IMG/VR virus record: IMGVR_UViG_3300029908_000004
Coordinates: 43,458-107,457 of that record
Reading direction: 5' to 3' (one strand)
DNA: 64,000 nucleotides
DNA from: a virus
The translations under genes were made by a program, and so were the position numbers. Shown here piece by piece: positions 1 through 64,000 of the stretch. Within the stretch, counting starts at the first letter, position 1; every line of letters begins with the position of its first letter. Under the pieces are notes generated by a model. That model was not told where the DNA came from and searched no databases. It was given only the letters and a program-made list of their open reading frames with translations.

Positions 1-134
1 GAAACCAGAAGGATCAAATTCTAGTTCAGCAACTGTGTCGTCCTGTAAGTAGAAGATTTGTGTCTTACCTTGGGTGTTCTTTACGATCTTGATATGTCCT
101 GTCCATAGTGTCTGTTCATCCATAATTATCTCCT

Positions 135-210
135 TGGAGCTACCGCCGGGGATCGAACCCGGGACCTCTACTATACCAAAGTAGCACTCTACCGACTGAG
201 CTACAGTAGC
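135..210 (-). tRNA. tRNA-Thr (anticodon GGU), CCA encoded
   Basis: Hand-folded cloverleaf on the reverse complement: acceptor GCTACTG/CGGTAGC, D-arm GCTC-AGTCGGTA-GAGT, anticodon arm CTACT-TTGGTAT-AGTAG, T-arm CCGGG-TTCGATC-CCCGG, discriminator T, CCA. Confidence 0.85.
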
Positions 211-585
211 TTATACTTCATTCCTTGATTCCAATTCGTCAACAACAGTTCGTTCTTTATTAGCATGAACTGGCTTTTTATTAATCTTTACTTTATCTAT
301 ATTAATCTTCTGAAGACAGGCTATTATTCGCTTCTTGTCTGAATCAACTTTTTTCATAGCAGCTTCGACTTGTCCTTGTATCTTATTAACTTCAGACTGT
401 CGCTGCTCCAGATTCTTCTCGGCTTGCGCGAAGCTGGCAAGTGCCCGTTTATTTTCGTAATCCAGATTTGCTATTTCACTTAAATGAGATTGGATACTAT
501 CCAACATTCTCCTACCCGTTGGATCGATGATCCTGTCAAGGATTGATCCTTTCGCTACACTTTTCTTTACTATCTTTTTCATCAT
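211..585 (-). CDS. hypothetical coiled-coil protein (124 aa)
   Basis: ORF starts immediately downstream (minus sense) of tRNA-Thr. Charged, heptad-like composition; no recognisable domain. Confidence 0.5.
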   Translation of the reverse strand: MMKKIVKKSVAKGSILDRIIDPTGRRMLDSIQSHLSEIANLDYENKRALASFAQAEKNLEQRQSEVNKIQGQVEAAMKKVDSDKKRIIACLQKINIDKVKINKKPVHANKERTVVDELESRNEV

Positions 586-721
586 TGTGCCACCGCCTCT
601 GAAAATGTAAGAATCGAAATTAGTGAATCTGGAAAAATAAGTGCTATACCACTAAATCTGAAGATTAAAGAAGAGCTTTTTTGTCTCGCGTGTTGACTTT
701 AGGACAACCTCTCTAGTTAGC

Positions 722-1057
722 TTACTTAGGCAACTTACCCTTGCTTCTAAGCTTTTCTTCAGATTCATCAAATTCGTGTTTTAGCTGTTGCCCCTGAACT
801 GCCACTTTTACGCATAATTCCAAATATTCATCAAAATCTGACCAGTAGTCATAAGACATGGGTTCGGATTTACGACCAGAGGTGTAAGTTACAACTATAT
901 TAGGGGAACCATACACCCCGTTTTTCTTTATTTCTGTTATAACACCATTTTTTGTAGGATAACACGTCTTGTAAACACGTTTACCAATTTTCAACTGGTC
1001 ATTTTTTATGTGAGCTCTGCTTTTCAGAATTACTTGTGATGGAAGAAGTTTTGCCAT
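722..1057 (-). CDS. hypothetical protein (111 aa)
   Basis: Intact ORF in the gene-dense minus-strand array; no recognisable motif. Confidence 0.5.
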   Translation of the reverse strand: MAKLLPSQVILKSRAHIKNDQLKIGKRVYKTCYPTKNGVITEIKKNGVYGSPNIVVTYTSGRKSEPMSYDYWSDFDEYLELCVKVAVQGQQLKHEFDESEEKLRSKGKLPK

Positions 1058-1102
1058 AAACTAGAAACCTTTTGTCTATACTATATAATAGTGAGGTGAT
1101 CA

Positions 1103-1324
1103 ATGAACGATAATTTGATTAAAATCTGCCGTAAATGTAAAATCCCTAAAGATCGTGACGAATTCCCGTGGAAGAACAAATCCAAAGGAATTCGCCATAA
1201 TACTTGTAAGCATTGTACACGGGACTATAGTGAAAACTATTACAAGTCAAATCAAAATGAACTATCAGAGAAAGCTAAACTACACCAAAGGGAGAAAAGA
1301 GCTGCTAAACCAAATGTGGTTTAA
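1103..1324 (+). CDS. small Cys-rich zinc-ribbon protein (73 aa)
   Basis: CxxC...CxxC pairs (CRKCK...CKHC). GAGGTG Shine-Dalgarno 6 nt upstream of ATG. One of the few plus-strand ORFs. Confidence 0.45.
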   Translation: MNDNLIKICRKCKIPKDRDEFPWKNKSKGIRHNTCKHCTRDYSENYYKSNQNELSEKAKLHQREKRAAKPNVV

Positions 1325-3048
1325 GCTTCTAATTCCTTCTCTCGTGGTTCAGCATCATAGCTATCAATAGACAGTTTCATGTCCTCAGAGAACTTTATAG
1401 CCACTTCTACTGATCTCTTGATATCTCCTATTCTAATCTCACGACCATTATCTGCCCGAGCTAGTGTTTGTGACAAACGGATGGCATTTTTGATTTGTCG
1501 TCCGTTTAGATTATAAACACTCATCTCTTTCGACCACTGTGCATTCATTTTGGCCGCTTCTAGTAGGTTGTACCAGATTTTCTCTCTCTTTTCCTGTCCG
1601 TTGTTACAGAAATGAAGTGCTACAGAGATGCGGCTATAAAATGCCTTATCAATATTCTTGACACGATTGGTGGTAAGGAAAAGTACTCCGTTGTGATATT
1701 CTAGCAAACGAAGGAAAACACCAACCATAGCATTTCTTTCGATGTCGTGCTCATCACGAGCTTCCAAGAAGATATCTGCCTCATCCAGAAGGATAACAGC
1801 ATCCCAAATCGTTGCTACCTCCAAGATATTGCGTAAATGAGATTCCAAGTGTTCTGTATCTGTTCCCAATTCTCCTACTGAGACTGAATACAGTGGCTTG
1901 TGAAGAATTTCTGCAACTGCTTCAGCAGAAGCAGTTTTACCTAACCCCGGTTCTCCATGAAGCAGGAAGATGCAGCCTCCACCTTTACCTTCAATGATAT
2001 CGGTGAATCCGCCACCATGGTATTTAACCAGAGAGTAAATCAAATCCTTACTGTCTTGATCCAACACCAGTCGATCAAAAGCATCCTCACGGAAATTGAT
2101 CTCGCTCAAGCCAGAAAGTCTTAGACGTCCCCATTCCTTAACTTGTAAGCTAAACCCCAGAAGATATGGATAACAGCGCCAATAGTCTTCTTCTTTTAAC
2201 TTGGTTTCATCTTTTTGGGTAACTTCTACTTCATCGTCGTCTTCCAAATTGATACCCAACATACGTCCACATTGGCCCCAAACGTCAGGTTTTAATCTGG
2301 AGAAGGAAACTGGATCGATTACCACACGACCAGAAGCTCTCGTTATCTTGTTCCCGAGCCAACTTGGTGATATCATGTTGCCTTCGTAATGAAGGTACCT
2401 ACCCGGTTTAGACATTGATAGAATCTTCTCTCCACGTTCGGACATGGACTTCTTCTCAGAGTCAGTGACCAACCGAATTGGTAACGAACTAATTGGTACG
2501 CTACCCGGGAATCCGTTTATTCCGAATGAATAATCATTCTCCACGATTTTGCCGCATAACCCATGTATAACCCTTAGGGAGATCCTGAATACAGGACCCA
2601 TCCATGTATAATCTATTCTTGACTTCCTGACGATACCACCAATGGCTTCTTCCCCTTGGATAACAACTTCTTTCTCTTCTGGGAAATATCTTATCATATC
2701 GTTAAGGGTAAGAACTCCGTTATCGATTCTTGCTAAGAATAATTTCTCTAACAATTCCCCCATCGACTGAATATATTTATAAAGGTCTTTACCCTTTTTG
2801 TCAGTTTTCAGCGATGTCCCCTCGTTTGATACATAGCCGTGATAAAACTGACACAATACATAGATAGGGTATCTATGACGATATATAATTGCGGCTTCGT
2901 AATCCCATACTTTTGTTAGATCGCTAAACACTAAAGTCTTTATATATTGGTCTTTAACAGATCGGAAACAGACCACTTCTTCACCAGAAATATCAAGAAT
3001 TGTGTAGAAGTCTGTTGCATTAATTAATTTCTCTGCGATTTCCATACG
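1321..3048 (-). CDS. AAA+ ATPase with large N-terminal domain
   Basis: Walker A GEPGLGKT, Walker B ILLDEAD, sensor/arginine-finger region LTTNRVKNIDKAFYSRI. Start trimmed to the internal Met (MEIAEKL) because the upstream extension of the ORF overlaps the tRNA at 3148-3232. Confidence 0.8.
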   Translation of the reverse strand, partial: RMEIAEKLINATDFYTILDISGEEVVCFRSVKDQYIKTLVFSDLTKVWDYEAAIIYRHRYPIYVLCQFYHGYVSNEGTSLKTDKKGKDLYKYIQSMGELLEKLFLARIDNGVLTLNDMIRYFPEEKEVVIQGEEAIGGIVRKSRIDYTWMGPVFRISLRVIHGLCGKIVENDYSFGINGFPGSVPISSLPIRLVTDSEKKSMSERGEKILSMSKPGRYLHYEGNMISPSWLGNKITRASGRVVIDPVSFSRLKPDVWGQCGRMLGINLEDDDEVEVTQKDETKLKEEDYWRCYPYLLGFSLQVKEWGRLRLSGLSEINFREDAFDRLVLDQDSKDLIYSLVKYHGGGFTDIIEGKGGGCIFLLHGEPGLGKTASAEAVAEILHKPLYSVSVGELGTDTEHLESHLRNILEVATIWDAVILLDEADIFLEARDEHDIERNAMVGVFLRLLEYHNGVLFLTTNRVKNIDKAFYSRISVALHFCNNGQEKREKIWYNLLEAAKMNAQWSKEMSVYNLNGRQIKNAIRLSQTLARADNGREIRIGDIKRSVEVAIKFSEDMKLSIDSYDAEPREKELEA

Positions 3049-3147
3049 AATTGTCCTTTTCTTGGAGCTGGTGACCGAAGTCGAATCGATAACCTCTACT
3101 TTACGAAAGTATTGCTCTTCCAATTGAGCTACACCAGCGTTGATATC

Positions 3148-3232
3148 TGGAGCGAGAGACGGGATTTGAACCCGCATGTCTTTCAACGGTAGCTTGGAAG
3201 GCTACTGACCAACCGAGTAGGTCATCTCCCGC
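3148..3232 (-). tRNA. tRNA-Gly (anticodon UCC) with atypical 13-nt variable arm, CCA encoded
   Basis: Acceptor GCGGGAG/CTCTCGC with U73, as in bacterial tRNA-Gly. D-arm GACC-TACTCGGTT-GGTC. Anticodon arm GTAGC-CTTCCAA-GCTAC. Variable region CGTTGAAAGACAT can form a small stem (GTT-GAAA-GAC). T-arm GCGGG-TTCAAAT-CCCGT. Confidence 0.7.
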
Positions 3233-3502
3233 TTATGTATTCGCTGTTGCTTCTGTGAAATCCAGATATACGTACTTTCCGGTACAGGAGGCAGTATCTG
3301 GCCCCAACTTCTCGAAAAACTCGATAGCCGCTGGGTTGGTAAGCGTCAGCTCGACGCTTCCTGATGGTGTAGAATTGGAAAAGCTCTCGTTTTCCGGGTT
3401 AGATTCGTCGCCCTTGTAAACGGCATAAAGCTTGACTACCACATTCCCATATTGATCCTTGAGAATGTTGCTTACGGTGAACTTTGCTCGTACTCTTTCC
3501 AT
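3233..3502 (-). CDS. hypothetical protein (89 aa)
   Basis: Intact ORF abutting the tRNA 5' end; no recognisable motif. Confidence 0.5.
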   Translation of the reverse strand: MERVRAKFTVSNILKDQYGNVVVKLYAVYKGDESNPENESFSNSTPSGSVELTLTNPAAIEFFEKLGPDTASCTGKYVYLDFTEATANT

Positions 3503-4089
3503 TTGATTTTCCTTTTCCCGTAGTTACGGGAGTCAAGTGTGTAATTCCCAAAAATAAGATGGTGGGACCACGAGCGCGAACACAGCTCAAGCTGTATCCC
3601 ACCATCAATAAAGCTATTCAGTTGTCAAATATCTATAATAGACTGCCTAGGCAACCTATTGGTAAGCGTTAAGATTTATCATAATTCACTAGATGATCAA
3701 GCTCGCCTAAATCTAGTTCGTCTATATCTTCGGACTCATAGCCCTGTTCTTTGGCTAAAGCTAACATTGAGTATACTTGTTCATCCGAGTATTCCCAATG
3801 TCCCTTCCCTCTTATCTTGTGGTAAATTCCAAATCCCATTTGCCTACCTAAACTAAAAGGGAGAATGATTAACATTCTCCCTCTGTGATACAGAAACTTG
3901 TATGCTTAAGCTACAAGATTTTACCAAGAGGGTTCGTAGTGTTAATATGGGTGAATGAACTACCCGAATACACGAGTCCTGTGCGCCCCGTAAAGGGTGT
4001 TTCACTGGATAATACGAATTGATATCTTGGTTTCATTTTTGCTTAACTCTGATTAGTATAGCACTTCTTAGTACAAAGTCCAGAACTAT

Positions 4090-4638
4090 TTATCCAATAC
4101 TTTCGGGGTCATCATCAACATAGTTTACTGTAGCCATAGAAGCAGGCATACAAAACTCATTCACTGACATTTTGTAACCACGGTTTGAGATTGTGAATGA
4201 ATCTTTCCAGTTCCATTCGTCCATTACATAATTACGGAAATCTTCTTCCGTTACTTCAATGATCGTGTCAGAAGACATTTCTAGCATTGTAATCGCTCTG
4301 TCGTAGGACCTAAGATAACAACATGGGGCTGATTCAGATATGCTTAGTGAACTTATTTGTTTTGAAATGTCAATCTTAGCATCAGGCTCTTTGACTTTTG
4401 AGACTGCCCAAGTAAGTTTCTTCTTACACAGAGTCCGGAAATCGGCTACTGCTTCACGATATTCCTTCTCGTGTTTGATCCTGTTTGATTTCAGTTTCGT
4501 AACAAGGTCGGAGACCTTCATTTTTACGGATTTCATTTGAATCTCTTCTCCTAAGGTATATGGTTTGAAAGGACGATATTGTTGGTAGTTAGTAGGCTGT
4601 ATATCAGTGAATTCAGCGAATAATATTGGATTTGGCAT
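4090..4638 (-). CDS. hypothetical protein (182 aa)
   Basis: ORF with coherent composition; no motif recognised. Confidence 0.55.
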   Translation of the reverse strand: MPNPILFAEFTDIQPTNYQQYRPFKPYTLGEEIQMKSVKMKVSDLVTKLKSNRIKHEKEYREAVADFRTLCKKKLTWAVSKVKEPDAKIDISKQISSLSISESAPCCYLRSYDRAITMLEMSSDTIIEVTEEDFRNYVMDEWNWKDSFTISNRGYKMSVNEFCMPASMATVNYVDDDPESIG

Positions 4639-4664
4639 ATGACAGGGAGTACACCACTGTATTC

Positions 4665-4859
4665 CTAGTTATCTTTAGATCCACATTTCAAAACGTTCTG
4701 AAATATATTTATTAATAACTGTCTATTAAGTTCTTGTTGTTCAATTATACTCTTCAAAGCTGCCCTTGAGTAGGAGTTATGGAAATACAAAGTTACTATC
4801 AAAGCTACAAACCATGCAGTTGTAGGTAGTACAAAGACCCAAAATTCATGAGCGGTCAT
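4665..4859 (-). CDS. small membrane protein (64 aa)
   Basis: N-terminal hydrophobic helix (FWVFVLPTTAWFVALIVTLYF). Translationally coupled to the upstream gene (stop/start 4859/4860). Confidence 0.45.
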   Translation of the reverse strand: MTAHEFWVFVLPTTAWFVALIVTLYFHNSYSRAALKSIIEQQELNRQLLINIFQNVLKCGSKDN

Positions 4860-5396
4860 TTATATCTTCTCTCCTTGACCCTTCTCTGCGGATTCTTCTT
4901 TAGTACCTACCAAACCAATGTGAGTTAATCTCCCCGGGGTGTCAGCTTCAGTTAGAACCTTCTTCATAACTCCCAATAGGAGAAGAGCACTTTCACGTTG
5001 ACCTTCTGTTATATCCTCGTGCGTATCAACTGAACGCTTAACTAATAGTTCCTTAAGAACTATACGTTCGTCGTCACTGATAGTTAGAGTATCTAATTTC
5101 TCTAATAACTTGTCCATTTGAAGATATCGAGGGTGAGGATGATGCAAATCAGCTGTTAATTTAGCTTGGACTGTCGCCCATAACGGTGTGACTTGAGTAT
5201 TTAGAACTGTTAGTTGTTTATCGATATCTTGTTTCCATACCAACAACGCGTCCTCAGCTTCTTTTCTGTCTTTTTTAGCTTGTACATATAACGTATACAC
5301 CAAGCCAAGTGTAGCAGAAAACCCAGCTAGTAAAAAACTGAACCACCAATTTCCTGTTGTTGCTAACTCTGTAAATACTATTGTAAAAAGTAACAT
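4860..5396 (-). CDS. membrane-anchored coiled-coil protein (178 aa)
   Basis: N-terminal transmembrane segment followed by charged helical region. Confidence 0.55.
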   Translation of the reverse strand: MLLFTIVFTELATTGNWWFSFLLAGFSATLGLVYTLYVQAKKDRKEAEDALLVWKQDIDKQLTVLNTQVTPLWATVQAKLTADLHHPHPRYLQMDKLLEKLDTLTISDDERIVLKELLVKRSVDTHEDITEGQRESALLLLGVMKKVLTEADTPGRLTHIGLVGTKEESAEKGQGEKI

Positions 5397-5679
5397 AACT
5401 CAATGTCCCCGTCTATCCATTAAATGCTTGGAACTCTGGGGTTCACTGGTTGTAATGGGTCTTTCTGTTCCCAGGTAGACCCTAACCCGGTTAATCAACT
5501 AAGAAGATTAACAATACGCTGGGGCAGAAACACTGGCTAGGCTGGAAATCATCCAGGCTGGCAGAGTGTCGATACCAACAGCGTTTACGTTAACAGTTTT
5601 GCCTGTTATTGTTGTATAGTCGTTTAACGTGAGCCTATAGCACGACCTGTCATTATTTGCAATTCATACCAAGCGAACC

Positions 5680-5770
5680 CGGGAGCGGCCCCTATGGTGG
5701 ACACTCGGGATTCAACCTCCGTGCCCTTATAATTGGTGGACCGCGAGGGAGTTGAACCCTCGTTAATGGT
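5680..5770 (-). other. two tandem tRNA 3'-end-like fragments (T-arm + acceptor 3' strand + CCA), no 5' halves
   Basis: Minus strand reads AGGG-TTCAACT-CCCT..GTCCACCA and GGAGG-TTGAATC-CC..GTCCACCA; direct repeat tggtggac on plus. No pairing 5' acceptor, D arm or anticodon arm found. Confidence 0.35.
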
Positions 5771-5803
5771 CATGCTTACAAATAAATCATACAGGTTTAA
5801 CCG

Positions 5804-6289
5804 TTAGAACTTAAATACTATTCCACCGCTATAACGAAACCCAGAGACCCCTTTACCATCATGAATTGAATATATGTGGTCTAGGTCAATGGCTCTAATA
5901 GCAACATGTTTAAATAGGTTGTAATCAACTGCTCCGCCAGTGGCTATAGCAAATCCAGAATCCGAAAACTTATTAATCTCTGCACGTTCCCAGCCTAGTA
6001 ATACGTGGCTGGATACGTCTATGTTTCCTACTGAGAATAACTTTACAGTAGGACCAACAGAGTATACATAAGCTCGCTTACCGTCTGAGAAATTGCCACT
6101 TAGGTCTACTGTTGCACCAAACCTAGGAGTGAAGAAGTAAGTTCCATCTGCTTGATACCCAAGCACGTTGGAAAACTGACTTACATCTGTATGGCGATAT
6201 TGAATACCACCGTAGACCTCGACCTTGTCTTGGGCGAGTGCGAAAGTACTTAATAGTACCATAGCAACAGCTAACATGAAATTACGCAT
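5804..6289 (-). CDS. outer-membrane beta-barrel protein (OmpA/OmpX/Lom-like), signal peptide
   Basis: Signal peptide MRNFMLAVAMVLLSTFALAQ. Alternating amphipathic beta-strands with Y/F/G-rich segments. C-terminal ...GGIVFKF aromatic terminus typical of OMP barrels. Confidence 0.7.
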   Translation of the reverse strand: MRNFMLAVAMVLLSTFALAQDKVEVYGGIQYRHTDVSQFSNVLGYQADGTYFFTPRFGATVDLSGNFSDGKRAYVYSVGPTVKLFSVGNIDVSSHVLLGWERAEINKFSDSGFAIATGGAVDYNLFKHVAIRAIDLDHIYSIHDGKGVSGFRYSGGIVFKF

Positions 6290-6406
6290 TTATATTTCTC
6301 TCCTTGGAAATCTTATGGGAATCAGGTGCAGGGCTTTAGGCTACAATCCCATCTTGTAGTAGCTCCTAAAGTGTCTAGTGTTACCTAGAGCCTACACCCT
6401 CACTAT

Positions 6407-6481
6407 TGGCGATCCAGATCGGATTTGAACCGACACAAACTTCAGAGACAGTGAAGTGCACTGCCGTTATGCTACTGGACC
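6407..6481 (-). tRNA. tRNA-Asp (anticodon GUC), CCA encoded
   Basis: Acceptor GGTCCAG/CTGGATC, D-arm GCAT-AACGGCA-GTGC, anticodon arm CTTCA-CTGTCTC-TGAAG, T-arm GTCGG-TTCAAAT-CCGAT, discriminator G, CCA. Confidence 0.85.
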
Positions 6482-6766
6482 AAAATCTTAGGTGGATATA
6501 ATTGGAATTGGATATTTCGGATATCTTAGTCCAGCAAACATCACCAGCGTCAAATATCCTACACCTTTATGTGGTCAAAGGTAACCGCACTGACTTCTCA
6601 ATACTAGTAGTGTCTTAACCAGACACAGGCTTATAACTATTTAACCTCTGTGTTTGCTATTCTTTCAAATAGCTCTTCTCTATCAGAGAAGGTTTAATTG
6701 TCCCCGAGGTAACGGGTACTTGCACGGTTATAGAGATAACCAAGTTCCGGCGACCCACCAAAGGTC

Positions 6767-6937
6767 TTAATGCTTTATTGTTACTCCTGCTGTGTTTACA
6801 AAACCTAATAACACGGTTAGAGCCCAGAAGAATAACCCCCAAGCTAGCATATTAAATCTAGGATTGGGGAAATTAACACCACAAGCTGCGATCAATAAAC
6901 AAACCACAGCTAAAATCATTAGAACTAAACCTACCAT
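6767..6937 (-). CDS. small hydrophobic membrane protein (56 aa), not in supplied ORF track
   Basis: ATG preceded by a G-rich SD; two predicted TM helices (MVGLVLMILAVVCLLIAACG...WGLFFWALTVLLGF). Confidence 0.35.
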   Translation of the reverse strand: MVGLVLMILAVVCLLIAACGVNFPNPRFNMLAWGLFFWALTVLLGFVNTAGVTIKH

Positions 6938-6988
6938 TGTAAAACCCCCATATTTACCTTCTAGAGGTTCAACGAACGTAGTTTGTTG

Positions 6989-7210
6989 TTATTGCAATCC
7001 AAGTAGTGGAAGTTTTGCTCCACCACTCTTACCTCTTGTCTTCTTGCCGGGCTTGAACTTAGCCTTGGCATATCTGACAGAGGGTGGGTATGCTTTCATT
7101 ACCCTTTCACGATGAGCTTCACGTTCAGCTGCCTTACGAAGTCTCGTAGCTTCTTTCTGCTCTTCAGTCCTTGGGAGATGTACAGTTTCTCCATTCACTC
7201 GACAGCGCAT
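6989..7210 (-). CDS. small basic (Arg/Lys-rich) protein (73 aa)
   Basis: Strongly basic composition (KKTRGKSGGAK, RLRKAAEREAHRER). Preferred over the overlapping plus-strand ORF 6792-7115 with low-complexity translation. Confidence 0.4.
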   Translation of the reverse strand: MRCRVNGETVHLPRTEEQKEATRLRKAAEREAHRERVMKAYPPSVRYAKAKFKPGKKTRGKSGGAKLPLLGLQ

Positions 7211-7246
7211 ATGTAGCTCCTTTTAATGTTTGGAACTATTTATTCA

Positions 7247-7610
7247 TCTCTCGGATATGGATTGACAAAGGTATTGCCTGCACGCAGGCTGTCATTTTAA
7301 TTGTAGATAACCTTTATACTTCGACCCGAGATTCTTTGTTGCTTAAGATGTAGATTGATAAGGGAATGCCTTTTCCCGAGATGGATCCGGGAACCACTGT
7401 AGGCAACAGCTAGCTTGCGCTTTTAGATAACCCTTGTCGTTCGACCCTAAGCGGAATTTATATTGTTATGGATATGGATTGATAAGGTTATGCCTTATTT
7501 GGGTATCGAAACCCGCTGCAGGCGACAGTTAGACTTTCGTCCATCCAGATAATCCTCGTCGGTCGACCCATAACAAAGTTGTTAAAACTACTTCTTTTTA
7601 CCACCCTTAC
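7247..7610. repeat. tandem array of 3 degenerate ~120-bp repeat units, each with bipartite motif GATAAYC-N7-KTCGACCC and GATTGAYAARGG submotif
   Basis: Motif copies at 7296-7317, 7416-7437, 7538-7559 (spacing 120/122 bp). Submotif GGATATGGATTGA at 7243, 7341, 7460. Confidence 0.6.
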
Positions 7611-7826
7611 CACGGTTACCACCAACGGTTGTGGTGGCTGTCTTGTTCAATGACTCGAAGCCGCCCTTTTTACTTGGTTTGCCAGTGCTACCGATCTTAC
7701 CCTGACCCGGATCTTTACCCTTGTGAATCATCGTACTCTCCCTTATTTGTACTACTTAATATTGGTGGACCCAGCGAGAATTGCACCTTTGTAAATGTTA
7801 TACTATATAGATACGAAAGGATTTGT

Positions 7827-7905
7827 TGGTGGATCGTATGAGAATCGAACTCATCTGAAATCTTCTTTGCAAAAGAAGTGACCACCCCGTGCAGTCCCAC
7901 AACCC
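7827..7905 (-). tRNA. tRNA-Ala (anticodon UGC), CCA encoded
   Basis: Acceptor GGGTTGT/ACGATCC including the G3:U70 Ala identity pair. Anticodon arm CTTCT-TTTGCAA-AGAAG. T-arm ATGAG-TTCGATT-CTCAT. Confidence 0.75.
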
Positions 7906-7911
7906 ATTTAT

Positions 7912-8442
7912 ATGCCAATTCGTAACTGTTTATATTGTAACAAACTATTTGATGCTCCACAACGTGATATTACCAGAGGTAATGGTAAATACTGTTCCAG
8001 GAAATGCTCTGGAAACTATAAGAGCTCTCTTCCTAGTAAAGCTCCTATTATAGAGCTTACTTGTGCTTATTGTAATAGTACATTTACTAAGCCTTCCAGA
8101 TACGTTAGAAAAGCCAATTCTAGAAGCGGATTGCGCTTTTGTAACCGTAAGTGTAAAGAACTTGGACAGCGATTAGACGGTGGTAACATAAAAGCTATAC
8201 AACCATCTCATTTTGGCACAGGTACCGGAGAACACCATTATAGAGCAAAAGCTCTAAACGCATTCCCAAATAAGTGTAATAGATGTGGATATGATGAATT
8301 AATAGGGATCCTTGTTGTACACCACAAGGATCGTAACCGTTCCAATTCTCATCTATCAAACTTAGAGATTCTGTGCCCAAATTGTCACGCTAAAGAACAT
8401 TACATTAATCACGATGGATCGTATAGCTCAAAGAGAAAATGA
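7912..8442 (+). CDS. HNH homing endonuclease with N-terminal zinc-finger repeats
   Basis: HNH motif VVHHKDRNRSNSHLSNLEILCPNCH plus repeated CxxC pairs. Opposite strand to neighbours, directly adjacent to tRNA-Ala and the repeat array. Confidence 0.8.
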   Translation: MPIRNCLYCNKLFDAPQRDITRGNGKYCSRKCSGNYKSSLPSKAPIIELTCAYCNSTFTKPSRYVRKANSRSGLRFCNRKCKELGQRLDGGNIKAIQPSHFGTGTGEHHYRAKALNAFPNKCNRCGYDELIGILVVHHKDRNRSNSHLSNLEILCPNCHAKEHYINHDGSYSSKRK

Positions 8443-8541
8443 TGCTGCTTTGCAAGAGCATTGCTCTCCCGAATGAGCTAAGAGCCCACGTCGTGCTTTC
8501 CTATTTAGTATACCACCAAATGTTGGAAAACACTAGAATCT

Positions 8542-8700
8542 TTAATCTCTTTCTCTTTCTCTTTCGCGACTCAACGCCTTCTGTTCGCGAGACCACCAGA
8601 ACTTCCATGAAACACTTCTACCATCGTAGTACCAGCCAAGCGCTTTCAAACGTTCGTACGTTTCTGGTGAGGTTCCTGTCTTCTTAAGTTCTTCTGGCAT
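8542..8700 (-). CDS. small protein (52 aa), not in supplied ORF track
   Basis: ATG with GAGGA SD 7 nt upstream; ends in an RE-repeat tail (SREREREGD). Confidence 0.4.
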   Translation of the reverse strand: MPEELKKTGTSPETYERLKALGWYYDGRSVSWKFWWSREQKALSRERERERD

Positions 8701-8802
8701 TTTCTTTTCCTCATCTTGGGATTTTAGTGGAGTAGCCCGGCTATCCGCGTCGGGCTACCCCGGTTAATTTGATGTCAAACCTAAATGGTTTTAACAAATT
8801 AC

Positions 8803-8960
8803 GGTAGTTGTATAAACACGTGTCTGGAACTACGATTGTTTACGTTAATCTCGGTGCTTTACCATTGAGCTACTCAGGCATATGTTTTGGGGCCCGAGGA
8901 GAGCATCGAACTCTCATACCCGATTTTGAAAGAAATCGTCTACCAGATGTTGTTTCTACC
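8803..8960 (-). ncRNA. candidate Y RNA (YrlA-like) with circularly permuted tRNA-like module
   Basis: Minus strand 5'->3' in order: T-arm GAGAG-TTCGATG-CTCTC, acceptor-3' CTCGGGC, loop CCCAAAACATAT, acceptor-5' GCCTGAG, TA, D-arm GCTC-AATGGTAA-AGC. Flanks pair as an interrupted helix GGTAG/CTACC, AAACA/TGTTT, TCTGG/CCAGA, CGATT/AATCG. Confidence 0.4.
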
Positions 8961-9333
8961 AAGTGAACCTCTTGGGTAATAGATTAACGTTAAACTTAAT
9001 CGTTTATTTAACCTGACCCTGAGGTTGAAAGAATCCTTGCGGACTCTTCCCAAGCTTGTTAGTTATTAGCCACTTTGTCTTTGTACTTAAGACCGGGCTT
9101 ATTGCGTTTGTCCATCTTTTTCTTTGCTGATGCAATGTGTTTCTGCTTGTTACTGAACTTCATTGTACCACCTCTATAAAACATTTCTCCTACGGCAAGA
9201 AGACGAATCTTCTAGGTGGTAACATCGCATTAAACCCACGACTCTTGTTGGTTATGACCCAACCTCCGTTTACTACGTCCGTGCGACTAGTTCGTAGCGA
9301 CCTCGGGGATTCCGTCCTATAGGAGAAAACTTA

Positions 9334-10092
9334 TTATGCTAATGGAACAAGGATATAATCCATCAGCTTCTTGCCAATCTTTGAGCTTGATACGTCAATG
9401 TCCTGCTCATTGGCGCGGGCTCTTGCCTTCTTGACGAATCTTGACAGGTTTTCAACCCTCTCCAGAAGTGAAGCTTTCATAACTGGAGTCAACATTGAGG
9501 ACCATTCCTGAGTTCTCAATAGACCTGTTGCAATGGTTTCTTCCAGAATTTGACACTGTGCTGGATGTTTGTCTGTAGCCGGGTACAGAACTAGTGGTTT
9601 CTTTACAAGTGTTTTGCGCTCTGATTCCACGTCTCTCGCTTGATAGATTCCTACTGAGCGGTTATCGTCTTGCTTGAACCCTTTTGTTGGATCAAGTGTT
9701 GGAATAGCTGTCAGAAGAACCTGAACTTCCTTCAACCTCTTTTCCAACTGCAATAGACTTGTGGCGGGGACATCCTTCAGGATTGTGTTTCCGTCATCGT
9801 CTACCACATCTGCTCTTGCTTGAGTATTTGCTACATCAACCTGATGTGACAGGTCAATACTCTTGATCTGGAATGCCGACCACCACAACAGTTCATCTTT
9901 CACTGTTGTCTGAATCTCTGACACTTCCTCGATCTTGACTGGTGCACCTTCTGTATAAGCAGAGTAGGTCTTACGAATCTCACTGAAATGAGATCTTTTC
10001 TTCTCGAAGGTGGCCTCTAATTCAGTCCGTGTTTTTGCGGCTTGATTTTCCAAATTCTTCTCAACCGCTAGTAACTCATGTAGCTTTGGCAT
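9334..10092 (-). CDS. hypothetical protein (252 aa)
   Basis: Intact ORF with a GAGG SD; no motif recognised. Confidence 0.55.
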   Translation of the reverse strand: MPKLHELLAVEKNLENQAAKTRTELEATFEKKRSHFSEIRKTYSAYTEGAPVKIEEVSEIQTTVKDELLWWSAFQIKSIDLSHQVDVANTQARADVVDDDGNTILKDVPATSLLQLEKRLKEVQVLLTAIPTLDPTKGFKQDDNRSVGIYQARDVESERKTLVKKPLVLYPATDKHPAQCQILEETIATGLLRTQEWSSMLTPVMKASLLERVENLSRFVKKARARANEQDIDVSSSKIGKKLMDYILVPLA

Positions 10093-10153
10093 ATCTGAAC
10101 CTCACTTGGGTTTCTCTTTGTAAGTTTGAGTTTAGTTAAAAGGGCATGGTACT

Positions 10154-10387
10154 TTAGTACATGTCCTGATCTTGTGGTGATATAAAAGGAGGAGGTGGTG
10201 CGCCCGGTTCCCCAGTGGCTAATGCATTGCGACCAGCAGCTAAGATAATACGAATTTCTTGTATTACTCTCCAGTTCTCGTATGAGAATCTTTGAGCTGC
10301 TGTTTGGTCGTATTCAGTCATTACTTCTTCTATCATATCAAACTGAATACGATTAAATGTTACTGTAATCTGTTCTTCCTGTCCCAT
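10154..10387 (-). CDS. hypothetical protein (77 aa)
   Basis: Intact ORF; acidic N-terminal half and Pro-rich C-terminus. Confidence 0.5.
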   Translation of the reverse strand: MGQEEQITVTFNRIQFDMIEEVMTEYDQTAAQRFSYENWRVIQEIRIILAAGRNALATGEPGAPPPPFISPQDQDMY

Positions 10388-10415
10388 TTTACCTTTGTTT
10401 AGAATTGCAGATTGT

Positions 10416-10559
10416 CTAGATATTTCTGCCAGAGAATAGCCCTATCATTAATACTATAAAGGCTAGTACTAGTAAAAGGTGGATTAAACCGCCTGCTATA
10501 TGGAGACCGAAACCAAGTAACCATAAAAATAGTAAAATTATTAATATCGTCCAAAGCAT
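10416..10559 (-). CDS. small membrane protein (47 aa), not in ORF track
   Basis: GAAGGA SD; single/double TM (MLWTILIILLFLWLLGFGLHIAGGLIHLLLVLAFIVLMIGLF). Confidence 0.4.
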   Translation of the reverse strand: MLWTILIILLFLWLLGFGLHIAGGLIHLLLVLAFIVLMIGLFSGRNI

Positions 10560-10611
10560 ATGAATCCTTCACGTTATTGTAGGGTGGTTCCCCACCCTAC
10601 AATGTTGAATG

Positions 10612-10767
10612 TTAGAGCCTACCCAATACTAGAAGTATAATGAGGATTAAAAGAACTAATCCTATTCCTCCACTTGGAAAGTATCCCCAATTCTGACTGT
10701 GTGGCCAAGAAGGCAACGCACCGACGAAGAAGAAGATCAATAGTATTACTAGGATTATTCCTAACAT
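10612..10767 (-). CDS. small membrane protein, DUF3309-like (51 aa), not in ORF track
   Basis: AAGGAG SD 6 nt upstream. Sequence MLGIILVILLIFFFVGALPSWPHSQNWGYFPSGGIGLVLLILIILLVLGRL matches the widespread DUF3309 small-protein pattern (GALP.WP.S..WGY.PSGG). Confidence 0.5.
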   Translation of the reverse strand: MLGIILVILLIFFFVGALPSWPHSQNWGYFPSGGIGLVLLILIILLVLGRL

Positions 10768-10778
10768 CTGTTACTCCT

Positions 10779-11438
10779 TTACATTGATACGTTTATTGCT
10801 ATTGCTACACCAGCATGTCTACTATCATATAGATAATACCCACCACCTTCATAAACAATATAGCAATCATCTGTATCATACCAGTTATCGCCCCAGTCCC
10901 CGGGATAAGGGTCAGCTAGTACAAACCAAAAACCGTTATATTGGAAGCTTGGGAACCCATTAACCAATCTATATGGGTAGCTGCCAATTCTGAATGAGTG
11001 TTCTCTTCCGAATGACGTTCTAAACCTATCATCTGGAATATGATACCCGTTATACCCGCCACGAGCTGCCCAAGTCTTATGTTCACCAGCCCAATTACCT
11101 GACTTGTGAGCTTGCCAATCACTTCTTTGTTCTTTTGGTCTCTGTTCTTGTTTAGGCTGTTGAGCTTGCTTCGGAGCATGTTGTTGTTTAGGCTGTTGAT
11201 CTCTTTGTTCTACTCGTTGAGCGCTCGGCTTCGACATCTGAGAAGGCTGGCTGCGTGGATGTGATTGAGGACGCTGTTGGTCCATATTATGTTGTGGTTT
11301 CGCACTCTGTTGTGATTTAACTTGTTCGTGCTGTTGAGCTGGCTTTTCTTGCTTTTCACCAGACTTCTGTGCGTATACTGGGGCTATCCCAATAAGTGCA
11401 CACATCAAGATACCTAAGTATCTACTTTTCATGAACAT
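10779..11438 (-). CDS. secreted Gln/Pro-rich protein with Tyr/Trp/Gly-rich C-terminal domain (219 aa)
   Basis: Signal peptide MFMKSRYLGILMCALIGIAPVYA. Long Q/P/K low-complexity linker. Aromatic-rich C-terminal domain (possible RcnB-like fold, uncertain). Confidence 0.6.
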   Translation of the reverse strand: MFMKSRYLGILMCALIGIAPVYAQKSGEKQEKPAQQHEQVKSQQSAKPQHNMDQQRPQSHPRSQPSQMSKPSAQRVEQRDQQPKQQHAPKQAQQPKQEQRPKEQRSDWQAHKSGNWAGEHKTWAARGGYNGYHIPDDRFRTSFGREHSFRIGSYPYRLVNGFPSFQYNGFWFVLADPYPGDWGDNWYDTDDCYIVYEGGGYYLYDSRHAGVAIAINVSM

Positions 11439-11517
11439 TGTTCTCCATTGCTACTAATAAAAGCTCAATGGCTTTCACTTGTTTCAGTCCTACATGTTTA
11501 ATTAGTATACGATAATT

Positions 11518-11916
11518 CTATCCATCTATGTTAGTGTTTTGTTTCTTCTTCCAGTCACGTATTGCAGCCGCTATCGCGTCTTGGGCAAGAACCGAGCAAT
11601 GAATCTTGACCGGAGGCAGTGACAGCTCTTTCACTATGTCGGTGTTCTTGATCTGCAGAGCCTCGTCCACCGTCTTGCCTTTTACCCACTCGGTCGCCAG
11701 CGATGACGATGCGATCGCCGAGCCGCAGCCGAACGTCTTGAACTTCGCGTCCTCGATGATCCTGGTCTGCGGGTTTACCCGGATTTGCAGCTTCATGACG
11801 TCGCCGCATTCCGGAGCGCCGACCAGCCCGGTGCCAACCTCATCTGCATTCTTGTCCATGGTGCCGACGTTGCGCGGATTGGTGTAGTGATCCAGTACCT
11901 TATCGCTGTAAGCCAT
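11518..11916 (-). CDS. iscU: Fe-S cluster assembly scaffold protein IscU
   Basis: Near-complete match to the IscU pattern (MAYSDKVLDHYTNPRNVG...GAPECGDVMKLQI...FKTFGCGSAIASSSLATEWVKGKTVDEA...LPPVKIHCSVLA). GAGGAG SD. Local GC content much higher than surroundings. Confidence 0.9.
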   Translation of the reverse strand: MAYSDKVLDHYTNPRNVGTMDKNADEVGTGLVGAPECGDVMKLQIRVNPQTRIIEDAKFKTFGCGSAIASSSLATEWVKGKTVDEALQIKNTDIVKELSLPPVKIHCSVLAQDAIAAAIRDWKKKQNTNIDG

Positions 11917-12610
11917 CCATCTCCTCTACTTGTTGCAAAACACTTCTTACCTTGTTTATATCTAAGCTACTATCATCTTCAGTTCTAACTCTACGCTGCA
12001 TGTCGATCCAATATGGAGCACGGCAAACGTCATTAATTCTTGAGATCTCTTCCTTCACGTTATCTGGTCCTAATCCACCAGCAAACCCTATCGGGAATGC
12101 AAACGTTGGTGACGGCCATTTGTCTGGGATGATACCCCTTCCACCGGATTTGTCAAATAATCCTTGAGCTCTGAATCCACAAGATTTCAGTGCATAAGGT
12201 AGTAGGTTATTTACCCCGTCCAACTGAAAGATAAACTTTTTCTGACTAAGCTCCTTAAGTCTGTTTACCATACTAAATGTGGAACTGTGTGTTTCGCTGT
12301 GAGTGTTAATCTGAATTCTATCGCTTATATTAACACAAGCAGGTAGAGCTGTCCAGTCTAACTCACCAATCAGTAATTCTTTAACCCATGCACCACAGAT
12401 ATGTGTAGCTACCTGAAGTTCATTTATCTCAGCAGCTTTGGAGAATTGTGATATCCAATGATTGAATGGAAATCTAGGCTCACCGAAGTGGTCTCTAGAT
12501 ACTAAGATCCCCCATTCTACGAATGGGAACTCTTTACTAAGCTCAACCAGATCGTTGATATTGGTAGCATCATCAGCTCCAGTGATTGTTACTGTGTGTG
12601 GATAAAACAT
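11900..12610 (-). CDS. TIM-barrel protein, phosphoribosylanthranilate isomerase (TrpF)-like
   Basis: Motif series FQLDG, GGRGIIPDKWPS and FAGGLGPDNVKEEI parallel the TrpF QLHG, GG.G..FDW and LAGGL.PENV motifs. Start trimmed to the Met with an AAGGAG SD so as not to overlap tRNA-Trp. Function assignment tentative. Confidence 0.45.
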   Translation of the reverse strand: MFYPHTVTITGADDATNINDLVELSKEFPFVEWGILVSRDHFGEPRFPFNHWISQFSKAAEINELQVATHICGAWVKELLIGELDWTALPACVNISDRIQINTHSETHSSTFSMVNRLKELSQKKFIFQLDGVNNLLPYALKSCGFRAQGLFDKSGGRGIIPDKWPSPTFAFPIGFAGGLGPDNVKEEISRINDVCRAPYWIDMQRRVRTEDDSSLDINKVRSVLQQVEEMDGLQR

Positions 12611-12709
12611 AAACTCCTTTGTTTGGCATGGGCACGAGGGCGGAGATAGAACTAAGTTTTGGCACCAGATGGAAGAATCGGACTCCTGAGTCCTGATACT
12701 TAAATTCTT

Positions 12710-12783
12710 TGGCACAAGCACCAGGATTTGAACCCGTACGAACTGTTTTGGAGACAGTCATGCTACCGTTACATCATGCTTAT
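12710..12783 (-). tRNA. tRNA-Trp (anticodon CCA), CCA encoded
   Basis: Acceptor ATAAGCA/TGCTTGT, D-arm ATGT-AACGGTA-GCAT, anticodon arm ACTGT-CTCCAAA-ACAGT, T-arm ACGGG-TTCAAAT-CCTGG, discriminator G. Confidence 0.8.
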
Positions 12784-12825
12784 GCGATAGCCTTTTACTA
12801 CATGGAAAGGCCTTCCATGTCCATA

Positions 12826-13146
12826 TTACTTCTTAAACAGTCTTTCTAATTCTCTTACATCCGGGTTAATAGGCTCTGGTTCATCCATGTTGTCATCATC
12901 ATCATCATCATCGTCATCGTCATCATTGTCAAAGTATCGGTCGTAGACATATACTTGACAATTACACCTTGTAAGTGCATTTTCCATTACACAACAACCA
13001 TGTTTACCTTCAGTGTGACGACATCTGAAGTGCCCACATTGACATACACCCGGTTTGAGTCTCAAGAGTTCTTTTATAAGTAATAATATAACAATAATCA
13101 TCATTATTGCTACTACAATGATAAACAACTGAGTTATCAAGGTCAT
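12826..13146 (-). CDS. membrane-anchored Cys/His-rich protein with poly-Asp tract (106 aa)
   Basis: N-terminal TM helix, CQCGHFRCRHTEGKHGCC...CNCQ metal-binding-like cluster, then DNDDDDDDDDDDDN acidic run. Confidence 0.55.
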   Translation of the reverse strand: MTLITQLFIIVVAIMMIIVILLLIKELLRLKPGVCQCGHFRCRHTEGKHGCCVMENALTRCNCQVYVYDRYFDNDDDDDDDDDDDNMDEPEPINPDVRELERLFKK

Positions 13147-13164
13147 AATAGCCTCTCTTTACAT

Positions 13165-13239
13165 TGGTACGCCGTGAGAGATTTGAACTCCCAACCTCTT
13201 GCTTGTAACGCAAATACTCTACCATTGAGCTAACGGCGT
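13165..13239 (-). tRNA. tRNA-Val (anticodon UAC), CCA encoded
   Basis: Acceptor ACGCCGT/ACGGCGT, D-arm GCTC-AATGGTA-GAGT, anticodon arm TTTGC-GTTACAA-GCAAG, T-arm GGGAG-TTCAAAT-CTCTC, discriminator A. Confidence 0.9.
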
Positions 13240-13241
13240 AT

Positions 13242-13499
13242 TTATTGTATCTCGTTATCGGTTATGTGGATCTTGCCTTTTTCCGTTGGTTCCACTCGGA
13301 TATGTGGTTTGATGTAGCTTTTATCAATCAGTCCATTATTTAACAGTGTAACATGAATTCTCATGTTATCTTGGATTACATCCGTTAGAACGTCATTCTG
13401 TACGATTACTGCTTCGTTTAAGTTACGAAGGGTAAGGTATTGTGAGATATTAATTAAAGCTAACCCAATCATTGAAATGATCATAATTCTCTTTGCCAT
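13242..13499 (-). CDS. small signal-anchored protein (85 aa)
   Basis: N-terminal hydrophobic segment MAKRIMIISMIGLALINISQ. Confidence 0.5.
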   Translation of the reverse strand: MAKRIMIISMIGLALINISQYLTLRNLNEAVIVQNDVLTDVIQDNMRIHVTLLNNGLIDKSYIKPHIRVEPTEKGKIHITDNEIQ

Positions 13500-13529
13500 T
13501 ACCCTACCCTTCTTTCTTAAGAGGCGGAT

Positions 13530-15230
13530 TTACTCCGCTTCTGCTTCTTCAGTTTCCAATACTTCCGTTTTCCCTGAAACGAATTGGGCAATCAACGAAG
13601 GCACATTGGTATCGAATCCAACCACGTCCAACGAACGTACATCGTTTGGATCTGCGATCGAGAATCCAGTTGCTGTCATCCCGATGACAATCTGATGAGC
13701 GTTACGTCCAGAACTCTGACGATAGCTCTCCAAAGCGCTAAATACGTGTTTAGGTCCTGCCCAAGTCTCGTTGTCAGTGATGTTGACAAACACATCGACT
13801 GGCATCTTCTTTTCTTGTGCATCCTTATATGGAAGTGAACAATCTGTTCCTCCCCACCCTGTGCGTAGTGCCTTGGATATTGCTGCGTCTAGCTTCATGG
13901 ATTTAACCAATCCAACATCAATCATCTTGGTGTTGTAGGAAGCAACGTGATGCCATGGCTCATTATGCATGATTACCATAGCCATTGCTACTGCACCCAT
14001 GATTGGTGACATGTTTGGACAACCAACAAGATTTCCCCATCCCATTGAGCCGGAACAATCCAAGCCAATGTAATAGTTCAAATTGGTGGTTTCAGCATTC
14101 TTAAACGTCTTATAGAACGCTGCGTCCATAGCATCCAAAACTGGTTTCACCACTGTCCAAGTCAACGAGCCACGAATGCCATGACCAGTTTGATAGGTTA
14201 ACATAGCATTCAGAACAGTTAGTGGGTGAACACGACTACGTTGCAGATATTCCTGATCCGACAGACGTGTTACTACTAGCTTTGACGCCTCTGATAGAGG
14301 AGCTAACAGCTTGATGCTACTCATCTTACCAAGGTTCCTGATCATTGCGTTCATGGGCATTTTCTGAAGCAATGCCTCCCAAACTGCAACGTGGTTCAAT
14401 GCCTCTGTAGGGATCATTTCGCGAGTGAGGTTGTACTTCTGAATCGCTGAAATGATTACCTTTGGGTCTTTTTCATTCTTCATTGCCTCGAACTGCTTAA
14501 TCAGTTCTGGCAAGTCCTTCTCTAAATCGGTTGCTCCGTGCAGACCTTTGGTAGCCCAATCAAACAAGGCTTTCTGCCCATTCGACAACGTAGCATGGGT
14601 ACCTGCATGGGTGGCACGAAGGATGTCGCGATGGCTCCATCCTTGTGTTCCATCCACACGCCGTGATTGGTATTTCACCATCTGATAAGCCAGTTTCTGC
14701 TCATCTTTCTGTGTGTACCAATCTGCTACGCCGTTGCGTAGTGACCTATTCCAACGCATCTTTGCGGCACCTTCGGCCTGTTTTGACCGCATGCCTTTCA
14801 GATATTCCATTAGTTGGAACAAATGCGTTCCGATACGTGCTACGTCTGGCAGTTTATCCAAGGCGTAACCACGAGTGGATTTGTCACCGAATGCTATACA
14901 CTGTGCCAACGCGAACAGGGCATAGTCATTCTTTGGAGCCCGGCCAGATACAGAGATATCGACAATCGTTTTTACTGTCTTCTCTCCATCTGCCGAAATA
15001 CAGCGTTCAACGCACTTTGCGTTGTCACGCGTCAACTTGTCGGCACCAACATAATAAGTGCCACCTTCGCTTCCAAGAATTATAAATCTCTGGAGTCGGT
15101 CCCAGTCACTCAGTTCAAAAACATAACCTCCAGCGTTATTCTGAACTTGATTCTTTTCTGGGAATGGTTCACTTTGAGGAATTGTTGGCTTCATCGCCCC
15201 ATACACATTTGTTAGGTTGGGTTTCTTCAT
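13530..15230 (-). CDS. rsr: Ro60/Rsr ortholog (TROVE domain + vWA domain with MIDAS)
   Basis: N-terminal TROVE-like segment (YVFELSDWDRLQRFIILGSEGGTYYVGADKL). C-terminal vWA with MIDAS DxSxS (YYIGLDCSGSM). Length 566 aa typical of bacterial/phage Rsr. Confidence 0.8.
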   Translation of the reverse strand: MKKPNLTNVYGAMKPTIPQSEPFPEKNQVQNNAGGYVFELSDWDRLQRFIILGSEGGTYYVGADKLTRDNAKCVERCISADGEKTVKTIVDISVSGRAPKNDYALFALAQCIAFGDKSTRGYALDKLPDVARIGTHLFQLMEYLKGMRSKQAEGAAKMRWNRSLRNGVADWYTQKDEQKLAYQMVKYQSRRVDGTQGWSHRDILRATHAGTHATLSNGQKALFDWATKGLHGATDLEKDLPELIKQFEAMKNEKDPKVIISAIQKYNLTREMIPTEALNHVAVWEALLQKMPMNAMIRNLGKMSSIKLLAPLSEASKLVVTRLSDQEYLQRSRVHPLTVLNAMLTYQTGHGIRGSLTWTVVKPVLDAMDAAFYKTFKNAETTNLNYYIGLDCSGSMGWGNLVGCPNMSPIMGAVAMAMVIMHNEPWHHVASYNTKMIDVGLVKSMKLDAAISKALRTGWGGTDCSLPYKDAQEKKMPVDVFVNITDNETWAGPKHVFSALESYRQSSGRNAHQIVIGMTATGFSIADPNDVRSLDVVGFDTNVPSLIAQFVSGKTEVLETEEAEAE

Positions 15231-15314
15231 TTTCTTTTGACCTCTTACGAGACTACCAAGATAATCTGGCTTCTCGCATCCTTTATATTTGCTTTGGAGA
15301 TTTTGGTTTACCCT

Positions 15315-15473
15315 TTAAGAACGATTTTCTTTGGTGAGCAGCTGGGCAACCGTTTCCAGTGAATTGAAGCTTGGGACGTGGGCGTCTGGAGGCGCTGGGT
15401 GCAAACCCTTTGCCACAGCCGTCATCTCCTCACGCAACGATTTCAGCGATTGAATTTTCAACTTGCTCGTCAT
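15315..15473 (-). CDS. small GC-rich ORF (52 aa), hypothetical
   Basis: ATG with weak GGGGTG SD; GC-rich codon usage unlike neighbours; not in ORF track. Confidence 0.3.
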   Translation of the reverse strand: MTSKLKIQSLKSLREEMTAVAKGLHPAPPDAHVPSFNSLETVAQLLTKENRS

Positions 15474-15499
15474 CCTACACCCCGGATATGATGTTGCAT

Positions 15500-16110
15500 A
15501 GGGTTTGTTGTCAAGGTAACCCTACGCGTTCGACCCGTGGTCGAATTTTGTTGCTATGGATATAATACGATTGAAGGCGTTTTTATCTGCAATGATTGAT
15601 AACCTTCATTCTTCGACCCATAGCCGATATTAATAGAGTGGATATAAACAACTTTGCTGGGATATTGTTTAAATTAGCAGTTTAAGGTAACCCAACGATC
15701 TCGACCCACTCCATGATTTGATGGTGGAAAGAGGTATTGTATGTTTGGCCCAACACCGGCCTAGATATATCCGCAGTGCTGGTTTCCTCTCTTACAAATT
15801 ACCTAGTTCTAGGCACCAAATAACCGTAAGCCACCAAACTTTATTACTTCGTTTCAAAATCTTTAATATCTAGTAGATATAAATTTGACTGGATGTTTTA
15901 GAGTGTCCTGCCAATTAGACGATGCCGGTTACCCGGTAGAGAGATTCGAACTCCCATAACCCGCTCCATAGGCGATAACCCAATCGGGTCGACCCACTAG
16001 ATAAATTCATTTGCTCCCTAGGAGCGCTTTACATTCTTATGGTGTGGATATAAACAACTTAGTCAGGAAGTTTATCAAAGTAATAAGGTAATCCTAACTA
16101 TTCGACCCAA
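15500..16110. repeat. repeat-rich intergenic region upstream of rsr with 5 further copies of GRTAAYC-N7-KTCGACCC
   Basis: Motif copies at 15525-15546, 15598-15619, 15686-15707, 15974-15995, 16087-16108. Recurrent GTGGATATAAACAACTT submotif at about 15550, 15641, 16044. Confidence 0.55.
15905..16000 (-). ncRNA. second tRNA-mimic module (T-arm, short acceptor hairpin with GTAA loop, D-like arm)
   Basis: Minus strand: GGGAG-TTCGAAT-CTCTC, then TACCGG-GTAA-CCGG, then GTC-TAATTGGCAG-GAC. Flanks TATCTAGT and ACTAGATA can pair. Located 0.7 kb upstream of rsr. Confidence 0.3.
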
Positions 16111-16231
16111 ACCATTTCCTATGCGAGGAGCAATAACAATATAATAAAGAGAACTGGGTGAAGGTTCCAGAAAGCCAGAATTAGTGCTCCCTTTCCTAGT
16201 AGGGCAAGTAGAATTAGAATTAATATCATAA

Positions 16232-16462
16232 TTACCTCTCAATTGTTGTTTCTTCTTCTTCTTTGTGTTTATTTCTTAGAGAGAGAATCATACGGGAAAC
16301 TTCTTCTGCCGTTAACATTACGTCTCCCATCCTTCTGAACGCTTCTGCTAAGTTAGTAAGTGTTAGGTCGTAAAGGGTATCCATCCCATTTTCCACAATT
16401 TCCTTTACTCCACTTTCTTTCTTTTGATCCACAAACCATTTATCCCAAAACATAGTATTCAC
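16232..16462 (-). CDS. hypothetical protein (76 aa)
   Basis: Intact ORF directly downstream of tRNA-Asn. Confidence 0.5.
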   Translation of the reverse strand: MNTMFWDKWFVDQKKESGVKEIVENGMDTLYDLTLTNLAEAFRRMGDVMLTAEEVSRMILSLRNKHKEEEETTIER

Positions 16463-16498
16463 CTTAAGTGTTTCTACTTCCCGTAGTATTCTCTAAAT

Positions 16499-16575
16499 TG
16501 GCTGAGAGGGAGGGATTCGAACCCTCGGAATCTCTGGCTTAACAGGCCAGCGCATTACCACTTTGCTACCTCTCA
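16499..16575 (-). tRNA. tRNA-Asn (anticodon GUU), CCA encoded
   Basis: Acceptor TGAGAGG/CCTCTCA, anticodon arm CTGGC-CTGTTAA-GCCAG (as in E. coli tRNA-Asn), T-arm GAGGG-TTCGAAT-CCCTC, discriminator G. Confidence 0.85.
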
Positions 16576-16997
16576 TCATTGTTACAACTTTCTTTCTCAC
16601 GTGGTAACTTTATGATACCTTTTGGTTTATTAGATTTGTATTTAGTATTGAGTTCATCAGTACCCATACATATATAATGTCCATTAAGTGGATGTTCTGG
16701 TAATTCATCTAACATAGCCATAGCTAACCTATTGAAAATGAAGTCTTTAAGGTATTTAGATTTCTTCAATTTCCCTAAATTGTGAAAGCTATAGCCGAGT
16801 CTAGAGGAACCATTTGTTCTATGTTCCCATCTACGAAACATCTTACCATTAACTATCTTACCGTCTATCTCAGCTATGAATAGATGTTCAGCTCTCATTC
16901 CTGTACGTTGTATATAAGAATGGGCTAATATCTTTACCTTGTGACCATCTTTGGTAATGTACTTTTCTTTATTCATAATGAGGAATAAACTTTTCAT
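16566..16997 (-). CDS. hypothetical protein (143 aa), possible endonuclease
   Basis: Basic protein next to a tRNA; no firm motif. Stop codon overlaps the tRNA-Asn 5' end by 10 nt. Confidence 0.5.
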   Translation of the reverse strand: MKSLFLIMNKEKYITKDGHKVKILAHSYIQRTGMRAEHLFIAEIDGKIVNGKMFRRWEHRTNGSSRLGYSFHNLGKLKKSKYLKDFIFNRLAMAMLDELPEHPLNGHYICMGTDELNTKYKSNKPKGIIKLPREKESCNNDER

Positions 16998-17223
16998 TTG
17001 CTTCGTTACGTAATGTAACTCTACCAGTTAAACCAGATTTTACGCTGGTTAGGGTATAGACACCTTTAGTTTCAGATCTGGTTATAGTTACTTCCTCTTC
17101 TATATGGAAGGGTAGACGTTTGTAATAGTCCATGTCAACTATTATTTCCATTCCATTGTCACTTAATAGTTGAACTGTTACATCACCCATTGCACCTATG
17201 TACATTATTCCACCTATAAACAT
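16969..17223 (-). CDS. hypothetical protein (84 aa)
   Basis: Intact ORF. Confidence 0.45.
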   Translation of the reverse strand: MFIGGIMYIGAMGDVTVQLLSDNGMEIIVDMDYYKRLPFHIEEEVTITRSETKGVYTLTSVKSGLTGRVTLRNEANEKFIPHYE

Positions 17224-17230
17224 GTTGTAC

Positions 17231-17521
17231 CTACTGACGTTTCAACTCTACATCTTCAAGCCAGAACGTAACTGTCTGTAATACTTTTGTAAAATCATGA
17301 GTTATACTTGATACTCTTCCAATACCGTGACCTCTTTCACTAGGCATCGCATCAAACACTGCTAGTGAAACAGAATCTGGTATCGTAAATCTTAGATTAT
17401 CCCCAATTGCTGGTATGGCTTCAATTGTGGGCGTTAGTTCCGCTTCCATATATACACTTGAGTGTTTGTGATCGCTCTGCTTCCAACCAACAATGGCTTT
17501 CATATTCCCCCTATGCAACAA
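17231..17521 (-). CDS. hypothetical protein (96 aa)
   Basis: Intact ORF. Confidence 0.45.
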   Translation of the reverse strand: MLHRGNMKAIVGWKQSDHKHSSVYMEAELTPTIEAIPAIGDNLRFTIPDSVSLAVFDAMPSERGHGIGRVSSITHDFTKVLQTVTFWLEDVELKRQ

Positions 17522-17571
17522 ATCCCTCTAATTATAGAGGGATTGGTAGAGTTAACTCATCTACACCCTCA

Positions 17572-18177
17572 TTATTTACGCAAGTTCCCCCATACGCTTG
17601 AACTGGCGTTGAGATCGACGGTATTGTAGGTTTCCATTCCCATGTCTTTACTATTTAGTATAGTATGATTTTGTGTAAATTGGAAATCATGATAATCATT
17701 TACTAAATGTATGCTTGTGCCTTCGTACGCGGCGGTCTCTTTTAACCCGATAGCCGCACCAGAAAAGGTGAAATCTTTTACTATCAGTATATCAAGATCT
17801 TCATAAATTTCTGTCTGTACATTAACTATTTCATAGCTCATTCCTAATCTTGAGCTGTGGTCCTCTAATTCACGAACAACCAGTGGAAAGTTAACAGCAA
17901 ATATATAACCATATACCTTTACATAGGTTATATCGTCTTTAACTTCCAGACTTCCAAAGTTAATGATACCAACCGGTCTTTCCGCGTTATGAGAACGAAA
18001 GTCATAATTACAGTTGACTGGTGTTCCCTCCAAGGTCGGCAATGCCTTGATTGTGCCTGACTCTGTTAGGATAACCTTTTTACCGTTGGTTCCCTTTGGT
18101 GTTCTTGTTGAGACAACGCCAATAACTGTTAATATTCCTTCAAAATATCTCTTGTTAGGATGAGCTTCTGTGAGCAT
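17572..18177 (-). CDS. hypothetical protein (about 200 aa)
   Basis: Start trimmed to internal Met (MLTEAHPNKRYF). The N-terminal extension of the ORF runs over a structured tRNA-like intergenic segment. Confidence 0.5.
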   Translation of the reverse strand: MLTEAHPNKRYFEGILTVIGVVSTRTPKGTNGKKVILTESGTIKALPTLEGTPVNCNYDFRSHNAERPVGIINFGSLEVKDDITYVKVYGYIFAVNFPLVVRELEDHSSRLGMSYEIVNVQTEIYEDLDILIVKDFTFSGAAIGLKETAAYEGTSIHLVNDYHDFQFTQNHTILNSKDMGMETYNTVDLNASSSVWGNLRK

Positions 18178-18351
18178 TGTAACAGTCCTCAAGATTGGGA
18201 GCGGAGGTTGGATTTGCACCAAATTATGGGAGCGGGTTCTGGTAACGATCCAGCTTTTGGGCTTATGAGGCCCACGTAGCAACCTGTCTACTTACCCGCA
18301 TATTGTTTGTCTAAATCACTTCCGTTAGGAAGTGATTTTAGTCTTAGAAGT

Positions 18352-18627
18352 TTAGAGTAAATCGTCCTCTGTCCCTTTTGGACTTGATGGTACAATTGCA
18401 AATCTCTTATTTTCAATGAATCTATGAATAATTTCGTGGATCTGATCTGCATCTAACACGTCAAGGTCACCACCTTGAGTCCTTTGATGTACAGGACTTA
18501 GTGCTGTAGATATGTTGTTTATCTCTAAGTATCCAAAGGGTACACCGAAACGGAGTATTTCTACTCTTAGACACGTAGTTAAATGATAAGTTATCGTACC
18601 ATTCTTTAACTCTTCTTTTGTATTCAT
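18352..18627 (-). CDS. hypothetical protein (91 aa)
   Basis: Intact ORF followed by inverted repeat aatcacttcc-gtta-ggaagtgatt (18309-18333). Confidence 0.45.
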   Translation of the reverse strand: MNTKEELKNGTITYHLTTCLRVEILRFGVPFGYLEINNISTALSPVHQRTQGGDLDVLDADQIHEIIHRFIENKRFAIVPSSPKGTEDDLL

Positions 18628-18881
18628 TATTTCTTTACCACCAACACTACACTTAATGCATTACTGGATATACGTCTCCATTTAGCTTTGAGTGGGTCTG
18701 ATGCCTCTTCCCATATTTCGACAGAGCAAAATCCGTTAAATGCTGCTTCTGCAGCTTTTTCTATCACCGCTAGTAACATTTCTTTTGATACTTCTATCTT
18801 CAAAGAGCTTTCTTTTCGATATCTTTGTCACTTGGATAATCATCTTCTATACTTAGACTGAATTTTTTGTCTACCATAGTG

Positions 18882-19133
18882 TCACTTCTTCTTTTTTATT
18901 AGTGGTTCCAAGACAAGTCTGACTATTTTTATCCACAGATCTCTGTTGTATGGTGAACACTCTTGCCAATCGTGTTCAGAAAGACCAGTATGGCCCATAT
19001 ACGCTCTACGAGCAGCTTCTTCTATAAAATCCTCTACATTATCTACTACTAAAGATAATAAATCTTTGGCATTAACTACTTCCTTCTTAATAGGATAGTC
19101 TCGTTCTATCTCTAAACTGTTTTTATCTGCCAT
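18882..19133 (-). CDS. hypothetical protein (83 aa)
   Basis: Intact ORF. Confidence 0.5.
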   Translation of the reverse strand: MADKNSLEIERDYPIKKEVVNAKDLLSLVVDNVEDFIEEAARRAYMGHTGLSEHDWQECSPYNRDLWIKIVRLVLEPLIKKKK

Positions 19134-19452
19134 GGATCATTACACCTATTCTTAATCCTAAAGCTGTTACCTGTATTATTAAACAAGCAAAGAAAAGTAA
19201 AGCAGACCACCACATATCCCTTTGAATACACTTTCTCATACTTATTAGGGCAAGGACACTGAATGAACCACACCATACTATCCAAAATATGTTCATATCA
19301 TTCTTTCCACCACTCAGGTTTAACCTTCGCTAAGATTAGCGCAAGTGTACTTGGATACACAACAGCATGGTCTGATAGGATATCGTGGTTAAAGGTTAAA
19401 TAAGCTACTTCTTTAAAGAAGATTCTTAATAATCTTAACTCTTCTTCTTCTG

Positions 19453-19653
19453 TCATAACCCTACCTTATTGTGATATTTATTCTTATGGACATTTTCTTT
19501 CTGGTTACCTATATGATAATGCCCACAATCACAACCATAGACCAAGCACTTACAATCTGGGTCTTTCCTTAGCATCCCTCTCAGATGTGCTTTTGCTTGA
19601 CCTATGGTATCGTGACAATGCTTGTGTAATTGACAACTACAGGAGGTATTCAT
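19453..19653 (-). CDS. Cys/His-rich small protein
   Basis: CSCQLHKHCH...CKCLVYGCDCGHYH metal-binding-like. Start trimmed to avoid overlap with 19671-19901. Confidence 0.4.
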   Translation of the reverse strand: MNTSCSCQLHKHCHDTIGQAKAHLRGMLRKDPDCKCLVYGCDCGHYHIGNQKENVHKNKYHNKVGL

Positions 19654-19670
19654 AAACCCTCTTGATATGA

Positions 19671-19901
19671 TTATTTCAAAGAACTTTGTGAGGCAGGGAA
19701 TTTCCAACCATGCCCACACTCAACCCACCAAGCTGGTGAAGTAAGGTATTTGTCTCCATCTTTTGATACTGAATATTTGGAGAGAATGGTTACTTCTTCT
19801 CCTATAGATGGATACTTTACCTTATCGCCCACTTTCATTGTGCGAGTATTTACTTTGTTTTTCATTGAATCTCCAATCGGTAGAGCTTCCCGATTCTCCA
19901 A
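19671..19901 (-). CDS. hypothetical protein (76 aa)
   Basis: Intact ORF. Confidence 0.4.
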   Translation of the reverse strand: MENREALPIGDSMKNKVNTRTMKVGDKVKYPSIGEEVTILSKYSVSKDGDKYLTSPAWWVECGHGWKFPASQSSLK

Positions 19902-20138
19902 CTCTACATGGTTTTCTGTCCTTTCGGACTGGGCCGTAACCCTCGAAGCTGAAAAACCTCGTGTTCAGGATGGAGTATCATCCTACGATTAGATTAGTGA
20001 GGTCGCATCAGAGCCCTAATCTAATCTTCACTTAGCGTCTAATTTATTGATCGTATCTTTTCCGCCACGATTGGAGCATCTAAGGTGGAAATGTGAAAGC
20101 ACATTTTATGGTTGATGAGACCAACCACCTAAGACATT

Positions 20139-20369
20139 TTACTTCTTCTTCTTCTTTTCTTCCAATGCAACTTCCCTGATACGCAACTCATTGGGTTTGG
20201 TCCCAACATCAGTGATGTGGTCGCCAAGGTGCTTACGCAAGCCACTTCCCCTGCGCTTGGAATGAACCTGACCAGACGGATCAATCTTGCCACGATATTT
20301 CTTGTGGATCCCGTCAACTTTTGCTTCGTTTCTTTCCTGCTTCGGGTTGAACAACGTCAAGTCGGACAT
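20139..20369 (-). CDS. small basic protein (76 aa)
   Basis: Lys/Arg-rich with C-terminal KKKKK. Confidence 0.45.
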   Translation of the reverse strand: MSDLTLFNPKQERNEAKVDGIHKKYRGKIDPSGQVHSKRRGSGLRKHLGDHITDVGTKPNELRIREVALEEKKKKK

Positions 20370-20499
20370 AATTTCCCTTCTGTTGTTTAAAGTTTGTTGT
20401 AAAGGTTGTTTAAGGTTGTTATTTCTTCTTGAGCTGTGTGAGGCATCCCAATAAGATCTCTTAGTTCTCTTTCTTGTTTACATATTGGACAAGGTTGCC

Positions 20500-20574
20500 C
20501 CATAACGTAGCCATTTATACATAGGCTACAATTGTGGTAGGATTCGAACTCAGAGCCCATAGACACCTCGTATT
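20500..20574 (-). other. tRNA-like fragment (T-loop-like GAGTTCGAATC, 4-bp hairpin, D-like hairpin)
   Basis: Minus: ...CTGAG-TTCGAAT-C, CTAC-CACAATT-GTAG, TAGCC-TATGTATAAAT-GGCTA. T-stem does not pair canonically, so not a functional tRNA. Confidence 0.3.
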
Positions 20575-20651
20575 TGGTAGCTCCTCCTAGGGTCGAACTA
20601 GGCTATGCGGCTTATGAGACCGCCACTTTACCTACCATAAGTTAAAGAGCC
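20575..20651 (-). tRNA. tRNA with CAU anticodon (Met or Ile2/lysidine), CCA encoded
   Basis: Acceptor GGCTCTT/AGGAGCT, D-arm ACTT-ATGGTAGGTA-AAGT, anticodon arm GCGGT-CTCATAA-GCCGC, T-arm CCTAG-TTCGACC-CTAGG, discriminator A. Confidence 0.8.
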
Positions 20652-20887
20652 ACGCTTTCACTTATTTCTGCTACTGGGGTAGTCGTAATAAGTCTAATAT
20701 CAGTTCCTTCTGTAAGAGGAGGCCCCAAGATTTCTACTGGTTCGCCTATCTTAACATTCGAATGTGAGGTCATAACCCCGTCAGTAGTTCGTATGTTATA
20801 TTTAGTATCGCCACCTCTTATCCAAGTTCCGACCTCTTCATTTAATGTGTATTCCGCTCCAGATTCAGTCTTGAATTTGATAATCAT
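20642..20887 (-). CDS. hypothetical protein (81 aa)
   Basis: Intact ORF; stop overlaps tRNA 5' end by 10 nt. Confidence 0.45.
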   Translation of the reverse strand: MIIKFKTESGAEYTLNEEVGTWIRGGDTKYNIRTTDGVMTSHSNVKIGEPVEILGPPLTEGTDIRLITTTPVAEISESVAL

Positions 20888-20895
20888 AGTTTCCT

Positions 20896-21384
20896 TTAAG
20901 CGCGTAAACTTGCTTCCAAGAAATAGAGGAACTTTTCTAATCCTCTTACTAACCCAATATATACGTCTTGGGTTATTAGATCCCCATTCTCACTGGAGAC
21001 TTTCATACCTTTCCTCATTGCATTGGAAATGTCACTGATATAATCTGACATCTTTTCTATGTGGGTTCTACAATTGTCATCATAGATACCAGCGTAAGTA
21101 AAACCTTGACTATTGTTTGTAACCATCCAAGGTTTACCTTCTGGTACACCACCTAGAGCTGTTATTCGCTCGGCGATAGTATCGCTAGCATCTGCCATAT
21201 AATCATAGATTTGATCAAATAGTAGATGTGTAGGATGAAATCCATCCCCTTTCACATTCCAGTGTGCAAATTTTATATCCATTTGTGCCAGCATGGTATT
21301 AGCAAGATTCACGTTTAGATTGTCGACGATTACCTTGATCTTATCTTCTGGCACGTCAATGCGCGTCGTATACAATTCACTCAT
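20896..21384 (-). CDS. dps: Dps-family ferritin-like DNA-binding protein
   Basis: Dps signature: LNVNLANTMLAQMDIKFAHWNVKGDGFHPTHLLFDQIYD...TIAERITALGGVPEG... C-terminal WFLEA-like helix (KFLYFLEASL). Confidence 0.8.
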   Translation of the reverse strand: MSELYTTRIDVPEDKIKVIVDNLNVNLANTMLAQMDIKFAHWNVKGDGFHPTHLLFDQIYDYMADASDTIAERITALGGVPEGKPWMVTNNSQGFTYAGIYDDNCRTHIEKMSDYISDISNAMRKGMKVSSENGDLITQDVYIGLVRGLEKFLYFLEASLRA

Positions 21385-21396
21385 CTTACTTTACCT

Positions 21397-21810
21397 TTAT
21401 TCCTTAAGTGGATATATTTGATGTGCTTCTGTAGTTCCTTTTATCAACATTCTTCCTAGATGCTCAGAACAACTCTCTGTAATCTTACGCCCCGTTGAAT
21501 CAAGAACTTCGTATTCAGCTAACTGGTTACAAGGCAGTTGATCTGAATCAGTCCAGCGGCATAAGACCTGAGAGGAATTAGGGTAGCATCCACTTCCGTC
21601 ATTCTGTTTACAGAGTAGTTCGTATAACCCTCTACAATTACGTAGTATCCCTGTATGAAAGTCTTCTCTTCCACAAGAGCTACATACTAGCTTTGTACGA
21701 TAAGACGGGACAATAACCTGCTCGATTACCTGTCCTTCTGGCTCTGTTTCTTTTATCTTCTGTTCTACTTCCTGAGGAAGTACTTCTTCGTTCTCCATCT
21801 TTCTCCACAT
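21397..21810 (-). CDS. Cys-rich protein (137 aa)
   Basis: Multiple CxxC/Cx(n)C (CSSCGR...C..C...C...C). Confidence 0.5.
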   Translation of the reverse strand: MWRKMENEEVLPQEVEQKIKETEPEGQVIEQVIVPSYRTKLVCSSCGREDFHTGILRNCRGLYELLCKQNDGSGCYPNSSQVLCRWTDSDQLPCNQLAEYEVLDSTGRKITESCSEHLGRMLIKGTTEAHQIYPLKE

Positions 21811-21835
21811 CTATTGATATTGTTGGAATGTAAAT

Positions 21836-21910
21836 TGGTCGGCTCGGCTGGTGTCGAACCAGCGACCTAACCATTATGAGCGGTTGGCTCTACCGTTGAG
21901 CTACGAGCCG
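21836..21910 (-). tRNA. second CAU-anticodon tRNA (elongator Met or Ile2), CCA encoded
   Basis: Acceptor CGGCTCG/CGAGCCG (1-72 paired, so not an initiator), D-arm GCTC-AACGGTA-GAGC, anticodon arm AACCG-CTCATAA-TGGTT, T-arm GCTGG-TTCGACA-CCAGC. Confidence 0.85.
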
Positions 21911-21961
21911 TTTCCTATTTACATTATCACTTTAAATCACTAAGCTTCACGAGATCAGTAT

Positions 21962-22222
21962 TTACTTGAAATAAATAGCTCTATTTTCAGGTTGAATTTC
22001 TTCTTCTGGAATATCTAAACAATATCCTAATTCTTCTAGAGAATTACTTATGTCCAGCAGACGCTTTTTGTTATTTCCTACTCTTCCTCCTCCTCCAATT
22101 CTTCGGAGAATACCAGCTAAAACTTCAGCTTCTGCTGATGTTAAAAAAAGAGTAACACCTACTACTCTTTTTTCATATGTAGTTACTGGAACTTGTTCAA
22201 TCATTCTTTCTGCTTTTGCCAC
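21962..22222 (-). CDS. hypothetical protein (86 aa)
   Basis: Intact ORF. Confidence 0.45.
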   Translation of the reverse strand: MAKAERMIEQVPVTTYEKRVVGVTLFLTSAEAEVLAGILRRIGGGGRVGNNKKRLLDISNSLEELGYCLDIPEEEIQPENRAIYFK

Positions 22223-22234
22223 TTCTTATCTCCT

Positions 22235-22903
22235 CTAAATACCAACCATTTTCTGGACTTCTTCAGGAAGCATAGCAAGCCGCTCCTTGTTGATGGCTTC
22301 GTAGTCATACCCATCTTTGGTATCTGCCCAATGCAGAAGCCAGATAAAAGGCTGTTCCAACCAAGGATTGAGCAAAGTTCCGTGATTCCGTAGCTCTCGG
22401 ATGTGGAATCGTAATGCTTCTCGCCCATCGAAATCACCCGAGAAATTGAGCTTATCAATTGGGTAACTTGAGCACTTAAGATCACATCGAGCTTTGCTCA
22501 TAGCATCCACATCTTCACAGTACAGATTGAACAACAATGTTGAGCTATTGATGCCCACGCCATAAGTGTCAAACCGAAGGAGCATGCCATCTGGGTGGTA
22601 GTACACAAAAAACTTATCACCATCGTGAATAGAGCCACACTGTTCTGTTGATGGGATAGCTAGTTCCATCACCTTCTTGAACCCCTCCTCTTCAACAATC
22701 CGCTGGTAACGGTCCAGCTTATTGGAGAAAGTAGTATCATCAAGAGCTGTGAGCTCTTTTTCTAGCAAAGTGCTCTTTTTGCAGTACAAGAGGGAACCTA
22801 TTGCTCTAGCCTTCCCATCTGTCTTGTAGTCACCGCCGGTAATCTTCTCAGCAGCGCCAAGGGCATCGAATTCAAGTAATGCCTTCAAATCTTTGTCTTC
22901 CAT
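22235..22903 (-). CDS. hypothetical protein (222 aa)
   Basis: Intact ORF with coherent composition. Confidence 0.55.
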   Translation of the reverse strand: MEDKDLKALLEFDALGAAEKITGGDYKTDGKARAIGSLLYCKKSTLLEKELTALDDTTFSNKLDRYQRIVEEEGFKKVMELAIPSTEQCGSIHDGDKFFVYYHPDGMLLRFDTYGVGINSSTLLFNLYCEDVDAMSKARCDLKCSSYPIDKLNFSGDFDGREALRFHIRELRNHGTLLNPWLEQPFIWLLHWADTKDGYDYEAINKERLAMLPEEVQKMVGI

Positions 22904-23193
22904 GATAAGCCTCTTCCTCTAGCGCATAATCAGAATGATTATGATCCAAAACATCAGAGAAATTCCTGATGCTATGATTAAACCAGCAATTGAATTGCTA
23001 ATCCTTGGATAACTCATTTCAGTTTATTCCTAAACTCTTTTTCAAGCTCCAGAAGGTACGAAGCAGCATGTTCTCCAGTAAAGCCTTGATCCAGTAAGAA
23101 GTCCATAGCTGCAAGATAGCTCAACCATTCAACTCCAAACCAGTATTGAAACCCTGTAGGAGTAGACATTGCTTTGTCCATAAACAAGACCTC

Positions 23194-23439
23194 CTAGTAC
23201 CTGATTTTGATTGTGATCACTTCCCCGGGAAGGAGCAAGCGAGCTCTGAGAGGGCAACTTCCTTCCCACACCTCAGATGGATCTGTAATAGACACTATGT
23301 CTCCACCATAGACTTTGGTGACAATATGCTTTCCACCACGGTAATTTTCAAGTAGGATCGCATACTGCCCTACTAGGAGAGAAGATGCATAAAAGTCTTC
23401 CTTCTTTGGTGCAGGCGTGAGTGTGATTTCATGATACAT
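23194..23439 (-). CDS. hypothetical protein (81 aa)
   Basis: Intact ORF. Confidence 0.45.
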   Translation of the reverse strand: MYHEITLTPAPKKEDFYASSLLVGQYAILLENYRGGKHIVTKVYGGDIVSITDPSEVWEGSCPLRARLLLPGEVITIKIRY

Positions 23440-23489
23440 GATATCTCTCCTATGATAAGGATACTTTCTTTTCGAATGTTTGACGTATT

Positions 23490-23519
23490 TTCAACCGATC
23501 TTCTTCTTTCTAGTATAGT
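23490..23519 (+). promoter_or_regulatory. candidate sigma70-type promoter for plus-strand moron
   Basis: TTCAAC (-35), 18-nt spacer, TATAGT (-10), about 60 nt upstream of the AGGAG SD of the 23580 gene. Confidence 0.3.
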
Positions 23520-23579
23520 TATCCTATACTAAATAGTGATAGGAAGTAAGAAATAACTTCCCCTAGGAGAATTCAAACT

Positions 23580-24311
23580 ATGGCTATTGCCGCAAAAACT
23601 TTCGCTGGTAAGGTGAATCTGGACAGTACTGCAAGTACGCTGAACGTCCCGTTCGTTACTGCCTCTGGTGACGCCGTTGTAGTTTACGTCGCCGTTAAAT
23701 CGGCGAATGTCACAGTTCTAAGTGTTACAGATACCGCTGGAAACGTTTACGTTAAGAAAACATCAGGAACCTCTAAAAACGCTGTTCATGATTATAATAG
23801 CAATATAGCTGGTGACACCGTTGATGACTTAGTATCTTATGATGATGCTATAGACGCAGAAGCATGGGTAACAGTCGCTAGTGCTACAGCAGCTTCCTCG
23901 CTAACTGTAACCCTAGTAAGTGGTTCTACATGTGCTGTAGCAGTTCAGTCGTACACTGGCGCTAATGTCGCTGTCGCTACTGCTTTCCCACAAGCCGCTT
24001 TCGTTTCCTTAACAAAGGGGTCTACCCCTACAAATACTCTAACTGGAATGACTAGTACCAGTTACCTATCTGCTTGCTACGCATCTTGTGTTGGCTTGAA
24101 CCAACTAACCCCCAGAGCAGGAACACTACGTCAAGAAGTAACTGCTTCTAGTGCAGACAAGTCTATCACACTTGTTGTGGTTGATAATATAGTTACTGGT
24201 ACTTCTAGTACTGTTACACTAGCTCCAGCTTCGGAAATAGATTCACCTGATGGAATTTCAGAACCAGTTCCAGAGGGAGTTGCTGTTTGCTGTGTTGAAG
24301 TTCACGTCTAA
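23580..24311 (+). CDS. Ala/Thr/Val/Ser-rich beta-rich protein (243 aa), plus-strand moron
   Basis: AGGAG SD. Composition typical of Ig-like/beta-sandwich surface or decoration domains. Opposite strand to surrounding genes with its own terminator. Confidence 0.65.
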   Translation: MAIAAKTFAGKVNLDSTASTLNVPFVTASGDAVVVYVAVKSANVTVLSVTDTAGNVYVKKTSGTSKNAVHDYNSNIAGDTVDDLVSYDDAIDAEAWVTVASATAASSLTVTLVSGSTCAVAVQSYTGANVAVATAFPQAAFVSLTKGSTPTNTLTGMTSTSYLSACYASCVGLNQLTPRAGTLRQEVTASSADKSITLVVVDNIVTGTSSTVTLAPASEIDSPDGISEPVPEGVAVCCVEVHV

Positions 24312-24330
24312 TTTTCTTCGTAATTAAGAC

Positions 24331-24366
24331 AAAACATCCTCAGACTTAATCTGAGGATGTTTTTTG
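24331..24366. terminator. rho-independent terminator (bidirectional-capable)
   Basis: Stem acatcctcaga/tctgaggatgt with loop cttaa, followed by TTTTTT and preceded by AAAA. Confidence 0.8.
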
Positions 24367-24378
24367 TGATAAAGATTA

Positions 24379-24633
24379 TTAGAATCGTGTTGGTATACCG
24401 TTTTGTACAGTTGTACTCTCTTCATCTTCTAGCTCAATCCTTTGACCAGAGTCTAGGTTGATAATAGCTACTAGAATATTAATTTCACGATCGTCTTTAC
24501 TAACTTCTCTCTCTAGGATAACTTGGACGGTATACCCCTGAGTAGTCCTATCTCTTATGGAAGTAATGTTAGTCCATCTACCGAGTACTGTATTTCCTAG
24601 ACTGGTGTCTTTTAAAACAAAAGTGTTATTCAT
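24379..24633 (-). CDS. hypothetical protein (84 aa)
   Basis: Intact ORF. Confidence 0.5.
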   Translation of the reverse strand: MNNTFVLKDTSLGNTVLGRWTNITSIRDRTTQGYTVQVILEREVSKDDREINILVAIINLDSGQRIELEDEESTTVQNGIPTRF

Positions 24634-24637
24634 CTAT

Positions 24638-25165
24638 TTACTCTTCTCTTGGAAGTGGAGAGTAAGCAAGTTCTTGCAACTCGTTCATATCTACCGCTTC
24701 GTTCTGTTCGGCGAAGTTTCCTTCGTCTATGATTTCAATATCCCCTTGTTTATCTTTCAATGTTTTACGCATTGAAGAACTTACATCTAACCACATCTTA
24801 ACATATGTTTCTTCTCTAGATATCGCTGGTGGGTTCTCTCCAGCACACCAACGAGAACAAGCTTCCATAGCTACATTACGTTGTATAGAGATGTCTAGTT
24901 CTAATCCTCTTAGTTGTTTGAATGTCTCAAAAGAAACCGTTTCTAGACCCTCTGGAATAATTTTGATGGTCCACTCTTTGGCACGTTCATCTTCTATATA
25001 CTCTTTACATATATCTTCTGCTGCTTCTTGAGCGTCTTTGCTAGTGCCGAATGTTAACCTAGAATCTAAATTCTGAGTTCTACGACCATCTGGATGTGAA
25101 GCGTCTACTATGAATCTCCAACGCCTCATCTTCCTTTTTGAGGCTTTACTCTTTGGTGTTGGCAT
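24638..25165 (-). CDS. hypothetical protein (175 aa)
   Basis: Intact ORF; basic N-terminus, acidic C-terminus. Confidence 0.55.
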   Translation of the reverse strand: MPTPKSKASKRKMRRWRFIVDASHPDGRRTQNLDSRLTFGTSKDAQEAAEDICKEYIEDERAKEWTIKIIPEGLETVSFETFKQLRGLELDISIQRNVAMEACSRWCAGENPPAISREETYVKMWLDVSSSMRKTLKDKQGDIEIIDEGNFAEQNEAVDMNELQELAYSPLPREE

Positions 25166-25674
25166 ATACTCCTAAATTTGGCTGGGATTGAAGGCTCCCA
25201 GCAAGCCCTTACTATTAGAATTAACTAGGATCAAATAGGTAATTGGCCTAATAGTAATAACTACACACATATTCCACGCTCTTGTTGGCGGCCCCGGAAA
25301 TCTGGACGATGTTCCCTACAGCGTTGCGGTCCCCAAACCGCTGCCAAATCCCGGTGAAACCAGTGTGTAGCAAAAGGTTAATTAACATCTACCGCTGTTT
25401 CTCCTCTCCCTCGATTAGCGGTGTCATCGAGGGGCAGGTTAATCTGAACCTTTACACGTTGGCTTACTATCAATGATAACGAGATTGGTCCCTGCAGGGT
25501 GTTCGTGCTTTTCGAGTACGTACCCTGTAGGACATTGCCACGTCCCCCAGCCATAATTGGTGTTGGGAAGAATAGCAGGCATATCATCATGATAGTTAAT
25601 CCATGTAGGTTCAACTGTTTGCTTGTCAATAATTTCACCATCTTCCATGCGGCGATTCCGCATACTGAAGACTA

Positions 25675-26331
25675 TTACATATTCTTCAGCAAATCTTCTG
25701 CGGCTGCCGTTGTCTCAGGATCTTCAGATGTAGTGACAGCTCCCATGGCACGGTTCAACTTCTCTGTGGCTATATCATTCTGTGCTCGCATGCGCCCTTC
25801 AACATCATCGACAGAGATATCTGCCCCACTGCCTACTAATCTACCCGCGTGCTCAAGAGCAGTTGCTGCATGAGTTTGAGCCTTCGAGGACTGATTTAGT
25901 GCCTCAAGTTCACGAACTTTGCTCAACATCTCTGCATGCTTACTGGTAATATTGGCGACTGAAATGTCCATCTTGTTCGATGTTTCCGTCTCTGAAATCA
26001 ACAAAGCCTGCTTGTTGGTTACTTCATTCTGTAACCGAACAATTTCCTTTGCTTTTTCCAAAGCCTGATCAGGATGCCCGTTGTTTTTCAGCTTCGTTGC
26101 TGTAATTCTGGAGGTCTCGATTTTTGCATTGAGATCGTCGATCTCACGCTTTGTCGTGTGAACTGTAGCTGCTGCTACCGCTGCTTCTCCACGTAGCTGG
26201 TCAAGAGCCTCTTCCAGATCCCTTACATACTGCCGAAGAGCAGATGGACTGTTAAGATCGATCACTTTGTCAAGTAGATCATGGGTCTCACCAAGTCCAA
26301 TCGTTCTGAGCTTGCTAAAAATTCCTGTCAT
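25675..26331 (-). CDS. pspA: PspA/IM30 (phage shock protein A family, ESCRT-III-like)
   Basis: N-terminus MTGIFSKLRTIGLGETHDLLDKVIDLNSPSALRQYVRDLEEALDQLRGEAA parallels the PspA opening MGIFSRF..IVNANINALLEKAEDPQK..R..I.EMED.L. Long coiled-coil, 219 aa. Start trimmed to this Met (purine-rich SD). Confidence 0.8.
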   Translation of the reverse strand: MTGIFSKLRTIGLGETHDLLDKVIDLNSPSALRQYVRDLEEALDQLRGEAAVAAATVHTTKREIDDLNAKIETSRITATKLKNNGHPDQALEKAKEIVRLQNEVTNKQALLISETETSNKMDISVANITSKHAEMLSKVRELEALNQSSKAQTHAATALEHAGRLVGSGADISVDDVEGRMRAQNDIATEKLNRAMGAVTTSEDPETTAAAEDLLKNM

Positions 26332-26347
26332 TGCCTTTCCCTTCTTC

Positions 26348-27688
26348 TTAGAAATCGCTACTACCACCGCCGCCGCTGTCGGAACTGCTGCTACTGTCAA
26401 AGCTGCTACTCCCGCCGCTGTCAAAGCTAGAACTGGAATCAGAACTACCCCAACTGGATGAGCCACCAGACTCGCTTTCACGATCTGGTTCTGGATCTGG
26501 AGCTCTGTACGTTGATTCTTCTCGTCTTGGTTCTTCGCGACGAATCTCTTCCACACGTGGTCGATTGTTTATAGATTCGCCGATGAGAACACCAGTCAAT
26601 AAATCATTGTTGGGAGTTGATGTCGGTGTTGGTTCATAAGTCGGTCTTTGTTCTATGTTATGGTGCTGGTGATGATGCCTAACTTGGTTGTATCCAGTGG
26701 TATCATTTACATCGGCAGTGTCAATGGGGGGTCCTTGTTCAGCCGGCTGTTCCGTTGCCATTGGGCTCTGTACATATTTGTGTGCTGAACGTAGAGACTC
26801 GAACTTATCGATGAGGATTCGATATTCTTTGGTAATGGCTTGATAACCATCTTCTGTCATACTTTGTTTGGGGTCCATCGAGTCTGAGTTCTCCATATTG
26901 GAAAACTCTTCCATATACGTATCAAACATATCTTGAATGGATTTCTCTGGTGGATCACTCTGGAACGCTGATTTGAGGGTAAGAACTAGCGCAATACATT
27001 GATTCTTTGTAACTTGAGCTAACCTCTTCGCTTTTGCTTTGGCATCTCTTATTTCTGCCCAACGGGTGCAAGCGATATACCCTGCGGCAATAATGAAGAT
27101 TAAGAACCCCAATCCAAGACACCATAGTAGTACAGTCCATAAACCTTTATAGTCCGTTGCTTGGACATTGGTTGTGTTCTGGACTGGGTGTAGAGCTTCA
27201 TCTTTGGAAGCCGCTAATCGAAGTGAGAATTGTTCGATACCAGTAGACATGCCAAGTGCATAGTTACCGTCTTTGAATCTTGGGATCATATAGGACGTCA
27301 TGATCCGGTTCCAATTTCCGTCTAGTGCGGAATGCCAAGCGGAACCATACATTATTCCTACTTTATGATTCCCGGCTAACATAAAAACAATGAGTGTACT
27401 TTTACGTCCACCGCTGCCACTTTCCCAAGAGGCACATTGGTTCTCCATCTGTTTTTCTGTGATATCGAGGTTGGTGCTATACCCGACTGTCCTTATTCGG
27501 ACATCAGCGCCTTGTTGAACCAACCTGTTCGCAGCGGTTTCTACTGTTGTAATACCTTTTCCAAACAGATTTGCTTGGTCAATGACAATGTTGTCACACA
27601 ATAGAGATTGAGCCATGACCCAACCTGACGTTGAAAACACCATCATCATAACCAACAACGTATACATTGTCAGCTTTGAACTTTTCAT
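26348..27688 (-). CDS. TPM-domain protein (YgcG-like): signal peptide, TPM domain, TM helix, Gly/Ser-rich C-terminal tail
   Basis: Signal peptide, TPM-like block (VIDQANLFG...VRIRTV), central TM (LWTVLLWCLGLGFLIFIIAAGYIA), C-terminal GGSSSWGSSDSSSSFDSGGSSSFD...GGGGSS tail. Sits 16 nt upstream of pspA. Confidence 0.7.
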   Translation of the reverse strand: MKSSKLTMYTLLVMMMVFSTSGWVMAQSLLCDNIVIDQANLFGKGITTVETAANRLVQQGADVRIRTVGYSTNLDITEKQMENQCASWESGSGGRKSTLIVFMLAGNHKVGIMYGSAWHSALDGNWNRIMTSYMIPRFKDGNYALGMSTGIEQFSLRLAASKDEALHPVQNTTNVQATDYKGLWTVLLWCLGLGFLIFIIAAGYIACTRWAEIRDAKAKAKRLAQVTKNQCIALVLTLKSAFQSDPPEKSIQDMFDTYMEEFSNMENSDSMDPKQSMTEDGYQAITKEYRILIDKFESLRSAHKYVQSPMATEQPAEQGPPIDTADVNDTTGYNQVRHHHQHHNIEQRPTYEPTPTSTPNNDLLTGVLIGESINNRPRVEEIRREEPRREESTYRAPDPEPDRESESGGSSSWGSSDSSSSFDSGGSSSFDSSSSSDSGGGGSSDF

Positions 27689-27740
27689 ACACTCCACCTC
27701 CAAGTGGATCGGGAGGGTTGTTACACCCTCCCTTTACTAG

Positions 27741-28040
27741 TTAGTAGTCGTTGATTACGTCGTCGCCATCAAAGTTACCGATATCGGTGTCGTCGGGTTC
27801 GTTGACAGGGGTCTTCTCAGGGATCCCAACTGGTTCCGATGGAGGAGTAGCAATTGGAGGCTTAACCTCTGGGGCTACTGGCGCTCCTTTCACTTTCTTC
27901 TTCTCTAGCTTCTTGACGCTCGGTTCTTTCACATCCGGTTTAACGGTCTCGACAACTTTCTTCGTTGTCTTCGGGACATCCTTCTTTACGACTTTCTTGG
28001 ATGCCTTCTTCTTGGTGACTACTGCTTTCTTTTTGGGCAT
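27741..28040 (-). CDS. Lys-rich histone H1-like basic protein (99 aa)
   Basis: KK/KKV repeats with PKKKA motifs over the first 60 aa, acidic C-terminus. Confidence 0.55.
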   Translation of the reverse strand: MPKKKAVVTKKKASKKVVKKDVPKTTKKVVETVKPDVKEPSVKKLEKKKVKGAPVAPEVKPPIATPPSEPVGIPEKTPVNEPDDTDIGNFDGDDVINDY

Positions 28041-28106
28041 TGCTTTCTCCGAAAGGACAAGATAAATTCCCTGTCTCTTTTTCAGCGCTTACAACTGAAC
28101 TTAATA

Positions 28107-28367
28107 TTAGTTTTTTCTTTTATCTTTTGTTAATCTTCTAAAGTGTTGTGAAATAGTGGTTACAACTTCATCGATCACCACTATAACTAACACGATTAAG
28201 GCGAAGGGTATCGTTATAACCCAACTTATATAGAAAGGGAGGAGTACTAACCACCAAGACCATGTAATTATATGACATAGTTTGAGTACAACAAAAACTA
28301 TGCCTAATACCCCAAATATTGGGTTTAGATTTACATGAACGGTTGAAACTCTCGATGCGTTAGGCAT
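28107..28367 (-). CDS. small membrane protein (86 aa)
   Basis: Three predicted TM helices. Confidence 0.5.
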   Translation of the reverse strand: MPNASRVSTVHVNLNPIFGVLGIVFVVLKLCHIITWSWWLVLLPFYISWVITIPFALIVLVIVVIDEVVTTISQHFRRLTKDKRKN

Positions 28368-28448
28368 TTCCTCCCCTTATACTACTTAGCTTTAGCAGGG
28401 TTCTGTTTAGTAGCGCACCTATTGCTAAGTCCAAGTATTGGAACATAG

Positions 28449-28673
28449 TTAACGACTTGCTAAAGACTGTTCTCGTCTAATTTTCGCCCAAGCAACATAT
28501 GCCGCCACGGCTTGTGTAGAAATACTAAATGCCTTACCAATATTTGTACAAGTATACCCCTTCTTGTGCAAATCTACCATCGTCTTCTTGTCTGTATTAC
28601 TGATGGTCACTTTCTTGGTAGGCTTTTTGTTACCTAACTTCTTTGTGCTCATTATTTCCTCGTTACGCACCAT
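28449..28673 (-). CDS. small HTH DNA-binding protein
   Basis: Helix-turn-helix-like MVDLHKKGYTCTNIGKAFSISTQAVAAYVAW with basic N-terminus. Confidence 0.5.
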   Translation of the reverse strand: MVRNEEIMSTKKLGNKKPTKKVTISNTDKKTMVDLHKKGYTCTNIGKAFSISTQAVAAYVAWAKIRREQSLASR

Positions 28674-29296
28674 CCAAATGTATGCATGGTGTAAATACCA
28701 CTCTTGTAAGAGAAGTTTATATCTTCTCCGAGATTGGTTAGTTCATAGCCACCGCATATGGCTAATCCTTTTACAACTAGATTTATCTCATCTCGCGAGA
28801 ATTTCGGGTTGTAATACCTATCGGAACCCATTGATGCCATAGTGCGGTCGGCAACTGTCATAAACAGCAGGGCTTCGTCAGATAATCTACGTCTATTAAA
28901 TAGTAGTGTTAAATCCTCTACTATTTTCATACAAAAGTGACAGCAAAAGTCTAGATTAGCACCGTTAAACACTGTATCTGTTGTACGTATAAATTCGTTA
29001 AAACTTATCGGCTTGTCTGGTAGAACAGCGGAAAGATGATGAATATTTCTCTTCTTTTCCTCTAATCCACTCGATCTATTCTCGACGATGTGGACTCGTC
29101 CAAACAAGAGGGCGACTTCGTCATAGTCGGACATGTCGTCTGCTGCGAACCAGATATATTCACCTCTAGCAGACGATCGAAGAGCGGAGATATATCTAAG
29201 CCATCCAATTCTCGAACGCCTTTTTCCGTCAGTATCGAGCTGCTCTCGTTGAGAACGCGTGCGCCGAAGACTACGTTCTCGAATATCGAGATCCAT
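28652..29296 (-). CDS. hypothetical protein (214 aa)
   Basis: Intact ORF. Overlaps the 3' 235 nt of ORF 29062-29841 in another frame. Confidence 0.5.
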   Translation of the reverse strand: MDLDIRERSLRRTRSQREQLDTDGKRRSRIGWLRYISALRSSARGEYIWFAADDMSDYDEVALLFGRVHIVENRSSGLEEKKRNIHHLSAVLPDKPISFNEFIRTTDTVFNGANLDFCCHFCMKIVEDLTLLFNRRRLSDEALLFMTVADRTMASMGSDRYYNPKFSRDEINLVVKGLAICGGYELTNLGEDINFSYKSGIYTMHTFGWCVTRK

Positions 29297-29841
29297 ATCG
29301 CTCTTGCCTCCATTAACTTTGGTTTAAGTTCTTTATGTAAAGACAAGAGTTTGTCTATTGAAACGTTCAGTTCTTTATCACCCTCTGGATGCTTCACCTT
29401 CTCGTTGTATTGATGAACGTTAAGACCTAACAATGAGATTTCCTCACATAACTGATTATGTATGACATATCTCTTTTCTTTCTTGTCTTTGTTTGTTGTA
29501 AGTTTCTTACTCCCCGGGGTAACCAAGCGGAATTTCTTTCCCCGCTTCTCAATCTTGAACCCAGTTGGTATAGTTGGAATGAACCCTTCGTCAATACATA
29601 TTCTCACGGCAGAGCGAATGGCACTAACACAAGCTTTGATAGTAGCCGCGCTCAAATGATTTGGGTCCCCAGTTCCTACTCTACAAGTGTTTGTGAATAA
29701 ATCACAAGCCTTATCGAGCTCTGCTACGGAGAAATCAAAGCACTCTTTAGCATGGTTTTTAACCATATCAAGTTGAGCTTTGCTTTTTGGTTTCTTCCCA
29801 ACTATATATTTATACACATCAGCTAGTGTCTGCTCAGCCAT
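29062..29841 (-). CDS. hypothetical protein with integrase-SAM-like DNA-binding segment
   Basis: Segment SAATIKACVSAIRSAVRICIDEGFIPTIP resembles the phage-integrase N-terminal SAM-like domain, but no catalytic RHRY domain follows. The 3' part overlaps the next ORF (possible run-through or frameshift). Confidence 0.45.
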   Translation of the reverse strand: MAEQTLADVYKYIVGKKPKSKAQLDMVKNHAKECFDFSVAELDKACDLFTNTCRVGTGDPNHLSAATIKACVSAIRSAVRICIDEGFIPTIPTGFKIEKRGKKFRLVTPGSKKLTTNKDKKEKRYVIHNQLCEEISLLGLNVHQYNEKVKHPEGDKELNVSIDKLLSLHKELKPKLMEARAIWISIFENVVFGARVLNESSSILTEKGVRELDGLDISPLFDRLLEVNISGSQQTTCPTMTKSPSCLDESTSSRIDRVD

Positions 29842-29852
29842 ATGGACCTTCC

Positions 29853-31364
29853 TTACACGTCTTTTAGGACGGTGAATGAATCCTTTCGTTTCCTTCTATG
29901 ACAATTTGTACACATTATGAACTCTTTTGTATCATTTTTACAATTGTATTCTTCCCTGATAGTGGTTTTTACCATTCCATGAGGATAATTTATCTCATTA
30001 CTGTTTTTATCCTTCATCCTAACCCCAGTAGTGAACATCATAGTTCCTTTACATTTGGGGCACTTTGCTGCTATACGGATAACCTTGGATTGGTCGGAGA
30101 AGAATCCAGTTTTCAGAAGTCTATTGACATGTTTATACCAAACTTCACAGATTGCTTTCTTAATTGAATCTTTACCATAACTAGGGTTCTCTAGTTGATA
30201 GTCAAAAGCACGCTCCAACATTCTTTTATATTCATTACTGGGGGTGAATCCCCACTCGGTGAGATCGTCGCCAGTAACCAATGGTTTGGGGAATCCAAGA
30301 GTCTTAGCAGCAGTTATATACCCTATGGTATTCTCCATATTTATAGAGATGATCTTAGCATTAACTAGAATCCATAGTAATTCTATAGCTCTGTTTATAT
30401 TTGGCTTGTTGGCAAGCTTCCTTCTTTCACATAGTGAAGTAAGCCTATTAGACCTAAGATCAATTACTATTTGCACCATCTCTGAGATTGTATTTCTGTC
30501 TTCGTTAGAGAATTTGAGATATTTTAATACATCCCCAATATTCCAATATATACCAGTTGTATACAAAAGACAACACCATGCTAAGATTGGATCTTTAACT
30601 TGTCCAATCTTGTCGAAATTGACAGTTTGATCTACTATATTAAAAAGGGAATTTGGTTGTTGCTCATAGATTTTGGTGTATAAATTAGTTCTCTGAAGAC
30701 AGAACAAAGCGTCACCGACGTGTTCCCCCGTTATGAGCTTTGTCATTTCGTCTCTAACACGTTCTCGCGAAACCCTAATCATCAAATTTGCATTATTACG
30801 AATTGCTCGTAATGTCTCAAATTCTATCTGAAACCCAAGTTGTGACACGAATCTAACAGCTCTTAACATTCGAAGAGGATCCTCTTGGAAACGAATGTTA
30901 GGGTCACCAATACAACCAATCCTTCGTATTGATATATCATATTTACCACCAACATAATCAATAACTTCCATTGACTCTGGGTTCATCAATATCCCATTCA
31001 TCCTAAAATCTCTACGACCAGCGTCAATACATTCTTGATCAGTAAATATAACACTATCCGGTCTACGAAGGTCTGAATACTCAGTAGAATCACTTCTCAA
31101 TGTAGCTACTTCTATGGAGTGATCTACACCATCTATATCAACAAGGACTTTTACAACTCCGAATTCTACTCCAATTGGAATATTGTGGGGAAATAGATCC
31201 ATTACTTCATTGGGTTTAGCTGAAGTACATATATCAAAGTCTTTCGGTTCCTTGTTCATAAGAAGGTTTCTAACACACCTACCTACAAGGAAGACTTTGA
31301 AGTTATTTTGCTTTAACGTCTTAGCTACTTTCCTAGCAGCTTCTAAACTACTTATCTCTGGCAT
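29853..31364 (-). CDS. cca: CCA-adding tRNA nucleotidyltransferase with C-terminal zinc ribbon
   Basis: Head-domain motifs VFLVGRCVRNLLMNKEPKDFDICTSAKPNEV and RRDFRMNGILMNP (Pol-beta/PolyA_pol family). C-terminal CPKC...CTNCH. Start placed at the ATG with an AGGA SD. Confidence 0.85.
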   Translation of the reverse strand: MPEISSLEAARKVAKTLKQNNFKVFLVGRCVRNLLMNKEPKDFDICTSAKPNEVMDLFPHNIPIGVEFGVVKVLVDIDGVDHSIEVATLRSDSTEYSDLRRPDSVIFTDQECIDAGRRDFRMNGILMNPESMEVIDYVGGKYDISIRRIGCIGDPNIRFQEDPLRMLRAVRFVSQLGFQIEFETLRAIRNNANLMIRVSRERVRDEMTKLITGEHVGDALFCLQRTNLYTKIYEQQPNSLFNIVDQTVNFDKIGQVKDPILAWCCLLYTTGIYWNIGDVLKYLKFSNEDRNTISEMVQIVIDLRSNRLTSLCERRKLANKPNINRAIELLWILVNAKIISINMENTIGYITAAKTLGFPKPLVTGDDLTEWGFTPSNEYKRMLERAFDYQLENPSYGKDSIKKAICEVWYKHVNRLLKTGFFSDQSKVIRIAAKCPKCKGTMMFTTGVRMKDKNSNEINYPHGMVKTTIREEYNCKNDTKEFIMCTNCHRRKRKDSFTVLKDV

Positions 31365-31489
31365 ATATTCCTTGTTCAATCTTATCCCAAGTACTCAGGA
31401 CTAAAAGGGGGTAGTGTAAGTTATAAAGTAGTAAAGTACACTACCCTTCGTATTTGTCTACTTCTGACCACCAAACCATCATGGCTTGT

Positions 31490-32407
31490 CTACTTGTTTG
31501 GAATTCCAATCAGAAAGTTTCCACCCTTGTCACCACCGGATAGATACTCTGGCATACGACCATCCCAACGCCAAATAGCAGCATTCTGGTTATCCAGTGC
31601 TCTCATATTTAAGATGTTTGGTGTGATTGAAGCGTTCCTGATTCTATTGGCTTCCGCTTCACCAGTAGCCTTGGTAATCTGTGCCTTAGCTTCACCCTCA
31701 GACTGAGCAACTAGTTTAGCTGCATCAGCTTGCACCTGAATAAGCTCAATCTGCTTCTTCTGTGCAACTTGATTTGCCTGTGCCTTATTGTTGATAGCAT
31801 CGATTACTGATTGAGGTGGCCTTGGTGCTCCGATGAACCCGAACTGAGTAAGCTCAGCTCCATACTCTAATACTTGGCTTTGAACGCATTTCTTGGTTTC
31901 TTCAATGAAAACTGCGTTATCACCCATAACTTGTTCGATGCCATACTTGCCGGCATGTTCATTGAAGCAGTCTCTTGCTATGTTTCTAAGGAACCCGTGA
32001 GTGAATTTCGTATCAATTTCTTTTTCGTCGTGTGCCAAGAACTTTACATAGAAGTATGGAACTTTCTCTGCATGTAGGAAATAACTCAATGAGATATCAG
32101 CACCAATTACCATTGAATCTTTGTTGGTAAAGGTGATACTCTCGTCGATTGGCTTGCCCTCGTTGGGGCTTGCAGTCCATTTCGCTGTCTGCATGGAGGT
32201 TGGGTATTCATACACACTCTCGGTAATTGGGTTATAAAACACCCAGCCAGTACGAACAGGGGTATCCGTTACCCCTTTGCTTGAACCTGCCATGTTTACA
32301 ACAATTCCGACATGTCCCGGTCCAACTGACGTCCAGCCACAACCGGTTAGGAGACAAGCGGATAAGATAGTAACAATCAAGCTAAGATTCGCTGTGTTTA
32401 GTTTCAT
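31490..32407 (-). CDS. SPFH/Band-7 (stomatin/HflK-like) lipoprotein
   Basis: Lipobox LLTGC after the signal peptide. SPFH core (PGHVGIVVNM...). Ala/Gln/Glu-rich coiled-coil tail (AQSEGEAKAQITKATGEAEANRIR). AAGGAG SD at the trimmed start. Confidence 0.8.
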   Translation of the reverse strand: MKLNTANLSLIVTILSACLLTGCGWTSVGPGHVGIVVNMAGSSKGVTDTPVRTGWVFYNPITESVYEYPTSMQTAKWTASPNEGKPIDESITFTNKDSMVIGADISLSYFLHAEKVPYFYVKFLAHDEKEIDTKFTHGFLRNIARDCFNEHAGKYGIEQVMGDNAVFIEETKKCVQSQVLEYGAELTQFGFIGAPRPPQSVIDAINNKAQANQVAQKKQIELIQVQADAAKLVAQSEGEAKAQITKATGEAEANRIRNASITPNILNMRALDNQNAAIWRWDGRMPEYLSGGDKGGNFLIGIPNK

Positions 32408-32657
32408 TTTCGTTCTCCTTGTGATACTGAAGTTGTAGGTAATGATATGTTTCTCCAAACAATTTATAACTCCAAGAACTTGCGTACTTCCAACTGATGA
32501 ACAAACTAATCAATACAACAAACAGCCCAAAGAAAGCCAATAGAGTACTGGGAGCGGATAAGGCAACAAACCCCCAATTCATGACATATAACCCAGCGCA
32601 TGTTACAACTACAATCTTGAGAGATTGTATAAGGAAGTGCCACCAGAATCTATTCAT
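32382..32657 (-). CDS. small two-TM membrane protein upstream of SPFH (NfeD-like partner?)
   Basis: Two hydrophobic helices (IVVVTCAGLYVMNWGFVALS, LLAFFGLFVVLISLFISW). Position mirrors NfeD-SPFH operons. Confidence 0.5.
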   Translation of the reverse strand: MNRFWWHFLIQSLKIVVVTCAGLYVMNWGFVALSAPSTLLAFFGLFVVLISLFISWKYASSWSYKLFGETYHYLQLQYHKENENETKHSES

Positions 32658-32741
32658 ACAATAATCTCCTTAGTTTCATCTAGCATCCCATTCGCTACAA
32701 TGAATAGGTATTACTTTTATCTTATTTTCCCCGCCACGCTA

Positions 32742-33269
32742 TTAAAAGTCTTCGTCAACACAACGCACGGGAATGACTCTTACTCCTTCTCTTCTCCACA
32801 TATCAACAACCCGTTTACGATCCTCAATGGCGAACAGAATTTGATCTTTTCCTCTTGGTAATGAGTTAACTAACTCATTCAGAATTTCCTTTTTTACTAC
32901 GTCGCCTGGTCTCTTATCCCCTTCCCAACAGAAGAATATCCAAGAGAAAGGAATGTCATATTTTCTTAACCACTCTACGGACAGATCCCCTGTTGTGAAA
33001 GAAGGGCGGCCAGATATGATGACGATACTACAATCTTGAGAGATTGTCCGTACCCAAGAAGCTATAATGTCCACTGGAAGGTCATTACACGCTTCTATGT
33101 GAAATTGTTTGAAGTTTTTAGGATGAGATTTAACGTAGTGTAGTCTATGACTACAGTCTGACAGTGTTCCGTCTAGATCAACAATCACTACTGGTTTTTC
33201 TCCCCATTCTATCTTGTTCTCCAGTAATAACACTCTGGACTTTTCAACACTGTTACGACATGGTTTCAT
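32742..33269 (-). CDS. HAD-superfamily phosphatase
   Basis: Motif I VVIVDLDGTL, later ISGRP and a C-terminal D-containing motif. Size and motifs fit PNK-phosphatase/nucleotidase-type HAD proteins. Confidence 0.6.
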   Translation of the reverse strand: MKPCRNSVEKSRVLLLENKIEWGEKPVVIVDLDGTLSDCSHRLHYVKSHPKNFKQFHIEACNDLPVDIIASWVRTISQDCSIVIISGRPSFTTGDLSVEWLRKYDIPFSWIFFCWEGDKRPGDVVKKEILNELVNSLPRGKDQILFAIEDRKRVVDMWRREGVRVIPVRCVDEDF

Positions 33270-33458
33270 CCTTGCTTACAGCTTCCTCTTCATTCTTTCT
33301 GAACCAAGGTTATCAGGTTATTTGGTGACATCCTCAAACTCTTGACTCCCTACTCAAATGCCAGTTATTATAACCTGGCACAAAAGAATTACGCCAATGA
33401 CAATACATGCCCATTTGACAATCTTTAGGACTCTTCTCATCTCTCCCTGCTTGGTTTA

Positions 33459-33770
33459 CTAGCTACCGTACGGTCTTAGATCTGTTTTGGGAGGTATTGG
33501 TGGCGTTAACTTTCTGCTCCAACTTATTTCGTCTTCTGCGTAGTTGATCAAATATGCCAGTCCAAACAAGGAAGCTACTAAAGCTAGCTTGTTTAGTTTG
33601 AGGATTAACAGCACGATAGCAATTGGAAAGAATCCCCATTGCAGGGTATAACCCATCCAATTCTTCCGTCTTGGCATGCGAATCTCCTTACCTTCCATTA
33701 CAATCCCAACCCGTGGGGATATGTGTGGGCGAATTGTTACTACAACAGCCTTTGTTTTAACTACTGCCAT
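33459..33770 (-). CDS. small membrane protein (103 aa)
   Basis: Two TM helices. Confidence 0.45.
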   Translation of the reverse strand: MAVVKTKAVVVTIRPHISPRVGIVMEGKEIRMPRRKNWMGYTLQWGFFPIAIVLLILKLNKLALVASLFGLAYLINYAEDEISWSRKLTPPIPPKTDLRPYGS

Positions 33771-33851
33771 ACCATTTACTCTTTCTGTGTTCGTACGACA
33801 TTAACAGTGTTAACGTTTAGGGATTGTTGTCATTTAGGGTTGTTGTTTAGG

Positions 33852-34124
33852 TCATACCCCGGAGTACTTATCTTTCCAAGGCTTGTAGATTTGATACCAA
33901 AGTCTTAGGCCACCGTATCCAAGAGGCAATAGAACTGCTCCAGTGGCTACGACAGCACTTGTTGATGCTACGAACCCAGCCATTTCTTTCTTCTCAGCAA
34001 ATGTCATGGGTTCCCTGTGTTCAGGTTCTGGTATTGGTTTTCCCTTTGTTCTGAGAACTATTACAATACCAGAACCAAGAACAACTAAAAAGAGGATGTA
34101 CATCAAAATGGATACATCTCCCAT
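33852..34124 (-). CDS. small membrane protein
   Basis: Start trimmed to MGDVSILMYILFLVVLGSG; two TM helices. Confidence 0.4.
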   Translation of the reverse strand: MGDVSILMYILFLVVLGSGIVIVLRTKGKPIPEPEHREPMTFAEKKEMAGFVASTSAVVATGAVLLPLGYGGLRLWYQIYKPWKDKYSGV

Positions 34125-34126
34125 GG

Positions 34127-34783
34127 TTATTCCTCGGGTACCCCTTTTCCAACTTCTGATTCTTTTGGCTCTTCTGCCGTAACTTCTGCTACGTCCCCCT
34201 CTTTGGGCACCGGCCCGTCGCAACCTCCTGCCTCCCACGCCCCTCCAGCGGTCGCGCTGGGAGCGCCCGCAGCGTGCTCTTCCATGGTGGCGTTCAGCTC
34301 ATCAGCGAAATCAATTGACTTCTGAAGTCTGATGAACAAGCGGAACAATGGATAAGACAGTTCGTTCTGGTGTTTGTCCAACCAACCTTCCAGAACTGCC
34401 CTGTTTATATCAACTTTGCTTTCCGCTTCTTCGAGGGTTGCAGGTTTTACCATGTCTTCAACTATCTTTTCCTTGAAGTCTTGACTTCTTTCGATGAGCT
34501 CTCCTAGCTCCGTTTCAGAGGGGTCTACCCCAAATAACTCGATCGAAAGAACCTTAACCAAATGTTCTGCCTCTTCTGGTTCAAGAGCAACCTGCAAAAC
34601 CATTGGTTCAGTGTACCCAGTGCTGTGATTTGGGACGAGACGCCAAGCTCTTAGGCAATAACCAATCGTCCCAAGCATCCTCTGGCTGAACTCGATCAGA
34701 TCAATCTTATGGGTAGGCGTATCGAGTATACCTGCTAACTTCGTCTCGATCTCTTGTGTTGCACGGCTTCCACCTAAGCTCAC
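34127..34783 (-). CDS. hypothetical protein (218 aa)
   Basis: Intact ORF, acidic. Confidence 0.5.
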   Translation of the reverse strand: MSLGGSRATQEIETKLAGILDTPTHKIDLIEFSQRMLGTIGYCLRAWRLVPNHSTGYTEPMVLQVALEPEEAEHLVKVLSIELFGVDPSETELGELIERSQDFKEKIVEDMVKPATLEEAESKVDINRAVLEGWLDKHQNELSYPLFRLFIRLQKSIDFADELNATMEEHAAGAPSATAGGAWEAGGCDGPVPKEGDVAEVTAEEPKESEVGKGVPEE

Positions 34784-34950
34784 TTGTTCCTCCTTGATTT
34801 CCGGTTAAGTTAACTCTGAGAACTTCTCTCTCGATTGTGAGAGGGGTAGTCCGTTTCTCACATCGTTTACAGCGTCGGCACATTTCATACTAGCTGCAAT
34901 AACGATTACTATCCAGAAAAATAAGCGGAGGACATTCAACAATACGCTCA

Positions 34951-35382
34951 TTATTCCTCCTGTTCTTCCTCTTCTACTTCGATTGCGTTGGCTACAGCAA
35001 CGGTTGTTGGTCCAACGTTGTTTTTGGCTATTGTTTCAGTCCGATGTACCGTTGCACTATACCCGGACTGACCTTCATAGACGTTCACGTATACCGTTTT
35101 TCTAACCCGTTTTGGTGCCATATACAACAATCCTGAGGTGCCAGAACTAATCCCATCCAAAGAGGAAGTTATTATTTTCCTTGATGCAGAGTGTAATTCC
35201 AACATAACTGGTCTAACAGATAACAATACCCGAGTTAAGACATATACTGTAGTTCTGTCTTTCTCTAGGCAGACCGCATCAAGGCTTAGCACTCTCTTCA
35301 AATCAAACGGTTTCAGTGGCTTCTTCTCTCGTTCTTCCGCTGGCTTCTCGTCACCATTCTCCCCATTTGGGGTATCTGACAT
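34951..35382 (-). CDS. hypothetical protein, paralog A with conserved C-terminal YVNVY...GY...EEEE domain
   Basis: C-terminus RKTVYVNVYEGQSGYSATV...VAVANAIEVEEEEQEE aligns with the C-terminus of the next gene. Confidence 0.55.
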   Translation of the reverse strand: MSDTPNGENGDEKPAEEREKKPLKPFDLKRVLSLDAVCLEKDRTTVYVLTRVLLSVRPVMLELHSASRKIITSSLDGISSGTSGLLYMAPKRVRKTVYVNVYEGQSGYSATVHRTETIAKNNVGPTTVAVANAIEVEEEEQEE

Positions 35383-35388
35383 GGTTCT

Positions 35389-36120
35389 TTACTCCTCTTC
35401 TTCTATTTCAATCTCCTGTGCTACTGCTACAGCAAGTTCCCCAGCGGTGTCGCTGGCCCTATTTGCTGTTAAATGAGAAACGAGCTTGTACCCGTTGTAC
35501 CCAAAGGGATCTGGATAGACATTCACATAAATCTTCTTCTTGATCTTCTTTTGAGCCATGCACAGGGAACCTTCACGCGTCATTCCTTTTGCATCTGAAG
35601 CTATGTGTGCACCACCCAAACGTGAGTGGTACTCCAAAACACATGAACAACTTCCAAGCAAGATACGAGTGAGGATAAATTCCACTCCTGTACATGGTAG
35701 AACCACTGAGTTACCGTTTACCACGTCTTCCAGACTAAACTGTTTCAGAGGTTTCTGTTCTGGCCGTGGAAACCGACTCCAATCAGCCGGGTGCAACGGG
35801 TTTGGCGTAGGCGTCGGTGGTGATTTCTCGAATGTCTTGTTTGGGGCGTCTGCCACGTCTTTCTCATCCTTTCCAAGGACAAACTCCATGCTTCTTCTCT
35901 CCTGTGCTTCATGTTCCATAGTTTTACATCCGTCCCGGATAGTTACGTTTACTAGGAAGCTTGTGCAGAGGGGTTTACACGACGGACATAGATAGATATT
36001 CGTGTCTGGGTTGTGTAAATGAAGCATAGCACGGTCGAGCTTACCTAAGCTCCATTCTTTCCTCTTAGTACTTGCTACGCTTCGGAGGCAACCTGAGCAT
36101 TTTGATACTTTTCTAGGCAT
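35389..36120 (-). CDS. hypothetical protein, paralog B (Zn-finger-like N-terminus, conserved C-terminal domain)
   Basis: Start trimmed to MPRKVSKCSGC; CxxC...CPSC. C-terminus KKKIYVNVYPDPFGYNGYKLV...VAVAQEIEIEEEE. Confidence 0.55.
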   Translation of the reverse strand: MPRKVSKCSGCLRSVASTKRKEWSLGKLDRAMLHLHNPDTNIYLCPSCKPLCTSFLVNVTIRDGCKTMEHEAQERRSMEFVLGKDEKDVADAPNKTFEKSPPTPTPNPLHPADWSRFPRPEQKPLKQFSLEDVVNGNSVVLPCTGVEFILTRILLGSCSCVLEYHSRLGGAHIASDAKGMTREGSLCMAQKKIKKKIYVNVYPDPFGYNGYKLVSHLTANRASDTAGELAVAVAQEIEIEEEE

Positions 36121-36136
36121 TGCCCTCACTTTCAGA

Positions 36137-36523
36137 TTAGCCTTTGAATGTTCCCCAAATCTTCTTATCTTGTGGAAGGTACAGTTCCCACTTCTCATCG
36201 AAGTAACAATTACTTGGTGCGTTCTCGAACATCTTTGCCATGTCTTGGTCACGTAGTCTTGCTCGTCCACAACCTATACGAGTTACTTGGAACTCTCTCT
36301 TTTGCTGGTTAATAGCAAAAGATATGAAGTTCTCTACGTAGACATTTATCTCTTTGAGTGTCAATGTCCTTAGGGACCCATCCTTCGTGGGAATAGCATA
36401 ACTATTCCCGTGGAAACCCATATGACCTTCCACTCCTAATATTGCTCCATATTCTCTTAGCGCTGTTAACGCCGCGCCGGCTCCGTGGCGACCCCCGAGG
36501 TTAGAACCGAAGACAAATATCAC
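36137..36523 (-). CDS. small Rossmann-like protein, nucleoside 2-deoxyribosyltransferase/DNPH1-like (tentative)
   Basis: N-terminal IFVFGSNLGGRHGAGAAL resembles the YFCGSIRGG opening of Rcl/DNPH1 and nucleoside deoxyribosyltransferase-family proteins. Immediately downstream of the PurA-like gene. Confidence 0.4.
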   Translation of the reverse strand: MIFVFGSNLGGRHGAGAALTALREYGAILGVEGHMGFHGNSYAIPTKDGSLRTLTLKEINVYVENFISFAINQQKREFQVTRIGCGRARLRDQDMAKMFENAPSNCYFDEKWELYLPQDKKIWGTFKG

Positions 36524-36538
36524 TTTTGTTACTCTCTT

Positions 36539-37780
36539 TCATTTTAAGATACCTTTGAAGGACTCAACTGACATTCTGTCCTCGAACCTTGGTCCAAACG
36601 AGATTGTGTTGATAGTCGGTTCCAACAAATTCTTTAGAACAGACAAGTAAGTGCTTAGACTCGGGGGTTGTATAAACAAACCCTTCTCTGAGTCGATTAT
36701 CTTCAGATAGTCTGTCCACCTGTCCAAATGGGACAAAGCTATTTCATCTACGCCTTTACAAATCTTAATGGACTTATTGACAAGCCCAATGTCCAAGTGT
36801 CCCACCCGAAACTCCCCTTGATACTCGCCTTTCTGGTTATGATTTTCTGGCAGTAAACCAGTTAATCTCATATCCTCGGTTGGGAATGGACCCACTCCGT
36901 GACGAGTGGCGTAGGTTCTTATACAGCCAATTCTGACTCTGTTACCAATGAACCCAGAAATGTTGAGCAAATCATCAGCATTCCTGAAAGTTGTGTTGGT
37001 CCATGAGTTATACGGATAGGTCCCATACCACTCATCTAACATTACTCCTTGTGCCCCCTCGAACACAGATGCAGTGGATTTTGATAGCAAATCAGAAAGG
37101 AACTCTTGTGGCTTTACCTGAGCGTTCCATTTGCTATATATCCGACTGTGCCATTCAGACCAGTCTTCATTACTATCTACTATGATGTCGTAGTCCTTTT
37201 TCCACTGGTCCACTGGTATCTTTTCCAATGTCGGAAGCAGCTCTTTCAGCTTGGCGAGGTACACCTTGTGAAGGAAGCTCAATTTGCTACGTGTTACCTC
37301 TTCTGATTCTATGTCTTTAGCAAATAGGACGTTGTTCCCATATTCAATGGAATCACTACGAGTTTGTCCTATTCCTTGTCCACAGCTACCGTGTCTGTTC
37401 TTCCCTCTGGCAATTTCTCTCAACCTTCCAAAAGCTATTTGGAAGGGAGTGACTACCAAGCAATCCCCATCAACAAATGTTCTGTCCCATATATCAGTTA
37501 TCCCAAGGGACATTAGATGAGCTGCTTCTCTCATCATGTAGAATGGATTGACCAATGTAAACTTGGACAAGTAAGTCTTCACATTGGGTTGTAGCATCCC
37601 ACTACCAAACTGTTGGAAGGTATGGCTTCTCGATAATTCAACAACGTTATGTGCAGCTTGTGGCCCACCGTTGTATCGAACTATCAAATCAGCTTTGTGA
37701 GTACGGGTTAGATACTCTACGTGGGCTCCTTTTGCGCAATCGCCCCATAGCATCCCAGCAACGAGATATGCTATACCCAT
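36539..37780 (-). CDS. adenylosuccinate synthetase family protein (PurA/PurZ-like) with divergent nucleotide-binding motifs
   Basis: PurA fold hallmarks (LWGDCAKGAHVE...VRYNGGPQAAHN; GSCGQGIGQT; TYATRHGVGPFPTE). The P-loop GDEGKGK is replaced by GDCAKGA and the guanine-specificity motif TKLD by SHLD. Start at the Met with a GGAGG SD. Confidence 0.85.
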   Translation of the reverse strand: MGIAYLVAGMLWGDCAKGAHVEYLTRTHKADLIVRYNGGPQAAHNVVELSRSHTFQQFGSGMLQPNVKTYLSKFTLVNPFYMMREAAHLMSLGITDIWDRTFVDGDCLVVTPFQIAFGRLREIARGKNRHGSCGQGIGQTRSDSIEYGNNVLFAKDIESEEVTRSKLSFLHKVYLAKLKELLPTLEKIPVDQWKKDYDIIVDSNEDWSEWHSRIYSKWNAQVKPQEFLSDLLSKSTASVFEGAQGVMLDEWYGTYPYNSWTNTTFRNADDLLNISGFIGNRVRIGCIRTYATRHGVGPFPTEDMRLTGLLPENHNQKGEYQGEFRVGHLDIGLVNKSIKICKGVDEIALSHLDRWTDYLKIIDSEKGLFIQPPSLSTYLSVLKNLLEPTINTISFGPRFEDRMSVESFKGILK

Positions 37781-37871
37781 TAGTACCTCCATCTCTATTT
37801 GAGTTTGTGCTGTAATACTTACATGGATGAAGCATTCCTGATTACTTAGTTAAGCACAAGAAGTTGACGTT

Positions 37872-38096
37872 TCACCTCTCGATTTTCTTATCTAACCATT
37901 CAGTGAACACCATGAAACTATCTCTTGGTGTTAACATTGACACTACAAGGGTGATAGGGCCTAACAGAACAAATATGACCAAACCGACTACGAATAACAA
38001 AGTTCGGTTCCTACGATCACACTGTTCTGTATAGGCCCATATCCAAGGTAGTGCCATAACAAGACCGAACGCTACCCAGATTTCCACCAAATGCAT
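37872..38096 (-). CDS. small membrane protein (74 aa)
   Basis: Two TM helices. Confidence 0.45.
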   Translation of the reverse strand: MHLVEIWVAFGLVMALPWIWAYTEQCDRRNRTLLFVVGLVIFVLLGPITLVVSMLTPRDSFMVFTEWLDKKIER

Positions 38097-38098
38097 GG

Positions 38099-39022
38099 TT
38101 AAGACTCTTCTCTGAAGAACTCTCCACCACTTGCAGTTGCTGTGGAGGCTTTCTCCTTGTCTGTCGCTTCAGCTTTCTCCATCTCTGAGGCAACGACTTC
38201 GATTAGATGCTTTGGACTCTGAACGGTGATAACGTTGTTATCACCAACCAGTTTTACATACTGCTCTCTGGCCTCTGTCTGTCCACTGGTAGGCCAAAGG
38301 AACATTAGATGATACTTTGCTTGAACTTCTTTGACGATCTCCTCAATGGGGATGTCAGCTTGGATGTGATCGTCGAAAACATATTCCACATGTTTCGCGC
38401 TCACTTTACTGAACACTGGCTCGTCGGCATAGAGGAACATGTACCCTTTCTTTCCTCTCTTATCCAGTGAGTCAAGCTTCGTCTTGCGAGCGGCGCAGTA
38501 CAACAGTAGATCGTAAGACTCTCCCGGGTTAGAGCCGCCCCGTCCAATTAACCAAGTTGCACATATCGAGTCGTCGATACGATTGTCTGATTCAAAATCG
38601 GACACCTGAATACAGGATGGACCTGAAGTCAGGTAATCATCGTTTGACCAGACAGCAACTTGTGGATTGGGTATCACTTTCAGCAGTCGTGCCATCAGAG
38701 TTGGCAGCTCCTTTTGTGCGATGACAGCGTTGCTGTAGTTTGATCCAGTTACATCAAACGTGAGAATGACAGGCAAAGATTCAGGGTGTTCTGTACTGTC
38801 ACAACTCTCCAGAACCCCCATTGCTTTCTTGTTGATCCGAAGAGGATCAAGCATCTGATTAACCTTTTGTGTCTTTTCTGCCTCCTCGGTGTAAGCGAAA
38901 TCCTTTACCCCTGATTTGGAACGTAATGCTCTTGCCGTTCCATAACTCGCTTCTGAAAATGTTCCTCCTCCGATATAGCTAACCCATCCCTTTCCTAAGA
39001 TTGAGTTTGGCAAATTCTCCAA
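38099..39022 (-). CDS. vWA-like domain protein (307 aa)
   Basis: Possible MIDAS variant ILTFDVTGSN; Rossmann-like alternation. Assignment tentative. Confidence 0.5.
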   Translation of the reverse strand: MENLPNSILGKGWVSYIGGGTFSEASYGTARALRSKSGVKDFAYTEEAEKTQKVNQMLDPLRINKKAMGVLESCDSTEHPESLPVILTFDVTGSNYSNAVIAQKELPTLMARLLKVIPNPQVAVWSNDDYLTSGPSCIQVSDFESDNRIDDSICATWLIGRGGSNPGESYDLLLYCAARKTKLDSLDKRGKKGYMFLYADEPVFSKVSAKHVEYVFDDHIQADIPIEEIVKEVQAKYHLMFLWPTSGQTEAREQYVKLVGDNNVITVQSPKHLIEVVASEMEKAEATDKEKASTATASGGEFFREES

Positions 39023-39063
39023 ACTCGGCTAAGGCAGCCTTGGCTGCTCCAATTTGTTACTTG

Positions 39064-39453
39064 TTAAACTTCGTTCCAAACTTTTCCATACCCTCGCTCC
39101 CAGTATGGTTCTAGAGACTTCCCAGTGATTTCGTCTTCTAGCATAGACATTTGCTGTCGGTGCTGGTCTCTGGACTGTTCTAACCGGAAATGGAATGAAC
39201 TACCCTCCCGAAGCGTTATCAGAGGGACATAATCAATGTTCCCAATCTTCCTGAGCTTTAGCTTACAGGCTACATATTCATGTAGATGATATGTATACTG
39301 TCTCTCTAGATCGGTAACAGGACTAGCTTGTCTTCGCCTTATGCGACGTAGCCTGCTTGCTATGACAAGAGCCTGAGCTTTGGACAACACTTCCATTGTG
39401 AAGAGCCCAGCTTCCTCGTGAGCGCTTGCTCGAAGCTCTTCCAAGATGCTCAT
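39064..39453 (-). CDS. hypothetical protein (129 aa)
   Basis: Intact ORF. Confidence 0.5.
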   Translation of the reverse strand: MSILEELRASAHEEAGLFTMEVLSKAQALVIASRLRRIRRRQASPVTDLERQYTYHLHEYVACKLKLRKIGNIDYVPLITLREGSSFHFRLEQSRDQHRQQMSMLEDEITGKSLEPYWERGYGKVWNEV

Positions 39454-39455
39454 AC

Positions 39456-40010
39456 CTATTCCTTCTTCCGCCCCTCGTTCCCCTTGTTACTGTTGGAGAC
39501 GATCTCACTGATCTGCGTAAAGTCATTCTCCTCCAACCCACGCTGCAACGCCTTCTGGAGTTTCGTGTGTTCTTTGAGCAGATTCTCCATTAGCGCTGCT
39601 TGCTCGGGATCGAACACAGGTTGACCGACTACTTTCTTGTTTCCATTCTCATCGAACGAGAAACCTGCTGGTTTCGGTTTGATACGCTTCCGCTCATGCT
39701 CGTTCTTCTCGATGAGTTCAAGAATGAGAGCAGTGGCATGAACGTTCTTCTCGACTTCCTTCGCTGCCAAACCGTCAATGACAGCTTTCCTGACTACATC
39801 GCCGGTAGCTATCTTCTTGACTTCTTGGCGAACCGAAATAGACGGAAGAACTGATTTGACAGCTTCGGTAATTCTAATGTCAGCCTTGTACGCCTTAACT
39901 TCAGACTGAGGTTCAGAAGAGGTAACTTCGTTACCAAGGGTCTCTGGGACTGGTTCATTCTGAGTCCCTTCTACTTCGGGAGATGGCTGATCCTTATCCT
40001 CTCGTCCCAT
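39456..40010 (-). CDS. hypothetical protein (184 aa)
   Basis: Intact ORF. Confidence 0.5.
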   Translation of the reverse strand: MGREDKDQPSPEVEGTQNEPVPETLGNEVTSSEPQSEVKAYKADIRITEAVKSVLPSISVRQEVKKIATGDVVRKAVIDGLAAKEVEKNVHATALILELIEKNEHERKRIKPKPAGFSFDENGNKKVVGQPVFDPEQAALMENLLKEHTKLQKALQRGLEENDFTQISEIVSNSNKGNEGRKKE

Positions 40011-40411
40011 TAAATTGTTCCTTTCGTGGGTAAAGGTTTAATCTTCCTTTGTTTGGACTTCTTCCTTTTCGTAGGCTTCCTGACGCACTGCTTGATACTT
40101 GCTTTGTCAGTCCCTTTCTCTTTGACTGGCTGTTCTTCAACACAAGGCTTCTTACCACGTTGCTTCTCACGATAGAACGCAATAGCTGCCTCCACTACAT
40201 CAATCTTTGAGTCCCAGTATTGTGCAGCAACTGGTTCATAAGCTTCTCTCCACAATAAGTACTTCGGTGTAACAAATTCTGGTACTGATGGTCTTTCTAT
40301 GTGTAACTTTTCGATTTTCCTTAGTAGGTTTATATGATTCCCAACTACCTCCAAGAATGACTCTTCAGCCTTATTAGATACTTCTATTTGGCTGTCTTTT
40401 CCGCTCTTCAT
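40010..40411 (-). CDS. hypothetical protein (133 aa), basic C-terminus
   Basis: Intact ORF; KRKKSKQRKIK tail. Confidence 0.5.
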   Translation of the reverse strand: MKSGKDSQIEVSNKAEESFLEVVGNHINLLRKIEKLHIERPSVPEFVTPKYLLWREAYEPVAAQYWDSKIDVVEAAIAFYREKQRGKKPCVEEQPVKEKGTDKASIKQCVRKPTKRKKSKQRKIKPLPTKGTI

Positions 40412-40452
40412 CTACTCTAACCTTCTTTTCTATTACTACCACTTTGCACCTT

Positions 40453-40986
40453 CTAGAAGATGCTACTACGATTCCAAGTAGTGTTTGGCACATCAAAACG
40501 ATGCAAAATATCTAGTTCCTCACTGTAACAATTACATATGCGAACGAACTTGTCCAAGGCCGTGTTGAACTCCCTCAAAGCTTTGTCACACCGCTTCGAG
40601 GGCAGAGTCCATATATCTTTCTCTTGATCTTGGCACGTCTTACAGTGATCTCTGTTAGCTTCAATCACTTCTAGATTAGCATCACTGAAAGACTTACCCT
40701 TTTCAATCACTTCTACGGGTAAAGCAGAGAAAACTGGACGAAAGTTATTTATCCTTACCACTATCTCCACTTTGGGTTTGTTAGCAAGGATATACTGAAT
40801 CCGTTCTTCAGGAGGAGCAGTTAGTGGTTCACACGGGATAGTATGGTGAACGTTCCATCCCCAAGTTTCCCCAACTTTCCATTCTACTGTGCTCCATGCC
40901 TTTTGCCATTCTTCAATTGCTTCTTTTATCCTTTTTTCCCGTTCTGCCAGATAAAAGTTGTTTGCTAGACCCACACGCAGATTCAT
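40453..40986 (-). CDS. hypothetical protein (177 aa)
   Basis: Intact ORF; CKTC...CNC cysteines. Confidence 0.5.
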   Translation of the reverse strand: MNLRVGLANNFYLAEREKRIKEAIEEWQKAWSTVEWKVGETWGWNVHHTIPCEPLTAPPEERIQYILANKPKVEIVVRINNFRPVFSALPVEVIEKGKSFSDANLEVIEANRDHCKTCQDQEKDIWTLPSKRCDKALREFNTALDKFVRICNCYSEELDILHRFDVPNTTWNRSSIF

Positions 40987-41031
40987 ACAAGTCCTCCGGG
41001 TTCAATCTCTTTTCTGTATCTCCTTATCCAA

Positions 41032-42654
41032 TTAGCTCGCCCTGTGCCACCCCTTGGCAGATTTCAGGGCAAAAAGAATGTTCTTAGCTTCTGCTGAGTC
41101 TCCTCCAGCCAAACTTTCAGTGTACATTAACATTGCAGCTTCAGTGTTTCCCTTGTCTGGGTGAAAATCAAGGAATACACCAGCCCTTGGGACTTGTCTA
41201 TCAGTTAGATTCTGGGCTTTTATCTTTGCCACCGCTCCAATTAGTTGGTCTCTGTGGTCCCAGATCCACTGTCTCTTCTCATCAGTAATACTGAAGCTAC
41301 CAATTTCTCCCCTAGCCCCGTTAGCAGGGTTCTCAACAACCATCCTGCCAACGGAACCTGAGTACTTACCTGATCCTTCAAGGATCTCCACAACAGGTAG
41401 ATCAAAAGGATCCGTGTTCTTTACTTTGAACCAATTACCCTCGCCGACTTTACTATCAACAGACTTGGCGACAATTCCTTCACCATATGGCATTGGTTGA
41501 GCAATAACCATATCGTAGAACTCTTCTGGTGACTGGTATCGCCCTTTCTCAGCACTCACGTACCAGTGCTTGTTGAAAATCCTAACTTCGGCAATGGTAT
41601 CCTTAAGTAGCGCACGCCGCTCTCCGTATGGCAACTTTGATACGTCCCTACCACGGTACTTGAGAATATCCCAAGCAACAAAGGTGGCCTCACCACGGAG
41701 CGCCTGAATTTGGCGAGCCTTTTCCGGATAAGCATTTAGGATCCCTCCTATTCTCCCAGGGCCATCGGGATGGACTAATTCACCTCTTACAAGGGATCCA
41801 CGTAAATTTGGACCTCTGAACAACTTTCTGGAAGACCACAAATTTGATGTGTTACTTATATGCTCCAACTGTGGAAGCCTGTCGTAATATGTCTCCCCTT
41901 CTTCTCTATGGCTTCTAAAGGTAGCATAGTTGTCCATGATGAGTACGTTAGAAAGTGAACCATCATACTTCTGTTCAAATACGTACTCATCTGGGTTGAC
42001 GGTTTTTAGCCAGTTTCTCAGCTTCGTTCTGTAAGCTGGTTTTGGTATTACCATGCCTTCGTCTTTCATCGGGACTATAAGCTTTCCCTTCGGAGTGGTC
42101 ACAAAGGCATAGCGCCCCTTGAATTCGCCAGATGGTATGTTAAGTTCCCACTGCTCTGTTCCAGGAGGTACCCCCTCAACGACAAGGTCGTAATGCAAGC
42201 CAGCTCTGATTGCATTATGAGAGTGGTAATTAATTTTGGCGGGAAAGGTCCTTTCACCAATCTTAACAATACCGACCTTAGAAAGAAGCAGTGTTTTAAT
42301 TCCTTTACCGTAACCTTCCTCGATTTCCCCAGAGAAGTCTGTGATAAAGTGCGGATCATTCTCGATCGCAAGCGCACGCTTGCCACTGATCGGTAAACCC
42401 TTCGGAATCGCGTACTTGGCAAACGCCGGATTAGGCGTGAATTCATTAAGGGTAGCTCCATCTACTGACCTCGTAGGATACCATCTAGAAGTGTACAATC
42501 TAGAACGGGGATACTTAGGTAACAACATAGCATGAAGATTGTTTTGAACTCTTGGCTGTATAACAGAACCAAAAGTATCAAGTCCGATGTCTAATCCAGT
42601 CCTGAGTAGGGCTTTCGATATCGTTTTTACCCATCTCCAAACTTTGCTTTTCAT
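41032..42654 (-). CDS. ATP-dependent DNA ligase with N-terminal phosphoesterase-like region
   Basis: Motif I EQKYDGSLS (KxDG), downstream ligase motifs (GEGIVAKS). N-terminal HYDLVVEG segment resembles the LigD 3'-phosphoesterase HYDLRLE. Start at the Met with a GGGAG SD, coupled ATGA overlap with the upstream ORF. Confidence 0.8.
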   Translation of the reverse strand: MKSKVWRWVKTISKALLRTGLDIGLDTFGSVIQPRVQNNLHAMLLPKYPRSRLYTSRWYPTRSVDGATLNEFTPNPAFAKYAIPKGLPISGKRALAIENDPHFITDFSGEIEEGYGKGIKTLLLSKVGIVKIGERTFPAKINYHSHNAIRAGLHYDLVVEGVPPGTEQWELNIPSGEFKGRYAFVTTPKGKLIVPMKDEGMVIPKPAYRTKLRNWLKTVNPDEYVFEQKYDGSLSNVLIMDNYATFRSHREEGETYYDRLPQLEHISNTSNLWSSRKLFRGPNLRGSLVRGELVHPDGPGRIGGILNAYPEKARQIQALRGEATFVAWDILKYRGRDVSKLPYGERRALLKDTIAEVRIFNKHWYVSAEKGRYQSPEEFYDMVIAQPMPYGEGIVAKSVDSKVGEGNWFKVKNTDPFDLPVVEILEGSGKYSGSVGRMVVENPANGARGEIGSFSITDEKRQWIWDHRDQLIGAVAKIKAQNLTDRQVPRAGVFLDFHPDKGNTEAAMLMYTESLAGGDSAEAKNILFALKSAKGWHRAS

Positions 42655-42872
42655 GTTGTCACTCCCGGTATTTTCCACAAATCTAGGTTACATTTATACT
42701 CCGGGTAGCGCTTCATCAGAAGAAGAATACTTGGTAATATAATTGCGTAGTTCTCTTTATCTGTACTAATTATAGCTTGAGCCATAGCTGTTAAGAAGTC
42801 TTCAGCGTTATAGGGCTCAGCGTAAAGGATACCGTAGGCCCATATCAAAACGTTTCGGTCCTTCTCAGGCAT

Positions 42873-43574
42873 TTACTTACCTCTTTCCATACGCCAAAAT
42901 TCCTGTGGTAAGTCTTCTTCATTGACTCGGACAAATTGCTTATCACGATTTACATACTTTACAATAGGGCAAACACTATCAATGTGAGCTCTTACTACAC
43001 ACAATTGTTCAGCGTCACAAGAGTCTAACTGTCCAACTTCGCTGGCTTCTTTCATAAATGGTTGATCTTCTATACCCGTGGAGACGAATGGGTGTTCTTT
43101 CCACCAAGACTTCAGATACATTTGACTTGTTCCACAAGCATAAAACTCGCTTGGTGGATGGACAAATAGATCATGGTAGAACTTAAAGCATTCCTCGTTA
43201 TCTGTGTCAAAGAACAGGATGTTATGCCAACCTGTTACAGCTTTGCCTGTCTGAGCCAGTCTATCAACTTGAGCCTGAATACGATTGTCTGCGAACCAAT
43301 CATCACAGTCCCAAGTAACACAGATTTCACCGGTTGCATGTAGCGTTCCTAAGTTGCGTAAGGCCCCCACAGGCCGCTTTTCACATTGTATATAAACAAT
43401 CCTTGGGTCATTGATAGGAAGAAGATGTTGAATCTTCTTATCGTTAGGGTTGTTATCGACTACAATGAGTTCTCGGTTCTCATAGGTCTGGTTTAGGAAA
43501 CATTGAATTGCTATTTTTGCAATGTCCCCATAGTAAGCAGGCATTACACAAGAAACTTTTAACATGATTGACAT
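42873..43574 (-). CDS. family-2 glycosyltransferase (GT-A fold)
   Basis: VSCVMPAYYGDIAKIAIQCFLNQTYENRELIVVDNNPND; DxD-like CDD further on. Confidence 0.7.
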   Translation of the reverse strand: MSIMLKVSCVMPAYYGDIAKIAIQCFLNQTYENRELIVVDNNPNDKKIQHLLPINDPRIVYIQCEKRPVGALRNLGTLHATGEICVTWDCDDWFADNRIQAQVDRLAQTGKAVTGWHNILFFDTDNEECFKFYHDLFVHPPSEFYACGTSQMYLKSWWKEHPFVSTGIEDQPFMKEASEVGQLDSCDAEQLCVVRAHIDSVCPIVKYVNRDKQFVRVNEEDLPQEFWRMERGK

Positions 43575-43595
43575 TTATCCTTTGACACTACAAAA

Positions 43596-44192
43596 TCAAT
43601 AAGTAAAGAGCGTTATCAAGGTAATGATAGCTATTAAAGCTATTGCTACCCCGTGGTACTCCCTTGGGCTAATATAGTAGTTACTACCAACGTACTCAGC
43701 GATTTTATAGTCCCTTATCTTTTTACCTTTGTCGTTGTAGTGCTCACCAATAACTACGGACCTAGTCATACACGTTTTCTTATATGACCATAGCCAAATT
43801 GATAGGGAAACAACCATGAACAGTAATCCCATTGATATATGTACCAATATACCAATAAGACTATCGCCTATCAACTTCCATACTACTACAATAGCAGTTA
43901 ATTTGCCAACTGGTGTCTGGGCAAAGTTGTTGGCTTGAATGTTAATAGCAGACATAGAATCATTGATTGCTACCCCAACTTCTTTTCCTACCCCCACCCA
44001 ACTGTGAACTTCCGTCTTCACATCCGTCTTCTGGACTTGCTGTAGTTGATATTCTGTCAACAGACTTTTTGGGACTACTACGTGGTCTGTATCCTGACCT
44101 TGGCTCATCGTAGGTGTCAGTAGTAGCATTGATACGAACACCAAGGTTATCATTAGCCTTAGGCTCAATAACCTCTTCCTTAACTGGTTCAT
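43596..44192 (-). CDS. membrane protein (198 aa)
   Basis: Signal/TM N-terminus and two C-terminal TM helices. The N-terminal 233 nt overlap ORF 43960-44547 in another frame. Confidence 0.5.
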   Translation of the reverse strand: MNQLRKRLLSLRLMITLVFVSMLLLTPTMSQGQDTDHVVVPKSLLTEYQLQQVQKTDVKTEVHSWVGVGKEVGVAINDSMSAINIQANNFAQTPVGKLTAIVVVWKLIGDSLIGILVHISMGLLFMVVSLSIWLWSYKKTCMTRSVVIGEHYNDKGKKIRDYKIAEYVGSNYYISPREYHGVAIALIAIITLITLFTY

Positions 44193-44547
44193 TTTCTCCC
44201 CTTATTCTCCACAACTCAGTCGCTTGACAAACATGGCCAAGCTGGCCAAATATATCACTTAGACCTGAAGCTTGTTTCAACACTAACAAAAGCTCAGGGT
44301 TCTCAGCGATGTACTCATCCCATAACTGTGAGTACAATTTGGTAACAGCTTCCATGTTTACTGCTTGTCTTCCTTTTGCTTGTCTCCAAGACAACCCAGT
44401 TGTCCCATCCTCGAAGATCTTGGCTGCTTGGTAAATTTCTTCAATGGGCTTGTTACCACGACTTCGGATTCTAGCCCAGAACGCACTGAGCCTTTTGAAA
44501 CCACGAGTTGAGCATTCTATAAATGGTGGATTACCATGTTTTACCAA
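43960..44547 (-). CDS. hypothetical protein (N-terminal NPPF motif)
   Basis: Globular-looking first 120 aa (HGNPPFIECSTRGFKRL...); the C-terminal 75 aa is low-complexity and overlaps the next gene, so the real stop is uncertain. Confidence 0.45.
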   Translation of the reverse strand: MVKHGNPPFIECSTRGFKRLSAFWARIRSRGNKPIEEIYQAAKIFEDGTTGLSWRQAKGRQAVNMEAVTKLYSQLWDEYIAENPELLLVLKQASGLSDIFGQLGHVCQATELWRIRGENEPVKEEVIEPKANDNLGVRINATTDTYDEPRSGYRPRSSPKKSVDRISTTASPEDGCEDGSSQLGGGRKRSWGSNQ

Positions 44548-44559
44548 CTCTCTTCCTCC

Positions 44560-44820
44560 TCAAAGATTCTTGTAAGCACGACGGAGTATAAACCAACCCT
44601 CTTCGTCTGAGACACCATCCAGCTCGTCTCCAAGCAACTCCATTGAAGCAACTACTTTCTCGTGAGCTTCCTGATAAGTTTCTGAATCTTCTGCATGGAA
44701 GTTTTTGGCAAATCTACGGAAGGCAGAGACATCTCTGAGATCTGCGTCTGGTCTGCTCTTTTTTATTTCACGCAGTAGTTCAGCATCTGACATGTTACTA
44801 ATCATCTTGACTTTCTCCAT
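44560..44820 (-). CDS. hypothetical protein (86 aa)
   Basis: Intact ORF. Confidence 0.45.
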   Translation of the reverse strand: MEKVKMISNMSDAELLREIKKSRPDADLRDVSAFRRFAKNFHAEDSETYQEAHEKVVASMELLGDELDGVSDEEGWFILRRAYKNL

Positions 44821-44840
44821 TCGGGAGCTTCAACCTTTAG

Positions 44841-45104
44841 CTAAAAATGTCCGCCAAAGGTTTCCTCTGTTCCTTGAACCAACTCATGTCTTTTCACACA
44901 GCCACCAGTACCAAACCTACATATACCACTAGAGTGACCATATACAACACACTCATCACCCGGTTTTCTTGGCATTGATTTCTTTATGAAGGAGAGTTCA
45001 GTCATAAGTGCGTTACACCTGTACTTATGGTCTTCGAGGATCACGAAGCTACATACACACATCAAAATGATTAGTGTAATGAAGCCAATAAAGATAAGAT
45101 TCAT
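44841..45104 (-). CDS. membrane-anchored Cys-containing protein (87 aa)
   Basis: N-terminal TM helix. Confidence 0.45.
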   Translation of the reverse strand: MNLIFIGFITLIILMCVCSFVILEDHKYRCNALMTELSFIKKSMPRKPGDECVVYGHSSGICRFGTGGCVKRHELVQGTEETFGGHF

Positions 45105-45109
45105 TGTAA

Positions 45110-45625
45110 GTCTCCTTGATCTAAGATGTGCCTAGCAAGTATCGAACCTTGCATCCCCCCATTAAAAATGGCAAGGACTAATAGACAATGCATATCTATT
45201 AGCCGGTATCTTCCCTGTTAGTAAGTATGTCTAGAAAGGCTTACTAATTAGACGATAGGCACATCACGCCCAAATAAGTTAAGTAAAAGGTACTCTTACT
45301 TAACCATAGTGATTGTAACGATTTCCCATTGGAAATCCTCCTTGGCCAACCAGCGCGCATCGTGCGCAAACAAGATTTACAACCTTGCCAAGTTCGGAGG
45401 GTGGGATTAGCCTGAACGCTACCCTCTGTACGTTCCCAGCCCATGTTCTATATGTCCGCTGAAGTCCAGAGCATGGTCAACTTCAACGTTAGCCACCGTC
45501 CCACGAACTGTCTTGTTCTAAAGGCTTCGTGACCGTGGCTTGCGGGTTGCTGGCTAGGCTAAGGGCACCTGAGTACAATGGAACAGGCTTACTGTGGTAG
45601 CCACCACGCCCCTTCTCCGCAATCT
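45110..45625. other. about 520-bp ORF-free, GC-enriched region; candidate structured RNA or decayed element
   Basis: No ORF over 66 codons on either strand in an otherwise tightly packed array. Local GC about 50% versus about 40% around it. Several GC hairpins (cgcgcatcgtgcgc; ggagggtggg...accctc). Confidence 0.25.
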
Positions 45626-45628
45626 CTT

Positions 45629-46084
45629 TTATCTTGGTTCCAATCCTCTCTCTTTTAGGAGGACTCTCCAGCGAATTGATTCAATTGGATCAACGTAGGT
45701 AACGTTACACTCGCTACAAACACCTACTTTGGCGTTTTTCACAGTGAACAATACCCCGTTCTTAGCTGTTATCTCATATTCAGGAAGCACTCTTTCTATT
45801 ATGTTTCCTCTGAAACATTCTAGGCAGAAGCCACCCCAAATATGTATCTGTGGTTGGTTCGATTCGTTGGTTGGTGTTCCTTCCACTGCTGATGTACATA
45901 CCTTCAGATCGTCTTCATCGAAGACGTACTCCGAGATAGCATAGGGAGGGCCATTGTACCAGCTTGGGTTATCACTCCTATCCAGTGGAATACCAATTAT
46001 TACTCTTGTCCCGATGTCTGTGCATCTGAATGGGTTGTTATCACAGTAGAATGTTTCACCAATCTTGAAGTCAGAGAGTATCAA
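45629..46084 (-). CDS. hypothetical protein (151 aa)
   Basis: Intact ORF. Confidence 0.5.
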   Translation of the reverse strand: MILSDFKIGETFYCDNNPFRCTDIGTRVIIGIPLDRSDNPSWYNGPPYAISEYVFDEDDLKVCTSAVEGTPTNESNQPQIHIWGGFCLECFRGNIIERVLPEYEITAKNGVLFTVKNAKVGVCSECNVTYVDPIESIRWRVLLKERGLEPR

Positions 46085-46096
46085 TATTACCTCCTG

Positions 46097-46585
46097 CTAA
46101 TCTTCTCGGGAGGTGAATAGGCTATCAAGCCCATCACCATAGATCATCTTTGCTTCTATCTGTTGTAGCTCAGCAGGAGTGAATTTGACGAAGGATTCAG
46201 TCTCCACTTTCTTGTCTTGAACCGCTTTGCTATACAAAACAGATTTAAGCTTCGTCTTTCCACCTGCTACAGCTTTACCATCTACCATGAAAACATAGGA
46301 GTCGGCGCTGTAGTCAGATGTTGGTGAATGAACAATCAGTTTAATCTTTCCTGACTTGCCACCGGTTATACTATCGGAGTGGTACTCACGATTGTAACCG
46401 TTTGCACATTTCTTTCTGTTATCCCTTTTCCAATCTTCACTACGTTTCATCCGTAGTTTCAGATCTCCCTTGAGGACCTTTCCTCCAGTTTTCTGATACT
46501 CTGGGTAAATCAAATCCATTAAGCCGTCGTCTACCCACGTTGATACATGGTTCCTTACTGATTCACTGATTCCTTTTCCACTCAA
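46097..46585 (-). CDS. hypothetical protein (162 aa)
   Basis: Intact ORF. Confidence 0.5.
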   Translation of the reverse strand: MSGKGISESVRNHVSTWVDDGLMDLIYPEYQKTGGKVLKGDLKLRMKRSEDWKRDNRKKCANGYNREYHSDSITGGKSGKIKLIVHSPTSDYSADSYVFMVDGKAVAGGKTKLKSVLYSKAVQDKKVETESFVKFTPAELQQIEAKMIYGDGLDSLFTSRED

Positions 46586-46594
46586 ATCCTTCTC

Positions 46595-46879
46595 CTAGTT
46601 CTGATTACTTTCATCTGCTGCTTCTGATATCGTTCTCATCATTGTTGCACCTTCAAACGAAGTTATGAACTCTATGCTTTTCTTCATAACTTCCCAGTAA
46701 CCAAGGTCAGGGTGAACAGAAGCAACGGACAAGGAAAGGTAAAAGAATAAGTTGTTGTAAGCTTCACTACCAATCGTTAGCTCTACAACAGATTCGAATA
46801 GTGATAACTTCTCACCGCTCAAGTATTCCCTTGCTTTCGCAATAACCTGTTCCTTGGCACCCTCGTTATTTTTATCCAT
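46595..46879 (-). CDS. hypothetical protein (94 aa)
   Basis: Intact ORF. Confidence 0.45.
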   Translation of the reverse strand: MDKNNEGAKEQVIAKAREYLSGEKLSLFESVVELTIGSEAYNNLFFYLSLSVASVHPDLGYWEVMKKSIEFITSFEGATMMRTISEAADESNQN

Positions 46880-47168
46880 TGTTCTCCTCTTCCTTGTTCT
46901 CCTTATCTGCGCTCCTGCTCAATAAGACAATGGCGAACCTAACACATTCCCAAAAAGATGTGTTTGGTTCAGTAATCCCAATTGCAAACATAGATAGCAG
47001 AAGCTGTCGAGAGATTATAGCAGAAGGAAACGCGTGTTTCCTACATATTGCTAACATTTCCAACTGGTCGGTAGACAGAGCTTCAAGGATAAAACCTTCT
47101 ACCCTTGCTTCTGCTAACTCCTTTTTGACAGTTTCGTCAGCTTTCTCCACTTTATCTCCTATTACCAA
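46872..47168 (-). CDS. hypothetical protein (98 aa)
   Basis: Intact ORF, coupled overlap with the downstream gene. Confidence 0.45.
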   Translation of the reverse strand: MVIGDKVEKADETVKKELAEARVEGFILEALSTDQLEMLAICRKHAFPSAIISRQLLLSMFAIGITEPNTSFWECVRFAIVLLSRSADKENKEEENNG

Positions 47169-47315
47169 GGAAGGTTGTCAGTTACATCGATCTCAGGTGT
47201 TGGTACAACAACTTGGACTTCCTTCTGAATGATCTGTCCATTGATAACACTTTCCACTATAACCGTGGAGAGTGTGTCAACATTGACATCATCAGAATTA
47301 TCAAGTGGTTGGTTT

Positions 47316-47726
47316 TCAGATGATTGGGCCATCGACTGTGGATAGTATCTGTTTGTACCACACATTGTCCTTACTCCTCTCTGCCAATTCTATTAACACA
47401 TCTCCATGGCAACTCAAAGGAAAGCACCAGCATCCAAGAGTCTTATCTTGTAATTGGGTTAGTTGAGAAAGTATATTTTTCCTCATTACTTCCCAACTAT
47501 TCTGCCAAAGGGCCGGGAAACGATTGTATACCCAGTCTTCCTTTAACAACCAAGCTCTGTAACAGTCCACAGACTCTTGTCTACTATCCACTTGGAAAGT
47601 AGCAAAAGTCTTGTTAACGTCTAGATGAGTGAACGGATTACCAAGCTCGGTTGTTCTATCTATCCGAATATCAAATTTACCCCTCTTCAGATGGACAACT
47701 CTCCCTGGCATCTTTTCTCCCTTCAT
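47316..47726 (-). CDS. DUF4326-family protein
   Basis: ELGNPF ... YRAWL ... LGCWCFPLSCHGDVL matches the DUF4326 signature (GNPF...CWC.P..CHGD.L). Confidence 0.6.
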   Translation of the reverse strand: MKGEKMPGRVVHLKRGKFDIRIDRTTELGNPFTHLDVNKTFATFQVDSRQESVDCYRAWLLKEDWVYNRFPALWQNSWEVMRKNILSQLTQLQDKTLGCWCFPLSCHGDVLIELAERSKDNVWYKQILSTVDGPII

Positions 47727-47888
47727 TACGCCGTGCTCTGAACATCATTGACGATATGAATGTATATACTTTTACAAGTATATACTCAACCGTGTTTGCT
47801 AGCCAAATTATCGATGCAATTATAAAGACTACAACCAAACCGTCTAGGTTTACACTTGATGGATGAAACATCTAACCTTTCTCCGAGG

Positions 47889-48422
47889 TTACGAACTAAC
47901 CGGTTTTTCTATTAACTCTCTTAGACAAGTTACAAGAAATTTGTCCACAGTCAAAGTTGTACTTGGTAACACAGTTACCACTTTTATACCTAAACCAGTG
48001 GCAATCCGAATGCCTTGTCTTGTCCCACCGTTGCCATCTTCTTGTGGAAATGCACACACAAGACAAGATCCTTCGATAATACCGAAGTTACGAGCATGAA
48101 GCTTAAACGCTCCCTGTGTTAGAAAACTTGGATTCGGATGGTATTGTATAACTGAATCTCTCCAATCCAGATGAACCAACTCATCATACACAATCTTGTG
48201 TGTACAGTCTCTCGGTATAATCCCCGAGTTGTATGAGTACCAAGGCAAATACACTCGTAGATTCTTGGGTGTAGCGTTTAGCATGGCTGCGTGATCAATT
48301 CCCATTGCTGCTCCAGTAGCGATTACATAGTCGAGGAAGGAGAATTTTCTCGCTGCAGCTGCAGCTAATACAAGTTGTCGTTGACTGGGGTTACGAGTGC
48401 CAATAATGGCAATCTTGCTCAT
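47889..48422 (-). CDS. DprA/Smf-like Rossmann-fold protein, paralog 1
   Basis: KIAIIGTRNPSQ...LAAAAA...VIATGAAMGIDHAAM and later GSCLVCAFPQEDGNGGTRQGIRIA parallel the DprA GTR.PS...LA..LA...VSGLA.GID.AAH and SGSLITA motifs. Confidence 0.6.
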   Translation of the reverse strand: MSKIAIIGTRNPSQRQLVLAAAAARKFSFLDYVIATGAAMGIDHAAMLNATPKNLRVYLPWYSYNSGIIPRDCTHKIVYDELVHLDWRDSVIQYHPNPSFLTQGAFKLHARNFGIIEGSCLVCAFPQEDGNGGTRQGIRIATGLGIKVVTVLPSTTLTVDKFLVTCLRELIEKPVSS

Positions 48423-48439
48423 TACTTATCTCCAATGTA

Positions 48440-48748
48440 TCACTTCTTCGGTGTCAAAGTTCCGAGAGAACGTGTGTAGCAGAGAACTTTACCGTCTACT
48501 GCTACACCAACATAGTTTCCATTCTCTCGGAACTGGACGACCTCATGTCCTTCTCTAGCTAACTTCCCCCAGAGGCTTGGCTTGTTTGGATTTTGTTCAA
48601 TTGCAAGGACAGGTTTTCCACCGGTGTCCCTGAAAAACGCGGTACGAAGACCACTAATTGATGTCCTCTTGATAGTTAGTGACTTACCACTCTTCGTTAT
48701 CCCCGTGAACAATGCTCTTGCTATTGCTTTGAACAGAGTTCCATTCAT
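48440..48748 (-). CDS. hypothetical protein (102 aa)
   Basis: Intact ORF between the two DprA-like paralogs. Confidence 0.45.
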   Translation of the reverse strand: MNGTLFKAIARALFTGITKSGKSLTIKRTSISGLRTAFFRDTGGKPVLAIEQNPNKPSLWGKLAREGHEVVQFRENGNYVGVAVDGKVLCYTRSLGTLTPKK

Positions 48749-49277
48749 ATTCCCTCCGTTGGCTTTGTTCTCTCAACCGTTCGATACACAGAGCCATTAG
48801 CTCACCTTTGCTAATAGCAGACTCTGGTTCGATAGGGATCACAGGAATGTCGTAGTAGGTTGCCATCTTTATTGCTATGGCAGTGGCACCATTCCCACCG
48901 GACTGTGGGAATGCAACTAACAGCTCACTACCTACGACGGCACCGTAGGTACAAGCATGGATTGCAATTGCCCCTTTACTTAACACTGACGGGTTAGGGT
49001 GGAAAGCGAACACAGCATCTCTCCATGCTGGGTCCCTAAACTCATCGTACAAATAAATGTTTGCATGAGATGGGAGCATATCTTGGGCATAGCTCAACCA
49101 TGGAATTACAACATTTAACTTTGGTTCCTTGCAGTTCATCATTACTGATTGATCAACGCCTCTAGAGCCTCCAGTGAATATATCAAAACCCTTTCCCGAG
49201 AATTCTTTTGCTACAACCGCAGCTAGATACAACTGGGTTGTTACTGGCCTACGGGTTCCCAGTACTGCTATCTTCAT
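48684..49277 (-). CDS. DprA/Smf-like Rossmann-fold protein, paralog 2
   Basis: KIAVLGTRRPVTTQLYLAAVVA...IFTGGSRGVDQSVM ... HPNPS ... AFPQSGGNGATAIAIK; collinear with paralog 1. Confidence 0.6.
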   Translation of the reverse strand: MKIAVLGTRRPVTTQLYLAAVVAKEFSGKGFDIFTGGSRGVDQSVMMNCKEPKLNVVIPWLSYAQDMLPSHANIYLYDEFRDPAWRDAVFAFHPNPSVLSKGAIAIHACTYGAVVGSELLVAFPQSGGNGATAIAIKMATYYDIPVIPIEPESAISKGELMALCIERLREQSQRREYEWNSVQSNSKSIVHGDNEEW

Positions 49278-49289
49278 ACGTCTTCTCCT

Positions 49290-49709
49290 TTACATCTCAA
49301 GGGGACTATTCGTTCTTCGTTCATTATATTTCTCCTCAGTCCACTGCTGTCTGATATACCCGAGAAATCCACAATTCCCTGTGATTATGTCGACACTGAA
49401 CACACTCACAAGGGCAAGAACTTCCAAAGCACTTATACTTATGGAATTAAACAGCATACCAACGAAGACAGCCACCGTGATCTTCATGTTGTGTGATGTT
49501 ATTGGTCTAACCACGAGGTTAACTGCCCATGCTACGAGTAAAACAGGAAGTTTCCAAGACAAAAAACTAATGATAGACCAGTCACAGATGCTCTTAAAGA
49601 GCTTAAACTTCAGTGATTTACGTCGATAGGCTAGGCAATTTTTACAGAGCACCGCTGCAAATAGAGCAGTTAACAACAGAGCAATGTAACGATGGAATGC
49701 TTTCACCAT
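49290..49709 (-). CDS. polytopic membrane protein (139 aa)
   Basis: Four predicted TM helices. Confidence 0.5.
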   Translation of the reverse strand: MVKAFHRYIALLLTALFAAVLCKNCLAYRRKSLKFKLFKSICDWSIISFLSWKLPVLLVAWAVNLVVRPITSHNMKITVAVFVGMLFNSISISALEVLALVSVFSVDIITGNCGFLGYIRQQWTEEKYNERRTNSPLEM

Positions 49710-49712
49710 AGG

Positions 49713-49982
49713 TCACTTCCCTATTGGACTGTTTCTGACAGCCTCGATGAAGGGATTTGTATCGGTTGGGTATAGCATACCGGTATCTTCATGTCTTACT
49801 ACCCAACCTTTTTCCATTGCTTGGGCTCCGTTTTCATACCCACGGGTGAAACAAACGTTACCAACAACAGTTAACAAGCAGAATCCAACCCATGATGCCA
49901 AACCTGTCATATTACGTTTGGCGAGTTGAACCATGGTGTAGATACCAACCAACCCTGCACAAGCTACCAGCCAAAACTTCAT
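49713..49982 (-). CDS. small membrane protein (89 aa)
   Basis: Two TM helices. Confidence 0.45.
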   Translation of the reverse strand: MKFWLVACAGLVGIYTMVQLAKRNMTGLASWVGFCLLTVVGNVCFTRGYENGAQAMEKGWVVRHEDTGMLYPTDTNPFIEAVRNSPIGK

Positions 49983-49984
49983 GA

Positions 49985-50281
49985 CTACCCCCGTGTTGCA
50001 GATGGTAAAGTTGTTTCCTTCCGTCCTGCTCCACCAGTTTTAGATTCCTTTGCCAAGACAGGAACGTTAACAACTGGTTCAATCGGTGCGTGTATAGCAG
50101 ACTTCACAGACACTAAGTCCTGTACATCAAAGGACTCAGTTGCTATCGGTCTACCATCCTTGTCCAATTTCTCAGGGGTAACCTGAACACGTACACAACC
50201 ATTCAGGTATACTGTCACTGCTGTGACAATACCAGTGAAACCGGTTACTCGATCCTTAGCTCGGTCGCCCAGCTTAACCAT
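49985..50281 (-). CDS. hypothetical protein (98 aa)
   Basis: Intact ORF. Confidence 0.45.
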   Translation of the reverse strand: MVKLGDRAKDRVTGFTGIVTAVTVYLNGCVRVQVTPEKLDKDGRPIATESFDVQDLVSVKSAIHAPIEPVVNVPVLAKESKTGGAGRKETTLPSATRG

Positions 50282-50774
50282 TTTCTATCTCCTTTTCCTC
50301 GGCTGATTGCCTTGTCTTGATGTAGTTATATCTTATCTGAACTTTTAAAGCATTGGTCTGCAACAGCAGGATCTCTTTCGTATCAGCAGGATAGAACATA
50401 TCCAGTATAGCCTTTGGTGCTTTCCAATGAATTTCAAGCATCTCAACAAGGCTACCAGAAGAATCCTTAACCTTTACTTTGTCCATACTGGTACGTTCCC
50501 AACCGGAGCTCCTTAGGAACTCTAACCTTTCGTATGGTTTACCCTTCATACGATTACGGTACTCGTTTGTTACCCAAGCTTCCTGTAGGTCGAGTTCCTG
50601 CCTTACCTTGAGAGCTTTATCTACAGCTTCTTTCCTTGCTGCTTCTAAAACTCTATCATATTCTTGTTGTTGGATACAGCGAGGACAATAATGTCCATCA
50701 AAGCCGCACTCACGAACGTTCAGACGCCCGTTTATTGATAACACCACTTTGTGGAAAAATTGACAAGGCATCAT
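50274..50774 (-). CDS. hypothetical protein (166 aa)
   Basis: Intact ORF; CGFDGHYCPRC cysteine cluster near the N-terminus. Confidence 0.5.
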   Translation of the reverse strand: MMPCQFFHKVVLSINGRLNVRECGFDGHYCPRCIQQQEYDRVLEAARKEAVDKALKVRQELDLQEAWVTNEYRNRMKGKPYERLEFLRSSGWERTSMDKVKVKDSSGSLVEMLEIHWKAPKAILDMFYPADTKEILLLQTNALKVQIRYNYIKTRQSAEEKEIENG

Positions 50775-51069
50775 ATCTCCTGTGAAACAAGATCAGGTTT
50801 CATCAGGTGCCCATGAGGTACCTTATGTCCTGTACAAATTCAATCTTCTACTGAGTTTCTTCTTGGCCATTTAACTCTGTCCAGAAGTACTAGACTTTCG
50901 TGAATGGATTGGTACGGTACCATACCTAGGTTTATCGTTAATATCATAACGAATGTCGGAAGCTTCCAATAAGGAGTCACACATTAAACATAAAATTGTG
51001 TGACCATCTTCTTGCAACCCCCCAAAACTCAGAGATCCAGGGCAACTCTCTTTCACAGCTTCCATGTGG

Positions 51070-51321
51070 TTAACCTCCAGAGTTAATACGCTTTGCCCAT
51101 CTGAACCTTTGGTTCGTCGCGTCGTGGAAAGATTCCTTTATATTGTAATACAAATACGCAAGAAAGAAAGTCCCCATTGGAGTTACTCCAATGGCGAAGA
51201 ACGCCCACATAAACATTCCGAAGTTGCTACATCTGTTCCGTCTGACATACCAGAGTAGCAGTATCAACATAAGAGATGGGTAAATGTAGTCTATGAAGAA
51301 CAACCAATTAGGATTGGGCAT
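51070..51321 (-). CDS. small membrane protein (83 aa)
   Basis: Two TM helices. Confidence 0.4.
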   Translation of the reverse strand: MPNPNWLFFIDYIYPSLMLILLLWYVRRNRCSNFGMFMWAFFAIGVTPMGTFFLAYLYYNIKESFHDATNQRFRWAKRINSGG

Positions 51322-51551
51322 TATCCACCGTTACTTCTTTGTACAGCAGAGCAAGTCTTACTATAACCCGTTCAGTTTCATTCAGTTTATAGTAAGCCTG
51401 CTTTAAACCTTTGAGCAGTGTCGCGGCTTCTTCACGCGAACAAATGGGATCAGTTGCATTCATTCTATTTTCCTTTTACTGTACAAAAAGGCCCTCTTGA
51501 TAAACAACTATCAAGAGGGCGAATTATCAGGTTAACAGGATAATGCATGAG

Positions 51552-52331
51552 CTACGGTTTGTCCGCGTGCGCCCAGACAATCTCTTCGTATTTCTTCTCG
51601 TCCCAGACTTCGACGTAGTAAGACTCTGAACCATTGATCACTACGAGGAACGGGTCCGGTTCAATAACCTCTAGAGCCTTTTGCCCTTTTGTCTCTACCA
51701 AAGCTTCTACGAGCAATTGTGCTGTAGGACAAGCACGACTTATCTCCAAGGCTTTTTCCAAGACAAATGGTTCTATGTCCTTGTCAAACGTACTCAGGGT
51801 GAACAACTTCCAATGCCGTTCAACTCTTTCACCTCTTCCCCATTGAGAGCTATCGCTAGGGATCAGCCAGGTCACAGCAGTTAACAACGCTATTGCGTTC
51901 AACGCGGTCAAGACGACCGTTAACACTAATCCACTCTCAGAGATTAGTGCAGGCTGAAGAAACTCTTGATATTTCGGTGGTAGCCTGACTACCCAATCGA
52001 AACCATCGTACCAATTGATGATGTTCAAAACTAATGGGAAAATCAGTACCACTGCTATCGCCAAGTACTTCAACTTTTCTTTTGTTCCTGACCACATTCC
52101 AATGTACTCTTGACTTTTCTTGTAAGCTTTGACATCCTCGATATCAAAAGGAGTGATATCGATTCCTTTCAAAGCTTTAAGAAGCGGTTTTGCTGGTGGG
52201 GTCCTCACAGCAACCAAAAGTCTGGAGTAGCCAAGCTCGTCTTGAACTTTCTTGGCAAACTCCACACTGGAAGTATCAGCCTCTTGAACAGCTGGTATCT
52301 CCATGCTCATTCTTCTCAGGACGTTTCCCAT
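51552..52331 (-). CDS. membrane protein (259 aa)
   Basis: Central pair of TM helices flanked by soluble domains. Confidence 0.55.
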   Translation of the reverse strand: MGNVLRRMSMEIPAVQEADTSSVEFAKKVQDELGYSRLLVAVRTPPAKPLLKALKGIDITPFDIEDVKAYKKSQEYIGMWSGTKEKLKYLAIAVVLIFPLVLNIINWYDGFDWVVRLPPKYQEFLQPALISESGLVLTVVLTALNAIALLTAVTWLIPSDSSQWGRGERVERHWKLFTLSTFDKDIEPFVLEKALEISRACPTAQLLVEALVETKGQKALEVIEPDPFLVVINGSESYYVEVWDEKKYEEIVWAHADKP

Positions 52332-52788
52332 CTCATCCTTCTCCTTGTGACAATACTACGTAGTTTCAGGGTGCCGTTCCCATCCAAGAGAACGGCACCA
52401 AGAAGTTACTGGATTGGGGTTGTTGGCGTCTGTTCTGTGTGGAACAACTTACTCGCATAACCCTTGGTGGCGTCAATGCCGTTCATCAATCCATCAGAAA
52501 CGGATTGATAATCTGCCAGCCGTTGTTCCCTTGAACGCAGGCTGAAGTAAGCACCGGTGCCAATGGCACCTATGCTAAGTATTCCGAGGAACCATCTCAA
52601 CATGATCTCAACTCCTTATTGGCCAAAGCCGGAGGGTTTTGTTCGTAGTGTTTTTCAACGTCTTAGTGCCTTCTTCAAGGTTTCCCAACAGATGACAATC
52701 AAAACGAGAGAACACAGGAATACAGCCACCAAAAAAACTAGATGGCATATAGTACCCAAAGTGACAATTAACACAGCGAGCATGTTTT

Positions 52789-53139
52789 TCATGCCACATC
52801 CTTTAGCTGAATGGACTTTCCACGCAGTTTGTTCAATGGCCATATAACACAGAAGATAACGATTGCATTCACAATCGTAGCTCCTCCTGCGAACGTAACT
52901 GCGTTAGGATTGTCGATACCGGTATGCCCATAGTTCAGACACTCGGTAGTCAAAAGGGTGAGCACTTTGTGATTGGCAACCCAGTTGAAAAACTTCCCTT
53001 GGTTGACCCAACGACTTAGTTTAAATACTTCGGCTATTGCATCCAAATGGGATAGCATCAGCCAAGATAGAGCAGACAACCCCATGCCTGCTATGAAACT
53101 GGATCTAGCAGTGGGAGTTAACGAACTTATTCCTGCCAT
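52789..53139 (-). CDS. membrane protein (116 aa)
   Basis: Two to three TM helices. Confidence 0.45.
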   Translation of the reverse strand: MAGISSLTPTARSSFIAGMGLSALSWLMLSHLDAIAEVFKLSRWVNQGKFFNWVANHKVLTLLTTECLNYGHTGIDNPNAVTFAGGATIVNAIVIFCVIWPLNKLRGKSIQLKDVA

Positions 53140-53147
53140 ACTCTCTC

Positions 53148-53474
53148 CTACGTTTCTAAGCTAACGTCACTGTCCAATTCTTCGTCTGCTCGGAACTTGG
53201 AGTTGTGGTTCACTACGTTGGCTACCCCTAACTCGAACAGCCTTGTATTCACCACTGTTCTAGTTAGCTTTACAATCTGTTTAGTAGCAATCTCTTCAAC
53301 CTTGTTTGGTTCACCAGCTTGTCCAGCTAGCAAACTATCCAGAATTGGTATACTGATGGGATCTTGATCAGTCCCATCAAGCAAACGTTTCCTCTTGCGA
53401 TAGGAAACAAATACCCAGACACCACCAACTTCAGCTAGCTTCATTCCGACAGCTGCCAACAGAAGGTTCAGCAT
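53148..53474 (-). CDS. hypothetical protein (108 aa)
   Basis: N-terminal hydrophobic helix then basic patch. Confidence 0.45.
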   Translation of the reverse strand: MLNLLLAAVGMKLAEVGGVWVFVSYRKRKRLLDGTDQDPISIPILDSLLAGQAGEPNKVEEIATKQIVKLTRTVVNTRLFELGVANVVNHNSKFRADEELDSDVSLET

Positions 53475-53480
53475 GACGCC

Positions 53481-53804
53481 TCACTTTCTGGCTTCTACAA
53501 AGTTTTCTACAAAGTTAGCGTTGCCACTGGAAGGTGAACTGGAGGACACTGATTGCTTGGTGACTTTCTCACCAAGAGCAAGTGCCATGGAACTTTCCTT
53601 CTGTACGCAGGTAGCCCCGCATATAGGACGAGACCCAGAGATGTGTAGGATAGCCGGATCCCAACTGGATAGTAGGATCCCTTCCTTCGTTGGAACGGAT
53701 ACTAACCAAGTGTTAGTTTCACCCTTGGTGGTGCCACAGACGGCACACTTATACCCAATGTAAACGTATGGATTCGAAGCGTGGAATTCCATTACCACCC
53801 CCAA
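53481..53804 (-). CDS. hypothetical Cys-containing protein (107 aa)
   Basis: CAVC...C..C possible zinc site. Confidence 0.45.
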   Translation of the reverse strand: MGVVMEFHASNPYVYIGYKCAVCGTTKGETNTWLVSVPTKEGILLSSWDPAILHISGSRPICGATCVQKESSMALALGEKVTKQSVSSSSPSSGNANFVENFVEARK

Positions 53805-54241
53805 TGTCCGGAAACGATCAAATGATTCAGTCTTACTAATAGCCCTGAATACATTGACCAGAAGATGGTTATAACGAAGAACGCTGGTACCACAACAAAC
53901 GCTACGTGTTTGGTGTTCTCCGTATAACGCTCTATCTTCTTGGCTTCCGGTTCCGGTTCCTTCGAGAGTTTAAGCAGTCCCTGTAAACCGGGGACTTGCA
54001 TATAAACCTTGTCCTGTTCGCATTCGTAAGTTGCGCAGAACTCACAGATTGCAGATTCGCAGTCTAACCAAAGTCTCTGGAAGATAACATCTCCCTGTTT
54101 GAGACCTGCTGCTTTGTGCTTCTTCGCTAGCTCAATGTTTCTGGCTAGCCTTTTGGACAGAGAATGTAAAGCTGTCTTGCGAACGACAGTAAGTTTCTTA
54201 TCATCGTACCAGCTCCCCATTCTTTCCAGAATATCCAGCAT
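53792..54241 (-). CDS. hypothetical protein with C-terminal TM anchor (149 aa)
   Basis: Soluble N-domain with CEFC...CE; C-terminal FVVVPAFFVITIFWSMYSGLLV. Confidence 0.5.
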   Translation of the reverse strand: MLDILERMGSWYDDKKLTVVRKTALHSLSKRLARNIELAKKHKAAGLKQGDVIFQRLWLDCESAICEFCATYECEQDKVYMQVPGLQGLLKLSKEPEPEAKKIERYTENTKHVAFVVVPAFFVITIFWSMYSGLLVRLNHLIVSGHWGW

Positions 54242-54378
54242 GAGCCAGCTCCTTTCCTATACTAATGATGAAGACAAATTGTTGGTACGCTAAGTACCAA
54301 CAATTTAATCTCCATCCGTATTGGATGGTCTAACAGACAACAAAACATCCCCGTAGGATTGCTCCTACGGGGAGTCTA

Positions 54379-55077
54379 CTACTTGATGCGGGTCGCGTTC
54401 GGGATGGTGGAAACGATCTCGGACGTACCGTCCTTGTACTTGACTTCCAACATCTCAACGCGGAGGCTGTGCTGCCCTTCCAACTGCTGTTGAACAGCGG
54501 CATTGCCTACACGTAGTGCTGCAGCGCGTGCCGCCCTGCTGTACATCGGCTGACCGATAACGTTCAGACTCAGAACCTCCTCGTTGTCGGCGATCGATCT
54601 GAGCACATCTTCGTCCGGACCGAATCCGTTCAGACGAATCGTTTCGCCCTTACGGAATCGACCGATCAAAGAGATGTAAGGCTCACCGGTTTCCGTGTAG
54701 CCTTTCTCCGTGCGACCGCGATAACGCTGGATACGCCCGCCAACGTTCACTTCCTGAGCTGCCCGTGGAGCAGCGGTAACGTCGCGAACGATCTGAATGC
54801 CGGTGCAAACATCCAAACGGATCTGCCGTTGGAAAGTCCCGCCCAATGCTGACTCCGAGATATTGAAGACAGCCTGACCGGGGTAGTACTCACCGGACAC
54901 TTCGAGGTCAATTGGCCGAGCCGACCTTGCAGGACTCGGTGCGCCCACTGGGGCCGTACGACTGGAATGAGCAGCTGGTACTGCCGGCGCTGCCGTTGTT
55001 GGCTGGTTCTGATTGGCTTGTTCCATTGTATTATTCTCCGCGACTGAGTCGCTAAGTTCATCGATCTCTTTTCCCAT
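54379..55077 (-). CDS. hypothetical protein encoded by a GC-rich island (232 aa)
   Basis: GC content far above flanks; Ala/Pro-rich N-terminus; no motif recognised. Confidence 0.6.
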   Translation of the reverse strand: MGKEIDELSDSVAENNTMEQANQNQPTTAAPAVPAAHSSRTAPVGAPSPARSARPIDLEVSGEYYPGQAVFNISESALGGTFQRQIRLDVCTGIQIVRDVTAAPRAAQEVNVGGRIQRYRGRTEKGYTETGEPYISLIGRFRKGETIRLNGFGPDEDVLRSIADNEEVLSLNVIGQPMYSRAARAAALRVGNAAVQQQLEGQHSLRVEMLEVKYKDGTSEIVSTIPNATRIK

Positions 55078-55177
55078 GAACCTCCTTACATAATGGGTGT
55101 ATACCCATTTACACCTGCTTTAGCAGGGAATGAAGGGGTGATAGAACCAGTAACTTATACAGTCACCCTAGTCAATC

Positions 55178-55654
55178 CTACCCACTATTGTGGGCCCCGG
55201 AGACTACAGATTCTACCACCACCACTTGTTTAAGCTGTTTGTCCCGAGCTGCTAAATAGCGCTCACGTAAGGTCAAACTACGCTTGATCTCTTGTTCTGG
55301 ATCTCTTGTTCTGGTCCAAGCCACACATCTATAACAGTATGGATGGAATGGTTCAGGGCTCTCACCACTTTCACAGTACACACATCCCTGTTGACAACTA
55401 CATGGTGAGTATTCAGAGCACAGCTCTTTCATACGTTCCTTGGTTTGGTCAGTGTGAATCTCCCATCCGGGCGATTTACTCTCTACCTTATCAACAGACT
55501 TGTCAAACCTGTATAGCAAAGTAGTATCTTTGCTAAAACGGTTTAACTTCCAGCTTAACCTCTCCTTCTCCTCCATCATTGCTCCTTGTAACAAGAACCG
55601 GTGCCGTTTCCATGGGACCATATATTCTGGAATAGTAGCCCCTGCGTATGCCAC
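55178..55654 (-). CDS. Cys-rich hypothetical protein (158 aa)
   Basis: CSCQQGCVYC ... CYRC cluster. Confidence 0.5.
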   Translation of the reverse strand: MAYAGATIPEYMVPWKRHRFLLQGAMMEEKERLSWKLNRFSKDTTLLYRFDKSVDKVESKSPGWEIHTDQTKERMKELCSEYSPCSCQQGCVYCESGESPEPFHPYCYRCVAWTRTRDPEQEIKRSLTLRERYLAARDKQLKQVVVVESVVSGAHNSG

Positions 55655-55748
55655 CCCTTAGAAACGGTAGTGGCCTTAGTACCGTGTCGCCGTCTAGACG
55701 TTGACACGGTTCCGGCTTAGGCTGTGCCCGATAACGGCCAAACTTGTG

Positions 55749-56888
55749 TCAACCAACGTTGTTGGTTGGTTGTTGTGTCTCCTCTGTTGAGGAGTTTGAT
55801 GGGAGAATCCTCCCATATACTCCTTTGTCGATGGCCTTGATGTAACCTCTGTCCTTTAACGATTGGACAGTGGCATATATCGGTTGCTTTCTTGTACCGA
55901 TGTCCATGCCACGACTGGCGAGTAGTTTGATGAGAGCCAGAACATCGAATGTTTTCTCTGGTTCTTTCTCCCATTCCTCCATAATCGTCCTTACCATATC
56001 CGTTGGCTTGTAAGGACTCAGTATGCGGGAATGTGTTTGTTTCTTTGGCTCGGTAGCCTTCGCTAAAGCTTGTTTCTGGAAGACAGACAAGAATGGTTCT
56101 ACCTTCTTGCTCTCTTCCATGGCTAGGTCATACCAGTTTAACAACTCGTTGACCATTGACATTTGTTGGACTGCCTCAGCCTTAACAGCTTCGGCAGTAT
56201 CGATTATTCGCCGGGCTTCCGCGAACTGCTCCTCACAGCGAATAATCCGCCGCTCTAAATCCTGCTTGAGTTCGCGAGCGCCGGCTATTCTTAAATCCAG
56301 AATACTCGGCATCTCTTCACTCCCCTTCGTTGGTTTAACAGTATTCACTTCACCCAACTCACGTTGTTCTGCCAAGTAGGCGTTCATTGCTGGCATCCCG
56401 TTTTCGTTACGAATGCGGGCTGCTTCAGCAAGAACTTCTTGTTTATAAGTGAACACTTGACCTTTGGGTTTACTCTCCCGAACCTTCCGTATTGGATGAT
56501 ACACCAATACTTCTGGTTCCGTCTCCACCTTGGGTTTTGGCACAAGCTTGGCCAACTCCTCAAGATTACGTAGAGCTTGCTCTTCCACAGCAGACTTGCT
56601 AACAACTAGCAACTGCTTGTGTACAGATTTCTTCGCCTTCTTCTTTACCACTTTGGCGACCAAGGTTACTGCCTTGTAAGGTTTCGCCTTTGGCTTGATG
56701 CCAAGCATCCCCTTTAACTCAGCCAAGTGGTTAGCGTATGACCTATACGCTGAAGGCGTCTTTGACAAAACGAATGTTTCGCCGTTGGATAGCGTGTATA
56801 CATAGTGCTTCTTCTGCCTTACGCAGGTAGCACCATCCCGCTTTAAGATAGCTTCGATTTGGTCCTTAGGCGGCTTAACTGTTGACAT
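55749..56888 (-). CDS. hypothetical protein (379 aa), Lys-rich central region and coiled coil
   Basis: Intact long ORF; no catalytic motif recognised. Confidence 0.6.
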   Translation of the reverse strand: MSTVKPPKDQIEAILKRDGATCVRQKKHYVYTLSNGETFVLSKTPSAYRSYANHLAELKGMLGIKPKAKPYKAVTLVAKVVKKKAKKSVHKQLLVVSKSAVEEQALRNLEELAKLVPKPKVETEPEVLVYHPIRKVRESKPKGQVFTYKQEVLAEAARIRNENGMPAMNAYLAEQRELGEVNTVKPTKGSEEMPSILDLRIAGARELKQDLERRIIRCEEQFAEARRIIDTAEAVKAEAVQQMSMVNELLNWYDLAMEESKKVEPFLSVFQKQALAKATEPKKQTHSRILSPYKPTDMVRTIMEEWEKEPEKTFDVLALIKLLASRGMDIGTRKQPIYATVQSLKDRGYIKAIDKGVYGRILPSNSSTEETQQPTNNVG

Positions 56889-56894
56889 ACCACC

Positions 56895-57197
56895 TCACAG
56901 TTGACAGATTGTTTTGTTCTTGTAGCCCGGATCTCTGAGATAACTTACGATCCGGCGTAGCAAGCCCTTCCAAACGATGTTCGCAGTTGGGCTGCATGTA
57001 TCACAGCATCTACGTAGAACATCCCAGTGTCTGTAACAAACGAGCCGATCACAATGTTCACAAACGTATTCCATGGGTAATTTACAATCACCCATCTTTT
57101 GCACTGGCGTAACCAGTCGGAATTCCATTCCTTTTGGCACGTTACCAGTGTAAAAACCTGTTGTCTTCCCATCCGTTCCAACTAACAATTGAGCCAT
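56895..57197 (-). CDS. Cys-rich hypothetical protein (100 aa)
   Basis: CEHCDRLVC...CCDTC. Confidence 0.5.
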   Translation of the reverse strand: MAQLLVGTDGKTTGFYTGNVPKGMEFRLVTPVQKMGDCKLPMEYVCEHCDRLVCYRHWDVLRRCCDTCSPTANIVWKGLLRRIVSYLRDPGYKNKTICQL

Positions 57198-57326
57198 TGC
57201 TCACCTCCAGCTTTGTCCCTTCCAAATGAAATAGGAGGGCTAAGACAGTATGTACATGGTATAGTTTGGTAGGCTGTCTTAGCCAGTTTATGAAGGAGGA
57301 GCCCTACCACCAAAATCGCGTGTTTG

Positions 57327-58118
57327 CTAAGCTTTCAGGTTGAGCACCTCTGCTTGGTCCACTCGGAACTTGCCACATTCGAGGCTTCGTACGCTGCCGA
57401 GTCCACAGTTGCTACTCATGGCGAGAATACTGAGGATGTCATCCTCATTGACCTTGCCCGGAACGAATCGGTACACGAAGTGAATGCGACTTCCTTCTGG
57501 AGCCACTTCACTGTCATGGACGATTGATGCCGCGCCTTTGGGTGTTTGAACACGACCCATGAACGTCTCGAAGTGCGTTTTCACTGGTTCGCCGGCTGGC
57601 GTTACCATGTAGACATGGTTCGGATGGTCGCTGTCGATCAACGATTGACCGACTGCTCTGACACGCCCACCTTCGGAGAAGTTACCCTTGGTGCCGATTT
57701 TGCCCTTGAATAAGCCTGTTCTGCTGGCTGCCTGCTTGAGCATGGCCTTCATCATCCAGTCACCAAGCCAGACGCCCTTGTCGCTGTGCCGTAACACGTT
57801 GACGCCGTAAGATTCCACTTCGACAATCTCTGGCGCTGCCGCCGTTACCGAAGCTTCACTGCTTGGGTCAACCTGAATGGTTGGTTTCTTCTCACCAACC
57901 TCTTGTTTGAGTATACGCCTAACGGCCTCCTCGAACAAGATTTTCTGTTCTTCCGTTTCCTGCGGTAGCTTCATCTGAAAGGCGACGAATGCTCGTACAC
58001 CTTCTTCACCGCCGGGTTGTCCACCGACAACCTTCGTTAAGAATGTTGCGTGAATTTCCAATGATGCAGTGAGGCCTATAAAGCGTCCCTCCACATCGTC
58101 CGATGTAAATGTAGCCAT
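57327..58118 (-). CDS. hypothetical protein (263 aa), moderately GC-enriched
   Basis: Intact ORF; composition differs from the AT-rich neighbours. Confidence 0.6.
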   Translation of the reverse strand: MATFTSDDVEGRFIGLTASLEIHATFLTKVVGGQPGGEEGVRAFVAFQMKLPQETEEQKILFEEAVRRILKQEVGEKKPTIQVDPSSEASVTAAAPEIVEVESYGVNVLRHSDKGVWLGDWMMKAMLKQAASRTGLFKGKIGTKGNFSEGGRVRAVGQSLIDSDHPNHVYMVTPAGEPVKTHFETFMGRVQTPKGAASIVHDSEVAPEGSRIHFVYRFVPGKVNEDDILSILAMSSNCGLGSVRSLECGKFRVDQAEVLNLKA

Positions 58119-58155
58119 ATAGGCCCCCTTGATTGTAAAACTGTTGAGATGGAAG

Positions 58156-58510
58156 CGGTGTCACGATGTTTTGCCGCCTCGAAGTATCAGATCACGAGTC
58201 GTCAAGTTTTGCTGCTCAGTTCAGTCTTGTAGCGTCTCATCTTACCTTGCCACCACGTCTCGTTGAGCCTTGTCTCAACTTGTCACTATGTGGAATTTTG
58301 TAATGTCGAGCTGCAATGTTACATGTAATGGAATGTAACCTTGCCGCCGCGTCCCATACCGCTTTGCATCGGCAGATGTTATCTTGCCGCCAAGTTATAC
58401 TCTGTGATGTCTAGCCGCTAAGTTAGAACTTAACTCGACATGTTCTGCCGCTTCGATATATGACATCTTGGATTGCCACTACATACGGAAGAATCACATA
58501 ACGGACTGCC
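58156..58510. repeat. iteron-like cluster: 7 copies of (ATGTT)-N1-3-YTGCCRCY plus AT-rich stretch with atgtaa repeats
   Basis: TTGCCGCC at 58161, 58331, 58374; TTGCCACC at 58247; CTGCCGC at 58435, 58496; TTGCCAC at 58463. About 500-bp non-coding gap. Confidence 0.5.
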
Positions 58511-58636
58511 GCTGTGTATTGACATGATGTATACAGCTTCGGTTTGCCTCTTAGTTCTGGGGGCACCTAGCCCCTGTACTACGGTAGTACTAACCAACTT
58601 TGTGATGATCAAACGAATCTCTGCTTATCCCTCCTC

Positions 58637-58960
58637 CTAAACCGTGTTTTTAATACGGTCTTCGTCGTCCATGATTTCACACTTGCTACACCTTGCTTGG
58701 GAAGCAGTGTAAATACCACAGAATTCACAGGTGAACTCGATATCACCAGGGTGATCGTGGGTAAAGCCACATACACAAGGGAACCCGAATTCTGGATTAC
58801 CACAAGCACAAGGCATTGTCTCCCTTTCTGGGTTCCATGATAACTCGACCGCCTCCTTACAAATGGGGCAGCACTCGTGTGTTACCCAATGAACTGGTCC
58901 ATCTACTTCTTTAACGAATCGTTTGCACCAGCCACATAGAACAAGCACAAAGATCTCCAA
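58637..58960 (-). CDS. multi-zinc-finger Cys-rich protein (107 aa)
   Basis: CGWC, HECCPIC, CACG, CVCG, CEFC, CSKC pairs. Confidence 0.55.
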   Translation of the reverse strand: MEIFVLVLCGWCKRFVKEVDGPVHWVTHECCPICKEAVELSWNPERETMPCACGNPEFGFPCVCGFTHDHPGDIEFTCEFCGIYTASQARCSKCEIMDDEDRIKNTV

Positions 58961-59357
58961 AGACTAAATCTTATTCCATTTGGAACCAGTCCAAACGTAA
59001 GAACTGTCACTTCCCTGCTTCCAGAAGTCAAGTGCTTTCAAAGCACCATGACCATAGCCCGCTTGATTCAGGGCATCGTTAACACTCTTACCAATGAGCA
59101 TCTCACGGGTTCCGTCCAGCCAATAGAAAGTAAACAGTTCCATTACTCACCTTCCTTTTGCTTTGTAGCTGTTACCATGTCAATCCACGGCTGCAACCGG
59201 GGGCCGGACGCTTTGGCCACTCTCTTAGCAGACAGACGTAGACAATATGTTTGTCCAAGCAGAAACCATACAGGGTTGTGAACCATTTAACTTTGAAAAC
59301 TGACCAATGGTCGCCAGAGAGATTCTTGACAATTTCTAACTTTGGTACAATCATACC

Positions 59358-59573
59358 TTATTCCTTTGGCCAGAAGATCTTTATTTCACTGGGCATAAAC
59401 CATACACCCAGATCTTCGGGGCCGGCAGGATAAAGACCATAAACTTCAACAGCATGCTGGTTAGTTGTAGCAGATTGGACATGCTCCAGCTTAGCAAACC
59501 CAAACCGATCTTTGAATTGAGATTTTGCTGTGACAATCACAACAACTTCACCCGGTTTAATTGATCTTGGCAT
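59358..59573 (-). CDS. hypothetical protein (71 aa)
   Basis: Intact ORF. Confidence 0.4.
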   Translation of the reverse strand: MPRSIKPGEVVVIVTAKSQFKDRFGFAKLEHVQSATTNQHAVEVYGLYPAGPEDLGVWFMPSEIKIFWPKE

Positions 59574-59586
59574 TATCCCACCTCCT

Positions 59587-59820
59587 CTACCAGTACTTGA
59601 TTACAAAGTTGTCACCCTCTTTGAGGGCTTCATCTCGTAGTAACTGTCTTGCTAGTTCGTTGGCAGGAATTGTTGACCAATGCTCAGGTAGCTCATCACC
59701 AACCGTAAGTCCCATACCTTCTGGAGGGGCCTCAACAAAGTAGCACTTACCATTTATTTCTCTAACTAGTCCCCCACCCTGAGTACCAAATACTGGAAAC
59801 TTGTATTCTTCTGGGTTCAT
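59587..59820 (-). CDS. hypothetical protein (77 aa)
   Basis: Intact ORF. Confidence 0.45.
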   Translation of the reverse strand: MNPEEYKFPVFGTQGGGLVREINGKCYFVEAPPEGMGLTVGDELPEHWSTIPANELARQLLRDEALKEGDNFVIKYW

Positions 59821-59909
59821 GAACCTTCTCCTTTGGGCACATTCGATTGGGAGCTATACATAAGCGCGCTCAACCAGAATCGTGAGACTAAGATATATCG
59901 ATAGATCTG

Positions 59910-60155
59910 TTACAACCGAATTGGAGAGCCATCTTGTTCGATGACATATTCCTCATCAGGTAGGTGATCCTGTTCACAATGTTGCACCGTGCAAACAGTC
60001 CCACTAGTAAGACTGAGATTCTTTACAAGCTGTTGAATAGTTAGGAAGTTGCGGTTGTAAACATACGTCTTCCCCTCCACTTTCAGCAAGGTCATTGTCT
60101 TTCTCCTTATTGAAACATTAAACAGTCGCTTGGAAGCAGCCAGACCGGCGCTCAA
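59910..60155 (-). CDS. hypothetical protein (81 aa)
   Basis: Intact ORF immediately downstream of a direct-repeat operator-like array. Confidence 0.45.
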   Translation of the reverse strand: MSAGLAASKRLFNVSIRRKTMTLLKVEGKTYVYNRNFLTIQQLVKNLSLTSGTVCTVQHCEQDHLPDEEYVIEQDGSPIRL

Positions 60156-60171
60156 CCAAGAGCTACTAGTT

Positions 60172-60320
60172 ATATCCTGTTAATACCAATAGATAATACC
60201 AATAACACTAGGATAGAGATAACCCTGTTAATCCTGATAACACTTTAACAGTGTAACACTTTAACAGTAACAGTGTAACCCTGTTAATACTTAACTCTGA
60301 TAACCCTGTTAATACTAGGT
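60172..60320. repeat. direct-repeat array: 4x CCTGTTAATMC and 2x TAACACTTTAACAGT
   Basis: CCTGTTAATAC at 60176, 60281, 60305; CCTGTTAATCC at 60224; TAACACTTTAACAGT at 60238 and 60254. Confidence 0.55.
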
Positions 60321-60769
60321 CTCTCCATCCTAATACACCGATATCATCTCGTGTGTAAAGACTTTAAGGTTTGTGGTGGTATATTCACACCACTAATCCC
60401 AGCTACTCACAGCTGTAAGCTGTTGTAATTGTTGATGTTGCTTCACAAGTACACTGGTCTTGGGCCCGTAGCATGTACCGGAAGATAGGCCCTCACGGGA
60501 CGCTACCGACTCTCATCGGGGTGAGCGAGACTCACCTACTATACAAGCTTGGACACTTGTATAGTTTCGAATTATCATCTATTCACTAGATATTGGACAA
60601 TCTAGCTACTGTTTATCCTATACTATATAATAGTAAGGGGACAAAAGAATCGCCCCTACAGGTAGACAGCAAGGAAGCATCCCTACTGAACACCGACTAC
60701 GCCTAACAGACGGCTCATACTATTATGGTAGTACCTATGGATCGGTACAATATGACCTCTTTGTCTCTT

Positions 60770-63700
60770 TTATCCCACCTCATCAGGATTAGGTTCTTCG
60801 AATGCCTCATAATTCTTCTGAGGCAACAAAGACTCGTGTGATTCTCTCAGAATCACCATTCCATCTTCCATTGTGAAGCCACCGAACTCTATCCCCTCGT
60901 CCTCTAGCCTTACAGGGATAGTTCCAATAGCTTCCATAGTGCTTAACCGATACACAATACCAGCCTCCTTGATCACAACATCAACCTTAGCTTCGCCAAG
61001 GTCATAAGCAAACTCCTCGTCCAAATCCACTGGTACTACAAGCCCAGTTATTGGACGCAGCTTACGAGTCTTGATATCCATATACTTGATATCCCGACTC
61101 GCCTGAATAATCGCATTACCCATGCGCTTAGTCCACAACATACCATCTGGGAAGCTCTTTCGCTTCCCCATCTCCTCTCCCTCAACAACATACTGAGCAT
61201 CTGCGTAGATGGTGTGATACAGATAGCAGAGCAGCTCTACAGCCATCTGCTTAACAGTGTCATCATCAAACTGTGCCAGATACTCAGCACAATCATTCTC
61301 TACCTTCTTATACGCTTCGTTAAGACCCTCTCTGGTCATTGGATTACCAGCGCCAAGGATAGCTTTCCAGCCACCTCTCCACACCTGTATATAACCAGGC
61401 GCATCTTCACGCTTCCGACCGGGATTGGAACCGAGATAGACAGCGATGTCCGGGCTATGCCCACCCATCTCAAACACAAATGCTTCATCGGCAGGAGCTA
61501 CTGATATCCACTCACGCAGCTTCAGACGATCTATCAACACATCACGTTTATGTGTTAAGTCTTTCAGACTCTTACACATAAGCGAGTCATAAATGTGATA
61601 ATCAGCCTTAGCTACCTTAGTGGTGGGGATTCTAAGGGTATCCTTCCCACTAATACGCTTACCCATAGTAGCAATATATGGATAGATCAGAGTCCCTTCC
61701 AATCCAATGTTCTCAACAGGTTCTCTACCTTCCTGTAAGCCACTATGGAACTGACGTACAGCATCGCTAACGTTACCAAGTTGAACCAAGATGTTTGCAT
61801 CCAGAACAACGCCATCAATGACATGTTCCAGATTAGTTTCAAACTTCCTCATCTGATAAAGAGGTCTCATCACAAACCACTCACGGGTTGCTTCGAGGTC
61901 AGCAATCTTAGCAAGGTTACCAAACCTCTTAGCTTCAGCGATTTCAGCATCGAGCTGTTCAAACATATATGCCCGATCCGCTGCATTGGACAACCTATTG
62001 TCAATCATATTTGCATTAACAACAGGTCCAATTCCAGCACCGCTCCTCTGCTTCCTATCAATCTGATAAGCAAAGTGCCGATTGTTATACCATTCCTTCA
62101 CGCCGCGACCGGGGATTTTATAACCTTCAGCTTCTGCTTCTTCATCAAACTGACGACGAAGCACAGCTCCTGACTTCTTGATCTTAGCAGTTTCTGGATA
62201 CGGGTTATCGTTCAATTCCTTGAACTTGTTAACCCAGAATTCATCAAATACTACGATGAAGCGATCATCCAGATCACCACCACCTAATCTGGCTAACACT
62301 TTGTTACAGCCAGCGCCGAGAATGATAATACCTTTCCCAGCGAACCTAGCATAACGCTGATGGTGGATATTCTTGAGAATCACGAATGCATTCTGATTCT
62401 CATTTGGTTGTCTATAACAGGCAACCAAAATACCAGCAGGGATGTCCATCATACAGCACTCATCTTTACCAATGAGCTCATCCTCAATTGGTAACAGATT
62501 CCCTTCCGTATCATGCATATACGGGTCATGGATACAATATCCACTAACAGCTACCTTATCCAATGGGATACGTCCACGCTCCATTTGCATGACACGATAC
62601 ATCATGAAGTTGTTAACCCTACGACCCAATCCCGGGTACTTAAGAGCAGACCATCCATTGATGACCGCTTCTCTCAGCACCCAAGCATCCCAATCAATCA
62701 TTGAGATCCCATCATTGTAGTAATGCTCATCATCACGTACACTGTTGATATACTTAACCAACAGCTTCGTGATTTCCTTGTTATCCATCGTCTTGTTCCA
62801 ATAATCCAGACGGAACAGCTGAGCTTGATAATCAATCATGCCCGGACGCTCAAAGCGGAAGTTATCCCAGCTTTGCATATCACTGAACGGCATGATCTTC
62901 TTCAGCTTACCAAAACAGCCGAAGTAGAACCGCTCATTCTTAATCATAGTCTTGGACCCATACACTACGAAGTCATACTCCAAATCCTCCTTATAGACGA
63001 AGTTACCCTTCGGCATACCTACATACCTCTCACCAATAGTGCACTGCCATGCATCTCCAATACGTGGATGCTTGCTAAGTCCAACAGACTTTGCACCATG
63101 TTCTCCTACCAAGCCGCCACCATCCAACCGAGCAGCGTCATCATCTGTCAGTCCATCGATGCTATTAAACTTCACGGTAATGATGGCACCGTTATCCAAA
63201 CGATACACACCAATACCAGCGACAACATCGAACTTAACCGGTTTACCTAACGCATGCACCCAAGTTGGTGCCATCTCACGGTTTAAATACTTACCCGCTT
63301 TCAGGCATTTCTCCAAATCATTGAGCTCAATCCAGATCCCAACACTTCTCAAATCCACTAAATTTGTCATGGCATCAGGAACGAGATAAGCAGTAGCCCT
63401 GTCATCTCTCTGATAACCAAACAAACACTTATAGTGGATTCCCTCGTATTGATACCCACTGTTCATAACTCGCTCTGCTACCGCAGAGTCATCAGTTACA
63501 AACTCTATGTAGGTACAGTCTAATGCGTCTTCCAACAGCCATGGAACTTCCGCATACGGCCCATAAGCTCTGAAGAACTTAGGATCATCGTCAAGTTTTG
63601 ACCCAAACTTAACTTTATTACGACGATGAGCCTCTGTATACGGAGTCCGAGTAACAAGCTTCTTGTTACTCTTCATCCATTCAACAACAGCGATCTTCTT

Positions 63701-63946
63701 TACTCCTCCATCATCCATCTTTACTACCTCCTTTACAACATCCTTCTTAACCGGTTCAGTAGGAACCGGAGGATTCAATTTAGTCCAGAGCTGCTCAGGG
63801 CTAATACGCACCATAGGTGCATTAACCCGAAGGCAATAACGCCATCTGTTGTTAACAGACTCATACATCACACACCAACCACTCGTTAGATACCAAACAG
63901 TATCTAACGCATTAGGTTGGAGTGCTCCCTTAACCTTCTCATTCAA
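60770..63946 (-). CDS. large single-subunit RNA polymerase candidate with cellular-RdRP (QDE-1/YonO-like) fold (1058 aa)
   Basis: Block VACYRQPNENQNAFVILKN...IIILGAGCNKVLARLGGGDLDDRFIVVFDEFWV parallels the eukaryotic RdRP/YonO catalytic region (V.RNP..HPGD...L.A....D.IVF...G.R.....LSGGDLDGD.Y.V.WD). Metal-binding loop is GDLDDR rather than DLDGD. Confidence 0.5.
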   Translation of the reverse strand: MNEKVKGALQPNALDTVWYLTSGWCVMYESVNNRWRYCLRVNAPMVRISPEQLWTKLNPPVPTEPVKKDVVKEVVKMDDGGVKKIAVVEWMKSNKKLVTRTPYTEAHRRNKVKFGSKLDDDPKFFRAYGPYAEVPWLLEDALDCTYIEFVTDDSAVAERVMNSGYQYEGIHYKCLFGYQRDDRATAYLVPDAMTNLVDLRSVGIWIELNDLEKCLKAGKYLNREMAPTWVHALGKPVKFDVVAGIGVYRLDNGAIITVKFNSIDGLTDDDAARLDGGGLVGEHGAKSVGLSKHPRIGDAWQCTIGERYVGMPKGNFVYKEDLEYDFVVYGSKTMIKNERFYFGCFGKLKKIMPFSDMQSWDNFRFERPGMIDYQAQLFRLDYWNKTMDNKEITKLLVKYINSVRDDEHYYNDGISMIDWDAWVLREAVINGWSALKYPGLGRRVNNFMMYRVMQMERGRIPLDKVAVSGYCIHDPYMHDTEGNLLPIEDELIGKDECCMMDIPAGILVACYRQPNENQNAFVILKNIHHQRYARFAGKGIIILGAGCNKVLARLGGGDLDDRFIVVFDEFWVNKFKELNDNPYPETAKIKKSGAVLRRQFDEEAEAEGYKIPGRGVKEWYNNRHFAYQIDRKQRSGAGIGPVVNANMIDNRLSNAADRAYMFEQLDAEIAEAKRFGNLAKIADLEATREWFVMRPLYQMRKFETNLEHVIDGVVLDANILVQLGNVSDAVRQFHSGLQEGREPVENIGLEGTLIYPYIATMGKRISGKDTLRIPTTKVAKADYHIYDSLMCKSLKDLTHKRDVLIDRLKLREWISVAPADEAFVFEMGGHSPDIAVYLGSNPGRKREDAPGYIQVWRGGWKAILGAGNPMTREGLNEAYKKVENDCAEYLAQFDDDTVKQMAVELLCYLYHTIYADAQYVVEGEEMGKRKSFPDGMLWTKRMGNAIIQASRDIKYMDIKTRKLRPITGLVVPVDLDEEFAYDLGEAKVDVVIKEAGIVYRLSTMEAIGTIPVRLEDEGIEFGGFTMEDGMVILRESHESLLPQKNYEAFEEPNPDEVG

Positions 63947-64000
63947 GAAGGCAAATAGTCTCTCCTTAACAGGTACCTCAATAACCGGTACCTTCTCAAC

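What the first reader, a model, noticed from the sequence alone, without database searches (positions are those of the whole stretch)
15905..16000. Second tRNA-mimic element 0.7 kb upstream of rsr
On the minus strand a T-arm (GGGAG-TTCGAAT-CTCTC) is followed by a short GC hairpin with a GNRA-like GTAA loop (TACCGG-GTAA-CCGG). Next comes a D-arm-like hairpin containing TTGG (GTC-TAATTGGCAG-GAC), again in permuted order. An 8-bp flanking helix (TATCTAGT/ACTAGATA) closes the element. It sits in the rsr upstream intergenic region, where Y RNA genes are typically found. It also overlaps one copy of the GRTAAYC-N7-TCGACCC repeat. The fold is less clean than the 8.8-kb element.
Basis: seen in the sequence. 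Interest (0 to 1): 0.55.

Follow-up and report, generated by a model that had tools for sequence, protein, structure and literature searches.

The report
Phage Y RNA with tRNA-like domain
The element is a real, conserved gene for a small RNA of a known kind, a Y RNA carrying a tRNA look-alike domain, which sits upstream of a phage gene for the Ro60 protein and is one of about ten Y-RNA-like genes in this stretch.

Summary
The complete RNA is 137 nt, at window 16003..15867 on the minus strand, 637 nt upstream of rsr on the same strand.

In 5'-to-3' order it contains:
- a 12-bp terminal helix
- GGGUCGA
- a 6-bp second helix
- UUAUC
- a small V hairpin
- a T arm
- a closed acceptor-like hairpin
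- U-C
- a canonical D arm
- the return strands

This is the published YrlA layout (Chen et al. 2014). An ortholog next to the closest available rsr relative with upstream sequence, plus four more phage-like metagenome contigs, keep every helix through compensatory changes. 98.4% of cells are paired and 12 pairs show double changes. No shuffle out of 500 matched this. The tertiary 15:48 pair also covaries.

A covariance model built from these six RNAs finds the YrlA loci of Mycobacterium phage Catera and Gordonia phage Cashline. Rfam's own YrlA model misses the element, but it also scores those phage loci below its threshold.

The "overlapping repeat" is the Y-RNA signature itself (GNCGA-N8-GRUUAYC). 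It marks nine units in the window.

The element is a new member of a known kind. Expression and Rsr binding are untested.

The parts
15867..16003 (-). Complete YrlA-type Y RNA gene (137 nt)
   Evidence: The extent is set by the 12-bp terminal helix. It is the only part of the 1070-nt rsr upstream region with blastn similarity to L001 (73.6% over 125 nt). The R1 model scores 83.8 bits on 15895..15978.
15992..16003 (-). Terminal helix H1, 5' strand (UAUCUAGUGGGU)
   Evidence: 12/12 standard pairs with 15878..15867. H1 is paired at 8-15 bp with unrelated sequences in the five homologs.
15867..15878 (-). Terminal helix H1, 3' strand (AUCUACUAGAUA)
   Evidence: The AUCY next to the junction is conserved in all window paralogs.
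15989..15995 (-). GGGUCGA, the presumed Rsr/Ro60-binding motif
   Evidence: It corresponds to the GNCGAA motif of YrlA and to metazoan GGUCCGA (PMC4201824). Here it reads GUCGAC, so 5 of 6 positions match. The same motif heads nine units in the window.
15980..15985 (-). Helix H2, 5' strand (GAUUGG)
   Evidence: It pairs 6/6 with CCAGUC at 15892..15887. H2 covaries among the homologs and among the window paralogs.
15887..15892 (-). Helix H2, 3' strand (CCAGUC)
15974..15978 (-). UUAUC, the conserved YUAY motif
   Evidence: YUAY is conserved in YrlA RNAs (PMC4201824). GGUUAUC also appears in the nematode sbRNA consensus printed. In the compact relative L002 this UUAUC is itself the variable loop.
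15956..15973 (-). V insert: GCCUAUGGAGC hairpin, then GGGU (stem S3 5' strand), then UAU (variable loop ending in U48)
   Evidence: The 20-mer GUUAUCGCCUNUGGAGCGGG retrieved the homologs, so its invariance among them is by construction. GGGU pairs with ACUC at 15904..15901, and RNAalifold predicts the same stem. That stem varies on one side only.
15939..15955 (-). T arm GGGAG-UUCGAAU-CUCUC
   Evidence: The stem has 5 bp, and 4 of its 5 pairs show double changes across the homologs. The loop fits the tRNA T-loop consensus.
15923..15938 (-). Closed acceptor-like hairpin UACCGG-GUAA-CCGGCA
   Evidence: 5/6 pairs here and 6-8 bp in the homologs, with entirely different sequences. 5 of 6 pairs show double changes.
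15921..15922 (-). U8-N9 linker (UC)
   Evidence: The U is invariant in all six sequences. YrlA consensus is UA (bioRxiv 10.1101/312249).
15905..15920 (-). D arm GUCU-AAUUGGCA-GGAC
   Evidence: 4-bp stem, with double changes in 3 of 4 pairs. A15 matches U48, and this pair switches to G15:C48 in L001 and L020.
15901..15904 (-). Stem S3, 3' strand (ACUC), the analog of the anticodon stem
   Evidence: 4/4 pairs in all six sequences, with one-sided changes only.
13530..15230 (-). rsr (Ro60 ortholog, 566 aa), the presumed protein partner
   Evidence: TROVE and vWA_Ro60 domains. 41% identity to 'Ro-like RNA binding protein' of Gordonia and Mycobacterium phages.
16041..16113 (-). Paralogous Y-RNA-like unit (no tRNA-like domain)
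   Evidence: H1 8/9 and H2 6/6. Weak Rfam YrlB match on exactly these coordinates (16.6 bits, E 4.9).
15480..15714 (-). Three more Y-RNA-like units in tandem (15714..15633, 15624..15553, 15540..15480)
   Evidence: Each has GGGUCGA-N8-GGUUAYC with H1 and H2 paired and covarying.
7249..7576 (-). Second cluster of three Y-RNA-like units (7576..7463, 7452..7341, 7331..7249)
8823..8942 (-).
   Evidence: Rfam YrlA 26.6 bits, E 0.0081. R1 35.1 bits, E about 9e-7.

Best explanation
Window 16003..15867 (minus strand) encodes a 137-nt noncoding Y RNA of the YrlA class.

The 5' and 3' ends pair into a long stem made of H1 and H2. This stem carries GGGUCGA, the counterpart of the Ro60-binding GGUCCGA/GNCGAA motif. 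The RNA most likely binds the phage-encoded Rsr ring through it.

The distal half folds like the elbow and acceptor limb of a tRNA. It has a T arm, a closed acceptor-like hairpin, U8, a D arm, and the loop nucleotides needed for the G18/G19-T-loop, U8:A14 and 15:48 contacts. This half most likely serves as the effector module. It would tether Rsr to a tRNA-recognising partner or to a host exoribonuclease such as PNPase, and gate access to the Rsr cavity, as shown for bacterial Y RNAs and for a Thermus phage Ro60.

The RNA is probably cut from a polycistronic precursor together with the neighbouring Y-like RNAs and tRNAs.

Shown here: the sequence features, conservation, covariation and kinship to phage YrlA loci. 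Inferred: transcription, Rsr binding, the partner protein and the biological role.
For: 1. The layout matches YrlA module by module (PMC4201824; bioRxiv 10.1101/312249).
2. The ortholog next to the 72%-identical Rsr in L001 is the only conserved stretch of the upstream region.
3. Six homologs give 231/234 standard pairs over six helices in a hand alignment.
4. On the MAFFT alignment A3, 98.4% of cells are paired against 81.3% in shuffles. 12 pairs have double changes against 5.6, with 0/500 shuffles as high. Slid controls give 42-53% paired.
5. RNAalifold independently recovers the T, AS, D and S3 helices.
6. The tertiary Levitt pair covaries. It is A15:U48 in four sequences and G15:C48 in two.
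7. Model R1 hits the YrlA loci of phages Catera (46.7 bits) and Cashline (39.4 bits), and the 8.8-kb element (35.1 bits).
8. A homolog sharing the same V motif (L014) hits Rfam YrlA at E 1.1e-6.
9. The element lies on the same strand as an intact rsr, 637 nt upstream of it.
10. Eight units in the window share the Ro-site signature, with 121/123 pairs in H1 and H2.
11. A phage Ro60 has been shown to bind phage Y-like RNAs and host PNPase (PMC12135203).
Against: - Rfam YrlA gives no hit on the element even at E<=10. The known phage loci also fall below that model's gathering score of 69: Catera scores 36.1 and Cashline 42.2.
- The T and D stem sequences differ from the nearly invariant ones of bacterial YrlA.
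- The Ro-site reads GUCGAC, not GNCGAA.
- The linker is UC, not UA.
- The model fold lies 9.6 kcal/mol above the MFE.
- The homolog set is small (six sequences). Five of them were retrieved through a shared 20-mer, so that part is invariant by construction.
- There is no sigma-70 promoter or terminator match on the minus strand within the Y-RNA array (15480..16113). The only minus-strand promoter-like match lies upstream of it, at 16315..16287.
- There is no transcript or binding evidence.
Confidence: 0.85

Rival explanations
1. A decaying remnant of two adjacent tRNA genes: the T arm and acceptor 3' strand of one, a spacer, then the acceptor 5' strand and D arm of the next. It would have no function of its own.
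For: A real tRNA-Gly/tRNA-Thr junction at 3175..3114 satisfies the same descriptor. It also scores 20.9 bits with R1. The window holds ten tRNA genes on this strand. A dimeric-tRNA origin of YrlA has been proposed (bioRxiv 10.1101/312249).
Against: The hairpin is closed and short. No anticodon arms or outer tRNA halves flank it, and ARAGORN and Rfam call no tRNA there. The module sits inside a Y-type stem carrying the Ro-site motif. All helices are maintained by compensatory changes in distant relatives, which argues against decay.
Confidence: 0.04
2. A tRNA-like processing signal. The structure would serve only as a punctuation mark, recruiting RNase P or RNase Z to cut a long precursor carrying tRNAs, Y-like RNAs and the rsr mRNA.
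For: The units are packed 8-32 nt apart with tRNA genes on the same strand, and no promoter or terminator matches lie between them. M. smegmatis YrlA is cleaved by RNase P (PMC4201824).
Against: The acceptor-like stem has only 6 positions with an A.C mismatch. RNase P cleavage was tied to a 7-bp stem (PMC4201824). A bare processing signal would not need the GGGUCGA stem, the UUAUC motif or the conserved V insert. The other eight GGGUCG-type units lack a tRNA-like part and would still need processing.
Confidence: 0.07
3. The GGGTCGA-N8-GGTTAYC repeats act at the DNA level, as promoters, operators or iterons for a phage protein. On this view the tRNA-like part is incidental.
For: Eight to nine copies share one orientation, and most lie in two intergenic clusters. 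No sigma-70 promoters were found, so a phage-specific promoter cannot be excluded.
Against: Each copy is flanked by helices whose two strands lie 50-270 nt apart and covary (121/123 pairs). That is a property of RNA. The same signature heads the Y RNA loci upstream of Ro genes in actinophages. It also appears in the nematode sbRNA consensus.
Confidence: 0.03

Closest known systems
YrlA (Y RNA-like A; Rfam RF02553), tRNA-mimicking Y RNAs of bacteria and phages (Chen et al. 2014, PMC4201824; Wang et al. 2018, bioRxiv 10.1101/312249)
   Same: It lies near rsr on the same strand. It has a Ro-site motif near the 5' end within a stem formed by the two ends. It has the YUAY motif, a V region, a T arm, a closed acceptor-like hairpin of variable length, a U-N linker and a D arm. 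The T- and D-loop nucleotides needed for the tRNA elbow are present, and the 15:48 pair covaries.
   Different: The T and D stem sequences are not the nearly invariant bacterial ones, and they covary freely within this phage group. The Ro-site is GUCGAC and the linker is UC. An 18-nt insert with an invariant GCCUNUGGAGCGGGU lies before the T arm. The Rfam model does not detect the element.
Y RNA loci of actinophages upstream of 'Ro-like RNA binding protein' (Mycobacterium phage Catera/Bxz1 group; Gordonia phage Cashline)
   Same: They share the same signature, G[GC]CGA-N8/9-GGUUAYC, and 2-3 tandem units, one or two of them tRNA-like. Each has a V hairpin with a 7-nt loop before the T arm and AAAC after the D arm. 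R1 scores them at 36-47 bits.
   Different: They have 2-3 units against nine or ten in the window. The V-loop sequences differ. The genomes are high in GC. Rsr identity to the window protein is only about 41%.
Thermus phage phiLo Yrl1/Yrl2 with phiRo60 (PMC12135203)
   Same: Phage-encoded Y-like RNAs lie upstream of a phage Ro60 gene and carry a CGAA motif in a stem-bulge-stem. This is the only phage system with binding data (Ro60 and host PNPase).
   Different: The passages I read do not describe a tRNA-like domain for Yrl1 or Yrl2. I made no sequence comparison with them.
Metazoan Y RNAs and nematode stem-bulge RNAs
   Same: They share the order and spacing of the 5' motifs. GGUCCGG, 8 nt, then GGUUAUC appears in the sbRNA consensus printed, against GGUCGA, 8 nt, then GGUUAUC here. 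The stem is likewise formed by the two ends.
   Different: They have no tRNA-like domain (PMC4201824). The 3' strand of the Ro60-binding helix (UUGAC) is not recognisable here.

Membership tests
YrlA-class Y RNA | Encoded within about 4 kb of a Ro60 ortholog, on the same strand | tested here: met
   The 3' end of the element at 15867 lies 637 nt upstream of the rsr start at 15230, and both are on the minus strand. Rsr has TROVE and vWA_Ro60 domains.
YrlA-class Y RNA | GNCGAA(N0-1)G motif near the 5' end (presumed Ro60 site) | tested here: inconclusive
   The element has GUCGAC-CCG, so 5 of 6 core positions match and the final A is C. Five of the eight GGGUCGA units tabulated read GUCGAA there. 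The ortholog in L001 reads GGCGAA.
YrlA-class Y RNA | Conserved YUAY at the start of the V/variable region | tested here: met
   UUAUC at 15978..15974 is invariant in all six homologs. Catera and Cashline have UUACC.
YrlA-class Y RNA | T stem-loop with the tRNA T-loop consensus | tested here: met
   GGGAG-UUCGAAU-CUCUC. 4 of 5 stem pairs show double changes across the homologs.
YrlA-class Y RNA | D stem-loop with A14, R15, G18, G19 and A21 | tested here: met
   GUCU-AAUUGGCA-GGAC. 3 of 4 stem pairs show double changes.
YrlA-class Y RNA | Closed acceptor-like hairpin of variable length between the T and D arms | tested here: met
   UACCGG-GUAA-CCGGCA here. The homologs have 6-8 bp with unrelated sequences, and 5 of 6 pairs show double changes.
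YrlA-class Y RNA | Covarying Levitt pair 15:48 (G:C or A:U) | tested here: met
   A15:U48 in the window, L021, L017 and L014. G15:C48 in L001 and L020. G15:C48 is also seen in the compact L002 RNA.
YrlA-class Y RNA | UA dinucleotide linking the acceptor-like stem to the D arm | tested here: inconclusive
   The window has UC. The U is invariant, and the second base is A, C or G among the homologs.
YrlA-class Y RNA | Nearly invariant T and D stem sequences (GCGGG/CCCGC and GCUC/GAGC in the Rfam consensus) | tested here: not met
   The window has GGGAG/CUCUC and GUCU/GGAC. Within this phage group the stems vary. L014, Catera and Cashline keep bacterial-like stems.
YrlA-class Y RNA | Match to Rfam RF02553 at its gathering score (69 bits) | tested here: not met
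   No hit at E<=10. The test is not discriminating for phages. The Catera locus, which belongs to a phage group in which Chen et al. reported YrlA-like RNAs, scores 36.1 bits. The Cashline locus scores 42.2 bits.
YrlA-class Y RNA | Sequence-and-structure similarity to accepted phage YrlA loci | tested here: met
   Model R1, built only from the six V-type RNAs, hits Catera at 46.7 bits (E about 1e-9) and Cashline at 39.4 and 36.4 bits over the full model length.
YrlA-class Y RNA | Bound by Rsr; carries tRNA-type modifications (Psi55, D) | not testable with these tools
   Needs immunoprecipitation or EMSA, and CMC or alkaline primer extension.
tRNA (including permuted or split tRNA) | Anticodon arm and open acceptor stem with a free 3' end | tested here: not met
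   ARAGORN and Rfam tRNA find nothing at 15867..16003. The acceptor-like stem is closed by GUAA.

The most novel reading that the evidence does not exclude
This roughly 215-kb phage pairs a single Rsr with an unusually large set of adaptors: nine GGGUCGA-type Y-like RNAs plus a compact YrlA, each with a different distal module. Two of them are tRNA mimics. The set could direct one Ro60 ring to several different partners or substrates during infection.

Within the V-type subgroup, the invariant hairpin before the T arm has a 7-nt loop, C-U-N-U-G-G-A. This fits the anticodon-loop pattern (Y32, U33, three bases, R37), and the only variable base sits at the wobble position. The RNA could therefore mimic a whole tRNA including an anticodon arm, with the Ro60-binding stem branching from its side. 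That differs from the Salmonella YrlA, which lacks an anticodon loop.
Probability: 0.15. Interest if true: 0.6.

Novelty: new member of a known kind. Interest (0 to 1): 0.38.

Why it matters
This adds a well-supported YrlA-type RNA from an uncultivated jumbo phage. It also shows that Rfam's YrlA model misses phage members, including the loci upstream of the Ro genes of the actinophages Catera and Cashline, so such RNAs are probably under-annotated.

The repeat signature GNCGA-N8-GRUUAYC is a cheap way to find whole Y-RNA arrays. The window has nine or ten units, against two to five in the relatives and known phages examined here.

In this group the T and D stems covary instead of being invariant. 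That bears on the proposal that the YrlA effector reads the tRNA elbow with sequence specificity. Either these phage RNAs use a different partner, or shape alone is enough.

None of this changes the basic picture established in 2014.

Tried and rejected
- The Rfam gathering scan of the window found only tRNAs. The permissive scan of 15200-16500 gave no YrlA hit.
- Megablast of the locus against phage genomes found nothing.
- The search for related loci with Rsr in viral contigs found no relative. Two motif scans of viral contigs returned nothing.
- The closest Rsr relative (P0002, 75% identity) has no DNA on file.
- Eight contigs carrying the identical Rsr are 100% identical in the upstream region and so give no information.
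- The genome-contig scan gave one hit, in a Gemmataceae genome, with no T arm. I treat it as chance. Three of the ten metagenome hits (L012, L018, L019) are likewise chance. L013 and L016 have the V motif and T arm but an aberrant or missing D arm, so I left them out of the alignment.
- The MFE fold of the element uses an ACCCGA/CGGGUU pairing that is absent in the relatives. I rejected it in favour of the conserved H2.
- RNAalifold's two small helices in the invariant V region conflict with the covarying H2, so I did not adopt them.
- ViennaRNA eval_structure crashed in the sandbox. I used constrained folding instead.
- Two Wolin-lab reviews are not in the held library.
- Pfam on ten neighbouring ORFs gave no RNA-repair context. 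It found only an AAA ATPase, an HNH domain and a DUF7873.

Full report
**What is in the sequence**

All features lie on the minus strand. The T arm GGGAG-UUCGAAU-CUCUC is at 15955..15939. It runs directly into the hairpin UACCGG-GUAA-CCGGCA (15938..15923). Two linker bases, UC, follow. Then comes a D arm that reads best as GUCU-AAUUGGCA-GGAC (15920..15905). Its 8-nt loop has A14, A15, G18, G19 and A21 in tRNA numbering.

The flanking helix is 12 bp, not 8: UAUCUAGUGGGU at 16003..15992 pairs with AUCUACUAGAUA at 15878..15867. The RNA is therefore 137 nt and extends beyond the reported 15905..16000. No ORF of 40 aa or more lies within it. One plus-strand ORF (15718..15873) overlaps its last 7 nt.

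ARAGORN and Rfam call no tRNA there. I wrote a descriptor for a T arm, then a closed hairpin, then U, then a D arm. It finds three sites in the window against 0.01 per dinucleotide shuffle. They are this element, the 8.8-kb element, and the junction of two real neighbouring tRNAs at 3175..3114. The whole RNA folds with z = -2.86.

**The "overlapping repeat" is part of the RNA**

GGTCGA-N8-GRTTAYC occurs eight times, always on the minus strand, against 0.02 expected.

Each copy has two sets of pairing partners:
- The bases before GGGU pair with the bases after a downstream AUCY (helix H1).
- The 4-8 bases ending in GG just before UUAYC pair with a CC-initiated stretch further downstream (helix H2).

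Over the eight units, 121 of 123 positions form standard pairs, although the helix sequences differ from unit to unit. A ninth unit at 6759..6491 is about 269 nt long and starts GGUGGGUCGC.

The same signature heads other Y-type RNAs:
- the three units upstream of the Ro gene of Mycobacterium phage Catera and the two of Gordonia phage Cashline
- the Rfam consensus of nematode stem-bulge RNAs, which reads GGUCCGG, 8 nt, GGUUAUC

Chen et al. describe GNCGAA as the likely Ro60 site and YUAY as a conserved motif of YrlA (PMC4201824). The repeat is therefore the Y-RNA stem signature. The finding is the one unit in the rsr-proximal cluster whose distal part is tRNA-like.

**Relatives**

The gene at 13530..15230 encodes a 566-aa Ro60 ortholog with TROVE and vWA_Ro60 domains. 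The identical protein occurs on contigs of up to about 215 kb. Their upstream regions are 100% identical and so give no information.

The closest relative with usable upstream sequence is L001, whose Rsr is 72% identical. Its 750-nt upstream region shares blastn-level similarity with the window only across this element (73.6% over 125 nt). In L001:
- the T stem is GAGGG/CCCUC
- the acceptor-like hairpin is UGUCAG-CUUAUAAA-CUGACA
- the D arm is GUGU-AGCGGCA-ACAC
- the terminal helix has an unrelated sequence but still pairs

A metagenome scan with the shared 20-mer GTTATCGCCTNTGGAGCGGG returned ten loci. Five (L014, its duplicate L015, L017, L020 and L021) have the same full layout, giving four distinct sequences in GC-poor to GC-rich, tRNA-rich, phage-like contigs. 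Two (L013, L016) are partial variants and three are chance. L002 (Rsr 70% identical) carries a compact version directly upstream of rsr. In it H2 is followed by UUAUC and then the T arm, so UUAUC is itself the variable loop.

**Covariation**

A hand alignment of the six full RNAs gives 231/234 standard pairs over H1, H2, S3, T, AS and D.

For a tool-based count I used the MAFFT alignment A3, which covers UUAUC through the region after the D arm:
- 98.4% of cells are paired, against 81.3% in shuffles.
- 12 of 21 pairs show double changes, against 5.6 in shuffles. No shuffle out of 500 reached either value.
- Sliding the partners by 1-3 columns gives 42-53% paired.
- Double changes occur in 4 of 5 T pairs, 5 of 6 acceptor-like pairs and 3 of 4 D pairs.

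RNAalifold on an independent MAFFT alignment recovers T, AS, D and a 4-bp stem S3. S3 joins GGGU before the T arm to the four bases after the D arm. It varies on one side only, so it is plausible but not proven.

The tertiary Levitt pair covaries. It is A15:U48 in the window, L021, L017 and L014, and G15:C48 in L001 and L020. This is the behaviour reported for YrlA (PMC4201824).

There are three caveats:
- The set has only six sequences.
- Five of them were retrieved through the V 20-mer, so that segment carries no information.
- The conserved model lies 2-10 kcal/mol above each MFE (-34.0 against -43.6 for the window).

**Family membership**

Rfam's YrlA model gives no hit on the element at E<=10, so that test is not met. 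The same model scores the Catera locus at 36.1 bits and the Cashline locus at 42.2 bits, both well below its gathering score of 69. Chen et al. reported YrlA-like RNAs in mycobacteriophages. The model also scores L014, which shares the V motif, at 43.9 bits with E 1.1e-6. The threshold is therefore not informative for phages.

In the reciprocal test I built model R1 from the six V-type RNAs only. It hits Catera at 46.7 bits, Cashline at 39.4 and 36.4 bits, and the 8.8-kb element at 35.1 bits. It also hits further sub-threshold Rfam YrlA sites in L020, L021 and L002, all over the full model length. Weaker hits fall on tRNA-tRNA junctions, as expected for this topology.

The alignments show that the actinophage RNAs share several features with the element:
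- the UUAYC start
- a small hairpin with a 7-nt loop before the T arm
- the U-N linker
- AAAC after the D arm

One published YrlA feature is clearly absent: the nearly invariant T and D stem sequences. Two are only partly met: GUCGAC in place of GNCGAA, and UC in place of UA. I file the element as a YrlA-class Y RNA of a phage subgroup, not as a new kind.

**How it most likely works**

By analogy, H1 and H2 with GGGUCGA bind the outer surface of the phage Rsr ring, and the tRNA-like half is the effector module. Three findings support the analogy. In D. radiodurans and S. Typhimurium, Y RNA tethers Rsr to PNPase (PMC4201824). YrlA folds into a true tRNA L-shape lacking a free CCA end and an anticodon loop (bioRxiv 10.1101/312249). 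A Thermus phage Ro60 binds two phage Y-like RNAs and forms a ternary complex with host PNPase (PMC12135203).

RNase P cleavage seems unlikely for the 6-position stem with its mismatch. In M. smegmatis, cleavage was linked to a 7-bp stem (PMC4201824).

No sigma-70 promoter or terminator matches lie on the minus strand within the Y-RNA array. The only minus-strand promoter-like match lies upstream of the array, at 16315..16287. Within each tandem run the units sit 8-32 nt apart, and tRNA genes share the strand. A processed polycistronic precursor is therefore the likely source. All of this paragraph is inference.

**Rival explanations**

I considered three rivals and rate each unlikely:
- A decayed tRNA dimer. 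This is contradicted by the compensatory conservation and by the embedding in a Y stem.
- A pure processing signal. This does not explain the Ro-site stem, the UUAUC motif or the V insert.
- DNA-level repeats. These do not explain long-range covarying helices.

**What is mildly new**

- The window holds nine GGGUCG-type units plus the compact YrlA at 8.8 kb. Relatives and known phages examined here hold two to five.
- Two of the window's RNAs are tRNA-like.
- The V insert carries an invariant loop CUNUGGA whose pattern resembles an anticodon loop. This is speculative.
- The T and D stems covary within the group.

These points raise the interest somewhat, but the element itself is an ordinary member of a family described in 2014.

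Noticed in passing
window 15730..15850 (-); L001 6055..6205 (+): A second conserved block lies between the YrlA-type RNA and the next Y unit. It has AGAGGAAACC and a 22-nt stretch, GGGCCAAACAUACAAUACCUCU, that is identical in the window and L001. The block is closed by GGUGG/CCACC in the window and AGGUAG/CUACCU in L001. It has no GNCGA motif and no Rfam hit. It is probably another structured RNA of unknown type.
   Followed up: partly
window 6491..6759 (-): A ninth, much longer Y-like unit of about 269 nt. It starts GGUGGGUCGC...GGUUAUC and ends UUAUAUCCACC. H2 has 8 bp with a bulged C. It sits immediately upstream of tRNA-Asp.
   Followed up: partly
window 8823..8942 (-): The 8.8-kb element is a compact YrlA-type RNA with a 7-bp acceptor-like stem (CUCGGGC/GCCUGAG). 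[quoted passage not shown] Its stem motif is GGUAGACGA rather than GGGUCGA.
   Followed up: partly
window 7463..7576 and 7341..7452 (-): Two Y-like units in the 7.3-7.6 kb cluster carry distal modules with GNRA hairpins (GAC-GAAA-GUC, GC-GCAA-GC). Unit 7576..7463 also has a T-arm-like GGGU-UUCGAU-ACCC. This recalls the T arm reported in M. smegmatis YrlB.
   Followed up: no
window 7827..8487: An HNH endonuclease ORF on the opposite strand (7912..8442, +) lies between tRNA-Ala(UGC) at 7827..7905 and a weak partial tRNA-like match with a UGC anticodon loop at 8415..8487 (19.6 bits). It may be an interrupted or duplicated tRNA-Ala.
   Followed up: no
window 3114..3177 (-): The tRNA-Gly/tRNA-Thr junction, with a 9-nt spacer, satisfies the YrlA-type descriptor and scores 20.9 bits with model R1. 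It illustrates the proposed origin of YrlA from dimeric tRNA transcripts.
   Followed up: partly
window 16012..16026 (-): A small hairpin, GCUCC-UAG-GGAGC, lies in the 37-nt spacer between the 16113..16041 unit and the YrlA-type RNA. It could be a processing site.
   Followed up: no
L014, L021, L017 (metagenome contigs): The homologous Y RNAs sit inside dense phage tRNA arrays. L014 has more than 20 tRNA genes in 2.1 kb immediately upstream. Several loci carry both a V-type and a compact tRNA-like Y RNA (L020 at 281 and 437; L021 at 433 and 888).
   Followed up: partly

Follow-up and report, generated by a model that had tools for sequence, protein, structure and literature searches.

The Dps locus and its genomic setting

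The gene examined here lies on the minus strand of a 64,000-nucleotide stretch of viral DNA (hereafter, the window) and was identified from the open reading frame (ORF) listing and its translation. Read on the plus strand, this interval is riddled with stops. The first-pass annotation had quoted two Dps motifs in its product, and both of them, KFAHWNVKGDGFHPTHLLFDQIYDY and TIAERITALGGVPEG, were found in the 162-aa translation. The gene and the features considered around it are as follows.

20896..21384, minus: Dps-family mini-ferritin coding sequence, 162 codons, ATG start, TAA stop
21394..21397, minus: weak Shine-Dalgarno-like AAGG, 10-13 nt 5' of the Dps ATG, read from the sequence
21397..21810, minus: upstream neighbour, Cys-rich ORF of 133-137 aa with 11 Cys; no Pfam or family match
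20642..20887, minus: downstream neighbour, 81-aa ORF; no family match
21836-21910 and 20575-20651, both minus: two tRNA-Met(CAT) genes
3861-3879, plus: intergenic Fur-box-like palindrome GAGAATGATTAACATTCTC, 3 mismatches to the consensus

The spacing of these elements is tight. The AAGG overlaps the final base of the stop codon of the upstream ORF, which is separated from the Dps gene by 12 nt, and the downstream ORF begins 9 nt past the Dps stop. The resulting block of three ORFs is bracketed by the two tRNA-Met genes; given the CAT anticodon, one of them may be an initiator tRNA or the precursor of tRNA-Ile2. The Cys-rich ORF was found in all contigs carrying an identical Dps. As a candidate conserved partner of Dps it was ruled out, as it does not lie beside Dps in the relatives of 65-67% identity. 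A promoter scan of positions 20300-23600 revealed no sigma-70-like promoter above chance, and a terminator scan around Dps was likewise at chance level. The missing promoter is consistent with co-transcription of Dps within a long same-strand array. A Fur-box search gave the palindrome listed above as its single match, 17 kb from Dps (chance expectation 0.03, with a match in 3 of 100 shuffles), which is uninformative on Dps regulation.

The window has a GC content of approximately 37-50% and a GC skew that is negative throughout, and nearly all of its ORFs are on the minus strand. Ten dispersed tRNA genes were predicted using ARAGORN, eight of which were confirmed by Rfam; the predicted tRNA-Gly (3148-3232) and tRNA-Ala (7827-7905) were unconfirmed. 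The Rfam scan of the window returned tRNAs only. Among the roughly 50 window ORFs compared with PHROG and Pfam, no virion gene (capsid, terminase or tail) or iron-dependent enzyme was recognised. Besides a GT2 glycosyltransferase and an HNH endonuclease, the recognisable genes outside the Dps block are listed below; most of the remaining ORFs matched nothing, and such ORFans form the majority.

9334..10092: DUF7873 gene, common to Rhizobium jumbo phages, Ralstonia phiRSL1, and Klebsiella and Vibrio jumbo phages
11518..11916, minus: IscU Fe-S scaffold gene (NifU_N, E = 7e-55; ligands C37, D39, C64, H106 and C107 intact)
13530-15230, 29853-31379, 32742-33269 and 41032-42678, minus: RNA-repair-like set comprising a Ro60/TROVE protein with vWA, a CCA-adding enzyme, a PNKP-type phosphatase and an ATP-dependent ligase
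25675-26556, minus: PspA/IM30-family protein (Pfam, 5e-15)
26348-27703, minus: ORF of approximately 450 aa with a TPM_phosphatase domain by database annotation (locus L001)
36539-37792, minus: adenylosuccinate-synthetase homologue; best PHROG 1211, '2-aminooxy adenylosuccinate synthetase' (PurZ-like)
47889-48422 and 48684-49277, minus: two DprA-like ORFs, each corresponding to the first part only of the DNA_processg_A profile

Several of these genes merit a comment of their own. The RNA-repair-like genes are scattered among the ten tRNA genes, and no Y-RNA-like partner of the Ro protein was detected at the gathering threshold of Rfam. The adjoining PspA and TPM-domain ORFs look like a phage membrane-stress pair, and the neighbouring DprA-like ORFs may represent a duplicated or split gene. 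The adenylosuccinate-synthetase homologue (PurA/PurZ-like, PurZ being associated with 2-aminoadenine DNA) was 38% identical to its counterpart in a related contig (L012).

A nucleotide search with the 12 kb around Dps against 50,697 phage records gave no match, and a tblastn search with a 1058-aa window ORF found no phage homologue. Therefore, the source of the window has no close cultured relative. The interpretation of the window as an accessory region of an uncultured jumbo phage of at least 215 kb is well supported by its architecture and relatives, not by a virion gene.

Family identity, predicted fold and ferroxidase centre

A profile search had been proposed as a check on the Dps assignment. 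The protein matched Pfam PF00210 Ferritin over residues 21-160 (67.6 bits versus a gathering cutoff of 24.5; E = 1.4e-18) and the NCBIfam Dps model NF006975 over residues 2-161 (E = 8.6e-32). Because its score of 110.5 bits missed the NF006975 equivalog cutoff of 114, it was filed as a member of the Dps family, not as an equivalog of E. coli Dps. PHROG 3636, which is named 'DNA binding protein' and comprises phage Dps-like proteins, aligned with residues 15-161 over positions 4-148 of its 149 (E = 1.2e-27). In a phmmer search of the PDB, 71 sequences were matched at E <= 0.01, and the 60 listed were all either members of the Dps family or fusion constructs derived from Dps, with Brucella 3ge4 (2.8e-20), Agrobacterium tumefaciens 1o9r (3.4e-20) and Salmonella and E. 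coli Dps (approximately 1e-17) ranking highest.

The predicted structure agreed with these matches. The AlphaFold2 model, computed from an alignment of 119 sequences, had a mean pLDDT of 97.4 and a pTM of 0.91, with helices A (12-42), B (48-75), BC (84-90), C (104-131) and D (135-160). The short helix at 84-90 in the B-C loop is a Dps hallmark, and the remainder of the model consists of four long helices. The best 50 Foldseek matches in the PDB were all Dps, two of them being chains of a Dps-bacterioferritin chimera, and the highest TM score, 0.93, was that to 1o9r (162 columns, rmsd of 1.5 A). A 24-mer ferritin or bacterioferritin was considered and ruled out, given that the 60 listed PDB matches and the best 50 folds were Dps or Dps-based and that the ligands are of the inter-subunit Dps type. 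The claim of a phage-encoded Dps was thus borne out by the Pfam, NCBIfam, PHROG and PDB matches together with the Dps-specific predicted fold, and the 162-aa product is confirmed as a Dps-family mini-ferritin.

The ferroxidase centre was located through alignments, including the phmmer alignment to 3ak8, in the following segment.

21169..21264, minus: segment encoding the ferroxidase centre
21262-21264 (H41), 21226-21228 (H53), 21214-21216 (D57), 21181-21183 (D68) and 21169-21171 (E72), minus: ligand codons

Residues H41, W42, H53, D57, D68 and E72 correspond, with an offset of +10, to H51, W52, H63, D67, D78 and E82 of E. coli Dps, for which the reference sequence was checked and found to be 100% identical to PDB 1f30. 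The five ligands and W42 were invariant across the alignment of 119 homologues, and the ligands were also kept in the three aligned cultured-phage Dps-like proteins, at 25-34% identity. Loss of the ferroxidase residues combined with an unrelated four-helix bundle would have pointed away from Dps; instead, all five ligands are present and the bundle is that of Dps. Helix D opens with two further conserved acidic residues, D135 and D140, which are equivalent to E. coli D141 and D146; this would place them in the acidic three-fold iron-entry pore known from solved Dps cages.

Relatives, selection and the IscU gene

A search of a large protein database returned 707 matches at E <= 1e-10, of which two showed 65-67% identity and approximately 15 showed 42-50%; below these lay a continuum of bacterial-type Dps at 40% identity or less. 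Five of the proteins at 42-50% identity are encoded in mutually syntenic phage-like contigs with the order CCA-adding enzyme, T4 RNA ligase 1, NADAR, RlaP, two small ORFs, Dps, lipase/glycosyltransferase and DUF7873; endonuclease VII is present in one of these contigs and adenylosuccinate synthetase in another. The genes common to the window and the syntenic contigs were Dps (44-49% identity), DUF7873 (48-49%), a 162-aa ORF (approximately 41%), the PurA-like gene (38%) and the CCA-adding enzyme (28-30%). Based on these values, Dps is among the best-conserved shared genes of this distantly related phage group. In IMG/VR, 16 viral contigs carried Dps relatives, five of them 143-252 kb long. When a conserved neighbour was sought, nothing but Dps was common to the IMG/VR loci, and the flanking ORFs differed even in the relatives of 65-67% identity. 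The identical Dps protein, with the same neighbours, recurred across independent samples: at least 20 contigs of the JGI, ENA and Logan assemblies carry it, the longest of them recorded at 215 kb.

In a neighbour-joining tree, the window protein branched with P0002-P0016, P0018, P0039 and P0042 of the database matches and with the IMG/VR loci L014 and L021, with moderate bootstrap support (102/200). Members of this branch carry the signature A33, G48, P51 and Q139, positions that are elsewhere mostly L, D/N, Q/A and A/S. Given the moderate support, the phage-associated group is described as a branch with signature residues, not as a proven monophylum. The branch (42-67% identity) is known so far only from metagenomic contigs, which are phage-like wherever the context is readable. 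Other viral Dps proteins (L016/L017 and L024-L026) nest among bacterial-type sequences, and the Dps-like genes of cultured phages branch apart. This placement of viral Dps on separate tree branches therefore suggests several independent acquisitions. No cellular Dps of more than 40% identity was detected among 185,579 species (one genome each); the best cellular sequences, at 40% or less, came from Terriglobales, Gemmataceae, Pirellulaceae, Acidobacteriota and filamentous cyanobacteria. At these levels of similarity, no recent donor is identifiable.

Pairwise comparisons between branch members gave pN values of 0.20-0.38 against saturated pS values of 0.70-0.87. Owing to the synonymous saturation, only the contrast between pN and pS is usable, and a numerical dN/dS was available for one pair only (0.22). 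This contrast indicates that the Dps gene is under purifying selection. These results bear on the possibility that the phage does not encode the gene at all: it could be the dps of a bacterium, present on a contig of cellular origin or of faulty assembly, or a passenger acquired recently and without a role. The lack of an identified capsid, terminase or tail gene in the 64-kb window would fit such an origin. However, the near-uniform strand, the ten dispersed tRNAs, the ORFan majority and the PHROG families are phage-like; genes of the window recur in IMG/VR viral contigs and in contigs carrying T4 RNA ligase 1 and endonuclease VII, and DUF7873 is common to Rhizobium and Ralstonia jumbo phages. 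A recent cellular capture is further opposed by the species survey described above and by purifying selection across a deep branch. A non-phage origin is thus scarcely credible.

The first-pass annotation had also joined Dps with IscU into a two-gene iron-handling set. The IscU gene is real and intact, and this part of the proposal stands; the linked module does not, because the two genes are separated by approximately 9 kb containing about 20 ORFs and four tRNA genes, and no IscU was found within 10 kb of Dps in the five syntenic relatives or the 16 IMG/VR loci. The ORFs flanking IscU (11900-12721 and 10779-11438) had no matches. IscU was present in just 17 catalogued phage records, and the window IscU was 70-73% identical to those of phage C48C1 (Kyanoviridae; best match, 73%) and 'Acinetobacter phage MD-2021a'. 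Phage C48C1 was rejected as a relative, as nothing but IscU was common to it and the window in the 40-kb stretch read. Records of 'Salmonella phage S.Kent' that matched both Dps and IscU were unannotated fragments of 1.6-1.9 kb, probably host DNA, and were set aside.

A functional connection between the two genes could nevertheless be envisaged, in which iron taken from the host is stored in Dps and passed on to the phage IscU, and this would be compatible with the protective role favoured below. Both genes are intact and occupy the same accessory region of one genome, and viral IscU is an established and accepted auxiliary gene that is often found alongside virally encoded Fe-S enzymes (PMC5332604). 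Against such a depot stand the distance between the genes, the absence of IscU within 10 kb of Dps in all 5 syntenic relatives and all 16 IMG/VR loci, the fact that the closest phage IscU comes from a phage otherwise sharing nothing with the window in the stretch read, and the failure to recognise any Fe-S or di-iron enzyme among the approximately 50 window ORFs. Moreover, we know of no established pathway for iron release from Dps to IscU. An iron depot is thus a minor possibility; Dps and IscU can be viewed as separate iron-related acquisitions co-resident in one genome, between which a functional link is possible but unsupported.

Predicted role and comparison with known Dps systems

The window Dps begins at the equivalent of residue 11 of E. 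coli Dps, and K5, K8 and K10 are consequently absent. It has neither the Lys-rich N-terminal tail nor a basic C-terminal tail (net charge of -2 over the first 21 aa and 0 over the last 10 aa), and the mobile Lys/Arg-rich tail of the DNA-binding Dps subgroup (E. coli or M. smegmatis type) was not found. The N-terminus was modelled with confidence (pLDDT of 94 for residues 1-10), and the model superposed over its full length on A. tumefaciens Dps. The protein has a pI of 4.86, and each subunit carries a net charge of -8; in a sample of ten close clade members, pI values were 4.4-5.0 and no basic tail was present. Tail deletions in E. coli Dps, together with work on A. tumefaciens Dps, predict that a tail-less form neither binds nor condenses DNA. 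DNA binding in the absence of a Lys tail is known for some Dps proteins, and thus tail loss is no proof of non-binding. Given the lack of a basic tail and the strongly acidic character, chemical protection resembling that of A. tumefaciens Dps, without DNA binding or condensing, is suggested, and the window Dps is most likely a cage that sequesters iron and detoxifies peroxide, not a protein that condenses DNA.

The contrary view is that the protein compacts or shields phage DNA, or silences the host nucleoid. It derives from the 'DNA binding protein' label on PHROG 3636 and on phage homologues, and E. coli Dps itself binds DNA. However, these labels are inherited family names carried over to the homologues, not test results, and for tail-less phage Dps forms the label is probably wrong. 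The tail needed for DNA binding and condensation by E. coli Dps is absent, as is a basic C-terminal tail; the charge of -8 per subunit would amount to approximately -96 per presumed dodecamer; and the top structural match, A. tumefaciens Dps, does not bind DNA. A DNA-binding or condensing function is therefore improbable. The earlier proposal that a phage Dps could sequester iron or protect DNA during oxidative stress in the infected cell accordingly survives in its core, the phage Dps, whereas protection through direct binding is unlikely in the absence of basic tails and at -8 per subunit. Any DNA protection would come through the removal of Fe(II) and H2O2.

Taken together, the product is a bona fide and probably active Dps of the tail-less, putatively non-DNA-binding type, as judged from its sequence and model. 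Our preferred interpretation, to which we assign a probability of roughly 0.7, is that a large uncultured phage makes a functional stand-alone Dps mini-ferritin during infection, and that it is chemically protective without binding DNA. By homology, twelve subunits would form a hollow, 23-symmetric cage. Fe(II) would bind at di-iron sites between two-fold-related subunits, coordinated by H41, H53 and D57 from one and by D68 and E72 from the other. The predicted activity is oxidation of this iron, preferentially by H2O2, with storage as a ferric core. Both Fenton reactants would thereby be removed from the infected cell, and the replicating phage DNA and iron-dependent enzymes could be protected, which would be the putative benefit to the phage. 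Early in the lytic infection of Yersinia ruckeri, the host genes with the strongest induction include dps (PMC7354516). Because of this strong early induction, infection appears to create a demand for Dps, which a phage copy could meet.

A functional divergence of the tail-less acidic branch from host Dps may also be considered. Its members might serve as a dedicated iron reservoir for phage-encoded iron and Fe-S enzymes, or as dominant-negative subunits that co-assemble with host Dps; we regard this as doubtful. If the dominant-negative form were true, it would block the stress-induced condensation of the nucleoid that would arrest phage replication. Phage-borne antioxidant and iron genes reveal host stresses that limit phage replication, and with the window gene, environmental jumbo phages gain a Dps lineage that is deep and maintained by selection. 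Earlier notices of phage Dps concerned mainly Lactobacillus phages, enterobacterial podophages and gut phages. Current understanding is not challenged by the window Dps.

Dps genes have been reported in Lactobacillus plantarum phages (PMC6669764) and in gut 'Gratiaviridae' and 36 other gut phages (PMC8008677), and the antioxidant and iron rationale for phage Dps has already been proposed (PMC8008677, PMC6669764). No experimental characterisation of any phage Dps was found in the searched literature. In our tblastn search, Dps-like genes were detected in 129 phage records, all with less than 60% identity to the window Dps. Most of these records were from Escherichia phages (the one fetched, LAMP, is a Kuravirus), and the others included Streptomyces Gilsonvirus, Lactobacillus and Clostridium phages. 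Many Kuravirus records label the Dps-like gene 'integrase', which looks like an annotation error. Among the structures in BFVD, Dps folds were found in Lactobacillus phages Semele and LP65, Bacillus phage G (gp346), Escherichia phage SU10 and many uncultured Caudovirales.

The BFVD entries raise the possibility that the window Dps is packaged in the capsid with the phage DNA. In entries from uncultured Caudovirales such as A0A6J7XDU5, A0A6J7WPK9 and A0A6J7WIS1, the Dps fold is fused to a 'prohead protease' or to large proteins of 300-760 aa; the prohead-protease fusions, of 290-760 aa, are presumably capsid-targeted. Such fusions suggest capsid-targeted Dps domains that are reminiscent of encapsulin cargo. 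In contrast, the window Dps is an unfused, stand-alone 162-aa ORF without an extension or targeting peptide, its gene lies among tRNAs and accessory genes outside a structural module, and its match to a PHROG 'internal virion protein' was not significant (E = 0.11). Association of the window Dps with the virion is thus very unlikely.

Compared with the Dps-like proteins of tailed phages such as Kuravirus LAMP (gp67) and SU10, Gilsonvirus, Libingvirus BUCT695 and others, the window Dps shares the stand-alone Dps fold, at no more than 34% identity and on separate tree branches. The genes of LAMP and BUCT695 are located among nucleotide-metabolism genes, whereas the window Dps is located among tRNAs and ORFans. 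In the Escherichia phage LAMP (L031), dCTP deaminase, thioredoxin and thymidylate synthase genes are near the Dps-like gene, and in the Aeromonas phage BUCT695 (L033), the Dps-like gene adjoins that for anaerobic ribonucleotide reductase (NrdD).

Among characterised Dps structures, E. coli Dps (1dps, 1f30) has the same fold (TM 0.88) and matches the window Dps at the six residues H51, W52, H63, D67, D78 and E82; the window protein differs from it in overall sequence (30% identity) and in lacking the first ten residues. The best sequence and fold matches were A. tumefaciens Dps 1o9r and Brucella melitensis Dps 3ge4 (E of approximately 3e-20; TM of 0.93 and 0.92), both of which have the same ferroxidase ligands as the window Dps, a short N-terminus and no free basic tail. 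The structure 1o9r, titled 'a member of the family that protect DNA without binding', is the archetype of that type. The window Dps differs from these two proteins in being only 30-32% identical to them, phage-encoded and more acidic, and in carrying A33, G48, P51 and Q139. Phage Dps genes are thus already known, and the window gene adds a distinct branch to them.

Follow-up and report, generated by a model that had tools for sequence, protein, structure and literature searches.

We found that the PurA-like protein encoded in this phage DNA is neither an ordinary adenylosuccinate synthetase (PurA) nor a PurZ; judged by its sequence, it is a member of a large, uncharacterized branch of the PurA superfamily. 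The window, by which we mean the whole stretch of DNA analyzed, covers 64 kb of a genome of at least 215 kb, and the features discussed are listed in Table 1. We consider it about an even call that this branch forms a module with the vWA-domain protein encoded upstream and keeps PurA chemistry with altered substrates.

Table 1. Coordinates of the PurA-like gene and its neighbors in the window
Feature	Coordinates	Strand	Basis and remarks
PurA-like enzyme, 413 aa	36539..37780	minus	PF00709; vWA-linked PurA-like family
Hydrophobic ORF, 74 aa	37872..38096	minus	ORF list; separates the vWA and PurA-like genes only in this phage
vWA-domain protein, conserved upstream partner	38099..39022	minus	AF2 fold, MIDAS-like motif, homologues; true start possibly near 38974
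A1S_2505-family macrodomain protein, 128 aa	36137..36523	minus	NF049995 (9e-39), PHROG 2072, AF2; neighbor, outside the conserved module

The PurA-like ORF spans 36539 to 37792, but its true initiation codon is the ATG at 37780, which lies 5 nt 3' of a GGAGGT Shine-Dalgarno sequence and is also backed by the N termini of homologues. In several samples, a total of 17 contigs carry the ORF unbroken and without differences, and its product is identical to database protein P0001. We found that PF00709 matched the protein with an E value of 4e-55 (Pfam; residues 11 to 362 against profile positions 2 to 332 of 416) and that its top solved relatives in the PDB were bacterial adenylosuccinate synthetases, with E values of about 1e-30, far beyond chance. 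These matches bear out the PurA fold claimed in the first-pass annotation, and GDCAKGA, SHLD, and the neighboring 128-aa ORF all lie where it had placed them on the minus strand. In the numbering of the 413-aa protein, GDCAKGA begins at residue 13, TRHG at 292, YQGEFR at 320, and SHLD at 350. Compared with canonical PurA, the window copy is missing a C-terminal subdomain of about 60 to 80 aa. Megablast of phage genomes gave no match. Scanning viral contigs with the single protein returned no relatives, and an alignment-based scan was needed.

We compared the protein with models of the known classes. It scored 146.9 bits against the NCBIfam PurA equivalog NF002223 (cutoff, 402) and 142.8 bits against TIGR00184 (cutoff, 395.55), and it scored 28.4 bits against the PurZ model NF038379 (amino_Aden_PurZ; cutoff, 300). 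The patterns QWGDEGK[GA]K and GI[GR]PxYxxKxxR, which we take to be the PROSITE signatures of adenylosuccinate synthetase (AdSS), both matched 3/3 canonical PurA proteins (E. coli, Acinetobacter, and Enterococcus), and neither matched the window protein or any of the 82 family members. In a neighbor-joining tree with few outgroups (three canonical PurA and two PurZ proteins), 60 of 60 bootstraps set the family apart from canonical PurA and PurZ together, and the family was sister to bacterial PurA. One alternative is that the protein is a genuine, divergent AdSS that serves as an auxiliary metabolic gene for AMP, ATP, or dATP (for example, by re-amination of IMP), with the vWA protein and a kinase-like protein as regulators. 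We regard this as unlikely, though with a real chance of being right. The PF00709 fold, the bacterial PurA proteins as nearest solved relatives, and the sister position in the tree are consistent with a divergent AdSS, and the equivalog scores and the lack of either signature argue against it.

We then examined the active site, using E. coli AdSS numbering and counting over 72 nonidentical phage members. We found that D13, K16, G17, H41, Q224, and D333 are invariant (72/72), and bacterial members show no variation at these positions either. In solved AdSS from H. pylori, the IMP/anion contacts are D12, N37, T121, T230, V264, R294, R135*, and R296 (PMC11571797), which correspond to E. coli D13, N38, T129, T239, V273, R303, R143*, and R305. 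The family has N38Q in 71/72 members, V273H in 72/72, C or V at position 129 in 68/72, W, F, or Y for T300 in 68/72, and T301Q in 68/72. R143 is not conserved and one Arg is left of Arg303-306, such that TTGRRRR of PurA becomes [YWF]QGxFR. Position 18 is never Lys, and position 331 is H or C in 69/72. T128S is a conservative change, T239 is kept in 67/72 (Ser in the window copy), and Ser414 is kept in 55/72. The window protein carries the whole family signature (Gln38, His273, aromatic300-Gln301, a single Arg in 303-306, and non-Lys at 18 and 331). At N38, T129, R143*, V273, T300/301, and R303/305, it reads Q, C, N, H, Y/Q, and gap or F; it also has H331 and retains Asp13, His41, Gln224, and Asp333.

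Retention of D13, K16, H41, Q224, and D333, together with the conservative or kept contacts N38Q, T128S, and T239, again fits a divergent AdSS. In contrast, the family-wide loss of Arg303 and Arg143* and the replacement of the Thr300/Thr301 pair do not; Arg303 contacts both IMP O2' and aspartate (PMC8342488). The first-pass annotation had described the nucleotide-binding motifs as rewired, with their lysines lost. The ligand-binding motifs do differ from those of canonical PurA, so the gene is not a plain host-type purA. K18 and K331 are indeed gone, but K16 of the P-loop is kept, and the loss of K18 and K331 runs through the family and is not particular to the window protein. A new phosphate donor had also been proposed from these motif changes. 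They are no argument for one because all 72 members have Asp333, which specifies guanine, and most have Ser414, whereas PurZ has Phe and Asn at 331 and 333.

The same annotation had favored a PurZ-like enzyme. A PurZ/PurZ0-type protein would make 2-aminoadenine (Z) precursors from dGMP while the neighboring ORF culled dAMP; this reading is largely refuted, and we give it almost no chance. PurZ and PurZ0 are recognized by Ser, rarely Gly, at the catalytic Asp13 (PMC12884076; bioRxiv 10.1101/2025.10.22.683976), and Ser replaces Asp13 in all 147 phage PurZ proteins (PMC12884076). In contrast, Asp13 is kept in the window protein (GDCAKGA), where phiVC8 PurZ has GSTGKG, and residues 331/333 are H/D rather than the F/N of PurZ. 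The score of 28.4 bits against a cutoff of 300 also argues against PurZ, as does the 60/60 split, across which phiVC8 PurZ is 21.6% identical to the window protein. Thus, phylogeny and active-site alignment, which the annotation had named as the check, revealed no grouping with PurZ and no Ser at position 13. No PurZ chain was among the PDB matches at an E value of ≤1e-3. We found no HD, MazG, DUF550, dUTPase, or DNA polymerase by Pfam among the scanned ORFs of the window (64 kb of at least 215 kb), as expected from the annotation, which had seen no DatZ- or MazZ-type gene there, and the neighboring ORF encodes a macrodomain (see below).

What would favor PurZ is a match at 1e-61 to PHROG 1211, labeled "2-aminooxy adenylosuccinate synthetase"; the loss of Arg303, which recalls the missing 2'-OH contact of PurZ (PMC8342488); and the DNPH1-like DmtZ that accompanies PurZ0 in real Z-phages (PMC12884076). 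However, the label of PHROG 1211 is also borne by the RefSeq records listed for cluster C mycobacteriophages, whose GenBank originals say "PurA-like." Sharing this label with true PurZ, through PHROG 1211 and RefSeq re-annotation, invites false Z-genome calls. Asp versus Ser at position 13 is the single check that tells the family from PurZ.

Of the 74 viral loci, 73 have a same-strand vWA gene directly upstream of the PurA-like gene, as do 69 of the 72 bacterial loci. That the partner in about 95% of the 146 loci is a vWA gene, and not purB or another purine gene, is a further point against a divergent AdSS. In the window, the vWA gene is on the same strand, 307 nt upstream, with the 74-aa ORF intervening; elsewhere the median gap is 16 to 51 nt. 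The 74-aa ORF was gene-called on all contigs of this phage, and its matches to transmembrane families were only weak. Homologues of the window's vWA protein are encoded directly upstream of the PurA-like genes of contig L002 (45% identity; 9e-80) and phage Tonenili (30%; 6e-40), and RHph_TM30 and pv27 likewise have a vWA gene directly upstream. The AF2 model of the vWA protein has a pLDDT of 87.9. Its MIDAS-like D90-x-T92-x-S94 is invariant across the vWA family, and its N-terminal Met-Gly-Gly-Gly is almost invariant. We found no informative fusions: P0005 (676 aa) has a low-complexity tail only, and P0317 combines a vWA domain with an uncharacterized extension. The vWA gene, a real traveling partner of the PurA-like enzyme, lies outside the interval of the first-pass annotation.

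A J-domain/kinase-like gene is present in 55 viral and 59 bacterial loci of those that bear the vWA gene, about 75 to 80% of loci. Its product has an N-terminal J-domain (HPD) and apparently has no catalytic Asp in its HRD motif. No kinase was found within 6 kb in 18/73 viral vWA-bearing loci; L002, TM30, and pv27 are also kinase-less. A kinase HMM had no match at an E value of ≤0.01 in the 64-kb window (genome, at least 215 kb). None of the PurA-like, vWA, and macrodomain proteins is covered by a PADLOC 2.0 model.

Two P-loop substitutions are particular to this phage: E14C, which is rare (4/72 members), and G15A, which is unique (1/72). Because of these substitutions and the lack of a kinase-like gene in the window, the activity of this copy may differ from the family norm. 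At the extreme, the copy would be catalytically impaired, either a pseudoenzyme or a guanine-nucleotide-binding partner of the vWA protein. Consistently with this, the backbone of the equivalent Gly14 in H. pylori AdSS contacts the beta-phosphate position (PMC11571797). We nevertheless think impairment quite improbable. The protein is full length with all other family-invariant residues intact, the ORF is unbroken and the same on all 17 contigs, and many phages have vWA/PurA-like pairs without a kinase gene, as the counts above show. Bacterial members have Ala at position 14, and therefore the family can do without Glu14.

The family comprises 2,072 clusters at 50% identity (E value of ≤1e-30). 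Bacterial carriers include Actinomadura, Micromonospora, Embleya, Archangium, and some Patescibacteria, which have small genomes; cultured phages carrying the vWA/PurA-like pair are Tonenili, RHph_TM30, and pv27. The first four genera presumably also have a canonical purA, in which case the PurA-like gene would be a specialized paralogue. For actinomycetes and myxobacteria, a normal purA is to be expected, which would argue against a divergent AdSS. The occurrence of the PurA-like family in the small genomes of Patescibacteria argues the other way, and in some of these the cassette copy might be the only PurA homologue. A reading of the Chloroflexota proteins as housekeeping PurA, suggested by a lone gene in Reticulibacter (L003), was dropped because most bacterial copies lie in the vWA/kinase cassette. 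Our literature search found no paper on the family or on the vWA/PurA-like gene pair, and a 2026 survey that covered viral PF00709 proteins does not discuss those that are neither PurA nor PurZ.

Our best guess, read from the conserved residues, is that the PurA-like enzyme acts as a GTP-dependent purine-C6 ligase whose substrates differ from those of PurA. A guanine nucleotide would phosphorylate a purine nucleotide at its 6-oxo group, and an amine would then displace the phosphate. Asp13 would act as the base and His41 as the acid, assisted by Gln224, Lys16, and Mg2+. The pocket that holds the IMP 5'-phosphate, the 2'-OH, and L-aspartate in PurA appears to have been rebuilt with His273, aromatic 300, Gln301, and Cys/Val129 and with the loss of Arg303 and Arg143*. 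Given this rebuilt pocket, the acceptor, the amine, or both are probably not IMP and aspartate in their canonical binding. A modified binding of IMP and aspartate could nonetheless be provided by Gln38, Thr239, Gly127, and the one Arg left in the aspartate loop. In most relatives, the J-domain/kinase-like protein would belong to the module as well.

In this phage, the vWA/PurA-like pair probably serves host takeover or host-defense conflict rather than bulk AMP supply or DNA-base replacement. A bolder proposal, to which we attach a small chance, is that the J-domain kinase-like/vWA/PurA-like cassette is a new conflict or signaling system that uses GTP to join the purine C6 to an unusual amine and that phages captured the pair for takeover or counterdefense. 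If so, the amine could be the Met-Gly-Gly-Gly end of the vWA protein (protein "purinylation") or a nonaspartate metabolite, which would yield a novel N6-substituted adenine nucleotide. The family is tractable: it has members in several bacterial phyla and in jumbo phages, and also in model phages that are easy to grow (Bxz1-type, RHph_TM30, and pv27). Standard assays on these enzymes, which combine a PurA active site, a remodeled substrate pocket, and an obligatory vWA partner, could reveal purine-C6 ligation of a new kind or a new type of phage-host conflict module.

The 128-aa ORF has a GTG start 15 nt after the stop of the PurA-like gene and opens MIFVFGSNLGGRHG, as the first-pass annotation reported. 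That annotation had likened it to the Rcl/DNPH1 nucleotide N-hydrolases and suggested that it might cull a canonical dNMP. We found instead that it has a macrodomain fold, which rules out a DNPH1/NDT enzyme. The AF2 model has a pLDDT of 91.3, and DarG and TARG1 are among its best fold matches. In an alignment by family profile, with an E value of only 0.011, K47 aligned with TARG1 K84 (the catalytic Lys, K80 in DarG2) and riGCG with riGCGLD; the equivalent of TARG1 Asp125 is Ala. The N-terminal Gly-rich loop contains Asn8, which does not vary across the macrodomain family; this family occurs in 400 phage records, mostly of N4-like and PA5oct-like phages. Phage macrodomains of this class, such as AdfM, strip DarT2 ADP-ribose from DNA (PMC13309987). 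By analogy with DarG2/AdfM-type counterdefense enzymes, the 128-aa protein most likely removes ADP-ribose, and it joins the emerging phage enzymes that may reverse ADP-ribosylation-based defense. A functional link to the PurA-like gene was rejected, since a macrodomain HMM had no match in the 165 other PurA-like loci scanned and the homologue in L002 lies elsewhere on its contig. We concluded that the adjacency is incidental.

Compared with E. coli PurA (PDB 1ADE/1CG0; EC 6.3.4.4), the window protein shares the fold, D13/K16/H41/Q224, Asp333, Ser414-x-Gly-Pro, and about 30% identity. Unlike PurA, it has K18, N38, T42, T129, R131, R143*, V273, T300, T301, R303-R305, and K331 replaced, it fails the equivalog cutoff and both signatures, and its family is almost constantly coupled to a vWA gene. 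The TerY-P triad of vWA, PP2C, and kinase represents the vWA plus Ser/Thr-kinase conflict or stress modules known from the literature on Ter systems and NTP-dependent conflict systems. Like TerY-P-type modules, the PurA-like cassette is compact, patchily distributed across bacteria and phages, and pairs a kinase-like protein with a vWA protein whose MIDAS motif is intact. In contrast to the triad, its third gene encodes a PurA-like ligase and there is no PP2C phosphatase, and its kinase-like protein differs from the TerY-P kinase in the added J-domain and the apparently missing HRD Asp.

The 128-aa protein resembles DNPH1/Rcl and the deoxyribosyltransferase DmtZ only in a short N-terminal stretch, FGSNLGGRHG against the Gly-rich start of DNPH1. 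It shares the macrodomain fold with DarG2, AdfM (PhiKZ gp104), and human TARG1, and its K47 aligns weakly with TARG1 K84; unlike them, it is shorter, has Ala at TARG1 Asp125, and belongs to a separate family (A1S_2505/PHROG 2072).

PurZ and PurZ0 (phiVC8, S-2L, and Wayne-like) are, like the window protein, phage-borne members of the PurA superfamily without the Arg at the 2'-OH contact. In contrast, they have Ser for Asp13 and F/N for K331/D333, where the window protein has D13 and H331/D333. PurZ derives from short archaeal-type PurA and comes with DatZ/MazZ/DUF550 or DutZ/DmtZ plus DpoZ (PMC8342488, PMC12884076); neither this origin nor, within the 64-kb window, these companions hold for the window protein. 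Its true counterparts are the PurA-like proteins of other phages. These are the proteins of cluster C (Bxz1-type) mycobacteriophages, Rhizobium phage RHph_TM30, and Vibrio phage pv27, which belong to its family, share the signature residues, and have the vWA gene directly upstream; identity to the Tonenili protein is 35 to 37%. RNA-repair or tRNA genes lie nearby in several of these relatives. Tonenili differs from the window in that it has a J-domain/kinase-like gene, and the window copy alone combines E14C with G15A.

We found that all genes in the PurA-like part of the window lie on the minus strand. The functional start of the PurA-like ORF is an ATG at 37780, with a GGAGGT Shine-Dalgarno sequence 5 nt upstream, and the 413-aa product from this start is identical to P0001, a database protein present on at least 17 contigs (the longest on record is 215 kb). 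The motifs described in the first-pass annotation, GDCAKGA (residues 13 to 19) and SHLD (residues 350 to 353), were confirmed, as was the adjoining 128-aa ORF.

Coordinates of features in the window
Feature	Position	Strand	Remarks
tRNA genes (ten)	135-21910
AAA ATPase, longest ORF call	1321-3186		AAA domain, residues 373-592
tRNA-Thr(cgt)	3063-3138
tRNA-Gly	3148-3232
tRNA-Ala	7827-7905	minus
HNH endonuclease ORF	7912-8442	plus	abuts tRNA-Ala
NifU/IscU-type Fe-S scaffold (7e-55) and ferritin-like protein	11518-11916 and 20896-21384	minus
Ro60/TROVE protein	13530-15230		own vWA domain
CCA-adding enzyme	29853-31379
PNKP-type HAD phosphatase	32742-33269
128-aa ORF	36137-36523	minus	GTG start 15 nt past PurA-like stop; N terminus MIFVFGSNLGGRHG
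PurA-like ORF	36539-37792	minus	ATG at 37780
74-aa hydrophobic (two-helix) ORF	37872-38096	minus	between vWA and PurA-like genes
vWA gene	38099-39022	minus	upstream of PurA-like gene; PHROG 2971; no Pfam match
ATP-dependent ligase	41032-42678
Family-2 glycosyltransferase	42873-43574	minus	4.5e-17; just upstream of ligase gene
DUF4326 protein adjoining two DprA/SLOG-like ORFs	47316-47726, 47889-48422, 48684-49277	minus

The annotation had suggested a PurZ-like enzyme of Z-DNA synthesis with an altered phosphate donor or substrate. The protein matched Pfam PF00709 (E = 4e-55), and its closest solved structures were bacterial adenylosuccinate synthetases (AdSS; E ~1e-30), with no PurZ chain among the PDB matches at E<=1e-3. 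It scored 146.9 bits against the PurA equivalog NF002223 (cut-off, 402) and 28.4 bits against the PurZ model NF038379 (cut-off, 300). Two AdSS signature patterns of the PROSITE type matched 3 of 3 canonical PurAs and none of 82 family sequences. A neighbor-joining tree split the family from canonical PurA plus PurZ in 60/60 bootstraps. Among 147 phage PurZ and PurZ0 proteins, 100% have Ser in place of the Asp13 that is essential in PurA (PMC12884076; also bioRxiv 10.1101/2025.10.22.683976). The PurA-like protein has Asp at this position; phiVC8 PurZ has GSTGKG. Its base-reading motif is H-x-D, versus F-x-N in PurZ, and the Asp is invariant across the family. Guanine is specified by this Asp, so we see no support for a switch of phosphate donor. 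In the ORFs scanned in the 64-kb window, no HD, MazG, dUTPase, or DNA polymerase domain was found, which agrees with the annotation's remark that no DatZ (HD) or MazZ (MazG) is visible there. We rejected PurZ identity, which we regard as highly improbable.

The PurZ name is in use for this family: PHROG 1211 and the RefSeq records listed call its proteins "2-aminooxy adenylosuccinate synthetase." In these records, cluster C mycobacteriophage and Vibrio phage pv27 proteins under this name keep Asp13, and the GenBank originals read "PurA-like." The name on these proteins is probably a systematic mis-annotation, and the labeling exposes an annotation problem. The nearest database relatives of the PurA-like protein are only 45 to 50% identical to it; among named phages, homologues occur in cluster C (Bxz1-type) mycobacteriophages (35 to 37% identity) and in Rhizobium and Vibrio jumbo phages (26 to 28%). 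The family is large: 2,072 clusters (50% identity) score E<=1e-30. We estimate this threshold at ~124 bits, a score higher than that of any canonical PurA in the PDB (114 bits at best). Its bacterial carriers include Ktedonobacteria, Anaerolineae, Caldilineae, Actinomadura, Micromonospora, Embleya, Archangium, and Patescibacteria. In the neighbor-joining tree, Chloroflexota sequences were nested within viral-contig diversity, not outside it, a hint that the gene has moved between phages and bacteria, in one direction or the other. A literature search returned no paper on the family or its cassette, and sequences that belong to neither the PurA nor the PurZ group go undiscussed in a 2026 census covering 481 viral PF00709 proteins. 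The family appears to be an unstudied, widespread PurA-superfamily variant with a fixed vWA partner.

Linkage to the vWA gene holds in phages and bacteria alike. We scanned 80 viral and 80 bacterial loci with HMMs and limited the counts to loci whose upstream sequence reached 1.5 kb or more. A same-strand upstream vWA gene was present at 73 of 74 viral and 69 of 72 bacterial loci, with median gaps to the PurA-like gene of 51 and 16 nt, and a kinase-like gene lay within 6 kb at 55 and 59 of these loci, respectively. In a 157-kb relative (45% identity, 9e-80) and in mycobacteriophage Tonenili (30% identity, 6e-40), the vWA homologue directly precedes the PurA-like gene, and the pair also occurs in Rhizobium phage RHph_TM30 and pv27. 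One exception is L003 (Reticulibacter mediterranei BNJK01000002.1), where the PurA-like gene has neither vWA nor kinase-like neighbors; this lone gene might help to distinguish what the enzyme does from what its partners do. The third cassette gene, found at 58 viral and 64 bacterial loci (e.g., related loci L004:3847-4920 and L012:7987-9036), encodes a ~340-aa protein that combines a J-domain (HPD) with a protein-kinase-like domain. In the latter, the catalytic residue of the HRD motif is seemingly no longer Asp (HGA in Tonenili and the consensus), and the protein may be a pseudokinase. We found no other genes conserved around the cassette and no kinase-like gene in the 64-kb window, though the vWA/PurA-like pair is present. 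The 74-aa insert is seen in this phage only; elsewhere the gap is typically 16 to 51 nt.

Aligned vWA homologues begin with Met-Gly in 37 of 39 cases, mostly Met-Gly-Gly-Gly; P0257 and P0358 lack this start. Within 38972-39022 (minus strand), this phage's gene has ATC (Ile) at the conserved Met position and a 16-aa N-terminal extension from TTG without counterpart elsewhere. Translation may begin at a non-canonical codon, or the conserved N terminus may have been lost.

The window has the look of a jumbo-phage segment, with ten tRNA genes, Ro60/TROVE, a CCA-adding enzyme, an ATP-dependent ligase, a PNKP-type phosphatase, SPFH, and an AAA ATPase. The first five of these form an RNA-repair/tRNA theme, and comparable genes near the PurA-like gene are a polynucleotide kinase in Tonenili and an "RNA-binding protein" in pv27. 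The HNH endonuclease ORF is one of few plus-strand ORFs in the window. tRNA-Thr(cgt) overlaps the 5' end of the AAA ATPase ORF call, as does tRNA-Gly, and the real start must therefore lie further downstream.

The 128-aa ORF had been read as DNPH1-like, wrongly. It had no Pfam match and belongs to the NCBIfam "A1S_2505 family phage non-structural protein" (9e-39), with 400 phage records, mainly from N4-like and PA5oct-like phages. The A1S_2505 profile weakly (E = 0.011) pairs Lys47 with the TARG1 catalytic Lys84 and riGCG with riGCGLD. Its HMM matched 0 of 165 other PurA-like loci scanned, and thus the adjacency is incidental. AdfM, a DarG2-like phage macrodomain, strips DarT2 ADP-ribose from DNA (PMC13309987); by analogy, we infer that the 128-aa macrodomain may have a similar de-ADP-ribosylating counter-defense role. 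The DprA/SLOG-like ORFs weakly matched PADLOC ShosA/PsyrA models, and we suggest that they, DUF4326, and the macrodomain form an NAD/ADP-ribose or nucleotide-conflict set.

E. coli PurA served as the reference for a comparison of 72 non-identical phage members. G12, D13, K16, G17, H41, Q224, and D333 are common to PurA and invariant. In contrast to these kept residues, we found N38Q (71/72), V273H (72/72), T300 to W/F/Y, T301Q, and T129 to C/V (68/72 each), and K331 to H or C (69/72). Position 18 is never Lys, R143 is not conserved, and R131 is mostly hydrophobic (M/V/L; Gln in this phage). Family-wide, only one Arg remains of the Arg303-306 run, which is also shorter by one residue. The kept and changed residues are the same in bacterial members. 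E14C (4/72) and G15A (1/72) are peculiarities of this phage's copy; they would fit a P-loop-impaired copy, which we think unlikely, the rest of the pattern being shared by the family.

H. pylori AdSS hydrogen bonds to IMP through D12, N37, G119, T121, T230, V264, R294, and R135* (*, other subunit), and R294 and R296 hold an anion (PMC11571797); E. coli R303 contacts IMP O2' and aspartate (PMC8342488). By this comparison, the positions altered family-wide are AdSS ligand contacts. The alignments show a PurA fold with its predicted phosphotransfer and base-activation residues and its guanine-specificity Asp intact and its predicted acceptor/amine pocket rebuilt. A true AdSS that has diverged and is controlled by the vWA and kinase-like proteins would suit the intact residues, less so the rebuilt pocket, and is a possible but less favored reading. 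Judging from sequence, we give roughly even chances to guanine-nucleotide-driven amination of a purine 6-oxo group with a vWA-associated role in conflict or takeover. The enzyme and vWA protein would act together in that role, not in bulk AMP synthesis. As in PurA, a guanine nucleotide would still activate the 6-oxo group and an amine would displace the phosphate, but the nucleotide and/or amine would be bound unlike IMP and aspartate.
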